In this document: positions 1-32,000 of the stretch, in pieces
Position numbering within the stretch: position 1 is the first letter of the stretch
How the letters are laid out: each line of letters begins with the position of its first letter
From: Microcystis aeruginosa NIES-2549
GTDB taxonomy: Bacteria; Cyanobacteriota; Cyanobacteriia; Cyanobacteriales; Microcystaceae
Direction: 5' to 3'
Assembly: GCF_000981785.2 (NCBI RefSeq)
Contig: NZ_CP011304.1
Location: 3,810,001-3,842,000 of the forward strand
Length of the DNA: 32,000 nt
Made by a program: the position numbers and the translations under genes
The notes under the pieces: generated by a model
What the model saw: only the letters and a program-made list of their open reading frames with translations
Told to the model about the DNA's origin: nothing
Database searches by the model: none

Positions 1-1182
1 CTATTTAAGCAATTATTAATGGTGTCGGGAATGGATCGCTACTATCAAATCGCCCGCTGTTTCCGCGATGAAGATCTGCGCGCTGATCGTCAACCGGAAT
101 TTACTCAGTTGGATATGGAGATGAGTTTTCTCTCCTTAAGCGAAATTTTAGCCCTAAATGAGGCTTTGATCGCTCATATCTTCAAAAAAGTCAAAAATAT
201 CGATATAAGCCTGCCCCTGCCCCGTTTAACATATTCTGAGGCTATGGATCGCTATGGGGTCGATCGCCCCGATACCCGTTTTGGCTTAGAATTGGTCAAT
301 GTGGCGGAGATTTTTGCCGATTCGGGATTTAAGGTGTTTTCAGGTGCGATCGCTAGTGGTGGGACGGTGAAAGTTTTACCGATTCCCAACGGTAACGAGG
401 CGATTTCTAACGTCAGAATCAAACCGGGTGGGGATTTATTCAAAGAAGCCACCGATGCGGGGGCGAAGGGAATTGCCTACATCCGCGTGCGCGAGGACTA
501 CGATTTTGATACCATCGGTGCGATTAAAGATAACCTAACAGAGGCACAAAAACAGGCTTTAATCGAGAAGACTGGCGCAAAACCGGGGCATCTGCTCTTA
601 TTTGGGGCGGGAGATACCGATACAGTCAATAAATCCCTATCCCGCCTACGCTTAGTTTTAGGGGAACAATTGGGATTAATTGATCCCGAGAAAATCAACC
701 TCCTCTGGGTGACGGATTTCCCGATGTTTGAATACAACGCCGAGGAAAAACGCCTAGAAGCATTGCATCATCCCTTTACTGCCCCTAATCCCGAAGATTT
801 AGACGATCTAGCCCAGGCTCGCGCCCTAGCCTACGATATGATTTTTAATGGTATTGAAATCGGTGGCGGCAGTTTGCGGATCTATCAACGGGAAGTACAG
901 GAAAAAGTCTTCGCTACCATCGGTCTATCCCCAGAGGAAGCCTATAATAAATTCGGCTTTTTGTTAGAAGCTTTTGAATACGGAACCCCTCCCCACGGTG
1001 GCATCGCCTACGGTTTAGATCGCTTGGTGATGTTGTTAGCGGGAGAAGAGTCAATTCGCGATGTGATTGCTTTCCCGAAAACCCAGCAAGCTAGTTGTTT
1101 ACTCACTTCTGCACCTTCAACAGTGGCAGCGAAGCAATTAAAGGAATTATCCGTTGCTTCTACCTACAAACCGCCATCCTAA
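1..1182 (+). CDS. aspS: aspartate--tRNA ligase, C-terminal ~393 codons (5' end lies outside window)
   Basis: Frame 1 is open from base 1. Translation carries class II aaRS motifs ([37 protein letters not shown]; [11 protein letters not shown]; [17 protein letters not shown]). Stop TAA at 1180-1182. Confidence 0.95.
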
Positions 1183-1185
1183 GAT

Positions 1186-1214
1186 TAGGGTGGGCATTGC
1201 CCACCTAATTTTTG
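1186..1214 (+). terminator. Rho-independent terminator candidate after aspS
   Basis: GGTGGGCA-T-TGCCCACC hairpin directly after the aspS stop, followed by TAATTTTT. Confidence 0.6.
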
Positions 1215-1221
1215 CAAGTCT

Positions 1222-1321
1222 GTTGACACCATGCTCTTAAATTCTTTTCTGCCCTGACTTCATCCTCTTTAGCAGTGGCTAAAAATTCCTAGAGTTTAGT
1301 TTTGGGAACTAGGGGAAAAGT
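1222..1321 (-). pseudogene. 3'-terminal fragment of a Uma2-family nuclease gene (third, decayed copy)
   Basis: About 93 nt near-identical to 3281-3373 and 3942-4034 (the last ~30 codons of the two intact Uma2 genes). In the homologous frame TAT (Tyr) has become TAG. No homology to the rest of the gene continues upstream. Confidence 0.8.
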
Positions 1322-1405
1322 GCAGGGTAAGCGCATCTTAACAATCCTTGACAATTGTTAAGCAAAAATCGACCAAATGGGTCGAGTTCGCCCCTACAAA
1401 ATCGA

Positions 1406-1421
1406 CCCGCCTAAGGGCGGG
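1406..1421 (-). terminator. hairpin downstream of the TIR-FGE gene
   Basis: CCCGCC-TAAG-GGCGGG. On the minus strand it is followed by TCGATTTTGT. It lies 60 nt past the stop at 1481-1483. Confidence 0.45.
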
Positions 1422-1480
1422 AAAGAAAAGAAAAAAGAAAAAATAGGGAATGAGGGTAAAAGGGGAAAAAGGCAAAAGGG

Positions 1481-2908
1481 TTAGAGAGTTCTCCCGAAAA
1501 CGCAGACTACCCGAAAACCGTAATTGTTGATGCGGTTGACGCGGCGGAAGTAGTAGTCGTAGCGAATCGCGGAACGGCAGTAAGTAGGATTGTAGCCCCA
1601 GGAACCGCCCCGCAGAGGAGAACGATTATTATTACCATTTTCTATCCAGACACTGCCATCCGTCGGCGCACCGTCATAGTTATCGTGCCAAGTATCGGCG
1701 CACCACTCCCGGACATTGCCGTGCATATCGTACAGTCCAAAGGCGTTTGGGGGAAATTGTCCCACGGGAGTTGTTTGTTGTCGATATTCTCCGTTCGGTT
1801 CATCGGCGTAGGTATTACTGGCATTGTAGTTAGCCAATTCCCCCGTAATGGTTTCCCCAAAGTAAAACGGGGTGGTGGTTCCAGCACGACAGGCGTACTC
1901 CCATTCCGCCTCACTGGGAAGTCGGTATTCCCCTCCCGTTAGTTTAGATAATCTCGCGCAGAACTCGACGGCATCGTACCAGTTGACTTGTTCCACGGGT
2001 CTATCCCAGTGCGTGGGCGATCCCCCCCTAGCCCCCCCTTCAAAAGGGGGGGAATCGGAAGCCCCCCTTTTTAAGGGGGGTTTGGGGGGATCTTTAAAAT
2101 AGGCTGGGTTGAAATCAAGGTCTTGTTTAACTTTTAAATCCGTGCGAGAGGCGATCGCTTTCCACTGGGCCTGGGTGATGGGGTATTTACCCATAAAGAA
2201 GGGTGGGACAGTTACTTCATGTTGTGGTCTTTCCCTTCTAAATCCTTCCCAATTAAATTTTTTAACCAGTCTTTCGATTTCCTCATCTTCTGTTCCCATC
2301 AGGAAAGTTCCCCCCGGAATGGCGACCATTTCTAAGGTGATGCCTTTGCCCAGATCTTCCCTGAAATATTGGGACTGTTTCGACTCTTTTCTAATTTGCT
2401 CACCCTTCGCATTTACTCCCACCACCTCAAAGTTAAATACTGATAACAGTTGTTTTGGCTCTTCCGGTTCAAGCTTGAACTGATAGCCAATTGCTCTTTC
2501 TAGTTGCTCAAATCCGTCTTCTTCCCAATAATCAAGCCAGTGAATATCTCGCAGATTCAAGCTAACTTCTGCAAGTCGCAGATCAGGAATTTCGCATTCT
2601 TCTAACCTCATGGGAATAACAAAAATTGTCCCCGGTAGCATCTGTGCCAAGGTATCAAGTGCAATCCTCAACTCCCGTTGGATGTATCCCTGTTTATTAG
2701 CCGATTTCGCTGACAGACAGGCGAGAAAAATCTGACTAGCTTTAATCGCTTTCGGAATTTCATCTCGCCAAATTTGCCCCGGAATCAGGTCTTTTTTATC
2801 CAACCAAGGTTTATATCCCGCTTGCTTAAGGCGCTCATGCAGTGCCAAAACTGCTGGTTTGTCCTCACTGGCATGGGCCAAGAAAATTTGGATCTCTGAC
2901 TTTTTCAT
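1481..2908 (-). CDS. TIR domain / formylglycine-generating-enzyme-like (SUMF1/FGE-sulfatase) domain fusion protein
   Basis: 475-aa ORF with ATG start. The N-terminal ~140 aa is TIR-like (IFLAHASEDKPAVLALHERLKQAGYKPWLDKKDLIPGQIWRDEIPKAIKASQIFLACLS). The C-terminal ~290 aa has FGE-domain hallmarks (MVAIPGGTFLMG, RPQHEVTVPPFFMGKYPITQAQW, PVEQVNWYDAVEFCARLS, YRLPSEAEWEYACRAG, PNAFGLYDMHGNVREW, RGGSW, GFRVV). Confidence 0.85.
   Translation of the reverse strand: MKKSEIQIFLAHASEDKPAVLALHERLKQAGYKPWLDKKDLIPGQIWRDEIPKAIKASQIFLACLSAKSANKQGYIQRELRIALDTLAQMLPGTIFVIPMRLEECEIPDLRLAEVSLNLRDIHWLDYWEEDGFEQLERAIGYQFKLEPEEPKQLLSVFNFEVVGVNAKGEQIRKESKQSQYFREDLGKGITLEMVAIPGGTFLMGTEDEEIERLVKKFNWEGFRRERPQHEVTVPPFFMGKYPITQAQWKAIASRTDLKVKQDLDFNPAYFKDPPKPPLKRGASDSPPFEGGARGGSPTHWDRPVEQVNWYDAVEFCARLSKLTGGEYRLPSEAEWEYACRAGTTTPFYFGETITGELANYNASNTYADEPNGEYRQQTTPVGQFPPNAFGLYDMHGNVREWCADTWHDNYDGAPTDGSVWIENGNNNRSPLRGGSWGYNPTYCRSAIRYDYYFRRVNRINNYGFRVVCVFGRTL
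2019..2092. repeat. nested palindromic G/C-run mini-element (MITE/SDR-like) inside the FGE-domain coding region
   Basis: GATCCCCCCC ... [C7-TTCAAAA-G7] ... [C6-TTTTTAA-G6] ... GGGGGGATC. Outer inverted repeat at 2019-2028 / 2084-2092; two internal hairpins at 2032-2052 and 2062-2080. It translates in frame as PPKPPLKRGASDSPPFEGGARGGS. Confidence 0.8.
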
Positions 2909-3003
2909 AACTTTTTCTTATGACCACAAGTAGGGGAGAGCCAGATTAACTGGCAGAAAATCTCTAAATAAACCATTTAATTGATTATTACTCATTCTTA
3001 ATT

Positions 3004-3024
3004 CTCCTGACTCCTGACTCCTGA
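3004..3024. repeat. heptamer tandem repeat (CTCCTGA)x3, STRR-like
   Basis: Three perfect tandem CTCCTGA units in the intergenic region upstream of the TIR-FGE gene. Confidence 0.9.
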
Positions 3025-3227
3025 CGACCGGCTCCTAACCCCTAAACCCACCAACAAACTTTTTCAGCAAACCCTAGTTAATTATTTTGGCTCTACCGAA
3101 CCTGTCATGTAAAACTATCAACAACTCGTGCTTGTAAAGCTTGTATACTAAGGCTTTGAGTTTTTGTTAGATTGATATTTATCAACTTTAGAGCATTGCT
3201 TGGCAGAGAGGGAGCTTGAGGAATTTT

Positions 3228-3905
3228 CTACAGTGTAAGTTCGGAAGAACCATTATTTTTAGCTAGTTGACTAACAACCCATGCTCTTAAATTCTTTTCT
3301 GCCCTCACTTCATCCTCTTTAGCAGTGGCTAAAAATTCATAGAGTTTAGTTTTCGGAACTAGGGGAAAAGTAGGACTAAATTCTTCTTCCTGATAAACTC
3401 CCTTTTCTAACCGATAAATGCGCCAGATTTCTCCATTAAAACGCCATAATTCCGGCACTCCCAAACGGGCATAAAGTGCTAATTTATTAATATCCGTGTG
3501 GGTAATATCCACTTCCACCACTAAATCTGGGGGCGGATCTTCAGTTAAATTAATTGTTTTTCCTAGCACTTTGGCTTGATTTTGAATATAGTAAGCATTG
3601 TCGGGTTCTGCCCCTCGTTCTAAATCTTCCCTAGCTAGAGTTGTGGAACCCATACTTTTAATTTTTAAACCCAATTCTACCACCAAAATCCGAATAAATA
3701 ATCCGATTAATTCTCGATAAAACTCGTGTTCTTCTAGGGGCATAGTAATTTCTAAAGTGCCACGATCATAAAATAAATGGGCGCGATTATTTTCCCCTAG
3801 GGCTTGTAAAATTTGCCGATAGGATAACCAACTGAGATGATTAAAAACTACCCGTTTTTCGCCCCTAATTTGCTCAGTATTTAACTCCAGAGGAACTGTC
3901 ACCAT
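3228..3905 (-). CDS. Uma2 family (DUF820) PD-(D/E)XK endonuclease-like protein, tandem copy 1
   Basis: 225-aa ORF with typical Uma2 layout (LSWLSYRQIL, RAHLFYDRGTLEITMP, EPDNAYYI, PPDLVVEVDITHTD, LYARLGVPELWRF). GAGG sits 5 nt before the ATG. Confidence 0.85.
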   Translation of the reverse strand: MVTVPLELNTEQIRGEKRVVFNHLSWLSYRQILQALGENNRAHLFYDRGTLEITMPLEEHEFYRELIGLFIRILVVELGLKIKSMGSTTLAREDLERGAEPDNAYYIQNQAKVLGKTINLTEDPPPDLVVEVDITHTDINKLALYARLGVPELWRFNGEIWRIYRLEKGVYQEEEFSPTFPLVPKTKLYEFLATAKEDEVRAEKNLRAWVVSQLAKNNGSSELTL

Positions 3906-3912
3906 AATTACC

Positions 3913-4566
3913 TCAACTTTCAGCTAGTTGACTAACAACCCATGCTCTTAAATTCTTTTCTGCCCTCACTTCATCCTCTTTAGCAGTGGCTAAAAATTCA
4001 TAGAGTTTAGTTTTCGGAACTAGGGGAAAAGTAGGACTAAATTCTTCTTCCTGATAACCTTCCTTTTCTAACCGATAAATGCGCCAGATTTCTCCATTAA
4101 AACGCCATAATTCCGGCACTCCCAAACGGGCATAAAGTGCTAATTTATTAATATCCGTGTGGGTAATATCCACTTCCACCACTAAATCTGGGGGCGGATC
4201 TTCAGTTAAATTAATTGTTTTTCCTAGCACTTTGGCTTGATTTTGAATATAGTAAGCATTATCGGGTTCTGCCCCCCGTTCTAAATCTTCCCTAGCTAGA
4301 GTTGTGGAACCCATACTTTTAATTTTTAAACCCAATTCGGACACCAAAAAATAGATAAAACGTCCAATTAATTCTCGATAAAACTCGTGTTCTTCTAGGG
4401 GCATAGTAATTTCTAAAGTGCCACGATCATAAAATAAATGGGCGCGATTATTTTCCCCTAGGGCCTGTAAAATTTGCCGATAGGATAACCAACTGAGATG
4501 ATTAAAAACTACCCGTTTTTCGCCCCTAATTTGCTCAGTATTTAACTCCAGAGGAACTGTCACCAT
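3913..4566 (-). CDS. Uma2 family (DUF820) PD-(D/E)XK endonuclease-like protein, tandem copy 2
   Basis: 217-aa ORF near-identical to 3228-3905, offset by 661 bp. Differs in a 28-nt patch and in the C-terminal tail. Confidence 0.85.
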   Translation of the reverse strand: MVTVPLELNTEQIRGEKRVVFNHLSWLSYRQILQALGENNRAHLFYDRGTLEITMPLEEHEFYRELIGRFIYFLVSELGLKIKSMGSTTLAREDLERGAEPDNAYYIQNQAKVLGKTINLTEDPPPDLVVEVDITHTDINKLALYARLGVPELWRFNGEIWRIYRLEKEGYQEEEFSPTFPLVPKTKLYEFLATAKEDEVRAEKNLRAWVVSQLAES

Positions 4567-4630
4567 AACTGCCCCGAAAAGCGAAATTTATGTCCAAAAA
4601 AGGGGGTTGATTCACCCCCTTATTATCTTA

Positions 4631-5686
4631 TCAAACCAATGCCGGAACCTGGGGCCAACGCCCGATCGTCTTACCAATGACCGCTAACTCCCGCGTTAAC
4701 TGGTCGAACCTGTCGGGAGTCAAGGATTGCGGCCCATCGGATAGGGCCTTGGCTGGGTTAGGATGTACTTCGATCATCAAGGAATCGGCCCCAGCTGCCA
4801 GGGAAGCCATGGCCATAGTCGGTACATATTCCCATTTACCCGTACCGTGGCTAGGATCGATCATGATCGGCAGGTGGGTTAAAGTTCTTAAAACGGGAAT
4901 ACAGGATAAATCTAGGGTATTACGAGTATATTTACTGTCAAAGGTGCGGATACCGCGTTCGCAGAGAATAACATTGCTATTTCCTGCCGCGAGGATATAT
5001 TCTGCCGCCATCAACCAATCTTCAATAGTGGCCGCCATGCCGCGCTTGAGTAGGACTGGTTTCGGTTGCGCCCCAACTTTTTTCAGGAGGGAAAAATTCT
5101 GCATATTGCGGGCCCCCACCTGCACCACGTCGGCTATTTCGACAATCTTATCGAGATCCGCCGCGTCCATTACTTCCGTGATAATACCCAGACCACTGGC
5201 ATCTCTAGCCGCCGCTAGTAATTCCAAAGCGCTTTCCCCGTGACCTTGGAAAGCGTATGGAGAAGTGCGGGGTTTATAGGCACCACCGCGGAGGAATTGC
5301 GCTCCGGCTGCCGCCACTCGTTTGGCAGTTTCCACGATCATCGCCTCATTTTCCACCGAACAGGGGCCGGCGACAATGCTAACGGTATGATTTCTGCCGA
5401 TGGGGATAACACCGTTAGGAGTGGGGACTAAAACCTCGCTGTATTCCCCGTGACGGTATTCTAAAGAGGCGCGTTTGAAGGGTTGTTCGACTCGCAGGAC
5501 GGTTTCGATCCAAGGGCTTAGTTCTTGGATTTGTAGGGGGTCTAATTCCCTGGTTTCTCCGACTAAACCGATGACAACTTTATGCTTACCGACGATTTTT
5601 TCAGGACTTAATCCCCATGCCTCGAATTCGGCACTGACGCGCTCGATTTCAATTTCCGGGGAACCAACTTTCATGACAATAATCAT
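4631..5686 (-). CDS. aroF: 3-deoxy-7-phosphoheptulonate (DAHP) synthase, type I-beta with N-terminal regulatory domain
   Basis: 351-aa ORF with motifs IAGPCSVE, LRGGAYKPRTSPY.FQG, KRG, DPSH.TG typical of the KDO8PS/DAHPS I-beta family. N-terminal ~70-aa extension (MIIVMKVGS...). Confidence 0.9.
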   Translation of the reverse strand: MIIVMKVGSPEIEIERVSAEFEAWGLSPEKIVGKHKVVIGLVGETRELDPLQIQELSPWIETVLRVEQPFKRASLEYRHGEYSEVLVPTPNGVIPIGRNHTVSIVAGPCSVENEAMIVETAKRVAAAGAQFLRGGAYKPRTSPYAFQGHGESALELLAAARDASGLGIITEVMDAADLDKIVEIADVVQVGARNMQNFSLLKKVGAQPKPVLLKRGMAATIEDWLMAAEYILAAGNSNVILCERGIRTFDSKYTRNTLDLSCIPVLRTLTHLPIMIDPSHGTGKWEYVPTMAMASLAAGADSLMIEVHPNPAKALSDGPQSLTPDRFDQLTRELAVIGKTIGRWPQVPALV

Positions 5687-5744
5687 GGCATTAACCCTTT
5701 ATTTTTTTCTTTAATCTCTATTGTTGACGATTTCTAGAGGTTAT

Positions 5745-6209
5745 CTATTTTTCTTCCACTTCTTTTTTGCCGGACCGCCAAGCGGCGATCGTTCTGCCAA
5801 AATTAGCTTGAAATTCTTGCCATCCTAGCCAATCCCCCACCCGATCCTCGTCCCAAGAAGCGGAGAAGATGCCATAACTCAGACCGATAAAACCGAGACC
5901 AAATAGGCTTAAACTGACGAGCATGGCGACGTAGGAAGGGATTTCGAGAAGATCGTGGCTAATAATCCAGTAGAAGCCAAAAAAGGAAGTTATCCCCAAT
6001 GCCGTCGGAATGCCACAAAATGCCGCCATGCGTTTGGCCATCCGTTGACTGACCACTTGGGGAATTGCCTTTAAGCTGGCTTCCTCGGAGCGATTTTTTA
6101 GCGGCGGTGGCACGGGACTAGGGGCAATTTTCGGGGTTTTTCGCTTATTTTGGCGCGGCTCAAAGGGGAGACGTTCTTTTTTCTCCGTCGATTTCGATTC
6201 AGAGGCCAT
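5745..6209 (-). CDS. PAM68-like (DUF3464) membrane protein
   Basis: 154-aa ORF. Basic N-terminus (ERLPFEPRQNKRK), SQRMAKRMAAFCGIPTALGI, then two hydrophobic helices. The assignment rests on remembered family features. Confidence 0.55.
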   Translation of the reverse strand: MASESKSTEKKERLPFEPRQNKRKTPKIAPSPVPPPLKNRSEEASLKAIPQVVSQRMAKRMAAFCGIPTALGITSFFGFYWIISHDLLEIPSYVAMLVSLSLFGLGFIGLSYGIFSASWDEDRVGDWLGWQEFQANFGRTIAAWRSGKKEVEEK

Positions 6210-6233
6210 GGTAGGGATGCAAAGGGGGTAAGC

Positions 6234-6503
6234 TTAACGGCGAATTCCGAGACGAGCGATCAGGGTTTGATAGCGTTGTTGATCTTTCTTCTGGATATAG
6301 GTTAACAGTCCCCGACGACGACCGATCATCTGGAGTAATCCCCGGCGGGAAGCGTGGTCTTTCGGGTTAGCTTTCAGGTGTTCGGTCAGTTGGTTGATTC
6401 TCTCGGTTAAGAAAGCTACCTGTAACTCCGATGATCCTGTATCGGTTTCGTGGGCCTGATATTGGCTGATTAGTTCTTGTTTTTTGGTCTGGGTTAAGGC
6501 CAT
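6234..6503 (-). CDS. rpsO: 30S ribosomal protein S15
   Basis: 89-aa ORF: [70 protein letters not shown] is canonical S15. Confidence 0.97.
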
Positions 6504-6601
6504 AGGACTCGTGATCTCTGCTTAAACACTGCAATCTATCATAGTATCATGTTTCTGGTCGATCCGTAAACATTGTTCGGGTGATAGGGTGATGAGACAG
6601 C

Positions 6602-6642
6602 TTCCCAATCTCCCCAATTCCCCATTTCCCCAATTCCCCATT
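6602..6642. repeat. octamer tandem repeat (TCCCCAAT/TCCCCATT, ~5 units)
   Basis: ttcccaat-c-tccccaat-tccccatt-tccccaat-tccccatt in the divergent rpsO/ndhM intergenic region. Confidence 0.9.
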
Positions 6643-6697
6643 GCCGCAAATCATGGCAAAATCTTAGACATAGCGTCTAACTTACCCTGAAGATTCC

Positions 6698-7027
6698 ATG
6701 CTGTTAAAATCCACGACCCGTCATATTCGCATTTATACGGCTGAAGTAAAAAATAATCAATTAATCGAGAGTAACAATGTCTTGACTCTTGATGTGGATC
6801 CCGATAATGAATTTAATTGGGAAGAAGTGGCTCTCAATAAGGTTTATAGTAAGTTTGATGAATTGGTAGAGTCCTACAATGGGGAAGAACTGAGCGAATA
6901 TAATCTCCGTCGCATCGGTTCAGATCTAGAACATTTTATCCGTTCTCTCCTGCAAAAAGGGGAAATTAGCTATAATCTCAATGCCAGAGTGCAGAACTAT
7001 AGTATGGGTTTACCGAAATTAGGGTGA
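6698..7027 (+). CDS. ndhM: NAD(P)H-quinone oxidoreductase (NDH-1) subunit M
   Basis: 109-aa ORF: MLLKSTTRHIRIY..., LTLDVDPDNEFNWEE and YNLRRIGSDLEHFIRSLLQKGEISYNLN match cyanobacterial NdhM. Confidence 0.93.
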   Translation: MLLKSTTRHIRIYTAEVKNNQLIESNNVLTLDVDPDNEFNWEEVALNKVYSKFDELVESYNGEELSEYNLRRIGSDLEHFIRSLLQKGEISYNLNARVQNYSMGLPKLG

Positions 7028-7042
7028 ACGATCCCGCGTCAG

Positions 7043-7072
7043 TCCCCACCCGGACTCCTAGGCAGGTGGGGA
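7043..7072 (+). terminator. hairpin after ndhM
   Basis: TCCCCACC-N14-GGTGGGGA, 16 nt after the ndhM stop. No strong T-tract follows. Confidence 0.4.
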
Positions 7073-7128
7073 AATTGTATCGCGGCAATCAGGAGTTTCA
7101 CGAATTGGGGTGAGGGAACAATTGCCTG

Positions 7129-7293
7129 TCACTCTTGTGGTTTTGGTAGTCGCTTAATGTATTCTCGTAAAATTTGAGCCATACTAACATCTTGAGATTT
7201 CTTGCATAAATCAAAAATTTTTCGGCGTTGCTGATTTGAGATAGTAATCTTCTTTGAAGCAGGGTCACTTCGCAACGAATAGACCGCTTGCAA
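7129..7293 (-). CDS. possible ribbon-helix-helix (CopG/antitoxin-like) small ORF, TTG start, or a gene remnant
   Basis: A different frame from the listed 7098-7316 ORF reads ...SKKITISNQQRRKIFDLCKKSQDVSMAQILREYIKRLPKPQE*. This is a beta-strand / helix / helix pattern typical of RHH proteins. No ATG start, only TTG at 7291-7293, and no partner toxin gene. Confidence 0.3.
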   Translation of the reverse strand: MQAVYSLRSDPASKKITISNQQRRKIFDLCKKSQDVSMAQILREYIKRLPKPQE

Positions 7294-7819
7294 AAGTAAT
7301 CAAGACAACAATTCAAAAGTAAACCGCATCAACCTAGAAATTAGACGAAGAAAGGCTCATTAGGTACTATCTGATAATTCTGACAAGGAATCAGACTGTA
7401 AAATGAGACATAAAGATATTAGCGTACAAACTAGAGAAAATCTCTCACAACTTTCTCCCCTGCTTTCTCTGACAAAAAAATGCCAATTTCTGGAGAGACA
7501 TGAACGAGAATTAATTCTCGAAGGGTTTCTTCTGTTTCTCCTAAGTATTTAAATTATTTAAGTTGGGATTATTGATAGAGACATTTTCCTGATTTTAGAG
7601 ATAAATCTTTGATTATTTGTTGATTTTAAAATAACATTTTGGCTACCTTTTTATAGGAGTTTGATTTTTCGCCCTCCTTGATAAAAGAGAAGTACAAATA
7701 CTTAGAACTTAAGGAAGATGCTCTCTTTCTAGAGCTTGTGTTTATATTAAAGATACAGTTGAGCTATCAAATTTGTCTTCAACAAAAGTACATATTTTTT
7801 CACCATTGAGCCGCAAAAA

Positions 7820-8665
7820 ATGAAAATTAATATTTTTCCCATCAGTCTGTTTTCTGGCATAAGTATAATTACACTGTGGGCTTTTCCCTCCCTTGCCGCT
7901 AGTTTATCCGTTGCCGAGCTATTTGTTAAGATAGAAAATTTTAACCGACCATCCCTAGGAGCTATTTCTAGGGGAAATAATCAAATAATTAATATTGCTG
8001 AGGATGGAATTAGTCAGACTATTTTGACAGGTTCCGCATTTTTCCAGTCAGATGCGCTGGAATCATTAGGACAAATTGAATTTACTAATCAAACTCTGGG
8101 TTTTGGGAGTAATTTTGTTGGTAGGGCTGATATTCAAGCTTCTCTAGGGAGTCTATTTTTTGTGCCAGCTAATCAAGCTTTAAGCTTCGATTTTAGCCTG
8201 TTCAGACAGCTATCTAATAGCCAAAGTGAATCGCAGTTAAATACAGTTAGTAGTGCCAGCAGATTTAACTTTTTTCTTGAGGAACAATCTCTCATAAACT
8301 CGGATAATAGTTCTGAAATTTTGCCTCGACAACTAGATATGTTAAACCAGATTAATAGCGGTTTATCGGCAAGTATTCCTGAGAATTATTCTAGGTTTTT
8401 GATCGGGAACAACATCACGATTAATAGTTATATGGAAAATATTATCTCTACGGATCAGCAGCAATTAGTGACCACATTATTAACGGGTTCTTTTCAGTGG
8501 ACAGCAATAAGAGATACTATGATTTTTTTGAGTGTCTCGGCTCAATCTTGCACCTATAGTTCTGATCAACCGCGCACTTGTGTGATTATCGCTGAACCCC
8601 GTTACCATGGCATAATTTTCTTCCTTATCATCCCTATTTTCCTCTTATTCCGAACGATAAAGTAA
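7820..8665 (+). CDS. secreted S/N/Q-rich hypothetical protein with PEP-CTERM-like C-terminal anchor
   Basis: 281-aa ORF. N-terminal signal peptide (MKINIFPISLFSGISIITLWAFPSLAAS). C-terminus IAEPRYHGIIFFLIIPIFLLFRTIK: an (A)EP motif, a hydrophobic helix and a basic tail. Confidence 0.6.
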   Translation: MKINIFPISLFSGISIITLWAFPSLAASLSVAELFVKIENFNRPSLGAISRGNNQIINIAEDGISQTILTGSAFFQSDALESLGQIEFTNQTLGFGSNFVGRADIQASLGSLFFVPANQALSFDFSLFRQLSNSQSESQLNTVSSASRFNFFLEEQSLINSDNSSEILPRQLDMLNQINSGLSASIPENYSRFLIGNNITINSYMENIISTDQQQLVTTLLTGSFQWTAIRDTMIFLSVSAQSCTYSSDQPRTCVIIAEPRYHGIIFFLIIPIFLLFRTIK

Positions 8666-9427
8666 ATAATTTAACTCATTGGTCAACCATTCAGAAAACA
8701 ATTTTTGTAAAATTTCCTGATGGATTTCCTCGGTTAATTCCGCAGGTAAAAATTCCAGCACCATTAGTAAATGATATTCTTCGTTAATTTTCACTGGTTG
8801 TATAATTTCTTTTGGTCGAGCTTGAAAAACGATACTGGAAAGACCAGAAGAGGATAACTGACCACGATAGATTATTCCTTCATAGCCACAATGTAAGCGA
8901 CGTTGTTCGTCTATATCGTAAAGATGGGCAGCTTGATAAAAGCTAATTTCTTCTTCTTCAATTTGATAAAAAACTTCCCAAGCTAATTTTTCGTAGGGAA
9001 TAACCAGACGATAAAGAATCGCTCGCTCAAAGTCCAGACGATTCTCGGCAAAATGTCGTTCTACCTCCCGGGAAAAAAGAGCCGTCGATAGTTTTTTTGT
9101 TAGTAAATCCCCTTGAATTCCCGCTTCCCAATCTTCGGGAGCGATCATCTGATCTGCTAACCAGGCCAAGGTATCACTGGCTTTTTCTAATCGTTTTTCC
9201 CGTCTTTGCTCGTCAGCGAGCGCTTGAATTTCTGCGGGTGTAACGCTAATATTATGCTCTTGGGCTGATTTCTTGATGATTCTTTGGTGCAGGATTTTTT
9301 GACAAATTTCCTTAAGCTGTAGCTGCTGTTTAAGAAACTTTTCTATGTCTATTAACTCGATCTTAATTCCATGAAAGTCAGGCATATTTAAAGATAGAAT
9401 CCGTTTAATTGTATGATCATAAATCAA
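8645..9427 (-). CDS. PpiC/SurA-like (parvulin-related) protein, putative peptide-maturation/chaperone component
   Basis: 260-aa ORF. SurA-N-like helical part (ITVTPAEIQALADEQRREKRL..., WLADQMIAPEDWEAGI) then a parvulin-like part (ILYRLVIPYEKLAWEVFYQIEEEEISFYQAAHLYD...GYEGIIYRGQL...EYHLLMVLEF). It is the last gene of the peptide locus. Confidence 0.55.
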   Translation of the reverse strand: MIYDHTIKRILSLNMPDFHGIKIELIDIEKFLKQQLQLKEICQKILHQRIIKKSAQEHNISVTPAEIQALADEQRREKRLEKASDTLAWLADQMIAPEDWEAGIQGDLLTKKLSTALFSREVERHFAENRLDFERAILYRLVIPYEKLAWEVFYQIEEEEISFYQAAHLYDIDEQRRLHCGYEGIIYRGQLSSSGLSSIVFQARPKEIIQPVKINEEYHLLMVLEFLPAELTEEIHQEILQKLFSEWLTNELNYLLYRSE

Positions 9428-9478
9428 CTAAATTGACATACTAATTTATATTTATTTATGACCAGATACTTAGCAGCT

Positions 9479-9509
9479 AAAACTCTATCAACTAATTTGA
9501 TAGAGTTTT
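9479..9509. terminator. hairpin between last precursor gene and PpiC-like gene
   Basis: AAAACTCTATCA-ACTAATT-TGATAGAGTTTT: a 12-bp perfect stem with A/T-rich flanks, ~100 nt downstream of the stop at 9608. Confidence 0.5.
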
Positions 9510-9607
9510 AGTCACTCAAGGAAAATCTGAGGAATAATTTTTGTGAACTACCCTAGCTTATACTCAGAAATAATTAAGAGTCTAGGTGTAATTTTGAGTA
9601 GTTATCC

Positions 9608-9820
9608 TCAACTATTGGTAGTAATAGGCTGACCAATGGCAATACCAAAAGCCGTAATGAATCCCTGAGAAAAACTACCAATACGATTGTGACTGAAATC
9701 AAAGACAAATAAAGGTTGAAAACTTAGATCATTTAAAACCCATCCCTGCCCCTGAATACTCCCAAGATAAAGGGATTCAGTTTGGCAAAATTCCAAATCC
9801 CGAATTTTGATTTGACTCAT
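9608..9820 (-). CDS. leader-bearing small peptide precursor, paralog 5 of 5
   Basis: 70 aa. AAGGAG SD 7 nt before the ATG. N-terminus MSQIKIRDLEFCQTESLYLGS shares the I.DLE..E leader with its neighbours. Core is Gly/Ser/Phe-rich with no Cys. Confidence 0.7.
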   Translation of the reverse strand: MSQIKIRDLEFCQTESLYLGSIQGQGWVLNDLSFQPLFVFDFSHNRIGSFSQGFITAFGIAIGQPITTNS

Positions 9821-9840
9821 TATTATTCTCCTTGATTATT

Positions 9841-10086
9841 TTAGACAGGACTCATCGCATAGACATAACCAGCCTGAATAACATTCAGATAGGCGTAGTC
9901 ACTAGCTATTACACTTCCTGAAAATACCATTGATAAAGTACTGGGAGTTGAAGAAGCCTTAACTACTCCACTCAAATTAATCCAAGGGTTATGAACAATA
10001 AATCCCTGACCTCCAACAGGTGAACAGTTAGGAATTTTTTGATTTTGAGCCATTAATTCTAGATGCTCTAAATCGGTAATGATCAT
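9841..10086 (-). CDS. leader-bearing small peptide precursor, paralog 4 of 5
   Basis: 81 aa. MIITDLEHLELMAQNQKIPNCSPVGG then QGFIVHNPW.... GAGGA SD. 45 nt downstream of paralog 3. Confidence 0.7.
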   Translation of the reverse strand: MIITDLEHLELMAQNQKIPNCSPVGGQGFIVHNPWINLSGVVKASSTPSTLSMVFSGSVIASDYAYLNVIQAGYVYAMSPV

Positions 10087-10131
10087 AGTTTGTTCCTCGC
10101 AGTTTTGAACTTAATTAAGCCGGAATAGCTC

Positions 10132-10368
10132 CTATCCTATAGCCACCGCTTGATAAATAAAGGAGAAACCTGTAGTATAACCCTGGGGGGTAGCCGTAGT
10201 TAAAACTTGAGTTTCTCCACCGGCAATGCTGCCAAGGGAACCAACAACTAATGAATTAAATTTGAAATTAGCAATTGAAAAAGAGGGGATAACTACTATA
10301 CCTGAAGCTCCCTTTACTTCATAGGCTTGTTCGGTCATTTCCAAGTGTTCTAGATCGTTAATCAACAT
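10132..10368 (-). CDS. leader-bearing small peptide precursor, paralog 3 of 5
   Basis: 78 aa. MLINDLEHLEMTEQAYEVKGA then SGIVVIPSFS.... AAGGAGAAAAATT-ATG. Confidence 0.75.
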   Translation of the reverse strand: MLINDLEHLEMTEQAYEVKGASGIVVIPSFSIANFKFNSLVVGSLGSIAGGETQVLTTATPQGYTTGFSFIYQAVAIG

Positions 10369-10432
10369 AATTTTTCTCCTTGTTTAATGTTGTAACTGTT
10401 CCACAATAATAACGATTAATTATTAGTAGCGG

Positions 10433-10447
10433 TTGCCATTGTGGCAA
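10433..10447. promoter_or_regulatory. TTGCCA-N3-TGGCAA palindrome (candidate operator / -35 overlap), copy 1
   Basis: TTGCCATTGTGGCAA is a perfect inverted repeat, 65-79 nt upstream of the ATG at 10368. On the minus strand TTGCCA is followed after ~16 nt by TAATAA (a possible -10). Confidence 0.45.
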
Positions 10448-10748
10448 TTATTTTTTATATCGAGAATGATTGCTATTTTTATTTAGATCAACCTCTAATC
10501 CGTACAGAGGGAGTATTTATTACAGCTTTTATCATAAAGATAAAGTACAAAAGAATTTGGCCTTATCTCTGAGCAACTGGCTACTGTTAAATGTTCCGCA
10601 GTTCCAGCGTTCCCAAAAACTAGAGACTTCGTACCTTACCATTGGGATAAATGCTGTAATATACTCCTCTAATAAAAAAATCCTAACGAGTCTTGCTAAC
10701 CCGTCGTGAAATCAATCCTATGGTCGATATGTCAGGGATTCTAGTTAG

Positions 10749-11018
10749 CTACCCCCCCGGAGTAGTTGCCACGGCCGAAATTGAACTTGTGCTAAGGGCA
10801 AAACCAGGACCGGCCTCAACGGAGTTAGAAACATCGATACTCGCCGTTAGGGAACCGATAGCCGAAGAATTAATCCGACTTTGTACAAGACTGAAAATTA
10901 TGTCGTTAATTGACATATAGGCAACCTGATCTAAGTCGAAATCATCAAAATTTTGACCCCCGACAATTCCCTGCTTTCCGGTAGTCAGTTCAGAGAATTC
11001 TAAATTAATAATTACCAT
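10749..11018 (-). CDS. leader-bearing small peptide precursor, paralog 2 of 5
   Basis: 89 aa. MVIINLEFSELTTGKQGIVGG then QNFDDFDLD.... GGAG SD 10 nt upstream. Confidence 0.65.
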   Translation of the reverse strand: MVIINLEFSELTTGKQGIVGGQNFDDFDLDQVAYMSINDIIFSLVQSRINSSAIGSLTASIDVSNSVEAGPGFALSTSSISAVATTPGG

Positions 11019-11131
11019 TACTTTTCTGCTCCAAAGTAAACACGGATCAATAGTTATAAGCTACTGTTAAATAACCTCGATAATAATTCAGTAGCTTTCT
11101 GGATTTAACTGGTTCACAAGACATGGAAAAT

Positions 11132-11165
11132 AGGCTAGGTAGAAATTTGATTATCTACCTAGCCT
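11132..11165 (-). terminator. 12-bp-stem hairpin after precursor paralog 1
   Basis: AGGCTAGGTAGA-N10-TCTACCTAGCCT. On the minus strand it is followed by ATTTTCC. It lies 67 nt past the stop at 11232. Confidence 0.55.
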
Positions 11166-11231
11166 TAATGATCAAGTCAAAATTATCTTTTAGATTTGAT
11201 AACTTTGCGCAAGGCTAAACACAAGATTCGG

Positions 11232-11444
11232 TTAAACTAAACCTCTTGCCCGGGTGACGCTAGTGTATTCAATGGATTTAGAACCAGTTTCTGCGCTGAG
11301 ATCCAGAGTTTCTCGGCTAAAACCCCGAGCCAAAGCTTCACCAGAAATATCTAGACTTTTGCGGGAATAGAAAAAAGCACCGTTGCCTCCTTCGATATTT
11401 TTTTCAGAAACATTTTCGAGGTAGCTGATGTCGGAAATTAACAT
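11232..11444 (-). CDS. leader-bearing small peptide precursor, paralog 1 of 5
   Basis: 70 aa. MLISDISYLENVSEKNIEGG then NGAFFYSRKS.... AAGGAGAAAAACC-ATG. Confidence 0.75.
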   Translation of the reverse strand: MLISDISYLENVSEKNIEGGNGAFFYSRKSLDISGEALARGFSRETLDLSAETGSKSIEYTSVTRARGLV

Positions 11445-11532
11445 GGTTTTTCTCCTTGTTGTTTGAGTTGTTTGACTAGAAAACTTGTTTGTTTTCTATA
11501 TTTATATATTAGGATGTTGTTCATATACTTGG

Positions 11533-11547
11533 TTGCCAATCTGGCAT
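11533..11547. promoter_or_regulatory. TTGCCA-N3-TGGCA(t) palindrome, copy 2
   Basis: TTGCCAATCTGGCAT, preceded by GG as in copy 1. It lies 89-103 nt upstream of the ATG at 11444. Confidence 0.4.
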
Positions 11548-11671
11548 ATTTATTTCCTTGCTATATAAATTGGCAAAACTCATATATTTTGAAAAATATC
11601 CTCTGATTGGGCAAGATCGATTCATCTCTAAAATTGCTCAATCATGGAGTCAGTTGAAATTTATGACAACA

Positions 11672-11697
11672 AAGGTAGATAAAATCTTATCTACCTT
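11672..11697 (-). terminator. 10-bp-stem hairpin after HetP-like gene
   Basis: AAGGTAGATA-AAATCT-TATCTACCTT, 35 nt past the stop at 11732. It shares the AGGTAGA...TCTACCT core with the 11132-11165 hairpin. Confidence 0.5.
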
Positions 11698-11731
11698 GAC
11701 TATCCTCTCGAATTACTGGAATCATCGGCAC

Positions 11732-12070
11732 TTAAAACCAAGGAAGTTCCCGAAAACCGCCCTTGAGATTAGCCACTTCTGACTCAATTACTTTTACATG
11801 ATTCAAATCTCGGATGGCGAGGGAATTTATTTCCTCGGTTTTTGACGGCCCTTTGCGGGCGTTATCTTTAATCAATCGGTTATAGGTTCGATAGGGTATG
11901 TAATGGAGGGGATTGTAACCAGCGAAACGCAAAATTAACAGACAGGCCCAAGAATACTTGCCATTAAGAATCGCATCGACAATTTGGTCAAACTGTTCTT
12001 CTGTCATTGCTTTATCTCGTTTATTATTGGAATTACTGGGTAATTGAATCATTTTCCTCGTTTCTCCCAT
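11732..12070 (-). CDS. HetP-family protein with a C-terminal double-glycine-leader-like tail
   Basis: 112-aa ORF. EEQFDQIVDAILNGKYSWACLLILRFAGYNPLHYIPYRTYNRLIKDN matches the conserved HetP core as I remember it. GAGG SD favours the second ATG at 12052 (MIQLPS...). C-terminus is AIRDLNHVKVIESEVANLKGG-FRELPWF. Confidence 0.75.
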   Translation of the reverse strand: MGETRKMIQLPSNSNNKRDKAMTEEQFDQIVDAILNGKYSWACLLILRFAGYNPLHYIPYRTYNRLIKDNARKGPSKTEEINSLAIRDLNHVKVIESEVANLKGGFRELPWF

Positions 12071-12082
12071 TAAAAGTTGATA

Positions 12083-13744
12083 TTAAAGTGTCAGCCCATC
12101 CTGTTGTAGCTTTTTGAGCGGTTCTAATAAGACATCGATGATGCGACGACGACGGATAATAATCTCCGCCGTCCCGGTTTGTCCGGGTTTGAACGCCAGC
12201 GCTCCCTGACCGGGACGAGGGGAATCGCGATCGAGCAGAATCTCCACTTGATAGATCTCGCCTAAATCTTGATCGGTTCTGGTAGCGGTGGAAATCTTGC
12301 CAACTTTACCCCCAATCACGCCGTAATCTTGGTAAGGAAAAGCATCGATTTTCACCTGGGCCGTTAGTCCTGATTTGATAAATCCCGCTTCCCGATTGGG
12401 CAACTCGGCTAAGAGTACCAAAGGAACTCCTTCGGGGGCTACCTCGGCCAAGGTTTGACCGGCTTGCACCACCTCCCCTGATTTTTTCAGGTTGAGAGTC
12501 AAGATCACGCCATCGACTGGTGCTGTTAGATATTTTTGACGGAGTTGCTCCTGGGCTTTGGCCAAGAGGGTCTTATTTTCTCGTATACGAGCATCGATCT
12601 GGGCTATTTCTAGCTCGAGCGACGCTTTTTGTTTATTGGTCTCCAACTGCACCGCTTGCGCTTCTGCTCGCTTGCGACGCAATTCTGCCTGTAGTTGGGC
12701 GACTTCTTGGTAAGTTTTGGCTAATTCCCCTTGATTTTGGGTGATACGACTCTCTAGGTCGAGTAGGGATTGGGAGGCTTGGAAAATCTGCTCTTCGGCG
12801 TTATTGATTTCCTGTAATTGACTGATAGTAATCTTCTGTTCTGTCTCCCGCAGGTTTTGTTCGGCTTGAAAGAGCATCTCCAGGGAAATCGCCCCGTCGG
12901 CGGCTAAGGGTTTTAAACGAGCCACCCGCTCCTGATGGGCTTTCTTCTCCTCCTCTAGTTGGGCCGAGCGCCGGCTGGCTTCCCCGGAAAGGGGGTTTAG
13001 TTGCTGACGACGACTGCGATAGGCACTAGCTTGGGTTTTCTGTTCCCGCAATAATTGACGGATAGTGTCTAGTTTGCTTTCGGCAAGAGCGATCGCTGAT
13101 AATTGGGCTTTTTCCTCGGCTTCTGCGATCGCTTTTTGGGTGTCCTCCTGCAAATTTAGCCGCTCCCACAGGCCTCGTTTCTGAGTCTGTTCGATGTAGT
13201 TAGCGTTCAGGCTTTGTTGTAGGCGTTCTACTTCTTTTTGGGCAATTGTGGTGTCAATCTCGGCGATAATTTGTCCTTTTTTTACTTTATCCCCTTCTTT
13301 GACCTCTACACGGCTGATTTGACCCAATTCGAGGGGTTGAATTTTATAGGTTTCTCCCTGGGGAATTAATTTTCCCGTCGCCTTGCCCACTTCTTCGATC
13401 TGTCCGAACCATGCCCAGGTTCCGAAAATGACACAGAATCCCATTCCTGCCATCAATAGGCGTGTGGGTAGGGTGGCGGGGGGCTGATCGAGTAGGGTTT
13501 GTACGGGAGTTGACCAGGTGGTGGCGGAATGACCCGGAATCGGGGCGGCTACGGTGCTGAGAGGGGCGACTGCCCCACCACAAATCTGCTCCGCTTTTGC
13601 GGGAGAAATGGTGATTTCCCTCTCTTTGTCAGTTTCTTGTCCGACTTGGTTCGATTCAGGTAAATTGTTCATGGTATCTGCTGATAAGAGTGAGAGAGAC
13701 CCAGCAAAAACGGTCGCTGGCAAGTTGCTCTTAACTTTTGCCAA
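12083..13744 (-). CDS. HlyD-family membrane fusion / periplasmic adaptor protein
   Basis: 553-aa ORF (TTG at 13744; alternative ATG at 13672). One TM helix (LLMAGMGFCVIFGTWAWFG), a lipoyl-like motif (VKEGDKVKKGQIIAEID), a long coiled coil, and a beta-barrel tail (GLTAQVKIDAFPYQDYG). Confidence 0.9.
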   Translation of the reverse strand: MAKVKSNLPATVFAGSLSLLSADTMNNLPESNQVGQETDKEREITISPAKAEQICGGAVAPLSTVAAPIPGHSATTWSTPVQTLLDQPPATLPTRLLMAGMGFCVIFGTWAWFGQIEEVGKATGKLIPQGETYKIQPLELGQISRVEVKEGDKVKKGQIIAEIDTTIAQKEVERLQQSLNANYIEQTQKRGLWERLNLQEDTQKAIAEAEEKAQLSAIALAESKLDTIRQLLREQKTQASAYRSRRQQLNPLSGEASRRSAQLEEEKKAHQERVARLKPLAADGAISLEMLFQAEQNLRETEQKITISQLQEINNAEEQIFQASQSLLDLESRITQNQGELAKTYQEVAQLQAELRRKRAEAQAVQLETNKQKASLELEIAQIDARIRENKTLLAKAQEQLRQKYLTAPVDGVILTLNLKKSGEVVQAGQTLAEVAPEGVPLVLLAELPNREAGFIKSGLTAQVKIDAFPYQDYGVIGGKVGKISTATRTDQDLGEIYQVEILLDRDSPRPGQGALAFKPGQTGTAEIIIRRRRIIDVLLEPLKKLQQDGLTL

Positions 13745-14090
13745 GATAATTAATCTAGGGGAAAAAGAAACAATCTGGTGTTTCTTTAGGGATGTCTGTT
13801 GATCAAATCGCTTTCTTTTTACTGATCGAAGAATTTTAAGCGAACAATAAACAAGAACCAGTTAAGAATTATTTTTTGATCTATCTTGAAATCTCTAGCT
13901 TTCCCGATCCCCCATTTATGTATACTGGATGTAGTAAATGATAGATGGATATGGTGATTCTATCTTGGCTATTAAGTTATGCTCCACAAATAGATTATGT
14001 TCATGTTACCAGTTTTGTCAAGTATCAAAATAGTTAGTTATACACGAGTTAAATCTTAGCTATATTGTGGCTTATTCTAGAGAATTGCAG

Positions 14091-14105
14091 TTGCCAGAAT
14101 GGCAA
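14091..14105. promoter_or_regulatory. TTGCCA-N3-TGGCAA palindrome, copy 3
   Basis: TTGCCAGAATGGCAA is a perfect inverted repeat in the 895-bp spacer, ~350 nt upstream of the hlyD start. Confidence 0.4.
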
Positions 14106-14639
14106 TATAACTGTTAATTTTTCTGAAGCTTCACTTGGCAATAAAATGCAAAATTTCGATAATATCGGTGTTTTTAGACGAAAATTTTCGATTTTAACCT
14201 TAAAAATTGACCATAATCAAATAGTTTTATTTGAAAGAATGAGCAAATTCAGCTATATTTTCGTGGCTTGCCGAAAGTCTAACATCTGTCTCTAGGTCGA
14301 TATTTTTATCTATCAAATCATCGATGAAGAACAAATCAAAATATGTATACTCTGGCATTTACTGGTGGTGAAAAATACCGCTCAAGGGATTAAAAATATA
14401 TAAAATAGCCTCCCTTGGTTTAGTCTGGTTAAATGTAACCTAGAAAAACTTTTCTGTCATAACTGCACAGAAAAATTAAGAATACACCAGAGAGGTCCAA
14501 AGAACAGAGAGAGGAAGAGAAATTCGATGAGTAATACTGAATCCTTTCGAAAAGAACTATAAAAATGGAGAGTGGGGAGATGAGGGAGATAGGGCGTTAA
14601 GTTGGCATAGGATAGTACGATCTGGGCAGAAGGTGGTCG

Positions 14640-17600
14640 CTATAAATCCAATTGTTGGTGGGCGAGGTAATAGTACAACCCTTTTAAAGCCATTAAATCT
14701 TCATGGGTTCCCCGTTCCACCAAAAGACCTCGATCGAGAACCAGAATAGAATCGGCGTTGCGGACGGTAGAAAGACGATGGGCAATGATCAGGGTAGTGC
14801 GATCACGGGATAGACGAGCCAGATTGTCTTGAAAACGACGTTCCGATTCGGTATCGAGGGAACTGGTCGCCTCATCGAGGAGTAAAATTTTCGGATTACC
14901 TAACAGGGCCCTAGCGATGGCGATTCTTTGTCTCTGGCCGCCCGATAAATTCATCCCCCTTTCCCCCACCTTTGTATTGTAGCCGAGGGGGAGATTTTGA
15001 ATAAAAGCGTGAGCTTCGGCCAGTTTAGCCGCCTCTATCACCTCCTCTAAACTATATTCATGGCGATAAAGCCTGATATTGTCTAGAATCGTTCCCGAAA
15101 ACAGAAAACACTCCTGGGGAACAACTCCCATCTGGGCCCGCAAAGAAGTGGGCGAAACCTGAGTCAGATCATGTCCATCGATCCGAATAGTACCGCTATC
15201 GGGGTGATAGAGACTCTCTACCAGCTTGAATAGGGTACTTTTGCCCGAACCGCTGCGGCCGACCACCGCCACCGTCTCGCCTGGATTCACCGAGAAAGAA
15301 ATATTTTCCAAAACATTGCTCTCATCGCTGCTGTGGTAGCGGAAACTGACGGAATCGAAACAGATTTCACCGCGTAACCCCGGCAAAGTCAGCAGCGGGC
15401 GATCGCTAGTTTCTTCGGGGGTAGCGGAAAAAACATCGTCGAGACGTTCGATCGAGATTGTCACTTCCTGTAATTCATCCCAAAGATTGACCAGGCCCAA
15501 CACCGGACTGAGTACTTTACCGATCAACATATTAAAAGCGACGAACTGGCCGATGGTCAGTTGATTTTCAATCACCAGAGTGGCCCCGTACCAGAGTAAA
15601 GCGGTACTGCCAAGGGAGTGGATCGTGCCGCTGGCCGCCTGTAGATTAATTCCTAACTTTTGCCCCCGAAAACGGGCATTTAAAAAACCCGTCAGGTGTT
15701 CCTCCCAACGCCAGCGCAGTTCTCCCTCAGCGCCGAGGGATTTGACCGTGGCGATCCCGGATATGGTCTCGACGAGGGAAGAATTTTGTTGGGCTGCCTC
15801 GTTAAAGACCTCCCGGGATACCTGACGCAGGAAAGGGGTAGCAAATATAGTCAGCAAAGCGATGGGTGGGATTAAAGCGATAACCAGTAGGGTTAACTGC
15901 CAATTGTAGAAAAACATTAAACCCAGATAGACGAATCCCATCAAAAAATCTAGCCAAGCTAGGATGACCTGACTGACTAAAAAACGCTGGATTTTTTCAT
16001 TTTCGTTGACCCGGGTGATGATATCGCCCACATGACGGGATTCAAAGAATTTTAGGGGTAATTTGAGGGCGTGGCCGATAAAACCGCTAATCATTGTCAA
16101 GTCGAGACGGTTGGAGAGATAACTCAACCAATACTGGCGAATTGCCACCAGTCCCACACTCCAGAGTCCAAAAAGTAACACCCCGAGGGCAAAGACGTTA
16201 AGGGTGGAAAGGCTTCGATTGACCACCACTTTATCAAGGATAATCTGGGTAAATAGGGGCGTGATCAGGCCAAATAATTGAATTAACAAGGAAATCAGAA
16301 TTATCTGTAAGCCTAGGCCCCGGTAGGGGGACAAAAGCTGGAAAAAACGCTTAAAAGAGGGTTTATCGGTGGCGATTGTTCCTAAAATTGCCGTCGGTTC
16401 TAGCAAGAGAGCGTAACCCGTCCATCCCTGTAAAAATTGCTGACGGGAATAATAACGCTTACCTTGGGCGGGATCGGCCACTAATAGGCGATCGCCGCTG
16501 ACTGGATAGACGACAACAAAATGATCCCCCTGCCAGTGCGCTATCCAGGGATTTTTCTGTTCAAGAAGACGATTTAAACTGGCACGCACCGGTCGAGACT
16601 GATAACCGAGGGTTTCCGCCGTTTTTGCCAAATTTTTCAGGGATACGCCCGATCGCCCCACTCCCGCCAATTCCCTCAAGCTATTCAAACTCAAGCGTTT
16701 TCCCCAGTAAAGGCTAATCATTGCCAGACAGGTGGCCCCGCAATCGGCGGCACTTTGTTGTTCTAGCCAAGGATATTTCTGCCCGAAACGGAACCGCCGT
16801 TTTAAGGGTTTGGGAAAATCAACGGGCTGATTTTGGCTGGTAGGAGGACGCAGGGGGATAACATTGGACTTAGGGGCGGGATTAACTAGAATTTCAGCCC
16901 TTTTTTCCCGATTAATATCTTTTTTTTCAGCGGTTTCGGCAGGCAGATAGTATAAAACTACGTCGGTCGCCGTCACCCTGGCCGGAGGCGAGGAGGTGGT
17001 ATTATCCCAACTGTCACCGATGCTCATCCCCTCGATCTGTCCTTGCCGCAACCAATAGCGTCCTTTGGGAAGATGATCGAGAGTTTCCTGGGCCTGGAGC
17101 GATTTTTCCTGTAAATAGGGCAGAAAACTGCTAATTTTTGCACTAGATTCTGATTGGCAATCCGTTAGGGTTTTGAAAAAAATTAAGGTTTGGGTGTGTT
17201 TTATTTTCGAGTGCCACGCTTGTTGTAATTCGGGCAACGATTCTAAGAATTGCAGCAGCATCGGACGGGAAAGACGGGCTACAGTTACCTGACTGGCGGC
17301 AATCGGCGAGTAGAGAAGACTATCTTTAATAAATAGCGAATCTGCTCCGAAAACATCCCCTACTGTCAAGATTCCCCCAGATAGCCAACGTTTGTTACCT
17401 TGACCCAGTAATCGAACCCTTCCCTGACAGATCAAGTAAAAATCCTCGTTATTTTCCCTCCCCCCTCTCGCTTCGGGATCGCTATTGATACTATCTCCCA
17501 ATGAGAAATTAATCACTTGAAAAGACTCGCTCAAGGATTCTAGCAATTCGTTTTTATCTGGGGCAATTTTAGCCTGTTGTTGCAGTAAAGCTTTGATTTG

Positions 17601-17660
17601 AGAAGACTTTAAGGAAGTATCTTCCTTCTCGTTCCCCTGGGTCGTTAAGGGTTTTTTCAT
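14640..17660 (-). CDS. HetC-like ABC exporter: cNMP-binding-like N-terminus + C39 peptidase + ABC TMD + ATPase
   Basis: 1006-aa ORF. Cyclic-nucleotide-binding-like region (FYLICQGRVRLLGQG...GDVFGADSLF). C39 triad context (QQSAADCGATCL, GDHFVVVY, VADPA). Six-helix TMD. Walker A GRSGSGKST, signature LSGGQRQR, Walker B ILLLDEATS. Confidence 0.92.
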   Translation of the reverse strand: MKKPLTTQGNEKEDTSLKSSQIKALLQQQAKIAPDKNELLESLSESFQVINFSLGDSINSDPEARGGRENNEDFYLICQGRVRLLGQGNKRWLSGGILTVGDVFGADSLFIKDSLLYSPIAASQVTVARLSRPMLLQFLESLPELQQAWHSKIKHTQTLIFFKTLTDCQSESSAKISSFLPYLQEKSLQAQETLDHLPKGRYWLRQGQIEGMSIGDSWDNTTSSPPARVTATDVVLYYLPAETAEKKDINREKRAEILVNPAPKSNVIPLRPPTSQNQPVDFPKPLKRRFRFGQKYPWLEQQSAADCGATCLAMISLYWGKRLSLNSLRELAGVGRSGVSLKNLAKTAETLGYQSRPVRASLNRLLEQKNPWIAHWQGDHFVVVYPVSGDRLLVADPAQGKRYYSRQQFLQGWTGYALLLEPTAILGTIATDKPSFKRFFQLLSPYRGLGLQIILISLLIQLFGLITPLFTQIILDKVVVNRSLSTLNVFALGVLLFGLWSVGLVAIRQYWLSYLSNRLDLTMISGFIGHALKLPLKFFESRHVGDIITRVNENEKIQRFLVSQVILAWLDFLMGFVYLGLMFFYNWQLTLLVIALIPPIALLTIFATPFLRQVSREVFNEAAQQNSSLVETISGIATVKSLGAEGELRWRWEEHLTGFLNARFRGQKLGINLQAASGTIHSLGSTALLWYGATLVIENQLTIGQFVAFNMLIGKVLSPVLGLVNLWDELQEVTISIERLDDVFSATPEETSDRPLLTLPGLRGEICFDSVSFRYHSSDESNVLENISFSVNPGETVAVVGRSGSGKSTLFKLVESLYHPDSGTIRIDGHDLTQVSPTSLRAQMGVVPQECFLFSGTILDNIRLYRHEYSLEEVIEAAKLAEAHAFIQNLPLGYNTKVGERGMNLSGGQRQRIAIARALLGNPKILLLDEATSSLDTESERRFQDNLARLSRDRTTLIIAHRLSTVRNADSILVLDRGLLVERGTHEDLMALKGLYYYLAHQQLDL

Positions 17661-18178
17661 GATATTAATCAGACCAAACAGACTAAATGTATTACTTTAA
17701 AATCAGTGAGGATTAAGGATTTACTCTAACCCCCACCACTGATCTTGCCTATCCCAACCCCAATCCTAGCCAAATCGAGGGAAAACTCACCTAGAAAAGA
17801 GGCATTATATCCATGATCGGTGATCAACTTTTCCTAAAAATGCCAATTTGCCAAATTCTTAGGCCAGTTTTTCCAGGAGAGCTAGACACTACCTTGCATC
17901 AAGCTAATCTGGAACTTATCGGAAGCGATAAATTCTGAGAATTTTCATCCAGTCTTTTCTTGCTATTTCTACCCCACCTAGATCGATTTCTTGATTGCTG
18001 TTTTTTAGTCGATATCATTTCGTCCCATCTAATCCTCGATTTTGCTCACCCTCTTTGATGATTACTTGGTTGCTAAGCTGTTCGTAATTTAAATTGCTTG
18101 TTGAGACGGGGCAAGGGGCAAAAGTAAATGAATGGGAGCAGATTCGGCTAATCTAAGAATAAGCGGTTTATATACCTC

Positions 18179-18289
18179 TTAGCTGATCTTCAAATCATTA
18201 ATATCTTTTTGCAGAGTTTCGATTTTACCCTCGATCCTTGTCAGGACAGATTCAAGGGAATAGGTAACAGTTTCACCAGTTTGATTCAT
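18179..18289 (-). CDS. possible 36-aa coiled-coil micro-ORF or N-terminal gene remnant
   Basis: MNQTGETVTYSLESVLTRIEGKIETLQKDINDLKIS*. AGGA sits 9 nt upstream. Heptad-like pattern. No further support. Confidence 0.2.
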   Translation of the reverse strand: MNQTGETVTYSLESVLTRIEGKIETLQKDINDLKIS

Positions 18290-18370
18290 TGGTTAAAATC
18301 CTGAGCTAAAATTTGATCGCTAATTGTTTGCTCTCATCTGAACCGAATTCTTAAATCTTACTGAAATCGC

Positions 18371-19012
18371 CTAAAATTGACTGAAAGTGTTGGCTAATTT
18401 ATCAGCAATTCCCTCGATCCAAATTTCATCTTGTTTAGTATAACTGCGCGGTGCATTTGCCGCCAAAATTAACACCCCTTCCTTCCCGATGGGTTGACAG
18501 ATTAAGCCTTGGGTGTTTTCTGGCAAATAGTCAAACTCGATTTTAGCGGGATATAAATTTAAATTAACTAAATAAACGGCCTTACCCGTTTCTAAAACTC
18601 TTTTGATAATATTACTAACTTTAACTTCAGAATTCTGGCTTAAGATACCGCGACGTAATAAAACCTTTCCCCGATAATAAACGATTAGAGATTTTGTCAC
18701 GGTGTTGGTTAAAAGTAAATGGGAGGCCCAAGCAAGCTCAATTTTAACCGGTTCTGGCAAATCTGGGGCAAATTCCAGACCTTCGCGCCCGATTAATTCC
18801 ACAGCATCTGGTAAGCGGGGTTGAACTCTTTGCCAGATTAAACCCACCAAAATTAAAACCCCACTCAAAATCACTCCCATCACATCGGAACGCGCTTGCG
18901 ATGGGGTTAAATCGGCAGTGGCAAAACGATTAAACATTAATACCGTACCCCCGACGATGCCGGCGAACAGGGGTAACAGTCTTAAAATACGATTGGGATC
19001 AGCTGGTGCCAT
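18371..19012 (-). CDS. two-TM membrane protein with GAF-like C-terminal domain; possibly CCB2/CCB4-type (DUF2930) cofactor assembly of complex C protein
   Basis: 213-aa ORF with two N-terminal helices (LLPLFAGIVGGTVLMF; VMGVILSGVLILVGLIW) followed by a soluble domain. The family call is from memory of the LTPSQ.RSDV...W.R..P pattern. Confidence 0.4.
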   Translation of the reverse strand: MAPADPNRILRLLPLFAGIVGGTVLMFNRFATADLTPSQARSDVMGVILSGVLILVGLIWQRVQPRLPDAVELIGREGLEFAPDLPEPVKIELAWASHLLLTNTVTKSLIVYYRGKVLLRRGILSQNSEVKVSNIIKRVLETGKAVYLVNLNLYPAKIEFDYLPENTQGLICQPIGKEGVLILAANAPRSYTKQDEIWIEGIADKLANTFSQF

Positions 19013-19021
19013 AGCTGAGAA

Positions 19022-19762
19022 CTATTCCTCGTCTGGTTCTAGAATCCGTTGAAAAAGATAGCCTGTACCTCTAGCGGTGAGAATTAACTCAGGATTACTG
19101 GGATCATCCTCTAATTTGGCTCGTAAACGGGAAATATGCACATCTACCACCCGCGTATCCACATGACGTTCGGGGGTATAACCCCAAACTTCCTGAAGGA
19201 TTTCCGAGCGGGAAAAAGCTTCTCCCGAGCGACTGACCAATAATTCTAGTAAACTAAATTCCATACCGGTCAGACGGATGCGTTCATCCCCCTTATAAAC
19301 TTGGCGTTTATTGGTATCGATTTTAATGGAACCGATATGAATCACACCGGAACTGGGAATCCCCGGAGCGCCATTTTTCTCCACCCGACGCAACACCGAA
19401 CGAATCCGCGCTTCGAGTTCTTTGGGAGAAAAAGGTTTAACCACATAGTCATCGGCGCCCAATTCTAGCCCGGTAATTCGATCGGCCACATCGCCCAAAG
19501 CGGTTAACATAATGATAGGAATATCCGATTCTTTGCGGAGTTCCTGACAGACACCGTAACCGTCTAATTTCGGCATCATCACATCCAAAACCACTAAATC
19601 GGGTTCGGCGGTGCGGAAGGTTTCTAAAGCTTCCTCTCCGTCGGCGGCGGTGACGACTTCATAACCAATCATCGACAAACGAGTCTCTAAGATACGACGG
19701 ATGCTGGCTTCATCATCAACAACGAGAATTTTTTCCTTCTGGTTCTCCAACTGACTTAACAC
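19022..19762 (-). CDS. rpaB: OmpR-family response regulator RpaB (Ycf27)
   Basis: 246 aa. KILVVDDEASIRRILETRLSMIGYEVVTAADGEEALETF...DLVVLDVMMPKLDGYGVCQELRKESDIPIIMLTALGDVADRITGLELGADDYVVKPFSPKELEARI plus a winged-helix C-terminus. Confidence 0.9.
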   Translation of the reverse strand: MLSQLENQKEKILVVDDEASIRRILETRLSMIGYEVVTAADGEEALETFRTAEPDLVVLDVMMPKLDGYGVCQELRKESDIPIIMLTALGDVADRITGLELGADDYVVKPFSPKELEARIRSVLRRVEKNGAPGIPSSGVIHIGSIKIDTNKRQVYKGDERIRLTGMEFSLLELLVSRSGEAFSRSEILQEVWGYTPERHVDTRVVDVHISRLRAKLEDDPSNPELILTARGTGYLFQRILEPDEE

Positions 19763-19983
19763 TCCTTAGTTAAATAGTGTGATGAATTTTAAAGTTAAAT
19801 AACGAGCGTTCCTGTTTATAGAATATCCTTTGGCCGTTATCATTAAGCCTAAATTTCTTATTTTATTTCTTTTATGGCAATTATCAATAACTTTATCGTC
19901 TTCCTTCCCCTTTATCATACTTAACTAAATTTGACAAGAGAATTGATCCTCAAACCGCTTTTCTTCAACTTTTCTTAAAAAAC

Positions 19984-21510
19984 ATGGCGAAATCGCGAAC
20001 AATATATATCTGTAGTGCTTGTGGGGCGGAATCTCCCCAATGGTTGGGAAAATGCCCCAGTTGTGACACCTACGGGACTTTAGAAGAACAAGTGGTAGCT
20101 GGTGGCAATAATCCGGCGGTAAATCGCCCAGGATGGCAAAATAGTCGCCCAAATAACGGCAAAGGGCAACGCAACCCCCAACCGCGCATCTCGGTTCGCT
20201 TCTCGGAAATTACCCAGTATGAACAGGAACGTTTTCCCTCCGGTTACGGGGAATTCGATCGCGTTCTCGGTGGCGGCATTGTCCCCGGTTCTCTTGTACT
20301 AATCGGTGGCGATCCGGGCATCGGCAAATCGACGCTTTTACTGCAAGTTACCAACCAACTCGCCCAAAGATTACCGCGCATCCTCTACGTTTCCGCCGAG
20401 GAATCGGGACAACAGATTAAACTGCGGGCTGCCCGTTTGGGGGTGGGAGTGGTTCCCGTGGAGTCGGAAAATAACGGCAATGGCAAGGAAAAAAAAGCCT
20501 CTGAATCAACCCCAGAACTCGATAATCATCTCTACGTTCTGCCAGAAACCGATTTAGAGGAAATTTTGCGAGAATTAGAATCTTTACGCCCACAGGTAGC
20601 GGTAATTGATAGTATTCAAACTCTTTATTTTGGGGCCTTAACTTCCGCACCGGGATCTGTCGCCCAAGTTCGCGAATGTACCTCCGCCTTGATGCAAGTG
20701 GCAAAACGGGAGAATATTACTTTATTAATTGTCGGTCATGTGACTAAAGAAGGGGCGATCGCAGGTCCGCGAGTTTTGGAACATTTGGTCGATACGGTGT
20801 TATATTTTGAAGGCGATCGCTATGCCTCCCATCGTCTCTTAAGATCCGTGAAAAACCGTTTTGGGGCCACCCATGAGATCGGTATTTTTGAGATGGTGGA
20901 TCACGGTTTGGTGGAAGTGGAAAACCCCTCGGAATTGTTTTTAGGCAATCGCGATGAATTTTCCCCGGGTACGGCGACGGTGGTAGCCTGTGAAGGTACA
21001 CGCCCGATTGTGGTGGAGTTACAGGCATTAGTTAGCCCCACCAGCTACGCTTCCCCGCGAAGATCGACCACGGGGATAGAATACAACCGATTACAGCAAA
21101 TTCTCGCCGTTTTAGAAAAACGCGTCGGTATTCCTTTATCGAAATTAGATGCCTATGTTGCCTCCGCAGGAGGGTTGGGAGTGGAAGAACCGGCGGCGGA
21201 TCTGGGAGTTGCGATCGCTATTGTCGCCAGTTTTCGCGATCGAGTCGTGGATCCGCGCACAGTTTTAATCGGGGAAGTGGGATTAGGCGGACAAGTGCGC
21301 TTGGTGTCGCAAATGGAACTAAGATTAAAGGAAGCGGCGAAATTGGGCTTTAAACGGGCGATTGTCCCCAGAGGTCAAGTTTATCCCGAAGATGTGGGCT
21401 TAGAAATTGTCCCAGTTGGCAAGGTAATCGAGGCAATTGTCGCCGCAATTCCCCCCCAGCAGCGCTTTGGGGAAGATATGGAAGACGAGGAAGGGGAAGG
21501 GCAAGAATAA
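19984..21510 (+). CDS. radA: DNA repair protein RadA/Sms
   Basis: 508 aa. N-terminal C4 zinc finger (CSACGAESPQWLGKCPSC), Walker A GGDPGIGKST, KNRFG motif, and a Lon-protease-like C-terminal domain. Confidence 0.95.
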   Translation: MAKSRTIYICSACGAESPQWLGKCPSCDTYGTLEEQVVAGGNNPAVNRPGWQNSRPNNGKGQRNPQPRISVRFSEITQYEQERFPSGYGEFDRVLGGGIVPGSLVLIGGDPGIGKSTLLLQVTNQLAQRLPRILYVSAEESGQQIKLRAARLGVGVVPVESENNGNGKEKKASESTPELDNHLYVLPETDLEEILRELESLRPQVAVIDSIQTLYFGALTSAPGSVAQVRECTSALMQVAKRENITLLIVGHVTKEGAIAGPRVLEHLVDTVLYFEGDRYASHRLLRSVKNRFGATHEIGIFEMVDHGLVEVENPSELFLGNRDEFSPGTATVVACEGTRPIVVELQALVSPTSYASPRRSTTGIEYNRLQQILAVLEKRVGIPLSKLDAYVASAGGLGVEEPAADLGVAIAIVASFRDRVVDPRTVLIGEVGLGGQVRLVSQMELRLKEAAKLGFKRAIVPRGQVYPEDVGLEIVPVGKVIEAIVAAIPPQQRFGEDMEDEEGEGQE

Positions 21511-21555
21511 CGGTACAATGCTAAAAAAGATTAAATTACTTGGGAGATTTTCACC

Positions 21556-21657
21556 ATGTCTGTGTTAGCTGTTGCTGCTTTAGCGGGTTATCTGATCGTT
21601 TTTACCGGAATTGCCCTCGGTCTCTTTTTCGGTCTGCGCGCCGCTAAAATTATCTAG
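21556..21657 (+). CDS. petL: cytochrome b6-f complex subunit PetL (33 aa; absent from ORF track)
   Basis: ATG at 21556 with GGGAGA 9 nt upstream. MSVLAVAALAGYLIVFTGIALGLFFGLRAAKII* is a single TM helix with the G.LFGLR.AK(I/L)I ending typical of PetL. Confidence 0.7.
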   Translation: MSVLAVAALAGYLIVFTGIALGLFFGLRAAKII

Positions 21658-21729
21658 TATATAAACAGTAAAAAAGCTCTAGTGATCGATTTAACCGGTC
21701 ACTATTGCCTATTGTAGGGGAGATAAAAA

Positions 21730-22185
21730 ATGACTGTTATTCCCGACTTAAAAACTCTCTACGAGATTGATGATTCTCTCTGGTTAGAAGAAACTATCGA
21801 ACTCTTGAAAGCGAAAAAATTTGACGCTTTAGATTTAGACAATTTAATCGAGGAGTTAGAAGACTTGGGAAACGAAAAAAGGTTTCGTGTTGCTAGTTTT
21901 TTACAGCAAATTATTAGACATTGTTTATTATTACAGTTTTGGACAAGGGAAAGAGAATATAATCAGGCTCATTGGCAAGCAGAGATAATAAGTTTTCAAT
22001 ATCAGTTAAAGCGCTATTTAACCACAAATCTTCGCAAATATCTAGAACAGGAATTTGAGCAAATTTACTTTGAGTCCCTGCAATACGTTCGTAAAAAAAC
22101 TGATAATAAAGTCAACTTTCCTGATATTTGTCCCTACAGTTTAGAAGAACTTCTCGATCCTAATTGGCTACCACCTTACGAATAA
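21730..22185 (+). CDS. DUF29 family protein, array copy 1
   Basis: 151 aa. LYEIDDSLWLEETIELLKAKKFDALDLDNLIEELEDLGNEK...RH.LLLQFW....HW..EI pattern of DUF29. GGGGAGA SD. Confidence 0.8.
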   Translation: MTVIPDLKTLYEIDDSLWLEETIELLKAKKFDALDLDNLIEELEDLGNEKRFRVASFLQQIIRHCLLLQFWTREREYNQAHWQAEIISFQYQLKRYLTTNLRKYLEQEFEQIYFESLQYVRKKTDNKVNFPDICPYSLEELLDPNWLPPYE

Positions 22186-22196
22186 AGGAGATGATA

Positions 22197-22652
22197 ATGA
22201 CTGTTATTCCTGACTTAAAAATTCTCTACGAAATTGATGATTCCCTCTGGTTAGCAGAAACTATAGAACTGCTCAAGGCTAAAAAATTTGACGATTTAGA
22301 CTTAGACAATTTAATCGAGGAGTTAGAAGACTTGGGAAACGAAAAAAAGTTTCGTGTTGCTAGTTTTTTACAGCAAATTATTCGTCATGCTTTGTTACTG
22401 CAATTTTGGACAAGGGAAAGAGAATATAATCAAAGTCATTGGGAATCAGAACTGGTAAATTTTCAAGATCAATTAAATACCTACCTAACGGCAAGTTTAC
22501 GGAAATATTTAGAACAAGAATTTGATAATATTTATCAGAAGGCACTCCGTTATGTGAGAAAAAAGACCAACAATCAAGTCATTTTTCCCGATACTTGTCC
22601 CTACAGTTTAGAAGAACTTCTCGATCCTAATTGGCTGCCACCTTACGAATAA
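22197..22652 (+). CDS. DUF29 family protein, array copy 2
   Basis: Start chosen at ATGACTGTT (MTVIPDLK), 6 nt after AAGGAG, by homology to copy 1. The track's upstream extension MATTLRIKEMI overlaps the end of the previous gene. Confidence 0.8.
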   Translation: MTVIPDLKILYEIDDSLWLAETIELLKAKKFDDLDLDNLIEELEDLGNEKKFRVASFLQQIIRHALLLQFWTREREYNQSHWESELVNFQDQLNTYLTASLRKYLEQEFDNIYQKALRYVRKKTNNQVIFPDTCPYSLEELLDPNWLPPYE

Positions 22653-22663
22653 AGGAGATGATA

Positions 22664-23119
22664 ATGACTGTTATTCCCGACTTAAAAACTATCTACGAGA
22701 TTGATGATTCCCTCTGGTTAGCAGAAACTATAGAACTGCTCAAGGCTAAAAAATTTGACGCTTTAGACTTAGAAAACTTAATCGGGGAGTTAGAAGACTT
22801 GGGAAACGAAAAAAAGTTTCGTGTTGCTAGTTTATTAGAGCAAATTATTAGACATTTTTTACTCCTACAGTTTTGGACAAAGGAAAGAGCATATAATCAG
22901 GATCACTGGGAGTTAGAAATAGTCAACTTTCAAATTCAGCTAAAAAGAGGCTTAACCACCAATCTCCGTAATTATTTACAAAATGAATTAACCAACATTT
23001 ATGAAGATGCAGTTTTCTTTGTGCGGAAAAAGACAAAGAATAAAGTTATTTTCCCTGATACTTGTCCCTACAGTTTAGAAGAACTTCTCGATCCTAATTG
23101 GCTGCCACCTTACGAATAA
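22664..23119 (+). CDS. DUF29 family protein, array copy 3
   Basis: Same junction TAAAGGAGATGATAATGACTGTT; 151 aa. Confidence 0.8.
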   Translation: MTVIPDLKTIYEIDDSLWLAETIELLKAKKFDALDLENLIGELEDLGNEKKFRVASLLEQIIRHFLLLQFWTKERAYNQDHWELEIVNFQIQLKRGLTTNLRNYLQNELTNIYEDAVFFVRKKTKNKVIFPDTCPYSLEELLDPNWLPPYE

Positions 23120-23130
23120 AGGAGATGATA

Positions 23131-23586
23131 ATGACTGTTATTCCCGACTTAAAAACTATCTACGAGATTGATGATTCTCTCTGGTTGGAAGAAACCATCG
23201 AACTTTTGAAAGCAAAAAAATTTGACGCTTTAGATTTAGAGAATTTAATCGAGGAGTTAGAAGATTTGGGAAACGAGAAGAAGTTTCGTGTTGCCAGTTT
23301 TTTACAGCAAATTATCAGACATTGTTTATTATTACAATTTTGGCCAAGGGAAAGAGAATATAATCAAGGTCATTGGAAAGCAGAGATCGTGAGTTTTAAA
23401 GATCAACTAAAACGTTATTTAACCACGAATCTTCGTAAATATCTGGAGCAAGAATTTGATAATATCTATGAAGATGCAGTGCGATACGTTCGTCAAAAAA
23501 CCGATAATAAAGTCAACTTTCCTGATATTTGTCCCTACAGTTTAGAAGAACTTCTCGATCCTAATTGGCTACCACCTTACGAATAA
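23131..23586 (+). CDS. DUF29 family protein, array copy 4
   Basis: Same junction; 151 aa. Confidence 0.8.
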   Translation: MTVIPDLKTIYEIDDSLWLEETIELLKAKKFDALDLENLIEELEDLGNEKKFRVASFLQQIIRHCLLLQFWPREREYNQGHWKAEIVSFKDQLKRYLTTNLRKYLEQEFDNIYEDAVRYVRQKTDNKVNFPDICPYSLEELLDPNWLPPYE

Positions 23587-23597
23587 AGGAGATGATA

Positions 23598-23678
23598 ATG
23601 ACTGTTATTCCCGACTTAAAAATTCTCTACGAAAAGGATTTCGGTTTGTTATCACTCTTAGAATCTTCTCAGCAGTGA
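23598..23678 (+). pseudogene. truncated fifth DUF29 copy (first ~12 codons only)
   Basis: The identical junction plus ATGACTGTTATTCCCGACTTAAAAATTCTCTACGAA. Homology then ends, with a stop after 26 codons (MTVIPDLKILYEKDFGLLSLLESSQQ*). Confidence 0.75.
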
Positions 23679-23825
23679 ACAGTAGGTTAACTCAGTTCTG
23701 GATTAAAACGAAATCCTCAGAGCCTATCGCTTTAAAATCCCGATTTTTTAGCCTCATTTTGTCAACTGGGTTTTTAAGATTAGATTGACAGTGAATCACA
23801 CTATTAAAAAAGGATTTGGCATCAG

Positions 23826-25514
23826 CTAACGATTTTTAAAAGCTTCGATCGCCGCCGGCAAAGTATAGTAAATCCTCTCCTCGCTAATTTTATCTAACAA
23901 GCGGGAACGTTGCAATTCTAAGTACAGATCGTGTTTAACCCTAGCGAGAGCGAAAACTATACCCTGTCTTGATAATTCTGCTGCTAATTCCTCAAGAATC
24001 TCCACTGCTGTACTATCCAATTCCCCAAGAGCCTCCGTATTCAAGACAAACCATTCTACCGGTTTTGTCTCCCGGGCAATGGCACTGAGAGCGCGACGTT
24101 TAAAGTCGGCCGCATTAGCAAAAAATAAGGGGGCATCGTAACGATAGATAACCAACCCCGGTATTGTTTGCGCTTCCGGCCAATCCTGGAGCGCGTGTAA
24201 ACCCATCACCCCCGGAACCTTACCCAAGACCGCATCATCGGGCCGAGTAATGCGGGCCAATAAATCGATAACCGAGAGACCGATGGCGATAGCAACCCCG
24301 CTTAAAATCCCCGTGGTTAGCACCCCCACCATGGTCAGGACAGCGAGATTAAACTCACTATTGCGAAAGCTTTTTAGTCGTTTAGCGCCGGCAATATCCA
24401 CCAGTTTACAGGCTGCATAAATCACCAGCGCACCCAAAGCGGCCTTGGGAAAGAGTGCCAGTAGTGGACCGAGCAGGAAAATGACCGCCACCACCACCAC
24501 TGCCACCACTAGGGAGTAAAGCTGACTTTTACTGCCCACGGAATCGCCCACCGCGGTGCGACTGGCACTGCTGCTGATGGGAAATCCCTGACAAAAACCC
24601 GCCGCCAGATTCCCCAGTCCCAGGGCTAAAAATTCTTGATTGGCATCGATTTCTTGGTTATGGCGTGCGGCGAAGGCTCTAGCGGTCAAAACGTTATCGG
24701 AATAGCCCACCAGGGCAATGCCGACGGCTGCGGTTCCTAGGGGTAGTAATTGGGAAAAATCTAGGGTTGGTAAGCCAAAATTAGGCAAAGTATTGCTAAT
24801 TTTCCCCACTACTGCCACCCCCTCTTGATCGAGATGGAGGGTGGCGACAGCGAGGGTTCCCAGTAAAACCGCCAGCAAGGGACCCGGTGCTTTGGGAAAA
24901 TATTTTTGGATGACAAATAGAAATAGTAGCAGCAATAGAGCGAGGCTAAGGGTTGGCCAGTGCCATTGATTTATTCCCCGAAAAAAAGCTAAAATTTCTT
25001 TAAAAACCGTATTTTCACGGATTGACAAACCACTAATTTTACCCAGTTGTCCCGCAATCATGATCACCGCCACTCCCGCCATATAACCGATCAGGATCGG
25101 TTTGGAGAGTAAATTAGCTAAAAATCCCAAGCGGGCGATATAACCAACTAAACAGATTAAACCGACCATTAGGGCTAAAAAAGCCGCTAAACTACCGTAA
25201 TTTTCCCCTTGAAGGCTTACCATAGGTGCGATCGCTGCCGCCGTCATCACTGCCGTGGTCGATTCCGGTCCGAGGGATAGTTGCGATGAGGAACCGAAAA
25301 GGGCGTAAACTAGGGCCGCTGGCACGAGAGTCCACAATCCCACCACCGGCTCGACTCCGGCCAGGTCGCCGTAGGCCATACACTGGGGAATAGCGTAGGC
25401 TGCCACGGTGACACCGGCGAGGATATCTCTCCCCAGCCACTGCCATTGATAGGAGCGCAGGTTTTTTAGCCCGGGTAAATCAGGAAAATCCACTCGTCGG
25501 GAGTTTTTACTCAT
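23826..25514 (-). CDS. SulP-family inorganic anion transporter with C-terminal STAS domain
   Basis: 562 aa, polytopic. AGVTVAAYAIPQCMAYGDLAGV, GPESTTAVM and SSSASRTAV motifs. STAS-like tail (VIYRYDAPLFFANAADF...). Confidence 0.9.
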   Translation of the reverse strand: MSKNSRRVDFPDLPGLKNLRSYQWQWLGRDILAGVTVAAYAIPQCMAYGDLAGVEPVVGLWTLVPAALVYALFGSSSQLSLGPESTTAVMTAAAIAPMVSLQGENYGSLAAFLALMVGLICLVGYIARLGFLANLLSKPILIGYMAGVAVIMIAGQLGKISGLSIRENTVFKEILAFFRGINQWHWPTLSLALLLLLFLFVIQKYFPKAPGPLLAVLLGTLAVATLHLDQEGVAVVGKISNTLPNFGLPTLDFSQLLPLGTAAVGIALVGYSDNVLTARAFAARHNQEIDANQEFLALGLGNLAAGFCQGFPISSSASRTAVGDSVGSKSQLYSLVVAVVVVAVIFLLGPLLALFPKAALGALVIYAACKLVDIAGAKRLKSFRNSEFNLAVLTMVGVLTTGILSGVAIAIGLSVIDLLARITRPDDAVLGKVPGVMGLHALQDWPEAQTIPGLVIYRYDAPLFFANAADFKRRALSAIARETKPVEWFVLNTEALGELDSTAVEILEELAAELSRQGIVFALARVKHDLYLELQRSRLLDKISEERIYYTLPAAIEAFKNR

Positions 25515-25642
25515 AGTTTCTCTCTTAACGGCGACTTCACCTAATTTTAACGGAAGAATTAGCTAGGAAAAGCCCTTAGGCTGAGATATTTTCTGTCAGC
25601 AGCATATTTATACCGTGTTAACCGCAATTTTAGTTAAATTAG

Positions 25643-26326
25643 CTAAATATACTCAGAAATATCCTCTTGACAATCATCGGCTAAGTATGATAAAGCCCGG
25701 AAGCGTAAACCGACTAATTGCTCGTAGAGAGGATTTAACTTGCACAGGGGCGGAATATGGACTAATTTATGACCAAACAGCACGATATCCCGTTCAAAAG
25801 GACATTGAGGTGGGACCATTTTGCAGATAAACCGGGCCAAACGCGGATCGTGCATTTCTACCCCATCTAACCAGTCTTTGAGGGGATGCAGCAGATCCGG
25901 GTGGGGATGTTCGGCACTGATAAACTCAGATTTCTGCGCTTCCGTGGTAATTTCGGGAATTTCACAGACAGTATGTTCTAAAGCTGACAGGGCCTCGATT
26001 TCTAACCCGAAAGCATCCCGATAACTATGCAGTAATGCCGCTTCTGCGGGGGAATAAATGCCATCGGCGATCGCTACCATCACCGCCGTGCGGAGGAAGT
26101 TTTCTGATATTTTGGGGTCATGACCGAAACTTGCGGCCAATTCTTCGGGACTAATCGACTGATAGAGAACGTGGTCGTCATCTAATTCTAATTCGTGAGC
26201 GAAACGGGCGATCGATTCCTGTTCGCTGGTGCTATAATCCCCATCAGACCAGGCAATTGTCAGTAATCCCCGTAACCAGTCCCTAACTTGTTCGTTAGTG
26301 TAGCGATATTGAACAGAGCTAACCAT
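25643..26326 (-). CDS. TerB-like N-terminal domain + Mo-dependent-nitrogenase C-terminal-like domain protein
   Basis: 227 aa. The N-terminal half has two tellurite-resistance-TerB-like repeats (IAWSDGDYSTSEQESI; MVAIADGIYSPAEAALL). The C-terminus LLHPLKDWLDGVEMHDPRLARFICKMVPPQCPFERDIVLFGHKLVHIPPLCKLNPLYEQL matches the Mo-nitro_C family as remembered. Confidence 0.6.
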   Translation of the reverse strand: MVSSVQYRYTNEQVRDWLRGLLTIAWSDGDYSTSEQESIARFAHELELDDDHVLYQSISPEELAASFGHDPKISENFLRTAVMVAIADGIYSPAEAALLHSYRDAFGLEIEALSALEHTVCEIPEITTEAQKSEFISAEHPHPDLLHPLKDWLDGVEMHDPRLARFICKMVPPQCPFERDIVLFGHKLVHIPPLCKLNPLYEQLVGLRFRALSYLADDCQEDISEYI

Positions 26327-26566
26327 AGGTATTGCTAAAACTGATTTCTAGTTTCTCAATTCCATTCTACCGATCGCTTCTGGATTCTAGTGGCTCCTGT
26401 TCACATCATGTAACCATTGCAACCATCCTTAGGGTCAGGGAGGAAGTTTTCATTTTTCAGGCGGCATAATCGGGCAATTTTCGCCCCCAGGAGCGGGGGT
26501 AAGGGTTGGTGCTTTTTGCTCCTTCCCCAACCGCGTCAGTCCTGCTGAAAAGGCGGATTCCTGGGA

Positions 26567-27952
26567 TTAACGGCCAATACCGAGGTAACGGAAACCGGCT
26601 GCTGTCACCACCGCAGGATCGAGGAAATTGCGACCATCAATTAACACGGGTTCGCGCATGGTTTTAACCATTTTGCCGTAGTCGAGACGGAGAAATTCTT
26701 GCCATTCCGTCACCACCACCAAAGCGTCACAACCATCGGCCAATCTTTCTGGATCCGATTCGATAATCACACCGCTTAGACCGTGACTTAAACCACTTTG
26801 GGAAACGATCGGATCATAGGCTTTTACCTTAGCACCTAAACGATTTAACTGTTCGATCATGGTTAAAGCCGGAGCATCGCGCATATCATCGGTATCGGGT
26901 TTAAAAGTTAATCCCAACAAACCGACGGTTTTACCCTTGAGGATTTTTAATTCCTGTTGCAGTTTTTCGATCGCAATTGTCCGTTGACGTTTGTTAACAT
27001 TGATAGCGGCGTTAAGTAATTCCGTTTCGTAACCGTAGTCTTCTGCGGTATGTACCAAAGCCGACACATCTTTGGGAAAACAGGAACCCCCCCAACCGAT
27101 CCCGGCCGAGAGGAACTTGCTGCCGATACGGGAATCTAAACCGATACCTTTAGCCACTTGGGTGACATCGGCCCCGACGCGATCGCAGATGTTAGCTACT
27201 TCGTTAATAAAGCTAATTTTGGTGGCTAGGAAGGCATTAGCGGCGTATTTAATCATTTCCGCCGAACTGAGATCCGTAACCACCACGGGAACGGGAGGCA
27301 AGGAGGTATCGTCAGCGAATTGGCGTTCAACCAAAGGCGCGTACAATTCCTTCATCATTTCGATGGCTTTCGGGTTATTACTGCCTAAAACAATGCGATC
27401 AGGGTTAAAAGTATCATAAACTGCCGAACCTTCGCGTAAAAATTCGGGATTGCTGACCACATCGAATTCCGCTTCGATACGTTCTAGTGTACTAATACCG
27501 CCAACCGCAGCTACGAGATTTTTTTGTCTCTCGGCCACGCCATCGAGGACGATCATCCGTACCCAATCCCCGGAACCGATGGGAACGGTAGATTTATTGA
27601 CGATTACTTTATAACCACCGTTGAGATGGGCCCCAATACCCCGGGCCACCGCTTCCACATAACGGGTGTCACTTTCTCCCGTGGGTAGTGCTGGTGTACC
27701 AACTGCGATAAAGAGGATTTCGCCGTGTTTAACTCCCGCTTCTAGGTCTGTGGAGAATTCCAGATTGCCGGAGGCTGCCGAAGACTGCATTAATTCCGAT
27801 AACCCCGGTTCATAGATGGGAGATTGTCCCGATTTCATCAATTTGACTTTTTCTTCATTGTTATCAATACAGATAACATGATGGCCGATATGTGCTAGAC
27901 AAACCCCGGTGACTAAACCCACATAACCCGTTCCGATAACACAAACACGCAT
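26567..27952 (-). CDS. ugd: UDP-glucose 6-dehydrogenase
   Basis: MRVCVIGTGYVGLVTG Rossmann fold and GGSCFPKD catalytic Cys motif. ATG at 27952, 8 nt after GGAG, is preferred over the GTG at 27961 used by the track. Confidence 0.93.
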   Translation of the reverse strand: MRVCVIGTGYVGLVTGVCLAHIGHHVICIDNNEEKVKLMKSGQSPIYEPGLSELMQSSAASGNLEFSTDLEAGVKHGEILFIAVGTPALPTGESDTRYVEAVARGIGAHLNGGYKVIVNKSTVPIGSGDWVRMIVLDGVAERQKNLVAAVGGISTLERIEAEFDVVSNPEFLREGSAVYDTFNPDRIVLGSNNPKAIEMMKELYAPLVERQFADDTSLPPVPVVVTDLSSAEMIKYAANAFLATKISFINEVANICDRVGADVTQVAKGIGLDSRIGSKFLSAGIGWGGSCFPKDVSALVHTAEDYGYETELLNAAINVNKRQRTIAIEKLQQELKILKGKTVGLLGLTFKPDTDDMRDAPALTMIEQLNRLGAKVKAYDPIVSQSGLSHGLSGVIIESDPERLADGCDALVVVTEWQEFLRLDYGKMVKTMREPVLIDGRNFLDPAVVTAAGFRYLGIGR

Positions 27953-27997
27953 GATAATCACTCCGGTGACAATTAGGTTAAATTTATTGATTAGGGA

Positions 27998-28924
27998 TTA
28001 GCTGAGACGAGAACGGAAATCCTCGATCGTCATTTTTAAACCCTGGCGTAGAGGAATAGTTGGACTCCAATCCAAATAGGTTTTAGCACGAGTGATATCC
28101 GGTTGTCGCTGCTTGGGATCATCTTCCGGCAGTGGTTTATAGACCAATTCGGCCTCGGGATTGATCATACCTTGGATCACTTGCGCTAATTCCAGAATTG
28201 TGTATTCGTCGGGATTGCCGAGATTAACCGGCCCGATAAAGTCCCCATTCATCAAACGCATTAACCCTTCCACCAGGTCAGAAACATAGCAAAAACTGCG
28301 GGTTTGGGAACCTTGACCATAAACCGTTAAGGGTTCACCGCGCAAAGCTTGTACCACGAAATTACTCACCACTCGACCATCGTTTTCCAGCATTCGCGGG
28401 CCGTAGGTGTTGAAAATCCGGGCCACCCGGATATCGACTTTATGCTCCCGATAATACTCAAAAGCCAGGGTTTCCGCCACCCTTTTACCTTCGTCATAAC
28501 AGGAACGCGGTCCAATGCAGTTGACATTACCTCGATATTCTTCCGTTTGGGGATGCACATCAGGATCGCCATAGACTTCTGAGGTAGAAGCGAGCAAAAA
28601 TCGCGCTTTTACCCTTTTAGCTAGGCCCAGCATATACATAGTCCCTAAAACATTGGTTTTAATCGTTTTGACGGGATTATATTGATAGTGGATCGGGGAA
28701 GCAGGACAGGCCAGGTGATAAATCTGATCGACTTCTAAACGGATCGGCTCGGTGATATCGTGACGAATTAGCTCAAAATAAGGATTTCCTAGCCATTTAA
28801 CGATATTTCGGCGCGTCCCCGTGTAGAAGTTATCCAGACAGATCACTTCATGACCCTGTTCCATCAAGCGATCAATTAGATGGGAACCAATAAAACCCGC
28901 ACCGCCTGTAACTAGGATTCTCAT
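27998..28924 (-). CDS. UDP-glucuronate decarboxylase (UDP-xylose synthase), SDR family
   Basis: 308 aa. [27 protein letters not shown] catalytic motif, NTYGPRM. Adjacent to ugd, forming a UDP-Glc to UDP-GlcA to UDP-Xyl pair. Confidence 0.9.
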
Positions 28925-29012
28925 GTAATCGCAAAGTACTCATCTAAAATTATTATTAAAATACCCTTACGCTGGCTTTTTGGCAAATATTTTTTTTGAC
29001 GGGGTGTTAAGT

Positions 29013-29040
29013 ATCAGTGATCAGTTATCAGTTATCAGCG
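29013..29040. repeat. heptamer tandem repeat (ATCAGTK)x4, STRR-like
   Basis: atcagtg-atcagtt-atcagtt-atcagcg, running into a HIP1 site. Confidence 0.9.
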
Positions 29041-29125
29041 ATCGCCGAGGCCTGGCTAATGGCTGAATAATGGCTCGGTAATCCTTAAAAAATGTAACAA
29101 TTTTCGTAGTCATCCCTACAGAGTT

Positions 29126-29554
29126 CTATATTGTCCAATCTTGTAGGCGTAAATTAGGGATTTGAGAGAAATCACGATAATTGCGTGTTACTAAAATACT
29201 GTTTTCTGATAAACTAATCGCTGCAATTCTTAAATCTTGTGTTCCTATACGAATTTTTTGCTCCCGTAATTCTCTGAAATGATAATGAGCTTCTAAAGTA
29301 TAGTTCAAAATTTTAAATTTGCTCAGATAATTAACTATATCTCTCAAACCTTGATAGCCTTTGATTAACTTTTCATATTGATTGCTTTGAGAGTATTTTC
29401 TGATCACGCTGAACCATCCTCTTACTTGTTCTTCTAAAGTAATAATTGTTATAGCCGTATCATCAGGATCGATAGACGCTACTCTCCGAACTAAGTTCGG
29501 ATGTAGTTTTTGCAGTAGGGTTATATGATCGGTATCTAATATATATTGAGTCAC
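29126..29554 (-). CDS. vapC: PIN-domain toxin (VapC-like)
   Basis: 142 aa. YILDTDHIT (Asp), TLEEQVRGW (Glu), GTQDLRIAAI (Asp), LVTRNYRDF. Overlaps the upstream small gene by 4 nt. Confidence 0.8.
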   Translation of the reverse strand: MTQYILDTDHITLLQKLHPNLVRRVASIDPDDTAITIITLEEQVRGWFSVIRKYSQSNQYEKLIKGYQGLRDIVNYLSKFKILNYTLEAHYHFRELREQKIRIGTQDLRIAAISLSENSILVTRNYRDFSQIPNLRLQDWTI

Positions 29555-29787
29555 GGTGTTTCAACTTGTTGACTGTCTTCTTGGTCAACTTTTTGACGAT
29601 AGGTTTCCATACTCTCTATGACTTCATCTAAGAGGGGATTATAGGTTAGTGTAACTGGTATATTGACCAGTGGATGCTCTTGTTGTTGTTTTTTCTGCGC
29701 TAATTTTTCAAATAATTGGTTTTGTTCTTCTAAAGAAAGTTTATCGATAGATTCTATAATCTGGCTAAGAGAAAGATGAGGAGTCAT
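29551..29787 (-). CDS. putative antitoxin partner of the PIN toxin
   Basis: 78-aa ORF with ATGA overlap onto the toxin start. No fold recognised from sequence. Confidence 0.55.
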   Translation of the reverse strand: MTPHLSLSQIIESIDKLSLEEQNQLFEKLAQKKQQQEHPLVNIPVTLTYNPLLDEVIESMETYRQKVDQEDSQQVETP

Positions 29788-30124
29788 AAATTACAAGCCT
29801 TTTTGACTAGATATTGATGCTAGTGTAGCATAATTCCCTTCGCTAACAGCTTTAAAACAGATCCTACAGTAATCCGCATTTTTCTGATAGTTCCCTAGTG
29901 GTACAAACAGGATGCCTGTAAATGACATTGATGCAATTGGTAGCACAGGCATCCGCCGCCTGTAAAGAGATAGAAAGATTTAAGGTTAGAACAAGGCCAG
30001 CATCTGTTATAGTCTAATACAGAAGAAACTACCTTGTCAAATTTAGGCAAATTCGGGCAAAATAGGGGATGTAAATTTTATACACTATTTAGTATTATTT
30101 TGATAGGACTAAAGAGGCTAGATT

Positions 30125-32000
30125 ATGACCAGTGCCGGGCAAAATAAGTTATTTATCCTGATCGATGGGCATTCTTTGGCTTTTCGTGCCTATTATGCCT
30201 TTGCTAAGTCTCGTTCTGGTCCTCTGCGTACTTCTAGCGGCATTCCCACCAGTGTTTGTTTTGGGTTTTTAAATTCTCTGCTGCAGTTACTAGAAACTCA
30301 AAAACCCGCTTATTTAGCAGTTGCTTTTGATTTAGCAGTCCCTTCTTTTCGCCATGAAGCTGATGTTAATTATAAGGCTAATCGGCAAGAAACTCCCGAA
30401 GAATTTCGCCCCGATTTAACTAATCTGCAAAGTCTCTTGGCAGCGATGAATATTCCTATTGTTACTTCCCCGGGTTACGAAGCAGATGATGTTTTAGGAA
30501 CTTTGGCAAAACAAGCCGGCGATAATGGTTATACGGTCAAGATTTTAACAGGCGATCGAGATTTATTCCAATTGGTAGATGAGGAGAAAAAAACCACAGT
30601 TCTCTATCTGGATATTAATGCAGTCAAAAATACATCGGGACAGGGTTATACAGAATTTAATTCCCAAGCTGTCACGGAAAAGTTAGGGGTAACACCAAAA
30701 CAGGTAGTAGATTTTAAAGCTCTTTGCGGTGATAAGTCTGATAATATCCCCGGAGTGCGCGGAATTGGCGAAAAAACAGCGATAGATTTATTAAAAAAAT
30801 ACGATAACTTAGAGGATATATATACCAATCTGGAATCGATCAAGGGAATGGTAAAAACTAAATTATTAGAGGGAAAAACCGCAGCCGAAAGTTCTCGCTA
30901 TTTAGCCAAAATTGCCCTTGATGCCACCGTTAGCCTCGAAGAAGAGAAATTTCGTCTCCGAGGTTTTGATCGGCGTTTAGTTAAACCTTTATTGGAAAAA
31001 TTAGAGTTAAAGAAAATTCTCCAGAAACTCGATCAAATTCAACAGCATCTAGGTGGCACTCCTACCCTAGAATTAACTAGCGATGCTGATTATAATCAAT
31101 TGTCTCTGTTTGATTTACCCCCTATTTCTCCACCAGTTCTAATTGCTCCCGACATTATTGATACTATTCCTAAGTTAGATGCTTTACTGGCAAAATTAAC
31201 AACTTTCACTAATCGGCAATGTCCTGTCGCTTGGGATACCGAAACCACGGATTTAAATCCTCGTGTAGCCAAATTAGTTGGCATCGGTTGCTGTTGGGGA
31301 AAAGAATTAAATGCTATGGCCTATATTCCCATCGGCCACCAGAGCGGTGATAATTTAAATCTAGAGATAGTTCTCGAAAAATTACGCCCAATTTTAGCCA
31401 GTGATGATTATCCGAAAGTCTTCCAGAATGCGAAATTTGATATTGATGTTTTTTATCATCAAGGAATTACCGTTAAAGGTCTAGTTTTTGATACTATGGT
31501 GGCTAGTTATGTCCTCCATCCCGAACTAACTCATAATCTCGAAGATTTATGCGATCGCTATTTAACTGGTATCACTTCCCTTAGTTATAAAAGTCTCGGT
31601 ATTCCTACGGGAAAAACCATAGCTGATTTAGATATTACCACTACTGCTACCTACTGCGGATTAGATGCCTACGCTACCTATTTACTTCGAGAAAAATTAC
31701 AGGCAGAATTAACTAAAATTCCCCCTTTATATCAATTATTCTCTGAAATAGAATCTCCCTTAGTCATGGTGCTGTGGCAGATGGAAAATTATGGTATAAA
31801 AATTAATATCAATTATCTAAAAAACTTGTCCCAGCAACTAGAAAGAGACTTGGCAGACATAGAAAAAAAAGCTTACGAATCCATCGGAGAAACTTTTAAT
31901 CTTGGCTCTCCTAAACAGTTAAGTGAAATCCTCTTTGATCGATTGGCACTCAATCGCAAAAAATCCAGAAAAACTAAAACAGGTTACTCTACTGATCAAA
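30125..32000 (+). CDS. polA: DNA polymerase I, N-terminal ~625 codons (3' end outside window; absent from ORF track)
   Basis: ATG at 30125; frame open to the window end. LILIDGHSLAFRAYYA, GYEADDVLGTLA, LTGDRDLFQL, GDKSDNIPGVRGIGEKTA (5'-3' exonuclease), then WDTETTDL and FQNAKFD (3'-5' exonuclease-like domain). Confidence 0.95.
   Translation, partial: MTSAGQNKLFILIDGHSLAFRAYYAFAKSRSGPLRTSSGIPTSVCFGFLNSLLQLLETQKPAYLAVAFDLAVPSFRHEADVNYKANRQETPEEFRPDLTNLQSLLAAMNIPIVTSPGYEADDVLGTLAKQAGDNGYTVKILTGDRDLFQLVDEEKKTTVLYLDINAVKNTSGQGYTEFNSQAVTEKLGVTPKQVVDFKALCGDKSDNIPGVRGIGEKTAIDLLKKYDNLEDIYTNLESIKGMVKTKLLEGKTAAESSRYLAKIALDATVSLEEEKFRLRGFDRRLVKPLLEKLELKKILQKLDQIQQHLGGTPTLELTSDADYNQLSLFDLPPISPPVLIAPDIIDTIPKLDALLAKLTTFTNRQCPVAWDTETTDLNPRVAKLVGIGCCWGKELNAMAYIPIGHQSGDNLNLEIVLEKLRPILASDDYPKVFQNAKFDIDVFYHQGITVKGLVFDTMVASYVLHPELTHNLEDLCDRYLTGITSLSYKSLGIPTGKTIADLDITTTATYCGLDAYATYLLREKLQAELTKIPPLYQLFSEIESPLVMVLWQMENYGIKININYLKNLSQQLERDLADIEKKAYESIGETFNLGSPKQLSEILFDRLALNRKKSRKTKTGYSTDQ

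Follow-up and report, generated by a model that had tools for sequence, protein, structure and literature searches.

The window analysed here, a stretch of 32,000 nucleotides from Microcystis aeruginosa NIES-2549, contains a cyanobacterial cassette whose exporter is a peptidase-containing ABC protein (PCAT) of the HetC or 'long' type, and which matches the group I/II clusters described by Wang, Fewer and Sivonen in 2011. The cassette comprises ten genes. Nine are found on the minus strand in the order cNMP-fold/C39/ABC exporter, HlyD, HetP-family gene, five small open reading frames (ORFs) and parvulin-type gene, at the positions given in the original prediction and in agreement with the ORF translations. 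The nine-gene count made there missed a tenth, syntenic gene on the plus strand, which encodes a PEP-CTERM-like protein and is convergent with the parvulin gene. Domains were annotated by Pfam and NCBIfam profile searches with curated cutoffs. From low to high coordinates the features are:

7820-8665, plus strand: secreted-type protein of 281 aa with a signal-like N-terminus and a PEP-CTERM-like C-terminus (tail ...AEPRYHGIIFFLIIPIFLLFRTIK)
8645-9385 (ORF 8645-9427), minus strand: parvulin-type foldase/chaperone of 246 aa (PF00639, 23.9 bits, cutoff 21.7; AlphaFold model)
9479-9509, minus strand: perfect palindrome with a 15-bp stem between precursor 5 and the parvulin gene (RNA fold of 9477-9511)
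9608-9820, minus strand: precursor 5, 70 aa, MSQIKIRDLEFCQTE...IQGQG subtype with approximate cleavage position (dN/dS 0.23-0.24)
9841-10086, minus strand: precursor 4, 81 aa, 26-residue leader ending in VGG and 55-aa core (leader HMM, selection)
10132-10368, minus strand: precursor 3, 78 aa, leader ending in KGA and 57-aa core (dN/dS 0.17-0.22)
10749-11018, minus strand: precursor 2, 89 aa, leader MVIINLEFSELTTGKQGIVGG and 68-aa core (dN/dS 0.13-0.46)
11232-11444, minus strand: precursor 1, 70 aa, leader MLISDISYLENVSEKNIEGG and 50-aa core (dN/dS 0.42-0.51; orthologues in loci L003, L027 and L028)
11732-12070, minus strand: HetP-family protein (NF037966, 122 bits, cutoff 45)
11735-11818, minus strand: leader-like motif AIRDLNHVKVIESEVANLKGG at the HetP-like C-terminus, followed by the 7-residue tail FRELPWF (leader HMM)
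12083-13744, minus strand: HlyD-family membrane fusion protein (TIGR01843, 244 bits, cutoff 208.65)
13745-14639, minus strand: ABC-HlyD spacer with a sigma-70-like match and a conserved segment
14640-17660, minus strand: exporter of 1006 aa, a 'long' HetC-type PCAT (Pfam and NCBIfam)
16392-16778, minus strand: C39 double-glycine peptidase domain of the exporter, residues 295-423 (PF03412, 130 bits)
17241-17453, minus strand: cNMP-binding-fold domain of the exporter, residues 70-140 (PF00027, 30.9 bits, cutoff 27.5)

The exporter consists of the cNMP-fold domain, the C39 peptidase domain, a transmembrane domain (PF00664, ABC_membrane, 165 bits) and a nucleotide-binding domain (PF00005, ABC_tran, 131 bits), in that order. 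As predicted, the Cys, His and Asp of the C39 domain are intact, with DCG, HFVVV and ADP aligned to the peptidase domain of PCAT1 (76 bits), and the Walker A (GRSGSGKST), signature (LSGGQRQR) and Walker B (ILLLDEAT) motifs are complete in the translation. These catalytic residues, the ABC domains with their motifs and the double-glycine-leader substrates encoded nearby are those of a PCAT, while the extra cNMP-fold (CAP_ED) domain and the adjoining hetP-family gene are those of the HetC-type 'long' PCATs. Domain matches and leaders alike bear out that the locus is built like a double-glycine peptide secretion system. HlyB, PCAT1 and ComA aligned over their whole length to residues 290-1006 of the exporter. 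PCAT1 from Clostridium thermocellum and ComA from Streptococcus, for which structures have been solved, have the same C39/transmembrane/nucleotide-binding architecture and the same catalytic residues, but lack the additional 290-residue N-terminal region with the cNMP-fold domain; the Microcystis system also differs from them in its Gram-negative setting with a HlyD partner and in the spacing of the hydrophobic leader positions.

The cNMP-binding-like module had been taken to imply gating of export by a second messenger, but it does not imply that a cyclic nucleotide gates export. When the phosphate-binding cassette of the exporter (FGEIALLLNRPRAAT) is aligned with that of PKA RI-beta (FGADSLFIKDSLLYS), Ala takes the place of Glu and Leu that of Arg. 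A canonical cyclic-nucleotide-binding domain is ruled out by this loss of the Glu and Arg that contact cAMP or cGMP. The best PDB match of the domain is Cmr. In vitro the homologous domain at HetC's N-terminus bound ppGpp (KD 59 uM) and GTP, and binding of cAMP and c-di-GMP was not seen (PMC10986499). The cNMP-fold domain would be a regulatory module with a ligand other than a cyclic nucleotide, for which ppGpp or GTP is the best guess by analogy with HetC.

The five small ORFs are real genes. The same five are called in other Microcystis assemblies and all are kept in relatives with 79-88% parvulin identity, where dN/dS values of 0.13-0.51 at a dS of about 1 indicate purifying selection; the original prediction had set their conservation in related genomes as a check. 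One leader is common to the five and ends in GG or GA, except in precursor 5, where the aligned cleavage site is GQ as opposed to G-[GAS] in the family. A leader HMM was run on 80 related loci, the best ones from species-representative genomes. Of its 153 matches, 141 precede the parvulin gene on its own strand, 137 of them at a distance of no more than 5 kb; this same-strand 5-kb stretch makes up 13% of the sequence searched. Such upstream clustering of matches is seen in 60 of the 80 loci. Orthologues of peptides 1, 3, 4 and 5 occur in unchanged order in L003 (Pleurocapsa) and in L027 and L028 (Cyanothece group), with 44-52% identity for the core of precursor 3. In locus L006 there is a match to peptide 3 and a last gene of the peptide 5 type, and this subtype is the last peptide gene ahead of the parvulin gene in L003, L006, L010, L016, L025 and L027. 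Ser, Ala, Thr and Gly are abundant in the cores. Cys accounts for 0.1% of the residues in 148 cores and is missing from the five cores of the window.

The hetP-family gene lies 12 bp past the HlyD stop codon, has its gene-caller start at the ATG at 12052 (106 aa) and encodes a protein identical to one named 'HetP family heterocyst commitment protein' in NCBI. The HetC/HetP-type pairing is thus present in a unicellular cyanobacterium, as had been proposed. The C-terminus of the HetP-like protein, matched by the leader HMM that was trained on small peptides only, consists of the leader motif of the small ORFs, then GG, then the 7-residue tail. The motif is found in 35 of 49 cassette HetP proteins, the other 14 being without it, and in 99 of 120 HetP homologues, with tails of 1-47 residues; among the motif-bearing homologues the first Trp of the tail is at +5 in 24 and at +6 in 9. 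The genuine HetP, alr2818, has it too (IKDLAYLEVVGKQ...). This motif of the HetP-like protein had been overlooked in the original prediction. Since it carries the same leader motif as the precursors, the HetP-like protein is a candidate partner of the exporter, and the C39 domain would probably bind or cut it as well.

The parvulin-type protein is the only accessory protein of the cassette, as had been predicted. Its gene starts at the ATG at 9385 in Microcystis gene calls. The AlphaFold model (pLDDT 88.8) matches PrsA, SurA and PEB4 (Foldseek E = 1e-9 to 1e-7), and matches to PrsA, Pin1 and Par10 support the parvulin fold. As in PrsA, SurA and PEB4, the parvulin domain is flanked by a helical N- and C-terminal chaperone module. 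Unlike them, the protein has neither a signal peptide or hydrophobic N-terminus nor a lipobox, and so presumably stays in the cytoplasm. Its dual-His motif has also lost the first His, to Gln in the family consensus and to Arg in the protein of the window; the second His and the Asp remain. Isomerase activity is uncertain because of this replacement. A database search gave 838 homologues at E <= 0.001, with cyanobacterial names only among the 120 matches listed, and identity between genera is 52-63%. The protein belongs to a family of its own, so far confined to cyanobacteria among the matches listed. The original prediction had suggested that similar cassettes are flagged as 'putative peptide maturation system' in protein-family databases; a distant match of the parvulin protein to that family, TIGR04500, exists, spanning profile positions 115-328 of 340, but its 60.8 bits are below the cutoff of 180.

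The spacer between the ABC and HlyD genes is 895 bp long, as first described, only with a TTG start of HlyD; gene callers begin HlyD at the ATG at 13672 in Microcystis (529 aa), which gives 967 bp. Inside the spacer is the sequence TTGACA-16-CATAAT, from 14021 to 13994 on the minus strand, which is the region's closest match to a sigma-70 promoter (11 of 12 positions, a match to the consensus alone), so the promoter of the HlyD-to-parvulin unit may be found here. The segment 14130-13975 shares 73% identity with the sequence that precedes HlyD in the relative L092, and an Rfam search of the spacer gave no family. The palindrome ahead of the parvulin gene folds as RNA with -25.9 kcal/mol (z = -5.4), occurs once in the whole window and is almost invariant in L091, L092 and L094, where the flanking sequence has diverged.

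The 3' ends of the plus-strand gene and the parvulin gene overlap by 21 bp. In other genera, homologues of the 281-aa protein end with VPEPS, then a hydrophobic stretch, then basic residues. The copy in the window has AEP in place of the PEP that is kept in close relatives, followed by a hydrophobic stretch and RTIK, and gave no match to PEP-CTERM profile models. A convergent member of 250-340 aa is present in 45 of the 71 loci that have downstream sequence.

The synteny of the cassette, proposed as a further check, extends across cyanobacteria: of the 60 loci whose sequence reaches 6 kb or more upstream, 43 have HlyD and HetP genes ahead of the parvulin gene on that gene's strand, and the ABC gene was found in 39 related loci. 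Clustering of the ORFs of at least 120 aa in the 80 loci gave two high-frequency clusters beyond the cassette families, one PEP-CTERM-like/Ser-Thr-rich (56 loci) and one of a protein of about 700 aa that is TPR-like by eye (16 loci); the smaller recurrent ones were found in 12, in 10 or in fewer loci. The large recurrent clusters include none that looks like an enzyme, and the window has no LanM, LanB, YcaO or radical-SAM profile match. The predicted absence of modification, protease and immunity genes holds for the region 7-18.5 kb, as seen from the ORFs and the Pfam and NCBIfam searches.

The cassette type had been recognised before: clusters with a long-type CAP_ED-C39 ABC protein, HlyD and SurA were classed already in 2011 as groups I, II and VI, with HetP-like genes skewed towards group II and a KIxDLxYLEx10GG motif described (PMC3140520). 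The cassette has the long-type ABC, HlyD and SurA/rotamase proteins that define group I. It resembles group II in the adjoining HetP-like gene, the several GG-motif precursors and the KIxDLxYLEx10GG motif, but the extra modification or peptidase genes that define that group (e.g. M16) are absent from 7-18.5 kb. The NIES-2549 cassette was outside the 58 genomes of that study, in which the motif was ascribed to HetP proteins, the small ORFs were not handled as a leader family and the PEP-CTERM-like partner was unmentioned (PMC3140520). The HetC-HetP system of Anabaena/Nostoc PCC 7120 is alike in the cNMP-fold, C39 and ABC exporter followed by a hetP-family gene (PMC10986499, PMC4133259), in the intact C39 catalytic residues and in a HetP with a leader-like motif. 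It differs in that HlyD and five small precursors are placed between exporter and parvulin gene in Microcystis, which is unicellular and without heterocysts, whereas a membrane fusion protein or GG-leader gene has not been reported for the hetC locus (PMC10986499, PMC4133259).

Most likely the cassette serves to export peptides, without modification, to the surface of the cell or to the matrix. The export mechanism can be proposed with considerable confidence. The five precursors would have a family-specific N-terminal leader M-[IL]-I-x-D-L-x-[YH]-L-E, followed by 8-14 residues and G-[GAS]. This leader would be bound in the cytoplasm by the exporter's C39 domain and cut after the double glycine, and the cores of 49-68 residues, unmodified by any enzyme encoded at the locus, would be exported by the ABC and HlyD proteins through an unlinked TolC-like outer-membrane channel. 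Given its PrsA/SurA-like fold and the lack of a hydrophobic N-terminus, the cytoplasmic parvulin protein would most likely act as a chaperone that keeps aggregation-prone precursors export-competent.

The role of the peptides at the surface or in the matrix is suggested more tentatively, by analogy with EbfG1-4 of Synechococcus elongatus PCC 7942. There, too, several small GG-leader genes adjoin a C39 ABC exporter, PteB, and HlyD. The EbfG genes are co-transcribed and their products, which are secreted through PteB and not modified by a cluster enzyme, build the biofilm matrix, form amyloid and have matrix or surface roles and not killing (PMC4997328, PMC9981879). The likeness is an analogy and not orthology, because PteB is of the short type, without a cNMP domain, and has its best Anabaena homologues in the Alr5147 type (group III); the EbfG/PteB cluster also has no HetP and no parvulin gene, and the EbfE peptidase takes part there. 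The exported peptides of the Microcystis cassette would more likely be surface or matrix components of this kind than toxins. The peptide orthologues kept in order in other genera, the absence of an immunity gene and the syntenic PEP-CTERM-like partner further support this.

An unlikely alternative is that the cassette makes a multi-peptide unmodified bacteriocin (class II or microcin-like), the cores being membrane-active toxins against competing cyanobacteria and immunity being encoded elsewhere or supplied by the exporter itself. The cores are hydrophobic and Gly-rich and have GxxxG-like motifs (GSLGSIAGG, FGIAIG), which are known from membrane-active two-peptide bacteriocins, and the PCAT, HlyD and GG-leader peptides would be expected for such a product; however, neither the window nor the related loci inspected showed a small membrane ORF resembling an immunity gene. 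The peptides have evolved faster than the machinery (52-65% as against 80-88% amino acid identity), but dN/dS is below 1 in all five, and the retention of their orthologues in order across genera is unlike fast-diversifying toxins. The cassette is patchy among Microcystis strains, being missing beside ndhM in ten complete genomes, and no Microcystis genome is among the 80 best species-representative loci. This patchiness is as much in keeping with an accessory competition trait as with a surface trait, while most of the cyanobacterial lineages sampled have the cassette, together with the regulator-like HetP and the PEP-CTERM-like surface protein. Such clusters were filed under bacteriocins by Wang et al. 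2011 (PMC3140520), but antimicrobial activity is unreported for this cluster type in the literature covered.

The ancestral peptide-signalling role favoured in the original prediction is one possibility among several, and a rather improbable one. The HetP-like protein, the small peptides or both would be processed into short extracellular or periplasmic signals, such as the heptapeptide FRELPWF, with a change in the state of the cytoplasmic HetP domain that couples export to a cell-fate or physiological decision, as a unicellular counterpart of HetC and HetP in heterocyst commitment. The leader motif, GG and short tail of the HetP-like protein, its recurrence among HetP homologues including alr2818, and a Cylindrospermum locus in which HetP is the only motif-bearing protein downstream of the ABC gene, with no HlyD between them, agree with such a role. 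The motif is, however, internal and not N-terminal and missing from the 14 cassette HetP proteins mentioned above, and we know of no PCAT that exports cargo as short as the HetP tail. A signal made from HetP only would also leave the five conserved cores unexplained. In Anabaena, HetC and HetP co-localise at the heterocyst poles and hetP overexpression bypasses a HetC peptidase mutant, but a C-terminal HetP-GFP fusion is functional (PMC4133259); the substrate of HetC is still to be found (PMC10986499).

That the peptides are RiPPs, modified by enzymes encoded elsewhere with the parvulin-like protein as maturation or recognition factor, is very improbable: Ser and Thr abound in the cores and the parvulin protein has its weak TIGR04500 match, but this is far under the cutoff, neither the window nor the large recurrent clusters of the 80 loci showed a recognisable modification enzyme, and the virtual absence of Cys from the cores excludes lanthionine, thiazole and disulfide chemistry. 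A lanthipeptide or other Cys-dependent RiPP was ruled out by the five Cys-free cores and the lack of LanM, LanB, YcaO and radical-SAM matches.

The cassette type has been known since 2011, and the original description of its product as uncharacterised holds. The most likely function of the cassette in Microcystis is the export of five unmodified peptides, which would be components of the cell surface or matrix comparable to EbfG1-4.

All nine genes of the minus-strand series described in the original prediction are present in the ORF map. A tenth, syntenic gene on the plus strand, orf281, belongs to the cassette as well, and the count of nine was therefore one too low. The features are as follows.

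14640-17660, minus strand: ABC exporter, 1006 aa (ORF map and profile searches)
Between the ABC exporter and HlyD, minus strand: non-coding gap (ORF map)
12083-13744, minus strand: HlyD (TIGR01843, 244 bits)
11732-12070, minus strand: HetP-like gene (NF037966, 122 bits against a cutoff of 45)
11232-11444, 10749-11018, 10132-10368, 9841-10086 and 9608-9820, minus strand: five small ORFs, precursors 1 to 5 in this order (ORF map)
8645-9427, minus strand: parvulin-like gene (Rotamase profile, 23.9 bits)
7820-8665, plus strand: orf281, 281 aa with a signal-peptide-like N-terminus, overlapping the parvulin gene by 21 bp at the 3' ends

The cassette genes carry the NIES-2549 locus tags MYAER_3845 to 3851 (exact-sequence look-ups), and all five peptides are labelled 'hypothetical protein' by NCBI. 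Gene calls in other Microcystis assemblies use later starts in three cases, which give 529 aa for HlyD, 106 aa for HetP and 246 aa for the parvulin protein; with these starts the spacer, given before as 895 bp, measures 967 bp. A 43-aa ORF in the spacer (14227-14358) was dismissed as a gene, having no leader and being uncalled in the other assemblies.

The predicted domain make-up of the exporter was borne out by profile searches, which found cNMP_binding (residues 70-140, 30.9 bits), Peptidase_C39 (residues 295-423, 130 bits), ABC_membrane and ABC_tran. Residues 290-1006 gave full-length alignments with HlyB, PCAT1 and ComA, and the catalytic Cys, His and Asp are kept in an alignment of the C39 domain to the PCAT1 peptidase domain. 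An unlinked TolC-type protein has to be postulated, since the window has no gene for an outer-membrane channel.

This type of cassette has been in print since Wang, Fewer and Sivonen 2011 (PMC3140520), who assigned to groups I, II and VI those clusters that combine HlyD and a rotamase/SurA protein with a 'long-type' C39 ABC transporter bearing CAP_ED at its N-terminus. HetP-like genes were skewed to group II, and the motif KIxDLxYLEx10GG was described in the same paper. The window has none of the additional modification or peptidase genes that mark group II and is therefore a group I core combined with group II-like precursors and HetP.

The five small ORFs are real genes, as judged from kept reading frames, substitution rates and the position of leader matches. 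The frames are preserved in three metagenomic relatives, which share 88, 87 and 79% identity with the window in the parvulin protein. All five small genes occur in two of these loci (L092 and L094), while the shorter contig L091 holds the last three and one cut-off ORF. Pairwise dN/dS of the peptides is 0.13-0.51 at a dS of about 1; HlyD, HetP and the parvulin gene give 0.13-0.19. Run on 80 related genome loci, an HMM of the leader matched 153 ORF segments at E < 0.01. Upstream of the parvulin gene and on its strand lie 141 of the segments, and 137 are at most 5 kb away, a same-strand stretch that makes up 13% of the sequence scanned.

The leader begins at ORF residue 1 and has the pattern M-[IL]-I-x-D-L-x-[YH]-L-E, followed by 8-14 residues and G-[GAS]. 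Precursor 5 is a separate subtype (M-S-Q-x-x-I-x-D-L-x-F-C-[EQ]-[TN]...I-x-G-x), which in loci of Pleurocapsa, Crocosphaera, Kastovskya, Cyanothece and others is the final peptide gene ahead of the parvulin gene. Its aligned cleavage site is GQ in the window, and the exact cut is therefore uncertain. The predicted cores are 49-68 residues long and none of the five contains Cys. In 148 cores of related loci Cys accounts for 0.1% of residues, against 45% for Ser, Ala, Thr and Gly combined, with low charge and frequent aromatic residues. Neither the five peptides nor orf281 matched any NCBIfam or Pfam model, even at E <= 10. The five-peptide profile gave only 14 matches at E <= 0.001 among 1.84 billion representatives, the leader being too short for family size to be estimated by a library-wide profile search.

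Gene order was compared in 80 loci, the best ones of species-representative genomes. HlyD and HetP are found upstream on the same strand in 43 of the 60 loci with at least 6 kb of upstream sequence. The ABC gene is present in 39 loci, upstream on the same strand in 34 and downstream on the opposite strand in five. In 60 of the 80 loci the interval from HetP to the parvulin gene contains leader-bearing ORFs, 1 to 8 of them per locus. A Pleurocapsa locus (L003) and the Cyanothece BG0011 / SU3 group (L027/L028) have orthologues of precursors 1, 3, 4 and 5 in unchanged order, and a Synechococcales genome (L006) has a precursor 3 match together with a last gene of the precursor 5 type.

Among the 71 loci having downstream sequence, 45 contain a convergent member of the orf281 family of 250-340 aa, located within 500 bp in 28 loci and with overlapping 3' ends in eight. 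In the Crocosphaera and Cyanothece group the family member separates the ABC gene from the parvulin gene. The C-terminus of the homologues consists of VPEPS, then a hydrophobic stretch, then basic residues, and by its sequence is a putative PEP-CTERM-type sorting signal. The structure model of orf281 is poor (pLDDT 45). Eleven close relatives were obtained by a word-indexed search and the wider family by BLAST in the related loci. Single-linkage clustering of the ORFs of the related loci mixed the PEP-CTERM family with a Ser/Thr-rich family, and the two were split by position, length and C-terminus. This mixed cluster and a protein of about 700 aa were the only frequent non-cassette families in the clustering, in which smaller recurrent clusters were left unannotated.

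The 700-aa protein, TPR-like by eye from sequence, occurs in 16 of the 80 related loci, including L027 and L031. In filamentous taxa an extra Ser/Thr-rich gene of 170-900 aa lies on the same strand between the leader peptides and the parvulin gene (L011, L013, L023, L026, L029, L032, L038, L044, L080 and others); its product has the conserved C-terminus ...DATLIR..ILAVVLGTVD..G.TTL..DF and the gene is not in the window. In a Cylindrospermum locus (L072, 4866-9164, minus strand) a second, short-type C39 ABC / HlyD system with a classical GG-leader precursor (...EIISGG) is placed between hetP and the parvulin gene.

The parvulin protein represents a well-conserved family. A database search with it retrieved 838 proteins (E <= 0.001); all organism names among the 120 matches listed are cyanobacterial, and identity across genera is 52-63%. 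Similar cassettes had been believed to carry the database name 'putative peptide maturation system' (TIGR04500), but membership of the parvulin protein is ruled out by its score of 60.8 bits against a cutoff of 180. The AlphaFold model (mean pLDDT 88.8) has a helical chaperone module around the parvulin domain and matches PrsA, SurA and PEB4 in fold. Unlike these, the protein lacks a hydrophobic N-terminus and should therefore be cytoplasmic. In the dual-His motif Gln or Arg stands in place of the first His; the second His and the Asp are retained.

The interval from precursor 5 to the parvulin gene contains a perfect palindrome whose stem is 15 bp long (core 9479-9509). The element occurs once in the window, and its RNA fold has an energy of -25.9 kcal/mol (z = -5.4). 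The palindrome is nearly invariant in L091, L092 and L094 although the flanks diverge; it was not found in more distant loci. A stem-loop past the structural genes is a common means of setting the ratio of precursor to machinery transcripts. The conservation is one of sequence, and an operator would fit as well. The ABC-HlyD spacer contains TTGACA-16-CATAAT (14021-13994, minus strand), which of the sites in the region is the most promoter-like; the stretch around it is 73% conserved in one relative. Consensus matches also gave a terminator-like hairpin after precursor 2 (10685-10705, minus strand) and a promoter-like TTGCCA-17-AATAAT before precursor 3 (10419-10447, minus strand), a hint that precursors 3-5 may form a separate transcription unit. 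No Rfam RNA family was found in the window.

The cassette was found in Microcystis strains NIES-2549, NIES-3787, -3806, -3807, -2521 and PCC 9806, and a further set of its proteins is deposited in GenBank (AOC54585-54592). In ten complete Microcystis genomes that encode an identical NdhM the neighbours of ndhM are other genes, and no Microcystis genome is among the best 80 loci of species-representative genomes. The cassette is therefore accessory within the genus, the ten genomes being judged at the ndhM locus only. The region downstream of ndhM (window 6698-7027, compared with L095-L104 of these genomes) is variable, with at least four gene contexts in the ten. It is a rearrangement breakpoint, where the cassette is found only in some strains. 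Elsewhere in the window are four tandem DUF29 (PF01724) genes of 151-162 aa (21730-23586, plus strand), with 22-bp overlaps between successive listed ORFs. A TIR + FGE-sulfatase protein and two Uma2-family genes occupy 1481-2908 and 3228-4566 (both minus strand), according to the annotation of the identical L081 region; the TIR gene differs in copy number among strains.

No enzyme genes for peptide modification were recognised in the window. This excludes lanthipeptide, thiazole and disulfide-stabilised products, and linear, unmodified peptides are the favoured prediction. Several observations point towards a cell-surface or matrix component rather than a classical bacteriocin: no immunity gene was found, peptide orthologues are kept across genera under purifying selection, and the cassette is linked to a gene for a PEP-CTERM-like surface protein. 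A bacteriocin product is kept alive by GxxxG-like motifs in the cores and by a distribution that varies by strain. The only functional precedent in cyanobacteria is that of EbfG1-4, GG-leader proteins which are exported via PteB and enable biofilm formation, and of which EbfG1-3 form amyloid (PMC4997328, PMC9981879). This precedent would favour the surface or matrix side by analogy only, as PteB is a short-type transporter, unlike the long-type exporter of the window. The peptides were rejected as subunits of the Microcystis tubular (CT) pilus, since the pilin MrpC has a signal peptide and belongs to a different cluster, which holds an O-GlcNAc transferase and a methyltransferase (PMC12397347).

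The original prediction took the N-terminal module of the exporter to imply gating of export by a second messenger. The best PDB match of the domain is Cmr, and in an alignment with PKA RI-beta the phosphate-holding Glu is replaced by Ala and the Arg by Leu. HetC's N-terminal domain binds ppGpp with a KD of 59 uM and is stabilised by GTP, while binding of cAMP, 2-oxoglutarate and c-di-GMP was not seen (Rachedi et al. 2024, PMC10986499). With the contact residues lost and the HetC homologue binding ppGpp rather than cAMP, a cyclic-nucleotide gate is not implied, and cAMP/cGMP gating was dropped. By analogy with HetC, a nucleotide or alarmone gate is possible.

The leader HMM, built from the small peptides only, also matches the C-terminus of the HetP-like protein, which reads AIRDLNHVKVIESEVANLKGG, then FRELPWF and a stop codon. 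The motif I[KR]DLxYLE...[KR]GG with a short tail is found in 35 of the 49 HetP proteins of related cassettes and in 99 of the best 120 HetP homologues, with tails of 1-47 residues. The first Trp of the tail is at +5 in 24 of these 99 and at +6 in nine. The genuine HetP, alr2818, was shown with the motif by Wang et al. (2011, PMC3140520), and in a Cylindrospermum locus resembling hetC-hetP (ABC gene and HetP, no HlyD) the motif occurs in HetP only. Rachedi et al. 2024 (PMC10986499) describe the HetC substrate as unknown and report no GG-leader gene close to hetC. HetC and HetP co-localise at the heterocyst poles, and overexpression of hetP bypasses a HetC peptidase mutant (Corrales-Guerrero et al. 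2014, PMC4133259). The spread of the motif together with this literature makes HetP a reasonable but unproven candidate ligand or substrate of the adjacent C39 domain. The motif is internal and is missing from some HetP proteins.

A more far-reaching reading, which we hold only tentatively and consider rather unlikely, is that HetP-family proteins are cis-encoded clients of HetC-type exporters and that the C-terminal motif is a true double-glycine leader. The neighbouring C39 domain would then recognise this leader and cut it, with two effects: the HetP domain in the cytoplasm would be freed or altered, and a short C-terminal peptide containing Trp (FRELPWF in Microcystis) would be released for export. 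If so, the unicellular cassette would keep the ancestral set, with true peptide substrates and HetP beside the exporter and the fusion protein; hetC-hetP, the pair of heterocyst commitment, would have arisen from it as the other substrates were lost, and the long-sought HetC substrate would be identified.

The locus is a further example of a known, functionally uncharacterised system, whose anatomy is extended here. Microcystis is the main freshwater bloom former, and surface products affect its colony formation, buoyancy and competition. The cassette is conserved across cyanobacteria yet strain-variable in this genus, and the predicted cores supply exact masses to search for. The leader common to the small peptides and HetP is the most valuable lead and bears on the question of the HetC substrate. 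With a HetC-type exporter beside leader peptides and a HetP carrying the same leader, the target of HetC and the linkage of hetC and hetP become testable in vitro.

What the first reader, a model, noticed from the sequence alone, without database searches (positions are those of the whole stretch)
9608..11444. Five paralogous peptides: conserved N-terminal leader, unrelated Cys-free beta-prone cores
The five N-termini align:
- MLISDISYLENVSEKNIEGG
- MVIINLEFSELTTGKQGIVGG
- MLINDLEHLEMTEQAYEVKGA
- MIITDLEHLELMAQNQKIPNCSPVGG
- MSQIKIRDLEFCQTESLYLGS

After the GG/GA/GS site the cores (about 45-68 aa) have no obvious similarity to each other. The cores lack Cys and are rich in G/S/T/A/N/Q/V/I/F, with alternating polar and hydrophobic stretches (e.g. 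FSIANFKFNSLVVGSLGSIAG; YAYLNVIQAGYVYAM).

Three of the five genes have identical strong SD contexts (AAGGAGAA), which supports real translation.

The lack of Cys argues against lanthipeptide- or cyanobactin-type chemistry. A hypervariable core behind a conserved leader is the signature of diversifying secreted peptides: bacteriocins, signals, or beta-rich amyloid-like surface peptides. Which of these applies cannot be decided from sequence.
Basis: seen in the sequence. Interest (0 to 1): 0.65.

Follow-up and report, generated by a model that had tools for sequence, protein, structure and literature searches.

The report
Exported leader-peptide gene array in Microcystis
Five small genes in a Microcystis aeruginosa chromosome encode peptides with a shared N-terminal export tag, almost certainly cut and secreted by the peptidase-transporter next door; this kind of cyanobacterial cluster is already known, but what these particular peptides do has not been studied.

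Summary
Five minus-strand ORFs (70, 89, 78, 81 and 70 aa) share an M-[ILV]-I-x-[DN]-L-E-[HFY]-x-E leader, and their Cys-free cores show no detectable similarity to each other.

The window is Microcystis aeruginosa. The genes sit in one co-oriented cluster: a cNMP-binding/C39-peptidase ABC exporter (HetC-like), HlyD, a HetP-family protein, the five peptides, then a PpiC-like protein. This matches the long-transporter (group I/II) cyanobacterial "bacteriocin" cluster of Wang et al. 2011. The leader is their KIxDLxYLEx10GG motif, and the HetP-family protein carries it internally as well.

All five genes are intact and in the same order in at least 10 Microcystis contigs and 4 diverged relatives. 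Whole-gene dN/dS is 0.12-0.7 in the diverged comparisons. The cores are conserved among orthologues, so they are not hypervariable. The variable zone is the junction around the cleavage site.

The G-G/A/S site is conserved in P1-P3.

Function is inferred, not shown. I favour self-assembling surface or matrix peptides like EbfG1-4 over bacteriocins. This is a new member of a known kind, of moderate interest.

The parts
11232..11444 (-). P1 precursor, 70 aa. Leader MLISDISYLENVSEKNIEGG, then a 50-aa charged, hydrophilic core.
   Evidence: ORF. SD AAGGAGAA. Best match to the independent leader HMM, E 1.7e-9. Orthologues in L059 and L060 have EGS in place of EGG; the core is the least conserved of the five, whole-gene dN/dS about 0.4-0.5.
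10749..11018 (-). P2 precursor, 89 aa. Divergent leader MVIINLEFSELTTGKQGIVGG, then a 68-aa acidic core.
   Evidence: ORF. Orthologues keep M[VI]IINLEF, a G-[GS] site and the C-terminal core ...INSSA.G.L.A..D.S.SV.AG.GF..S.SSIS.VATTPG. Core C-terminal dN 0.16-0.21. Followed by a terminator-like hairpin that is conserved in relatives.
10132..10368 (-). P3 precursor, 78 aa. Leader MLINDLEHLEMTEQAYEVKGA, then a 57-aa uncharged beta-prone core. Member of a small conserved core family.
   Evidence: ORF and SD. Ten 90% clusters. Eight real 50% representative clusters in 1.84 billion proteins, sharing F.F[DN]SL..G..G.F.GG...LTTA.P...GF.F.YQ..A.G. Core C-terminal dN 0.09-0.15 against dS 1.2-2.3 in the three diverged comparisons. 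AF2 model is all-beta, pLDDT 63.5.
9841..10086 (-). P4 precursor, 81 aa. Leader MIITDLEHLELMAQNQKIPNCSPVGGQ (probable end), then a core of about 54 aa.
   Evidence: ORF. In 10 family members G26-Q27-G28 is invariant while G25 varies G/E/K. The conserved pattern is therefore hydrophobic(-4)-x-G(-2)-Q(-1)|G. The C-terminal core (YAYLNV.Q.G..YA.SPV) is conserved.
9608..9820 (-). P5 precursor, 70 aa. Variant leader MSQIKIRDLEFCQTE... with an invariant Cys; the core ends in ...AFGIAIGQ...
   Evidence: ORF and SD. Seen on 23 or more contigs. 'LGS' is not conserved in orthologues; in four of the five aligned sequences I-x-G-Q-[GR] is kept. The same MSQ/MTQ..[KI]I.[DN][LI].FC leader subtype occurs in L001, L002 and L005.
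11732..12052 (-). HetP-family protein (106 aa as annotated). It carries the same leader motif internally: AIRDLNHVKVIESEVANLKGG, followed by a 7-aa tail FRELPWF.
   Evidence: NCBIfam HetP_family E 5e-36 and PF28069. Motif found. 31 of 35 HetP-family proteins encoded next to HlyD in related loci (window copy included) carry the motif plus a short tail, often rich in aromatic residues. The motif was described by Wang et al. 2011.
12083..13744 (-). HlyD-family membrane-fusion (periplasmic adaptor) protein.
   Evidence: TIGR01843 type_I_hlyD 244 bits, above its cut-off; Pfam HlyD_3.
14640..17660 (-). 1006-aa peptidase-containing ABC transporter (PCAT), long or HetC-like type: cNMP-binding domain, C39 peptidase, ABC transmembrane region, ATPase.
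   Evidence: Pfam cNMP_binding, Peptidase_C39, ABC_membrane and ABC_tran. Aligns full-length with PCAT1, ComA and HlyB. Catalytic Gln/Cys/His/Asp align with those of PCAT1.
8645..9385 (-). PpiC/SurA-like rotamase-domain protein (246 aa as annotated). No signal peptide is evident. Last gene of the co-oriented cluster.
   Evidence: Pfam Rotamase 23.9 bits (cut-off 21.7). Weak match to TIGR04500 'putative peptide maturation system protein', 60.8 bits, below its 180-bit cut-off. Syntenic in all relatives, dN/dS about 0.15 in the diverged comparisons.
10685..10705 (-). Terminator-like hairpin plus T-run just after P2.
   Evidence: The hairpin sequence is conserved in L058 and L060.
10419..10447 (-). 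Promoter-like site (TTGCCA-17-AATAAT) ahead of P3-P4-P5. Its -35 element lies in a conserved palindrome, TTGCCATTGTGGCAA (10433-10447).
   Evidence: Best promoter-like match in the region, 10 of 12. The palindrome is nearly invariant in the window and three diverged loci.

Best explanation
**What it is.** The five ORFs are real genes for double-glycine-type precursor peptides. They are substrates of the export machine encoded just upstream on the same strand. That machine is a HetC-like ABC transporter with a cNMP-binding domain and a catalytically intact C39 cysteine peptidase, plus a HlyD adaptor. An outer-membrane channel encoded outside the window is presumed.

**Proposed mechanism.**
- The leader of about 20-27 residues (consensus M-I-I-S-D-L-N/E-Y/H-L-E-x7-hydrophobic-x-G-G/A/S) docks on the cytoplasmic C39 domain.
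- The peptide is cut after the conserved Gly(-2)-x(-1). That is GG, GG and GA in P1-P3, and most likely G-Q in P4 and P5.
- The unmodified, Cys-free 5-7 kDa core is pumped out.
- The cNMP-binding domain probably gates export. The cytoplasmic PpiC-like protein may hold or isomerise the aggregation-prone precursors.
- The HetP-family protein carries the same recognition motif, so it probably binds, or is cut by, the same peptidase.

**Shown versus inferred.**
- Shown: gene reality, conservation, cluster architecture, intact catalytic residues, the shared motif.
- Inferred: cleavage, export, and the function of the mature peptides.

**Function (inference, about 0.35-0.4 on its own).** Outside the cell the mature peptides act as self-assembling cell-surface or matrix components, analogous to EbfG1-4 of Synechococcus elongatus. 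P3 and P4 especially are uncharged and beta-prone. I consider toxins less likely.
For: **Genes are real**
- Intact and in the same order in 10 Microcystis contigs and 4 diverged relatives.
- Whole-gene dN/dS is 0.12-0.7 where divergence is substantial. C-terminal core dN is 0.09-0.31 for P2-P5.
- Three of the five have a strong SD.

**Substrate-machine link**
- All genes are co-oriented, in the order PCAT, HlyD, HetP, P1-P5, PpiC.
- The C39 Gln/Cys/His/Asp residues align with those of PCAT1.
- 65 small ORFs with this leader and a G-[GAS] site lie in 26 related cyanobacterial loci, nearly all just downstream of the HlyD/HetP genes. None were found in the 10 non-cyanobacterial loci.
- Gly(-2) and a hydrophobic residue at -4 are conserved. 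This agrees with the C39 recognition rules measured for LahT150 (PMC6363468).
- The architecture and motif are as described by Wang et al. 2011.

**Peptides are unmodified**
- No modification enzyme in the cluster, and no Cys in the cores.

**Matrix or surface role**
- EbfG1-4 are cyanobacterial GG-motif proteins secreted by a C39 transporter. They are needed for biofilm, and EbfG1-3 form amyloid.
- No conserved immunity-like ORF is called between HetP and PpiC in any of the syntenic loci.
- The locus sits in conserved housekeeping context and varies little between strains.
- An approximate aggregation scan gives hot-spot fractions of 0.70 (P3) and 0.85 (P4), against 0.23-0.36 for 13 soluble window proteins.
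- The AF2 model of P3 is all-beta with long strands.
Against: - There is no direct evidence here for expression, cleavage or export.
- The leader departs from the classical L(-12)xxxE(-8)L(-7) register.
- P4 and P5 would need cleavage after G-Q, which is not a documented C39 site. One P5 orthologue (L059) has no G-[GAS] at all.
- P2's leader is not picked up by the independent HMM.
- Structure models are of low to moderate confidence (pLDDT 41 and 63.5) and have no PDB neighbour.
- The aggregation scale was recalled from memory. Hydrophobic Gly-rich peptides are equally typical of membrane-active class II microcins.
- EbfG1-4 use a short-type transporter and show no reported sequence homology. 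The EbfG hot-spot motif A-[FI]-N-I-[GS] is absent from these cores.
- P1 is hydrophilic and not aggregation-prone.
Confidence: 0.7

Rival explanations
1. The peptides are unmodified class II microcin-like bacteriocins. They are cut and exported by the peptidase transporter and HlyD, then kill competing cyanobacteria or bacteria by acting on their membranes.
For: - A GG leader with a C39 ABC transporter and HlyD is the canonical class II microcin export set. Such cyanobacterial clusters are conventionally called bacteriocin clusters.
- The P3-P5 cores are small, Gly-rich and hydrophobic, and contain GxxxG-like spacings.
- Core repertoires differ widely between genera, as expected for weapons.
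Against: - No immunity-like gene is called in or beside the array in any syntenic locus.
- The locus lies in conserved chromosomal context and the cores are nearly identical across Microcystis strains, under purifying selection. This is unlike strain-variable toxin loci.
- No predicted transmembrane-strength segment; the maximum 19-residue hydropathy is 1.55.
Confidence: 0.2
2. The peptides, or the short tail released from the HetP-family protein, are signals. The HetC-like transporter exports them under cyclic-nucleotide control, and they coordinate population behaviour such as quorum- or differentiation-like responses.
For: - The transporter has a cNMP-binding regulatory domain and is of the HetC type, which in Nostoc is needed for heterocyst differentiation. 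HetC's substrate is unknown (PMC10986499).
- A HetP-family regulator carrying the same leader motif is part of the cluster.
- An OmpR-type response regulator lies a few kb upstream.
Against: - The mature peptides are long (45-68 aa), hydrophobic, and of five unrelated types. That is unlike known peptide pheromones.
- No receptor kinase gene is in the cluster.
- Microcystis does not form heterocysts.
Confidence: 0.07
3. The peptides are RiPP precursors whose cores are modified by enzymes encoded elsewhere in the genome before export.
For: - The leader-core architecture fits.
- A PpiC-related protein weakly resembles a 'putative peptide maturation system protein' family (TIGR04500, 60.8 bits).
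Against: - No modification enzyme is present in the 32-kb window.
- The cores lack Cys.
- There is no NHLP or Nif11 leader match.
- The TIGR04500 match is far below its 180-bit cut-off.
Confidence: 0.03

Closest known systems
Cyanobacterial long-transporter (group I/II) 'bacteriocin' gene clusters and their HetP-type motif KIxDLxYLEx10GG (Wang, Fewer & Sivonen 2011, PMC3140520; earlier Dirix et al. 2004)
   Same: - Long ABC transporter with a cNMP-binding (CAP_ED) domain and C39 peptidase, HlyD, a rotamase (SurA-like) protein, a HetP-like protein, and arrays of small GG-motif ORFs.
- The leader consensus derived here is that motif.
   Different: - That survey lists only one Microcystis precursor (MAE_35960, group II). 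None of these five appear in it.
- The motif was reported there for HetP proteins. Here it also heads free-standing small peptides, both in the window and in 26 related loci.
- No M16 peptidase or other group II modification gene is present in the window.
EbfG1-4 / PteB of Synechococcus elongatus PCC 7942 (PMC4997328, PMC9981879)
   Same: - Several co-transcribed small GG-motif proteins. The mature parts are about 5-7 kDa and are not homologous to one another.
- They are secreted through a C39 peptidase transporter with cleavage after GG or GA.
- They act extracellularly as surface or matrix proteins, and three of them form amyloid.
   Different: - The EbfG cluster is Wang's group III, which uses a short-type transporter without a cNMP-binding domain.
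- No HetP-like gene is reported there.
- The EbfG hot-spot motif A-[FI]-N-I-[GS] is absent from these cores.
- Parnasa et al. report no homologues of mature EbfG in other cyanobacteria.
HetC-HetP of Nostoc/Anabaena PCC 7120 (PMC10986499, PMC4133259)
   Same: - The transporter has the same domain order: cNMP-binding, C39 with catalytic Cys/His, then ABC.
- A HetP-family gene lies nearby.
- Anabaena HetP (alr2818) also carries KIKDLAYLE....
   Different: - No HlyD gene and no GG-leader peptide gene have been reported beside hetC.
- Here the HlyD and five leader peptides are present, and the organism is unicellular and forms no heterocysts.
Class II microcins (e.g. colicin V with CvaA/CvaB) and Gram-positive class II bacteriocins/ComC with ComA/PCAT1
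   Same: - Double-glycine leader.
- Cleavage by a C39 domain concomitant with ABC export.
- An HlyD-type adaptor in Gram-negative bacteria.
   Different: - No immunity gene.
- The leader register differs from L(-12)xxxE(-8)L(-7)xxI(-4)xGG.
- The transporter has an extra cNMP-binding domain.
- Antibacterial activity is untested.

Membership tests
Double-glycine-leader substrates of C39 peptidase ABC transporters (PCAT/AMS) | N-terminal leader of about 15-30 aa ending in Gly(-2)-Gly/Ala/Ser(-1) | tested here: inconclusive
   - Met and conserved in orthologues for P1 (GG/GS), P2 (GG/GS) and P3 (GA/GG).
- P4: GG is present in Microcystis, but the first Gly is E or K in relatives, while G-Q-G is invariant.
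- P5: GS is not conserved.
Double-glycine-leader substrates of C39 peptidase ABC transporters (PCAT/AMS) | Conserved hydrophobic residues at -4, -7 and -12 on a helical leader | tested here: inconclusive
   - Position -4 is I, V or L in 38 of 38 related leaders.
- Positions -7 and -12 are not hydrophobic. Conserved hydrophobic residues sit instead at -13, -16 and -19/-20.
- This is a variant register. Helicity was not established; the two AF2 models disagree on the leader.
Double-glycine-leader substrates of C39 peptidase ABC transporters (PCAT/AMS) | Encoded next to a C39-domain ABC transporter with catalytic Cys/His/Asp, plus (in diderm bacteria) an HlyD adaptor | tested here: met
   - Pfam Peptidase_C39 E 5.6e-38.
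- Gln, Cys, His and Asp align with the corresponding PCAT1 residues.
- HlyD TIGR01843 scores above its cut-off.
Double-glycine-leader substrates of C39 peptidase ABC transporters (PCAT/AMS) | Leader removed and core exported in vivo | not testable with these tools
   Needs mass spectrometry of secreted peptides or an in vitro C39 assay.
Cyanobacterial group I/II 'bacteriocin' cluster sensu Wang et al. 2011 | Long-type transporter (CAP_ED + C39 + ABC), HlyD and a rotamase (SurA-like) gene | tested here: met
   cNMP_binding, Peptidase_C39, ABC_membrane, ABC_tran, HlyD_3, and Rotamase at 23.9 bits (cut-off 21.7). Defining features taken.
Cyanobacterial group I/II 'bacteriocin' cluster sensu Wang et al. 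2011 | HetP-like protein with KIxDLxYLEx10GG | tested here: met
   HetP_family E 5e-36. The window protein carries AIRDLNHVKVIESEVANLKGG.
Cyanobacterial group I/II 'bacteriocin' cluster sensu Wang et al. 2011 | Extra modification genes (e.g. M16 peptidase) that separate group II from group I | tested here: not met
   None found among the window proteins scanned. By organisation the cluster is group I-like, but with an unusually rich precursor array: group I averages 0.35 precursors per cluster.
EbfG-type biofilm/amyloid GG-motif proteins | Sequence homology of mature parts, or the shared hot-spot motif A-[FI]-N-I-[GS] | tested here: not met
   The motif is absent from all five cores.
EbfG-type biofilm/amyloid GG-motif proteins | Amyloid or fibre formation and a requirement for biofilm | not testable with these tools
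   Only indirect indications are available: an approximate aggregation scan and an all-beta AF2 model of moderate confidence.
Class II microcins | Dedicated immunity gene beside the structural gene | tested here: not met
   No additional gene is called between HetP and PpiC in the 14 related loci examined, 7 of which cover that whole stretch. The ORFs in the P2-P3 gap lie within a spacer that holds a window-lineage insertion absent from diverged relatives.
Lanthipeptide / cyanobactin / NHLP / Nif11 RiPP precursors | Cys/Ser/Thr-rich core with a cognate modifying enzyme, or a match to an NHLP/N11P leader model | tested here: not met
   No Cys in the cores. No Pfam or NCBIfam hit even at E<=1-10. 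No LanM, PatA/G or YcaO-type gene in the window.
Cyanobacterial tubular (CT) pilin MrpC family (PMC12397347) | Sec signal peptide, mature pilin of about 12 kDa, O-GlcNAc transferase gene cluster | tested here: not met
   The five peptides have GG-type leaders rather than Sec signals. The gene cluster described in the paper is different.

The most novel reading that the evidence does not exclude
The cluster is a single functional module in which the HetP-family protein is itself a client of the HetC-like peptidase transporter. Its HetP domain would act as an oversized 'leader', and cutting after its internal GG would release the conserved 7-residue tail FRELPWF, or free the HetP domain. That would couple a developmental-type regulator to secretion. 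The five unrelated peptides would co-assemble outside the cell into a heteromeric beta-rich fibre or coat that helps Microcystis cells stick together in colonies. If so, this non-heterocystous organism would point to the long-sought substrate class of HetC and to a new protein component of bloom colonies.
Probability: 0.15. Interest if true: 0.75.

Novelty: new member of a known kind. Interest (0 to 1): 0.36.

Why it matters
- **Ecology.** Microcystis is the main freshwater bloom-former, and the proteins that hold its colonies together are poorly known. This is a conserved, core-genome-like operon of five secreted beta-prone peptides. It comes with a dedicated, cyclic-nucleotide-gated exporter and is a concrete, testable candidate for such a role, or for inter-strain antagonism.
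- **HetC substrate question.** The same recognition motif heads free-standing peptides and sits inside the adjacent HetP-family protein. The HetC substrate is still described as unknown in 2024 (PMC10986499). This locus gives a simple system for asking whether HetP-type proteins are cut by HetC-type peptidases.
- **Annotation.** Neither Pfam nor NCBIfam has a model for this widespread cyanobacterial leader or for the P3 core family. These genes therefore remain 'hypothetical' or are mis-named; one P2 variant is labelled 'alkaline phosphatase'.

Tried and rejected
- **Link to the large core family of other genera.** By eye, P1 and P2 looked like divergent members of a core family found in other genera (pattern A.A.A.G..T.T.T...SSS.S). 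An HMM of 17 members scored about 0 bits on all five window cores. Rejected.
- **Conserved P3/P4/P5 trio in L005.** By eye, L005 seemed to carry the same trio. Core HMMs against 16,990 small ORFs from the 47 loci gave nothing below E 0.1; the L005 P5-like peptide scored E 0.72. Not supported.
- **Hidden homology among the five cores.** hhalign probabilities were all below 3%.
- **'CTB family bacteriocin' model.** I recalled such an NCBIfam model. There was no NCBIfam hit for the window peptides or for 10 related peptides.
- **1924-aa hit to the P3 profile (P0045).** This is a Bacteroidetes-type T9SS protein with 11 near-identical repeats. The summed weak repeat scores produced a false positive.
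- **Structure.** The AF2 model of P3 reached pLDDT 41 with 10 sequences and 63.5 with 12. Foldseek against the PDB found nothing below E 1.
- **CT pilus / MrpC of Microcystis.** Considered because it is built from long beta-hairpins. It has a Sec signal and a different gene cluster, so it is unrelated.
- **Rfam.** No family matched in the window.
- **Expression evidence.** Literature searches by NIES-843 locus tags returned nothing. Harke & Gobler 2013 mention only a C39 transporter, MAE_54550, as higher under low nitrogen. I could not show that it is this locus.
- **Own-species copy in the genome collection.** The genome-contig scan returned no Microcystis copy; the best match was 59% identical (Pannus). 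Within-genus comparison therefore relied on exact-sequence look-ups.


Full report
**1. Observation**

The five ORFs lie on the minus strand at 11232-11444 (P1, 70 aa), 10749-11018 (P2, 89 aa), 10132-10368 (P3, 78 aa), 9841-10086 (P4, 81 aa) and 9608-9820 (P5, 70 aa). P1, P3 and P5 share the ribosome-binding context CAAGGAGAA, and their start regions repeat at DNA level.

A six-frame motif scan of the whole 32 kb finds the leader pattern six times only. All six are on the minus strand between 9.6 and 11.8 kb. The sixth sits inside the C-terminus of the next gene upstream.

I also built a leader HMM from 38 peptides of other genera, with no window sequence in it. Among 692 window ORFs it picks out P1 (E 1.7e-9), P3 (5e-6), P4 (3.5e-4), that upstream protein (0.017) and P5 (0.14). 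P2 has the most divergent leader and is not detected.

The cores show no similarity to each other by BLASTP or by profile-profile comparison, where all probabilities are below 3%.

**2. Organism and context**

Exact copies of all five peptides occur in Microcystis aeruginosa records, including the 4.29-Mb chromosome CP012375.1. They are annotated as hypothetical proteins; one P2 variant is mis-named 'alkaline phosphatase'.

On the same strand, in order, lie:
- a 1006-aa ABC transporter with a cNMP-binding domain, a C39 peptidase, the ABC membrane domain and the ATPase (14640-17660);
- a HlyD-family adaptor (12083-13744);
- a HetP-family protein (11732-12052);
- P1 to P5;
- a PpiC/SurA-like rotamase protein (8645-9385).

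The C39 domain aligns with PCAT1 with the oxyanion Gln and the catalytic Cys, His and Asp all in place. The flanking genes are housekeeping genes such as ndhM, pam68, a CCB2/CCB4 cofactor-assembly gene and an OmpR-type regulator. Nothing in the window looks like a RiPP-modifying enzyme.

**3. Relation to the literature**

This is the long-transporter cluster type that Wang, Fewer and Sivonen (2011, PMC3140520) called group I/II. It consists of a CAP_ED+C39 ABC transporter, HlyD, a SurA-like rotamase, and often a HetP-like protein carrying a 'putative cleavage motif KIxDLxYLEx10GG'. Their Figure S1A shows the motif in Anabaena HetP alr2818. Their Table S3 lists a single Microcystis precursor (MAE_35960, group II) and none of these five.

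Neither Pfam nor NCBIfam has a model that hits the window peptides or ten related ones.

**4. Breadth of the leader family**

A scan for relatives of the HlyD protein returned 47 loci. The best was 59% identical, so no copy from the same species was returned. In 26 of the cyanobacterial loci I find 65 small ORFs with this leader and a G-[GAS] site. Nearly all lie on the same strand just downstream of the HlyD and HetP-like genes. The ten non-cyanobacterial loci have none.

The consensus is M-I-I-S-D-L-[NES]-[YH]-[LM]-E-x7-[IVL]-x-G-[GAS], 21 residues long. Counting the window's own copy, 31 of 35 HetP-family proteins encoded next to HlyD carry the motif near their C-terminus. It is followed by a short tail of about 6-45 aa that is often rich in aromatic residues.

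Core sequences in other genera are very diverse. BLASTP clustering gives 33 groups, including two large families and several sets of tandem paralogues. None of these match the window cores.

**5. Are the cores hypervariable?**

They are not, at the scale that can be tested.
- Within Microcystis, the 90%-identity clusters hold only a few conservative variants.
- Four diverged relatives from metagenomes (L058-L061) keep the same gene order. Their P3 is 61-75% identical and their PpiC-like protein is much better conserved (dN 0.035-0.11).
- In the ortholog alignments, the first 12 or so leader residues and the C-terminal two-thirds of each core are conserved. The stretch around the cleavage site is the variable part.
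- Nei-Gojobori estimates give whole-gene dN/dS of 0.12-0.7 where divergence is substantial. For P2-P5 the C-terminal core has dN 0.09-0.31, against 0.4-1.1 at the junction, with dS roughly 0.4-2.3. P1's core is the least constrained.
- An HMM of the P3 family was searched against 1.84 billion representative proteins. It finds eight genuine clusters, seven of which carry the same type of leader (the eighth starts within the core). They share a core with invariant Leu, Gly, Tyr and Ala positions: F.F[DN]SL..G..G.F.GG...LTTA.P...GF.F.YQ..A.G. A ninth hit is a repeat-driven artefact.

Each core is therefore a distinct, selected sequence. The diversity lies between paralogues and between genera, not among orthologues.

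**6. Cleavage sites**

Gly at -2 and a hydrophobic residue at -4 are conserved in P1 (IEGG/IEGS), P2 (IVGG, VVGG, ISGS, VLGS) and P3 (VKGA, VEGG, LTGG).

G26-Q27-G28 is invariant in all ten family members and is preceded by a hydrophobic residue. One P5 orthologue has no G-[GAS] in this region at all.

The pattern that fits all five is hydrophobic(-4)-x-G(-2)-x(-1). P4 and P5 would then have Gln at -1. A remote P3 relative has Lys at that position (VIGK). Published mutagenesis of the C39 protease LahT150 shows that -4, -7 and -12 matter, that -3 is free, and that the core side is very tolerant (PMC6363468). Here -4 fits, but the other conserved hydrophobic residues sit at -13, -16 and -19/-20. 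This is a variant register. Cleavage after G-Q is my inference and needs mass spectrometry.

**7. Properties of the mature peptides**

| Peptide | Character | Hot-spot fraction |
|---|---|---|
| P1 | Charged and hydrophilic: 7 K/R, 6 D/E | 0.20 |
| P2 | Acidic | 0.46 |
| P3 | Almost uncharged, GRAVY 0.75 | 0.70 |
| P4 | Almost uncharged, GRAVY 0.59 | 0.85 |
| P5 | Almost uncharged, GRAVY 0.30 | 0.45 |

P3-P5 are rich in beta-formers, and none has a clear transmembrane-strength segment.

The hot-spot fractions come from an approximate AGGRESCAN-type scan. The scale was recalled from memory, so the numbers are only indicative. Thirteen soluble proteins from the same window score 0.23-0.36.

AlphaFold2 on P3 gave pLDDT 41 with 10 sequences. 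With 12 more diverse sequences it gave pLDDT 63.5 and pTM 0.42, an all-beta model with strands of 14-15 residues. That model has no PDB neighbour below E 1.

**8. Transcription signals**

A terminator-like hairpin follows P2 (10685-10705) and is conserved in relatives. A promoter-like site (10419-10447) precedes the tightly packed P3-P4-P5, and its -35 element lies in a conserved palindrome. This suggests at least two transcription units.

**9. Mechanism and function**

I hold the following with good confidence. The peptides are leader-tagged substrates of the adjacent HetC-like peptidase transporter and HlyD. They are cut at the conserved Gly(-2) site during export and are not otherwise modified.

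Their extracellular role is inferred. I favour self-assembling surface or matrix components for these reasons:
- EbfG1-4 are cyanobacterial GG-motif proteins with a demonstrated function. They are secreted by a C39 transporter, are needed for biofilm, and three of them form amyloid.
- No immunity gene is present in the array.
- The locus is conserved across strains, sits in housekeeping context, and is under purifying selection.
- P3 and P4 are strongly aggregation-prone.

The bacteriocin reading remains viable at about 0.2. A signalling role is less likely. The Microcystis tubular pilus (MrpC) is a different system with a Sec signal.

**10. Novelty**

The kind of system, the leader motif and a functional precedent are all published. 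The five Microcystis peptides, the P3 core family and the probable G-Q sites are not described in what I could search. I therefore class this as a new member of a known kind.

The most interesting loose end concerns HetP. The HetP-family protein shares the peptides' recognition motif, while the HetC substrate was still called unknown in 2024.

Noticed in passing
window 11732-12052 (-): The HetP-family protein carries the peptides' leader motif internally (AIRDLNHVKVIESEVANLKGG), followed by a 7-aa tail FRELPWF. The tail is conserved in relatives as ARNFWWI and FRDIRWF. 31 of 35 HetP-family proteins next to HlyD in related loci (window copy included) have the same layout. This suggests HetP proteins bind, or are cut by, HetC-type peptidases. 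The motif itself was noted by Wang et al. 2011.
   Followed up: partly
window 7820-8665 (+): A 281-aa ORF with no Pfam or NCBIfam hit. It has an N-terminal signal-peptide-like segment and a C-terminal ...AEP-hydrophobic helix-RTIK end that resembles a PEP-CTERM/exosortase sorting signal. It converges on, and overlaps, the end of the PpiC-like gene. It is syntenic in all Microcystis-type loci. It may be a surface protein linked to the cluster.
   Followed up: no
window 10518-10661: The P2-P3 spacer holds an insertion of about 135 bp that carries a 34-nt inverted repeat (79% complementary). The insertion is absent from the three diverged relatives aligned there (L058-L060). It looks like a miniature mobile element.
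   Followed up: partly
window 10433-10447: The palindrome TTGCCATTGTGGCAA upstream of P3 is nearly invariant across the window and three diverged loci. It overlaps the -35 of the best promoter-like site and could be an operator.
   Followed up: no
window ~9478-9511: A perfect 14-bp stem-loop (ctaaaactctatca...tgatagagttttag) lies about 100 nt downstream of the P5 stop, before the PpiC-like gene. It has no T-run, so the terminator scan did not list it. Seen in the sequence.
   Followed up: no
window 13745-14639: About 900 bp with no convincing gene separates the ABC transporter from HlyD. The same gap occurs in other Microcystis contigs. Its content was not examined.
   Followed up: no
window 21730-23586 (+): Four tandem ORFs of 151-162 aa, each overlapping the next by 22 nt. 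The three that were scanned are DUF29 proteins with E about 1e-40.
   Followed up: no
window 1481-2908 (-) and 3228-4566 (-): A TIR-domain/FGE-sulfatase fusion protein lies next to two tandem Uma2-family genes. This may be a defence-type neighbourhood. In one related strain the TIR-FGE gene is split.
   Followed up: no
L001, L002, L005 and window P5: A distinct leader subtype, MSQ/MTQ-x-[KI]-I-x-[DN]-[LI]-x-F-C, recurs in distant genera. It has an invariant Cys where other leaders have Leu or Met. It is usually the last or nearly last gene of the array. In L005 and the window the core also contains FGIAIG.
   Followed up: partly
L023, L030, L002: Other genera carry tandem arrays of 3-6 near-identical leader peptides. 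Their cores share motifs such as NSIGNTA[LV]ALN[IV], or are Tyr/Ser/Asn-rich and low in complexity. These are core families with no database model.
   Followed up: no

Follow-up and report, generated by a model that had tools for sequence, protein, structure and literature searches.

A HetP-like protein with an internal double-glycine signal as a plausible substrate of the C39 exporter encoded beside it

HetP-type putative precursors were defined from genome mining by Wang, Fewer & Sivonen (2011, PLoS One; PMC3140520) through the motif KIxDLxYLEx10GG, and Micallef et al. (2015, BMC Genomics; PMC4558948) took up the class again. Figure S1 of the 2011 study contains Anabaena alr2818 together with the tails FRYFWW (PCC 8801) and FRLQLWQF (cce_2677), each directly following the GG (PMC3140520). 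The members of the class combine a HetP domain, the motif and a short tail, and their genes adjoin those of a C39-ABC exporter of the long type, of HlyD and of a SurA/rotamase protein; cleavage by an M16 peptidase was tentatively proposed for them (PMC3140520). An earlier note on the DNA studied here held that no link between a HetP protein and such an exporter as its substrate had been described. These two papers show that this is wrong: the substrate interpretation, which we regard as plausible, is not new, and neither is the sequence observation behind it.

In Anabaena/Nostoc PCC 7120 the genes hetC and hetP are adjacent, genetically linked and act in heterocyst commitment. HetC is a peptidase-exporter with a cNMP-C39-ABC architecture that is needed for heterocyst differentiation; according to a 2024 study there is no double-glycine-leader gene near hetC and its substrate is still unknown (PMC10986499). 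Over-expressing hetP 3-4-fold fully rescues a hetC mutant of the peptidase domain, which indicates a shared pathway, and the polar localisation of HetP-GFP was reported to be unchanged in a hetC peptidase-deletion strain (PMC4133259). HetP, next to hetC, carries exactly such a double-glycine motif (SKIKDLAYLEVVGKQTTEIHGG, then the cleavage site, then NLDQWL...), and the developmental literature seems to have missed the record of it in the 2011 supplement.

C39-ABC exporters (PCATs) are known to have short signalling peptides among their products. The leaders of classical PCAT substrates (ComC/ComA, BlpC, colicin V/CvaB, CtA/PCAT1) end in GG (-2/-1), with a hydrophobic residue at -4; a catalytic C39 domain and an adaptor of the HlyD type belong to the cognate exporters. 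LahT150, a C39 domain, cuts precursors that carry an MBP tag, for which the last 13-14 leader residues suffice; it uses the hydrophobic residues at -4, -7 and -12 and accepts any sequence past the cleavage site (PMC6363468). Long-leader precursors of the N11P/NHLP type (nitrile hydratase alpha subunit or Nif11 leaders; C39 LahT/ProcT) begin with a region the size of a protein domain, which is followed by a double-glycine site and, at the C-terminus, by a short product (Haft et al. 2010, PMC2887384).

The window (the whole stretch of 32,000 nucleotides that was analysed) encodes on its minus strand, in this order, a PCAT, hlyD, a HetP-like protein, five precursor peptides and a PpiC-like protein (Table 1), and the same order is found in related loci. 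The exporter was confirmed where the earlier note had placed it, two genes upstream of the HetP-like ORF with hlyD in between, and it is intact: alignment to PCAT1 (4RY2) shows the C39 catalytic triad to be present, and Cys (DCGATCL), His (HFVVVY) and Asp (VADP) are in register with PCAT1 (4RY2, 7N87), LahT (6MPZ) and ComA. Its architecture is the same as that of Anabaena HetC. The stop codon of hlyD lies 12 nt upstream of the listed HetP ATG. In a sample of 47 related loci, which was chosen by similarity to the query and is not independent, hlyD is directly upstream of the HetP-like gene in 37, and the rotamase gene, a conserved accessory of the cluster, is present in 31. For 31 GG-bearing HetP genes the position could be assessed; every one of them shares the strand of hlyD and follows it at a distance of 14-174 nt, with a PCAT nearby, and the PCAT-hlyD-hetP order is repeated on independent metagenome contigs. 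The HetP-like gene is thus placed as in the HetP-type precursor class, beside a C39-ABC exporter/HlyD/rotamase cluster. In Anabaena, by contrast, there is no hlyD between hetC and hetP, and no other GG-leader genes were found nearby. No heterocyst genes are present in the window, and most of the related loci belong to cyanobacterial lineages that we take to be non-heterocystous.

Table 1. Features of the locus, listed in the direction of the minus strand. Coordinates are those of the window.
Feature	Coordinates	Strand	Basis
PCAT with N-terminal cNMP-binding domain	14640..17660	-	Pfam cNMP_binding, Peptidase_C39, ABC_membrane, ABC_tran
C39 peptidase domain (PCAT residues 295-423)	16392..16778	-	Pfam PF03412, 130 bits
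Best sigma-70-like promoter match, TTGACA-16-CATAAT (11/12)	13994..14021	-	consensus scan only
HlyD-family periplasmic adaptor	12083..13744	-	TIGR01843 type_I_hlyD, 244 bits; Pfam HlyD_3
HetP-like ORF	11732..12070	-	listed 112 aa; NCBIfam HetP_family NF037966 match
HetP domain (residues 12-70), predicted three-helix bundle	11861..12037	-	NCBIfam match and AlphaFold2
Low-complexity linker (residues 71-84), predicted disordered	11819..11860	-	AlphaFold2 pLDDT ~50
Internal double-glycine leader-like segment AIRDLNHVKVIESEVANLKGG (residues 85-105)	11756..11818	-	translation; GG codons 11756-11761
Seven-residue tail FRELPWF (residues 106-112), putative released/exported peptide	11735..11755	-	translation
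Candidate intrinsic terminator, 11-bp hairpin and U-rich tract	11672..11697	-	35-60 nt past HetP stop
Precursor peptide 1, MLISDISYLENVSEKNIEGG up to cleavage site	11232..11444	-	regex, x8 spacing; leader HMM E=1.6e-8
Precursor peptide 2, MVIINLEFSELTTGKQGIVGG up to cleavage site	10749..11018	-	leader regex, x9 spacing
Precursor peptide 3, MLINDLEHLEMTEQAYEVKGA up to cleavage site	10132..10368	-	regex x9, GA not GG; leader HMM E=2e-5
Precursor peptide 4, MIITDLEHLELMAQNQKIPNCSPVGG...	9841..10086	-	leader HMM E=4.3e-5, box region only
Precursor-like peptide 5, MSQIKIRDLEFCQTESLYLGSIQGQG...	9608..9820	-	box without GG at usual spacing; weak leader HMM match, E=2.3
PpiC/SurA-like rotamase-domain protein	8645..9427	-	Pfam Rotamase; weak TIGR04500 peptide-maturation match

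The sigma-70-like promoter match sits in the 0.9-kb spacer upstream of hlyD. The hairpin downstream of the HetP stop (RNA fold -17.3 kcal/mol, z = -2.3), whose sequence is identical in the related metagenome locus L048, is a candidate for the end of a hlyD-hetP unit; a consensus terminator scan did not report it. An Rfam scan of the whole window gave no matches.

The HetP-like protein belongs to the HetP family: it matches NF037966 over residues 12-70 with 122 bits (cutoff 45), and its homologues carry the precomputed annotation PF28069. The invariant residues of the family fall within the HetP domain, in the core GKYSWAC..L.....GYNP..YIPYRTYNRL, and all invariant columns are kept in the window protein (A33, G37, Y39, S40, W41, A42, C43, L45, L47, G51, P54, P59, T62, R65). 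AlphaFold2 predicts helices at residues 24-35, 39-49 and 60-71 with pLDDT ~90. A Foldseek search of the PDB with the domain model found nothing significant (best E=1.5), so that the fold yields no clue to function. The linkers of homologues comprise 15-41 residues, are rich in K, S, Q and N and contain no Trp. Among named relatives the closest, at 64-66% identity, comes from Pannus brasiliensis (Chroococcales), and the window protein is a new sequence; 97%-identical copies of its gene were found in metagenomes only. The ORF ends with the stop codon 11732-11734. Its true start is probably the ATG at 12052, which would give a protein of 106 aa, because the upstream ATG at 12070 is absent from the 97%-identical copy in L048; in L048-L050 the gene is called as 106 aa. 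The choice of start leaves the C-terminus unaffected. An overlapping plus-strand ORF at 11558-11782 (TTG start, 74 aa), which covers the tail, was set aside as a purely mechanical call, since it is the minus-strand frame that hundreds of homologues conserve.

The earlier note had read the C-terminal end of this protein as a double-glycine leader followed by seven residues. Nucleotides 11735-11818 of the minus strand indeed translate exactly to AIRDLNHVKVIESEVANLKGGFRELPWF, that is, the leader-like segment plus FRELPWF; the longer C-terminal sequence is EINSLAIRDLNHVKVIESEVANLKGGFRELPWF, which two further upstream residues extend to a 35-mer. Aligned with KIxDLxYLEx10GG, the segment reads A-I-R-D-L-N-H-V-K, ten residues, GG. 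The spacing is exact and I, D, L and GG are identical, while the box is degenerate at three letters relative to the published HetP-type precursors (A replaces K, H replaces Y, V-K replaces L-E). The replacements of Y by H and of L by V are conservative, unlike those of K by A and of E by K. The segment does not stand at the N-terminus as a classical leader would. It begins at residue 85 of 112, behind the folded domain, in a region that AlphaFold2 models with low confidence and that is probably disordered.

With L at -4 and G at -2 and -1 the window protein conforms to a classical leader, and the fuller classical spacing reported in the earlier note (L-4, V-7, E-8, V-12) holds for it and for its closest relatives. 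At the family level just -4 (V, I or L in 101 of 109) and the GG are kept. The positions conserved in the family are instead I at -20, D at -18, L at -17, Y/H at -15, L at -14, E at -13, a hydrophobic residue at -11 and K/R at -3. Hydrophobic residues at -7 and -12, and also at -15, fill the groove of the C39 domain (PMC6363468). The window protein has V at -7 and -12 and H at -15; in the family -7 is mostly S/Q/E and -12 mostly E/V/P/S, and the conserved hydrophobics are found at -11, -14, -17 and -20. In place of the classical LSxxELxxIxGG, the HetP family consensus is bipartite, an IxDLxYLE box and V-[KR]-GG. At the three positions used by LahT150 (-4, -7 and -12) the window protein has L, V and V.

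Conservation of the C-terminal GG motif in orthologues, proposed as a check in the earlier note, was found at both levels that we looked at. The motif is present in 115 of 121 close homologues, in 109 of them with the exact x10 spacing (95% of cases), and, when the family is reduced to 150 representatives by clustering at 50% identity, in about 60% of them, with 87 matching a loose pattern and 76 a stricter one; among the diverse members that carry it the putative scissile pair is GG in 82, GS in four and GA in one. Short motifs can arise randomly, and the segment might be a functionless resemblance to a leader: when the last 46 residues of the protein itself were shuffled 200,000 times, the loose version appeared 297 times (0.15%). 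The strict version appeared only twice, though, and a chance match would not be expected at the same place in 115 close and, depending on the pattern, 76-87 diverse homologues, nor to be detected by an independent leader HMM (see below). We therefore give the chance reading a negligible likelihood and consider it refuted by the conservation data.

The segment carries the same signal as the neighbouring precursors. The five small ORFs downstream share the I.DL..LE box with it, as the earlier note had observed. In the window together with 24 of the 47 loci, 59 small ORFs (57 once two artefactual matches are removed) begin with M-[IL]-I-x-D-L-x-[YH]-[LI]-E-x7-12-G[GAS]; the spacer is x8 or x9 in 45 of the 59 and x10 in four. 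A leader HMM was trained on 50 distinct N-terminal leaders from the related loci, with the window excluded, and run on 1644 ORFs. Besides the precursors it matched essentially only the internal segment of HetP-like proteins, among them that of the window (15.0 bits, E=8.6e-4 for 1644 ORFs); the other four non-precursor matches all scored below 5 bits with E>1. Co-variation by locus between the leaders of HetP-like proteins and of precursors was not detected in 24 loci (permutation p = 0.11, 0.26 and 0.07, an artefactual self-match of locus L014 having inflated the signal). The HetP-like segment and the co-clustered precursors thus have in common the IxDLx[YH][LI]E box, the hydrophobic-x-G[GA] end and the clusters in which they occur. 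They differ in that the precursor leaders start from Met1 with a spacer of mostly 8-9 residues, against 10 in the HetP-like protein, and in that the precursor cores (45-90 aa, rich in Ala, Ser, Gly and Tyr) bear no relation to the HetP tails. None of the five small precursors matched a Pfam or NCBIfam family, and related small peptides on other contigs carry the precomputed label PF28158 'CTB'. The HetP-like protein itself showed no Pfam or NCBIfam match to NHLP or Nif11 leaders; its sole family match is HetP.

The explanation that we favour, to which we give about an even chance, is that the ORF encodes a HetP-type substrate of the cluster's own PCAT, with the C39 domain cutting after Gly105, the tail being exported and the HetP domain retained. 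The protein would then have four parts: a three-helix HetP domain, a disordered K/S/N-rich linker, an internal export signal (IxDLxHVK, ten residues, then L-K-G-G) that would be a copy of the cluster-specific double-glycine signal, and the aromatic tail FRELPWF. In the cytoplasm, the C39 domain of this cNMP-C39-ABC exporter would bind the leader-like segment and cut after Gly105, the heptapeptide would go out via the ABC/HlyD conduit, and HetP domain, linker and leader would remain in the cytoplasm, where the domain may have a function of its own tied to the exporter/HlyD system. The module architecture, the conserved motif and its spacing, the identity of the motif with the precursor leaders, the strict linkage to hlyD and the intact C39 triad are observed; from them we infer C39 binding, cleavage, export and the activity of either product. 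The idea in the earlier note that the protein is a substrate of the C39 exporter, or is at least recognised by it, is supported by the features just listed and by the precedent of LahT150: because MBP-fused precursors are cut in vitro, an internal leader need not block processing (PMC6363468). The probable disorder around the segment, which would leave it accessible, the constraint seen in the tails and the shared pathway of hetC and hetP in Anabaena also speak for a substrate. In the papers covered by our reading we found no experiment showing that a HetP protein is cleaved or exported.

Several observations count against the substrate reading. The leader is internal, after ~84 residues, in contrast to classical substrates; -7 and -12 are non-hydrophobic in most family members; and seven residues are very short for PCAT cargo. 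The polar localisation of HetP-GFP does not change without the hetC peptidase, and no co-variation of leaders was detected. The x10 spacing of HetP proteins, compared with x8/x9 in the precursors, suggests that HetP may be handled differently. The suggestion in the earlier note that the HetP domain acts as a giant leader is weakened by a GG-less clade of HetP-like proteins of 85-92 aa, which lack leader, GG and tail and nevertheless keep the PCAT-hlyD-hetP position (L012, L020, L023, L057). The module is thus dispensable for the role of the domain in these loci, and the HetP domain has a part beyond that of a passive leader. In this the protein also differs from the N11P/NHLP precursors, since the HetP domain is conserved by itself, with neither leader nor core, both in the 85-aa clade and in short paralogues. 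N11P/NHLP leaders are not known to persist in this way.

The same clade and the fixed spacing are what one would expect if the segment tethered the HetP domain to the C39 domain without productive export, in a regulatory, competitive or gating interaction. Such docking, which we consider possible but rather doubtful, might for example sense or throttle the export of the five real precursors, with the tail touching the membrane or the translocation cavity and cleavage being slow, conditional or absent. It would account for the x10 spacing in HetP proteins, when real precursors vary from x7 to x12 with modes at x8 and x9, and for the retention of the HetP domain at the same position in the clade without the module, which makes the domain a conserved functional partner of HlyD/PCAT. 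HetC-GFP and HetP-GFP are, moreover, both found near the heterocyst poles, and the tail is conserved by position right after the GG, which is unusual for PCAT cargo, given that LahT150 accepts any sequence there. On the other hand, the GG is essentially invariant, as expected for a scissile site, even if it would also be needed merely to fit the active-site cleft; HetP-GFP localises independently of the HetC peptidase domain; and no sequence feature blocks cleavage.

The tails of close relatives read FREFPWF, FRDIHWF, FRDVRWF, FRDIRWF and ARNFWWI. Across the family Arg is found at +2 in 51 of 114 tails, while Trp ranks first among the residues at +5 and second among those at +6; Trp makes up 6.3% of tail residues and 0% of linker residues. 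A minimal conserved tail motif, Arg at +2 and Trp or another hydrophobic residue at +5/+6, can be derived from these sequences and is new here; by this comparison FRELPWF is essentially that motif alone. A cargo of only seven residues, as proposed here, sets the protein apart from classical PCAT substrates, and in Anabaena HetP (159 aa), which has the same HetP domain and the same motif, the tail comprises 40 residues. Comparison with the DNA of one 97%-identical relative showed a single change in the tail, L to F.

The richness of the tails in Trp, Phe, Leu and Arg could also mean that this aromatic, basic stretch is a membrane-interface anchor or localisation signal of the intact protein, with the GG as a flexible hinge after an amphipathic helix. 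The likeness to leaders would then reflect common descent, through an old fusion of a short HetP protein with a downstream precursor gene, and not current recognition. In Anabaena, HetP-GFP is polar and in part associated with membranes (PMC4133259), and with the gene order hlyD, hetP, precursors such a fusion could easily have arisen by read-through. We nonetheless judge this improbable: a relic would not keep eleven positions, an invariant GG and a fixed spacing over ~60% of a family that has diverged below 50% identity, seven residues are too short for stable anchoring, and the long tails of other members turn acidic or polar beyond the first 6-7 residues.

If the segment is cut, the peptidase need not be C39. 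Wang et al. 2011 (PMC3140520) proposed that the M16 (insulinase-type) peptidase of 'group II' clusters cuts the HetP motif, and M16 genes are present in some HetP-containing clusters (L051; L042-L047). In the 47 genome loci, however, the M16 genes make up a cluster with members in five loci only, the representative of which comes from a Nostoc locus, and the HetP-like proteins of the Nostoc loci lack the GG motif. The motif is also the same as in the leaders of co-clustered GG precursors, which are textbook C39 substrates. We regard M16 cleavage of the family motif as highly improbable. At the window locus M16 is ruled out as the processing enzyme: neither an M16 nor any other peptidase besides C39 is encoded in the window, so that C39 is the only candidate, and M16 goes with Nostoc-type clusters whose HetP-like proteins are GG-less. 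There was no M16 peptidase in the sampled GG-bearing genome loci either, which leaves C39 as the sole cluster peptidase there; we count this as new.

With C39 cleavage as the preferred reading, a further proposal, which we put forward tentatively and as a possibility that may well be wrong, is that HetP is an export-coupled switch with two outputs. When the cNMP-regulated PCAT (HetC) is active, it would cut at the internal GG, free the three-helix HetP domain as a regulator in the cytoplasm and, by the same event, export the short Arg/Trp-rich tail as a signal. HetP would then be the long-sought physiological substrate of HetC, and the hetC-hetP pair of Anabaena would be what remained when an ancient PCAT-hlyD-hetP cassette, widespread among non-heterocystous cyanobacteria, lost its hlyD. 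FRELPWF would represent a minimal version of the exported signal, and the tail signal would act in the extracellular space or the periplasm. The window locus, the nearest named relative of which is from the Chroococcales, probably represents the ancestral context, with exporter, HlyD, HetP, ordinary GG precursors and rotamase side by side. The HetP tail is cut down here to the conserved seven residues. The locus offers a simple system for the question of C39 and HetP, and the value of the comparison lies in directing experiments to an existing but neglected hypothesis. Should no cleavage occur, the conserved motif would need another explanation, such as docking or regulation; if C39 does cut HetP and the tail is exported, a cytoplasmic commitment factor would be linked to a secretion event.

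The HetP-like ORF matches NCBIfam NF037966 over residues 12-70 (122 bits; cutoff 45) and ends in a leader-like segment, a double glycine and the tail FRELPWF. All features described in the earlier note (the ORF, hlyD, the C39 exporter and five small ORFs) were found where it had placed them. The true start of the gene is probably the second ATG, preceded by GAGGAAAA, since in the 97%-identical metagenome contig L048 the first ATG reads AGG and the gene is called from the second (106 aa, GGAG-type ribosome-binding site). In the AlphaFold2 prediction the HetP domain folds into three helices with high confidence (residues 24-71; pLDDT about 90) and residues 72-112 have low confidence; these are probably disordered, so the leader-like segment should be accessible. 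A hairpin of 11 bp with a U-tract, identical in L048 and 35-60 nt past the HetP stop, was not among the results of a consensus terminator scan; it is a possible terminator between hlyD-hetP and the precursor genes (co-clustered small ORFs with N-terminal double-glycine leaders).

Coordinates of features in the window and, with L-numbers, in related genome loci or metagenome contigs
Feature	Coordinates (strand)	Remarks
TIR protein	1481-2908 (-)	475 aa; N-terminal TIR domain, FGE-sulfatase (formylglycine-generating-enzyme-like) domain
Two Uma2-family genes	3228-4566 (-)	adjoining; putative restriction endonucleases, 225 and 217 aa
281-aa protein	7820-8665 (+)	signal-peptide-like N-terminus; C-terminus ...IIAEPRYHGIIFFLIIPIFLLFRTIK; convergent to PpiC-like gene
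PpiC/SurA-like gene		downstream of the small ORFs
Last small ORF of precursor array	9608-9820 (-)	MSQIKIRDLEFCQ...
Five small ORFs		I.DL..LE-type N-termini; downstream of HetP-like ORF
Hairpin	11672-11697 (-)	
HetP-like stop codon	11732-11734	
HetP-like C-terminus	11735-11818 (-)	translates to AIRDLNHVKVIESEVANLKGGFRELPWF
HetP-like ORF as listed	11732-12070 (-)	112 aa, HetP family
Second ATG	12052 (-)	
hlyD	12083-13744 (-)	directly upstream of HetP-like ORF
Exporter-hlyD spacer	13745-14639	0.9 kb, without long ORFs; no Rfam match
Sigma-70-like promoter match	14021-13994 (-)	TTGACA-16-CATAAT, 11/12; best match in spacer
Exporter (PCAT, peptidase-containing ABC exporter)	14640-17660 (-)	1006 aa; above hlyD; cNMP-binding, Peptidase_C39, ABC_membrane, ABC_tran domains
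Four tandem paralogues	21730-23586 (+)	about 151-162 aa, 80-84% identical, successive 22-nt overlaps; no NCBIfam match
DLEF/DLEY peptides elsewhere	L001:10698-10970, L005:16552-16869, L014:7597-7923, L017:15334-15642, L028:15429-15749	
...CDRARQKVS clade	L012:7431-7613, L020:10001-10198, L023:3134-3331, L057:10001-10261	proteins P0036, P0050, P0078, P0083, P0085, P0122
HetP-like frame of L040	L040:7760-7984	runs into 235-aa ORF

Aligned with the PCAT1, LahT and ComA structures, the C39 domain of the exporter retains all three catalytic residues: Cys (in DCGATCL), His (in HFVVVY) and Asp (in VADP). Similar exporter-hlyD gaps (about 0.5-1.2 kb) occur on the related contigs L048, L052, L053 and L057, and hlyD-hetP may be a transcription unit of its own, because the spacer holds the promoter match. 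Across 47 loci of GTDB species genomes, which were retrieved by similarity to the query and are neither random nor phylogenetically independent, HlyD is a conserved neighbour in 44, the long cNMP-C39-ABC exporter in 38 and the PpiC-like protein in 31. In 31/31 assessable upstream regions of GG-bearing hetP genes (L026 and L038, missed by the regular expression, were assigned by eye), hlyD precedes hetP on the same strand at a distance of 14-174 nt, and independent metagenome contigs have the same gene order. The C-terminus of the convergent 281-aa protein resembles a PEP-CTERM-type sorting signal; weak kin in 8 related loci, e.g. L020:2027-2857 (-) (25% identity, pairwise E = 0.006), end in VPEP, a hydrophobic helix and basic residues.

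As judged from sequence, the export signal of the cluster recurs inside the HetP-like protein, because box, ending and profile match are shared with the precursors. The precursor start M-[IL]-I-x-D-L-x-[YH]-[LI]-E, followed after 7-12 residues by G-[GAS], occurs in 59 small ORFs from the window and 24/47 loci (57 without two artefactual matches), and the same box and ending recur inside HetP. A profile HMM trained solely on N-terminal precursor leaders, with the window left out, was searched against all 1644 ORFs with 40 aa or more (47 loci and window). Beyond precursors it matched essentially only the internal segment near the C-terminus of HetP-like proteins, the remaining four matches scoring < 5 bits with E > 1. 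It matches residues 85-105 of the window protein (15.0 bits, E = 8.6e-4), a score comparable to those of two window precursors (19.7 and 19.3 bits). Box and GG are 10 residues apart in 95% of the HetP proteins; precursor spacers have 8 or 9 in 45/59 and 10 in 4/59. The last small ORF of the array has the box in a 'DLEF/DLEY' version, with kin reading MFIHDLEFID... and MIIHDLEFFN...; these peptides have no GG at the usual spacing and look like a distinct conserved class, whose window member lies just before the PpiC-like gene.

The motif stands between HetP domain and C-terminus in 115/121 proteins (query and 120 best homologues), with identical box-to-GG spacing in 109 of the 115. When the protein's own last 46 residues were shuffled 200,000 times, the strict motif arose twice and the loose one 297 times. 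The 0.15% for the loose form is the main point in favour of a chance resemblance without function, to which we give a negligible probability. Counting back from the cleavage site, conserved positions are -20 (I/L/V), -18 (D), -17 (L), -15 (Y/H), -14 (L/I/V) and -13 (E) and, nearer the putative cut, -11 (L/V/I), -4 (V/I/L), -3 (K/R) and -2/-1 (GG). Of the classical LSxxELxxIxGG fit proposed earlier, the part that uses -7, -8 and -12 is peculiar to this protein and its nearest relatives, these positions not being conserved in the family. When 1.84 billion cluster representatives were searched exhaustively, 304 HetP family members came out; about 60% of the best 150 carry the module of leader-like segment, GG and tail (a loose pattern gives 87 and a stricter one 76, with a few near-misses besides), and the others are mostly short forms (63-120 aa) ending soon past the HetP domain.

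The HetP double-glycine motif is a rediscovery, in print since 2011. Wang, Fewer and Sivonen (2011; PMC3140520) found HetP-like proteins adjoining cyanobacterial bacteriocin clusters, proposed KIxDLxYLEx10GG as cleavage motif and named 13 precursors as 'HetP'; their Figure S1 has Anabaena HetP (alr2818, ...IHGG/NLDQWL..., 40-residue tail), PCC8801_3266 (...VAGG/FRYFWW) and cce_2677 (...IHGG/FRLQLWQF). Micallef et al. (2015; PMC4558948) reused class and motif. The window protein fits this motif with exact spacing and is, on sequence grounds, a newly found putative HetP-type precursor of a class already described; the proposed HetP-exporter substrate link, of which the earlier note knew no description, is not new.

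Wang et al. first suggested that M16 peptidases cleave at the HetP motif, which we consider highly improbable: no peptidase other than C39 is encoded in the window, and M16-bearing Nostoc loci have GG-less HetP-likes. M16 genes of the genome loci form one cluster from 5 loci only, with a Nostoc representative. At the Nostoc spp. loci L042-L047, which match 'group II' of Wang et al., HetP-likes are short (80-89 aa) and GG-less (...GFFQLESTWFQQ...), which shows that M16 and the GG motif do not go together there; on metagenome contig L051, M16 genes and a HetP with GG do occur, about 8 kb apart. The HetP-likes of L042-L047 are convergent to hlyD/PCAT, and M16 peptidase pairs, a HopA1-like protein and an APH-type kinase are also present. 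C39 is the parsimonious candidate for the enzyme cutting the HetP-like protein. The LahT150 C39 domain cuts precursors with N-terminal maltose-binding protein and is indifferent to sequence past the cut; of the leader, the final 13-14 residues suffice, and a hydrophobic groove takes up -4, -7 and -12 (PMC6363468). The window protein has L, V and V at these positions. Because LahT150 handles N-terminal fusions and needs a short leader end, a leader in internal position, preceded by a folded domain, would, by analogy, be mechanistically acceptable for C39.

Tails span 1-47 residues (median 16) in close homologues and up to 88 (median 22) in a diverse set, where 5/76 have ≤ 8 residues; few are as short as the window heptapeptide. 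Tail composition is not random: Trp accounts for 6.3% of the residues versus 0% in linkers, and Phe for 8.2% versus 0.8%. Arg is at +2 in 51/114 tails, Trp ranks first at +5 and second at +6, and 87/115 tails contain Trp, with a like trend in the diverse set. FRELPWF (R+2, L+4, W+6, F+7) is essentially the conserved proximal tail motif with nothing beyond; its nearest relatives have FREFPWF, FRDIHWF, FRDVRWF, FRDIRWF and ARNFWWI. Such position-specific conservation right behind the cleavage site, unusual for PCAT cargo, suggests that the short peptide, or an uncleaved C-terminus, is functional by itself. The aromatic/basic tails would suit a membrane anchor, and the gene order favours a fusion origin; we regard this reading as membrane anchor or fusion relic as improbable.

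GG-less HetP forms are hlyD-linked in four cases (L012, L020, L023 and L034) and not in nine. A clade of 85-92 aa with the conserved basic C-terminus ...CDRARQKVS has lost linker, leader, GG and tail, and still follows hlyD directly in a complete exporter cluster, its PCAT-hlyD-hetP position kept (e.g. L057). This argues for a module-independent role of the HetP domain in exporter cassettes, and against the earlier suggestion that the domain is merely a giant leader. The HetP-like gene of L040, with a tail like an HTH/transposase fragment (…GIKVMSEITGMHSDTIRRG…), is probably disrupted by an insertion element. The bare HetP domain persisting at the same locus, the rigid x10 spacer and the conserved residues behind GG would all suit docking without productive export, the leader-like segment being a regulatory tether; we judge this rather unlikely. 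The interpretation as an exporter substrate is partly supported: the module architecture, its conservation, the signal shared with the precursors, the synteny and the intact C39 triad are established, and binding, cutting, export and activity are inferred from them. The exporter C39 domain would bind the internal leader and cut after Gly105, FRELPWF would exit through ABC exporter and HlyD, and the HetP domain would remain cytoplasmic with a function of its own; for this reading as a whole we see the chances as about even.

In Anabaena, 3-4-fold hetP over-expression fully rescues deletion of the hetC peptidase domain, HetC and HetP both concentrate near the heterocyst poles, and HetP-GFP localisation is unaltered in the hetC peptidase mutant (Corrales-Guerrero et al., 2014; PMC4133259). 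A 2024 study of HetC stated that near hetC there is no gene with the characteristic leader, yet suggested that HetP-derived peptides might be exported, and named identification of the HetC substrate as the next crucial step (PMC10986499). In the published work searched on HetP, HetC and HetP-type precursors, no cleavage test was found. The motif bears on this unsolved question, with which the developmental literature has not connected it, and the window locus is a minimal test system for it. A tentative and somewhat doubtful proposal makes HetP a two-output switch coupled to export and the missing substrate of HetC; if correct, it would be highly interesting.

Follow-up and report, generated by a model that had tools for sequence, protein, structure and literature searches.

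The DUF29 array of Microcystis aeruginosa NIES-2549 is probably a lineage-specific tandem family of old paralogues that occupies a fixed locus, where gene conversion at the unit boundaries and unequal recombination have permuted six types of unit. The array is an ordinary recombining gene family and not a diversity-generating system. We analyzed a window of 32,000 nucleotides (positions 3,810,001 to 3,842,000 of contig NZ_CP011304.1) together with the corresponding loci of other strains, and all coordinates below are those of the window.

The geometry of the array is as given in a preliminary description of this DNA: the ATG starts at 21730, 22197, 22664, 23131, and 23598 are each exactly 467 bp apart, and four ORFs of 151 amino acids are followed by a truncated fifth. 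Tandem Repeats Finder reports a single array at 21729-23632, with a period of 467, 4.1 copies, 83% matches, and 0% indels. In pairwise comparison, the four window copies are 82-90% identical in DNA and 79-89% identical in protein. Near-identical ends and a variable middle had also been described, and the differences do cluster in nt 190-400 of the unit, the density of differences being distinct between ends and centre in 6/6 copy pairs (Fisher p 4e-5 to 4e-14). All of the peptides said to be shared between copies were found again (LEETIELL, RHCLLL, DNKVNFPDICPYS, LAETIELL, VIFPDTCPYS, KTIYEIDD, LDLENL, NIYEDAV, and EQEFDNIY). Every unit is a complete ORF, with AAGGAG 8 nt ahead of the ATG in all four. 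An assembly artefact was ruled out because the copies are too divergent and the array is also present in closed genomes. A plasmid origin of the array was rejected, the search giving zero nucleotide matches and a single distant protein match, in Nostoc. An exact-sequence look-up of the unit 3 protein returned no record.

Table 1. Features of the DUF29 locus, in window coordinates.
Feature	Coordinates	Strand	Remarks
radA, 508 aa, conserved left neighbour of the locus	19984..21510	+	Zn_ribbon_LapB, KaiC-type ATPase, and ChlI/Lon_C-like C-terminal domains (Pfam)
petL-like 33-aa membrane ORF, 72 nt upstream of unit 1	21556..21657	+	Weak Pfam PetL match on the identical gene of related contigs
DUF29 unit 1, centre type A (QYQLKRY...EQIYFES)	21730..22185	+	151 aa; PF01724 E 2e-39
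DUF29 unit 2, centre type B (SHWESELVNFQDQLNTYLTAS)	22197..22652	+	151 aa; Pfam and type assignment
DUF29 unit 3, centre type E (DHWELEIVNFQIQLKR...NIYEDAVFF)	22664..23119	+	151 aa; Pfam and type assignment
DUF29 unit 4, centre type F	23131..23586	+	151 aa; Pfam and type assignment
Homogenised junction tracts (four), ~94 nt	22128..22221, 22595-22688, 23062-23155, 23529-23622	+	Near-identical across junctions
Fifth-unit stub, first ~37 nt	23598..23634	+	Unit homology stops at about nt 37-42; 26-aa ORF runs to 23678
Rearrangement junction	23635..23868	+	12-nt filler, then 223-bp segment

The assignment of the proteins to DUF29 was sound. All four match PF01724 over its full length (profile positions 1-138 of 138), with E-values of 1e-39 to 1e-41 and scores of 135-143 bits against a gathering cut-off of 22.5 bits. 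The family is mostly cyanobacterial and forms 2,323 clusters when grouped at 50% identity; at 90%, it numbers more than 6,800 proteins. Typical members are single genes, accounting for approximately 57 of the 66 DUF29 loci outside Microcystis, whereas Microcystis has an array of 4-5 units. The sole literature mention that we found is of yeast two-hybrid self-activation of DUF29 (PMC2779905), and the literature search yielded essentially nothing on DUF29 function beyond it. The family profile matches PDB 3FCN (E 3e-11), which is titled 'an alpha-helical protein of unknown function (Pfam01724)'. An AF2 model built from a 133-sequence DUF29 alignment has an all-helical predicted fold with a pLDDT of 91.6; an earlier AlphaFold run from a shallow Microcystis-only alignment (pLDDT 61) was discarded. 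Foldseek searches with the AF2 model found no PDB structure at E <= 0.001, the best being C3PO at E = 1.3, and no structural neighbour in BFVD.

Family-invariant residues, defined on the 133-sequence alignment, are Y11, D14, W18, D35, E42, L66, and W82, most of them within residues 11-66. These, and likewise the near-invariant E41, E44, H64, and Y113, are invariant in all Microcystis types. The predicted pI of the units is 4.65-4.87, and the model depicts them as what are probably acidic (pI about 4.7) cytoplasmic helical bundles in which these residues, L66 apart, probably make up a shared core or site. The label of MazG-like NTP pyrophosphatase, which JGI gives to some homologues, was rejected: no Pfam match was obtained at E <= 1 with 133 members, and Foldseek against PDB and BFVD gave no support for a MazG/dimeric-dUTPase fold. 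A HEPN-like Rx4-6H motif was discounted after inspection of the alignments, in which the His alone is conserved.

To place the array in its genomic setting, the window was compared with 22 other Microcystis arrays and with the sister genus Pannus. The locus petL-[DUF29]n-LPG_synthase_TM is conserved, with n = 4-5 in Microcystis and 2 in Pannus, where the order is radA-petL-DUF29x2-LPG_synthase_TM; the synteny extends to radA in Pannus and in every Microcystis locus. In every strain, the array is anchored on its left by the petL-like ORF, whose start precedes unit 1 by 166 or 175 nt in 22 of the 23 Microcystis arrays, the other (L012) being unscorable as a short contig that begins inside petL. 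At the right end, a full copy of type T, the terminal type, abuts LPG_synthase_TM in 22/22 other complete Microcystis arrays.

Variable copy number had been proposed for the array, and strains do differ, with 4-5 units, although the order of the units differs more strikingly. Between the same flanks, there are eleven architectures, some of which, like some chimeric proteins, come from metagenome assemblies that can mis-join repeats. That of this strain is A-B-E-F-stub, and the others are D-A-E-B-T, D-A-B-T, A-E-B-F-T, A-B-F-E-T, A-E-B-T, A-B-E-T, E-A-B-F-T, E-B-F-T, B-A-E-A-T, and B-B-E-T. Six closed genomes give five different type orders, and strains with 99.9% identical flanks differ by one unit. 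As in a tandem array, copy number and order differ at the orthologous locus. An apparent 2-copy array in L006 was set aside, a 100-N scaffold gap interrupting the array; short-read contigs and scaffolds break at the array, so copy numbers from draft assemblies are unreliable.

The strain comparison bears on the possibility that the copies are subunits of one hetero-oligomeric helical assembly, in which case the array would be an operon for stoichiometric partners that share the conserved N-terminal part as their interface. The number of units does not stray from 4-5, T is invariably the final type, most strains have A, B, and E, and the intergenic gaps of 11-12 nt, or the starts overlapping as ATGA, in Microcystis arrays would suit coupled translation. 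Two-domain fused DUF29 proteins (P0164, P0229, and P0232), a kind of fusion found in several lineages, likewise suggest a pairing of proteins. However, no type is universal (E-B-F-T and B-B-E-T lack A, the window lacks T, and many strains lack D and F), and types can be duplicated (B-B-E-T and B-A-E-A-T). An obligate complex of fixed composition is therefore unlikely, and the prevalence of single-gene DUF29 loci outside Microcystis also speaks against it. We consider the hetero-oligomer an unlikely explanation, if the best placed of those competing with the recombining family of old paralogues.

Units were assigned to types by identity of at least 90% over nt 193-390 to the copies of other strains, and by this measure, the unit centres sort into six discrete types. 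The type-specific centre corresponds to codons ~64-133, which form helices 4-5. Centres of the same type are ~95% identical across strains, and those of different types ~70%. Between types, centre pS is 0.68-0.78 (0.44 for A versus F), synonymous sites being saturated, and centre dN/dS is 0.09-0.17, about 0.1. The within-type identity, the saturation of synonymous sites, and the low dN/dS therefore identify the centres as old paralogues under purifying selection and not as hypervariable cassettes. The centre of unit 4 is A-like but contains a tract (nt 321-349, DNIYEDAV) that types B and E also have. Other strains have a type F with this mosaic, and a Pannus copy is F-like, so the mosaic is old.

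These properties of the centres do not favour the earlier proposal of diversity-generating or immunity-type modules, in which diversifying selection would fit the centres to shifting targets, for instance toxins or phage proteins, and the array would be maintained as a repertoire to that end. Conserved ends around a variable centre and strain-to-strain differences in the number and order of units would fit such cassettes, as would the accessory ORF11 of Ralstonia inoviruses, a DUF29 protein with its own PHROG family, and nine orthologous Nostoc loci in which DUF29 is paired with DUF429, the PADLOC candidate PDC-S44. The suggestion that the variable residues might be exposed was borne out in part: in helix 99-123, they lie 168 degrees from the hydrophobic face, as judged by helical periodicity and not by coordinates, but they coincide with positions that vary family-wide (Spearman 0.39, p 5e-7). 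In the model, the exposed faces of helices 4-5 differ by type and would probably confer different partner or ligand specificity.

Neither the neighbourhood nor the base composition of the variable sites points to a defence or diversification system. The array is flanked by radA, petL, and, in other strains, the LPG_synthase_TM membrane-protein gene, and we found no toxin gene or toxin C-terminal fragment in these flanks or in the 11-nt gaps between units. Among the Pfam-scanned window neighbours (radA, SulP, and TerB/Mo-nitro_C), there is no reverse transcriptase. Mechanisms of the diversity-generating retroelement (DGR) kind were rejected, since the substitutions show no adenine bias: the consensus is A at 40 of 120 variable sites, compared with 36% A overall, with 232 transitions and 207 transversions. 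On the question of whether DUF29 accompanies defence or toxin genes, the 122 neighbours of DUF29 genes in other cyanobacteria are mostly housekeeping genes and include no recurrent toxin or defence partner, the sole recurrent one being DUF429 in one Nostoc lineage. A type II toxin-antitoxin pair was excluded, the upstream neighbours of 63 DUF29 loci and the downstream neighbours of 59 falling into 70 and 57 different Pfam families, respectively. Searched against PADLOC-DB 2.0, units 1 and 3 and one Nostoc DUF29 matched no family at E <= 1. Together with an N-terminus that lacks a signal peptide and the six conserved types described above, these results make diversifying cassettes improbable. 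We rate just as low, as a speculation, that the unit boundaries are maintained as recombination handles by which populations re-deal a fixed deck of six specificity modules, an intracellular combinatorial repertoire directed, for example, against phage or mobile-element proteins. Such a repertoire would be consistent with the carriage of DUF29 by inoviruses as an accessory gene and with its pairing with a defence candidate in Nostoc, and if it existed, it would provide the first functional handle on the large cyanobacterial DUF29 family.

The boundaries of the units behave differently from the centres. Each junction tract runs from the final 58 nt of one ORF through the TAA stop and the 11-nt spacer, in which AAGGAG lies, into the first 25 nt of the following ORF, and at all four junctions, it consists of identical runs of 42, 40, and 10 bases with two SNPs between them. 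Synonymous divergence is 3-10 times lower at the unit ends than in the centre, between-type pS being 0.11-0.47 in the 5' third and 0-0.09 in the last 18 codons (134-151). When copies of one type are compared across strains, the 5' third has a pS of 0.18-0.30 and the centre a lower one of 0.11-0.17, which indicates that 5' modules move between types, and one centre type is joined to different 5' modules in different strains. Residues 19-34 are variable family-wide and uniform among the Microcystis types. A search of Rfam with the junction gave no match, and the junction RNA is no more structured than shuffled sequence (z = +1.9, folding less well), and an RNA element at the junction was rejected. 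A promoter and terminator scan inside the array found nothing above shuffle expectation.

Recombination or gene conversion among the copies, as the preliminary description had claimed, was tested directly. PHI gave p <= 0.001 on 29 distinct units, but was not significant on the four window copies alone (p = 0.35), among which 22 of 29 informative sites fit a simple (1,4)(2,3) tree. MaxChi detected a tract at nt 331-349 in copy 4 (p = 0.002). The case for recombination thus draws on the divergence profile, MaxChi, and the between-strain comparison, which point to exchange between copies, and the units combine low-dS segments with recombination signals, as members of a tandem array do. All four junction 24-mers are identical in the window, and in general such 24-mers resemble one another more closely within strains than between them (permutation p = 0.001). 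The 5' third overall has no such excess (likeness of 0.914 within strains versus 0.911 between strains). Strain-specific concerted evolution is therefore confined to the junction, and homogenisation of the 5' third is population-level or old. Ordinary constraint on the protein accounts for some of the conservation of the ends, since the N-terminal half contains most of the family-invariant residues. That constraint, the Shine-Dalgarno sequence within the junction, and the PHI result on the four copies might suggest old serial duplicates whose ends are alike solely through selection on the protein core and ribosome-binding region, with no gene conversion, but this is very improbable given that the deficit is synonymous, that residues 19-34 are free to vary yet uniform, that the same centre has different 5' modules by strain, with same-type pS higher in the 5' third, that PHI is significant over all units, and that junction alleles cluster by strain.

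The stub that ends the array had been attributed to unequal crossing-over, which the flanking sequence contradicts. The window contains no terminal-type copy, LPG_synthase_TM gene, or Uma2 gene, and the stub is joined, through a 12-nt filler (23635-23646) that is the inverted complement of 23705-23717, to a 223-bp segment (23647-23868) from the other side of the locus. In other strains, this segment is found on that opposite side, to the left of ccb2/ccb4, as BLAST and alignments to L006 2858-3079, L007, and L004 show. Metagenome contig L018 has an identical stub junction. The stub marks a strain-specific breakpoint of a rearrangement.

For the family of old paralogues, we propose the following model. 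Purifying selection would retain six discrete versions of the type-specific centre, and gene conversion would keep alike the 5' third and, above all, the ~94-nt junction tract. The homogenised boundaries would then be substrates for unequal homologous recombination and short-tract conversion, within the genome and probably between strains. Such events could remove or duplicate whole units, change their order, and bring 5' modules together with other centres, and the six isoforms would therefore occur in a subset and order particular to each strain. In NIES-2549, an unrelated rearrangement would have cut the right end of the array within the fifth unit, taking the terminal-type copy and the downstream membrane-protein gene out of the locus. 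The locus offers a natural experiment, in which six isoforms with a common core that differ on two helices occur in varied combinations in near-identical bloom-forming strains. The isoform set points to residues for specificity testing, and the strains are a ready panel for phenotype association. It is also a clean bacterial case in which gene conversion, restricted to the unit boundaries, leaves old paralogues permuted but not homogenised.

Several known systems resemble the array in part. The Neisseria pilE/pilS and Borrelia vlsE/vls systems encode surface antigens under diversifying selection and operate by segmental gene conversion between one expression site and promoterless, partial silent cassettes. 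The Microcystis array shares with pilS and vls the head-to-tail homologous cassettes, conserved flanks, a variable centre, and short-tract exchange between copies. It differs in that its units are complete ORFs, each with its own ribosome-binding site, its centres are six stable types with dN/dS of ~0.1, and the unit N-terminus, MTVIPDLKTLYEIDD, is not a signal peptide as read directly from the sequence. Antigenic-variation cassettes were rejected on the strength of the four complete ORFs with AAGGAG and this N-terminus. In the CDI cdiA-CT/cdiI and Rhs systems, small genes form tandem arrays of strain-variable content that recombine through conserved segments. Strain-variable tandem small genes and recombination through conserved segments are common to the Microcystis array and CDI/Rhs orphan-immunity arrays, but in the Microcystis array no toxin gene lies upstream and the units are not interspersed with toxin C-terminal fragments, and the CdiI_2 matches in 4 of 133 DUF29 proteins (E 0.12) are noise. 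ORF11 of the Ralstonia phages RSS1 and RSS0 (phrog_11797) is a DUF29 homologue of ~143 aa that has 40% identity to a cyanobacterial DUF29. It occurs as a single accessory gene in an inovirus of 6.7-7.3 kb, described merely as an unknown ORF (PMC4471427), and the Microcystis units are distant from it (E 5e-8 to the PHROG profile). With concerted and birth-and-death evolution, the array has in common same-strand tandem units, differences in copy number and order, low-dS homogenised segments, and recombination signals. It departs from the general concerted model in that homogenisation is confined to the boundaries and the centres remain distinct, so that instead of a uniform array there are six fixed types that are permuted.

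Tandem Repeats Finder detected a single long-period array in the window, which repeats 4.1 times with a period of 467 bp, at 83% matches and without indels. ATG codons recur at intervals of exactly 467 bp, at 21730, 22197, 22664, 23131 and 23598; ORFs of 151 aa begin at the first four (units 1-4), and the fifth opens a 26-aa ORF (the stub), whose likeness to the units stops after ~37 nt. The units are 82-90% identical to each other in DNA and 79-89% in protein sequence, and all four proteins match Pfam DUF29 (PF01724) over its full length (E values 1e-39 to 1e-41). Across the four junctions a ~94-nt tract, which takes in the final 58 nt of an ORF, its TAA stop, the AAGGAG-containing spacer of 11 nt and 25 nt from the start of the following ORF, is near-identical, with 42, 40 and 10 identical bases and two SNPs. 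The preliminary description of a 467-bp periodic array of four DUF29 genes plus a truncated fifth is thereby confirmed in every detail, including the peptide strings that it had listed as shared, all of which were found in the copies.

For comparison, the locus was collected from contigs encoding identical or similar proteins and by a one-genome-per-species scan. Nearly all close homologs come from Microcystis, and identity of the window's left flank to contigs of that genus is 96-99%. Of the 23 other Microcystis arrays, 22 have the petL start 166 or 175 nt ahead of the first unit, the exception (L012) being a short contig whose sequence starts within petL. Of the same 23 arrays, 22 end in a distinct terminal type of 152 aa, which abuts or overlaps a gene for an LPG_synthase_TM-family membrane protein. 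The sister-genus species Pannus brasiliensis has the order response regulator-radA-petL-DUF29x2-LPG_synthase_TM, which indicates that the locus is older than Microcystis and that the array grew from two to four or five units. Outside Microcystis, an HMM scan found a lone DUF29 gene in ~57 of 66 loci, with eight pairs and one triple; Microcystis alone had arrays of at least four units.

Clustering of the unit centers (nt 193-390) at ≥90% identity gave six types, A, B, D, E, F and T. The window order is A, B, E, F; type D is the leading unit in some strains, and type T is terminal. Centers of the same type are on average 95% identical across strains, and centers of different types are 70% identical, in the same genome and in different genomes alike. 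Between window copies the center pS (Nei-Gojobori) is saturated at 0.68-0.78 (0.44 for A versus F) with a dN/dS of 0.09-0.17, so the centers are long-diverged paralogs under purifying selection rather than hypervariable cassettes. The diversity-generating system envisaged from the sequence alone is not supported by six discrete types that are ~95% conserved at such a dN/dS. Positions that differ between types are those that vary family-wide (Spearman 0.39, p 5e-7). The array constitutes a tandem family, specific to Microcystis, of six old DUF29 paralogs.

Between window copies, pS is 0.11-0.47 in codons 1-63 (the 5' third) and 0-0.09 in codons 134-151, and total divergence differs between ends and center for every pair (Fisher p 4e-5 to 4e-14). 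Protein constraint alone was rejected as the cause of the similar ends: it is synonymous sites that show the deficit, residues 19-34 are free to vary family-wide and are uniform among types, and copies of the same center type from different strains have a pS of 0.18-0.30 in the 5' third, exceeding the 0.11-0.17 of the center. The last result shows that types exchange 5' modules; the module alleles KAKKFD, KAKNFE, KNKRYE and KAKRFD are joined to differing centers in different strains. PHI, a breakpoint-type test proposed in the preliminary description, detected recombination among 29 distinct units (p ≤ 0.001), both at full length and in the center alone. Among window copies, MaxChi identified a tract of unit 4 (nt 331-349) that resembles unit 3 and not unit 1 (p = 0.002), with weaker signals elsewhere. 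Recombination among copies, as originally proposed, is thus upheld by the low pS of the ends, 5' module exchange, PHI and MaxChi. The mosaic described within the window is real, as the unit 4 tract attests, but thin: PHI restricted to the four window copies is not significant (p = 0.35), and 22 of 29 informative sites favor the grouping (1,4)(2,3). Since other strains also carry type F, and EFDNIYEDAV is already present in Pannus copy 1, the type F mosaic is old.

Junction sequences group by strain (permutation p = 0.001), and the window, with four identical junctions, is an extreme case. For the 5' third as a whole, likeness within strains is no greater than between strains (0.914 versus 0.911), and concerted evolution at the strain level is limited to the junction. 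A common junction allele (…CCATCTGACAATCAAGGAGATAAAAAATGA), found in L010, L012, L016, L017, L020 and L022, has no TAA stop; the ORF upstream of it is five codons longer (…LPSDNQGDKK, 156 aa), and its end overlaps the following start codon as ATGA. What distinguishes the 151-aa form from the 156-aa form is therefore the C-terminus and not the start codon.

Copy number, which had been thought potentially variable, does differ among strains (4-5 units), as does unit order. The architecture is A-B-E-F-stub in the window and D-A-E-B-T, D-A-B-T, A-E-B-F-T, A-B-F-E-T, A-E-B-T, A-B-E-T, E-A-B-F-T, E-B-F-T, B-A-E-A-T or B-B-E-T in other Microcystis. The period stays within 467-470 bp throughout, and T never takes any position but the last. 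Five different orders are found among six closed or near-closed chromosomes (L007, L009, L010, L016, L023, L027). L002 differs by one unit from L005, L008 and L009 despite 1.8-kb left flanks that are 99.9% identical, a comparison that weighs less because L002 is a metagenome contig. An apparent two-copy array in L006 was discarded, being in fact a 100-N scaffold gap; array regions other than that of L006 contain no Ns. Metagenome contigs including L001 and L013-L015 end within the second or third unit. The array breaks assemblies, and copy number is therefore under-reported in draft genomes. The shortened units of the metagenome-derived L011 array could reflect genuine decay or assembly errors.

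The permuted orders of a fixed set of types call for either repeated unequal crossovers (duplication then loss), recombination of differently ordered arrays, or whole-center conversion; duplicated types are present in B-B-E-T and B-A-E-A-T. The homogenized boundaries probably drive unit-precise gain, loss and re-ordering, together with 5'-module exchange.

Unequal crossing-over had also been invoked for the stub. This explanation fails, since unequal crossing-over alters whole units and each other complete array closes with type T and then LPG_synthase_TM. Neither the type T copy nor the LPG_synthase_TM, Uma2 and 457-aa genes of that locus were found within the whole 32-kb window. The stub is followed by a short filler and a 223-bp segment whose counterpart, in the same orientation, is found immediately to the left of the ccb2/ccb4 gene in L006, L007 and L004, i.e., on the other side of the locus. 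This segment and the missing T and LPG_synthase_TM genes identify the stub as a rearrangement breakpoint inside a fifth unit. An identical stub junction is present in metagenome contig L018, apparently from the same population. A simple inversion would not give this geometry, and the filler, being locally templated, may point to replication-based repair. Breaks within units recur, as in another Microcystis protein (P0228) unrelated sequence follows residues 1-40 of a unit. The array of the window strain is truncated by an unrelated rearrangement.

AlphaFold2 with a 133-sequence alignment gave a confident model (pLDDT 91.6, pTM 0.79) with helices at residues 7-13, 15-27, 36-70, 72-96, 99-123 and 138-142; a poor earlier model, built on a shallow alignment, was set aside. 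At E ≤ 0.001 Foldseek found no similar structure, either in the PDB or among viral proteins, the top match being C3PO (E = 1.3), and the sole solved relative by sequence, 3FCN, is itself without assigned function. Pfam at E ≤ 1 gave scattered noise only across all 133 members, and the DUF29 units had no match in NCBIfam or PADLOC. The MazG-type name given by JGI to some homologs has no Pfam, structure, NCBIfam or PADLOC support. In the same alignment Y11, D14, W18, D35, E42, L66 and W82 are invariant and E41, E44, H64 and Y113 nearly so, and all are identical across every array type. The unit proteins have an acidic pI (4.65-4.87) and no signal peptide. From helical periodicity, not coordinates, variable positions lie 168 degrees from the hydrophobic face in helix 99-123 and 96 degrees in helix 72-96. 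The N-terminal half may form a shared core or site, and helices 4-5 may confer partner or ligand specificity that differs between isoforms. Two-domain DUF29 fusions in several lineages (P0164, P0229, P0232) suggest that DUF29 domains pair.

Immunity-type modules had been suggested, to be checked by looking for co-location with defense or toxin genes. The nearest upstream ORFs of 63 DUF29 loci and downstream ORFs of 59, in other cyanobacteria, argue against this: they are spread over 70 and 57 Pfam families, respectively, and are mostly housekeeping genes (cysS, lpxA-like, D-Ala-D-Ala ligase, fumarase, gyrB). The sole recurrent partner is DUF429, the PADLOC candidate PDC-S44, in nine orthologous Nostoc loci of one lineage; methyltransferase and Uma2 genes occur two or three times each. 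In PHROG, DUF29 corresponds to phrog_11797, a family without assigned function. The Ralstonia inoviruses RSS1 and RSS0 carry a DUF29 homolog, ORF11, with 40% identity to a cyanobacterial member; it is listed only as an unknown ORF and occurs in an RSM-type phage too (PMC4471427). Only 15 IMG/VR contigs carry a distant DUF29 relative. The DUF429 pairing and phage ORF11 are leads, not evidence for a defense role.

Elsewhere in the window, the neighboring Uma2-family genes are near-identical and form its second tandem duplication, and the ABC exporter and adjoining HlyD-family protein are a peptide/bacteriocin-type export pair.

Coordinates of the features described (window positions unless a locus is named)
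Feature	Position	Details
petL-like ORF, 33 aa	21556-21657	72 nt upstream of the array; preceded by radA
Tandem array	21729-23632	
12-nt filler	23635-23646	directly after the stub; inverted complement of 23705-23717
223-bp segment	23647-23868	after the filler; 95% identical to a segment in L006, L007 and L004
Scaffold gap, 100 N	L006 7469-7568	after unit 2
Shortened units	L011 7468-7845 and 8309-8651	internal deletions of 93 and 128 nt versus L010; products 125 aa and about 100 aa
DUF429-DUF29 pair	Nostoc L071, L078, L080, L082, L086, L087, L090, L092, L097; about 5200-6430	DUF429 directly upstream of DUF29; same strand; about 60 nt apart
ORF11	L113 (Ralstonia phage RSS0, NC_019548.1) 5723-6154	phrog_11797
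TIR-FGE-sulfatase (SUMF1-like) protein, 475 aa	1481-2908, - strand	N-terminal TIR part matches several PADLOC TIR models
Uma2-family pair (putative restriction endonuclease-like), 225 and 217 aa	3228-3905 and 3913-4566, - strand	match PADLOC candidate PDC-S17
Short tandem repeat	6602-6642	intergenic; 8-nt or 16-nt unit (CCCAATTC / TTCCCCATTTCCCCAA)
ABC exporter, 1006 aa, and HlyD-family protein	12083-17660, - strand	exporter with cNMP-binding and C39 peptidase domains
TerB-like/Mo-nitro_C protein, 227 aa	25643-26326, - strand	TerB-like N-terminus; Mo-dependent nitrogenase C-terminus domain

DUF29 was among the self-activating domains in a Synechocystis yeast two-hybrid screen (PMC2779905), and a whole-word literature search for DUF29, PF01724 or IPR002636 found nothing beyond that report. 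A literature search on Microcystis tandem paralogs and gene conversion yielded no description of this array. The array is a new, tidy instance of a known evolutionary process.
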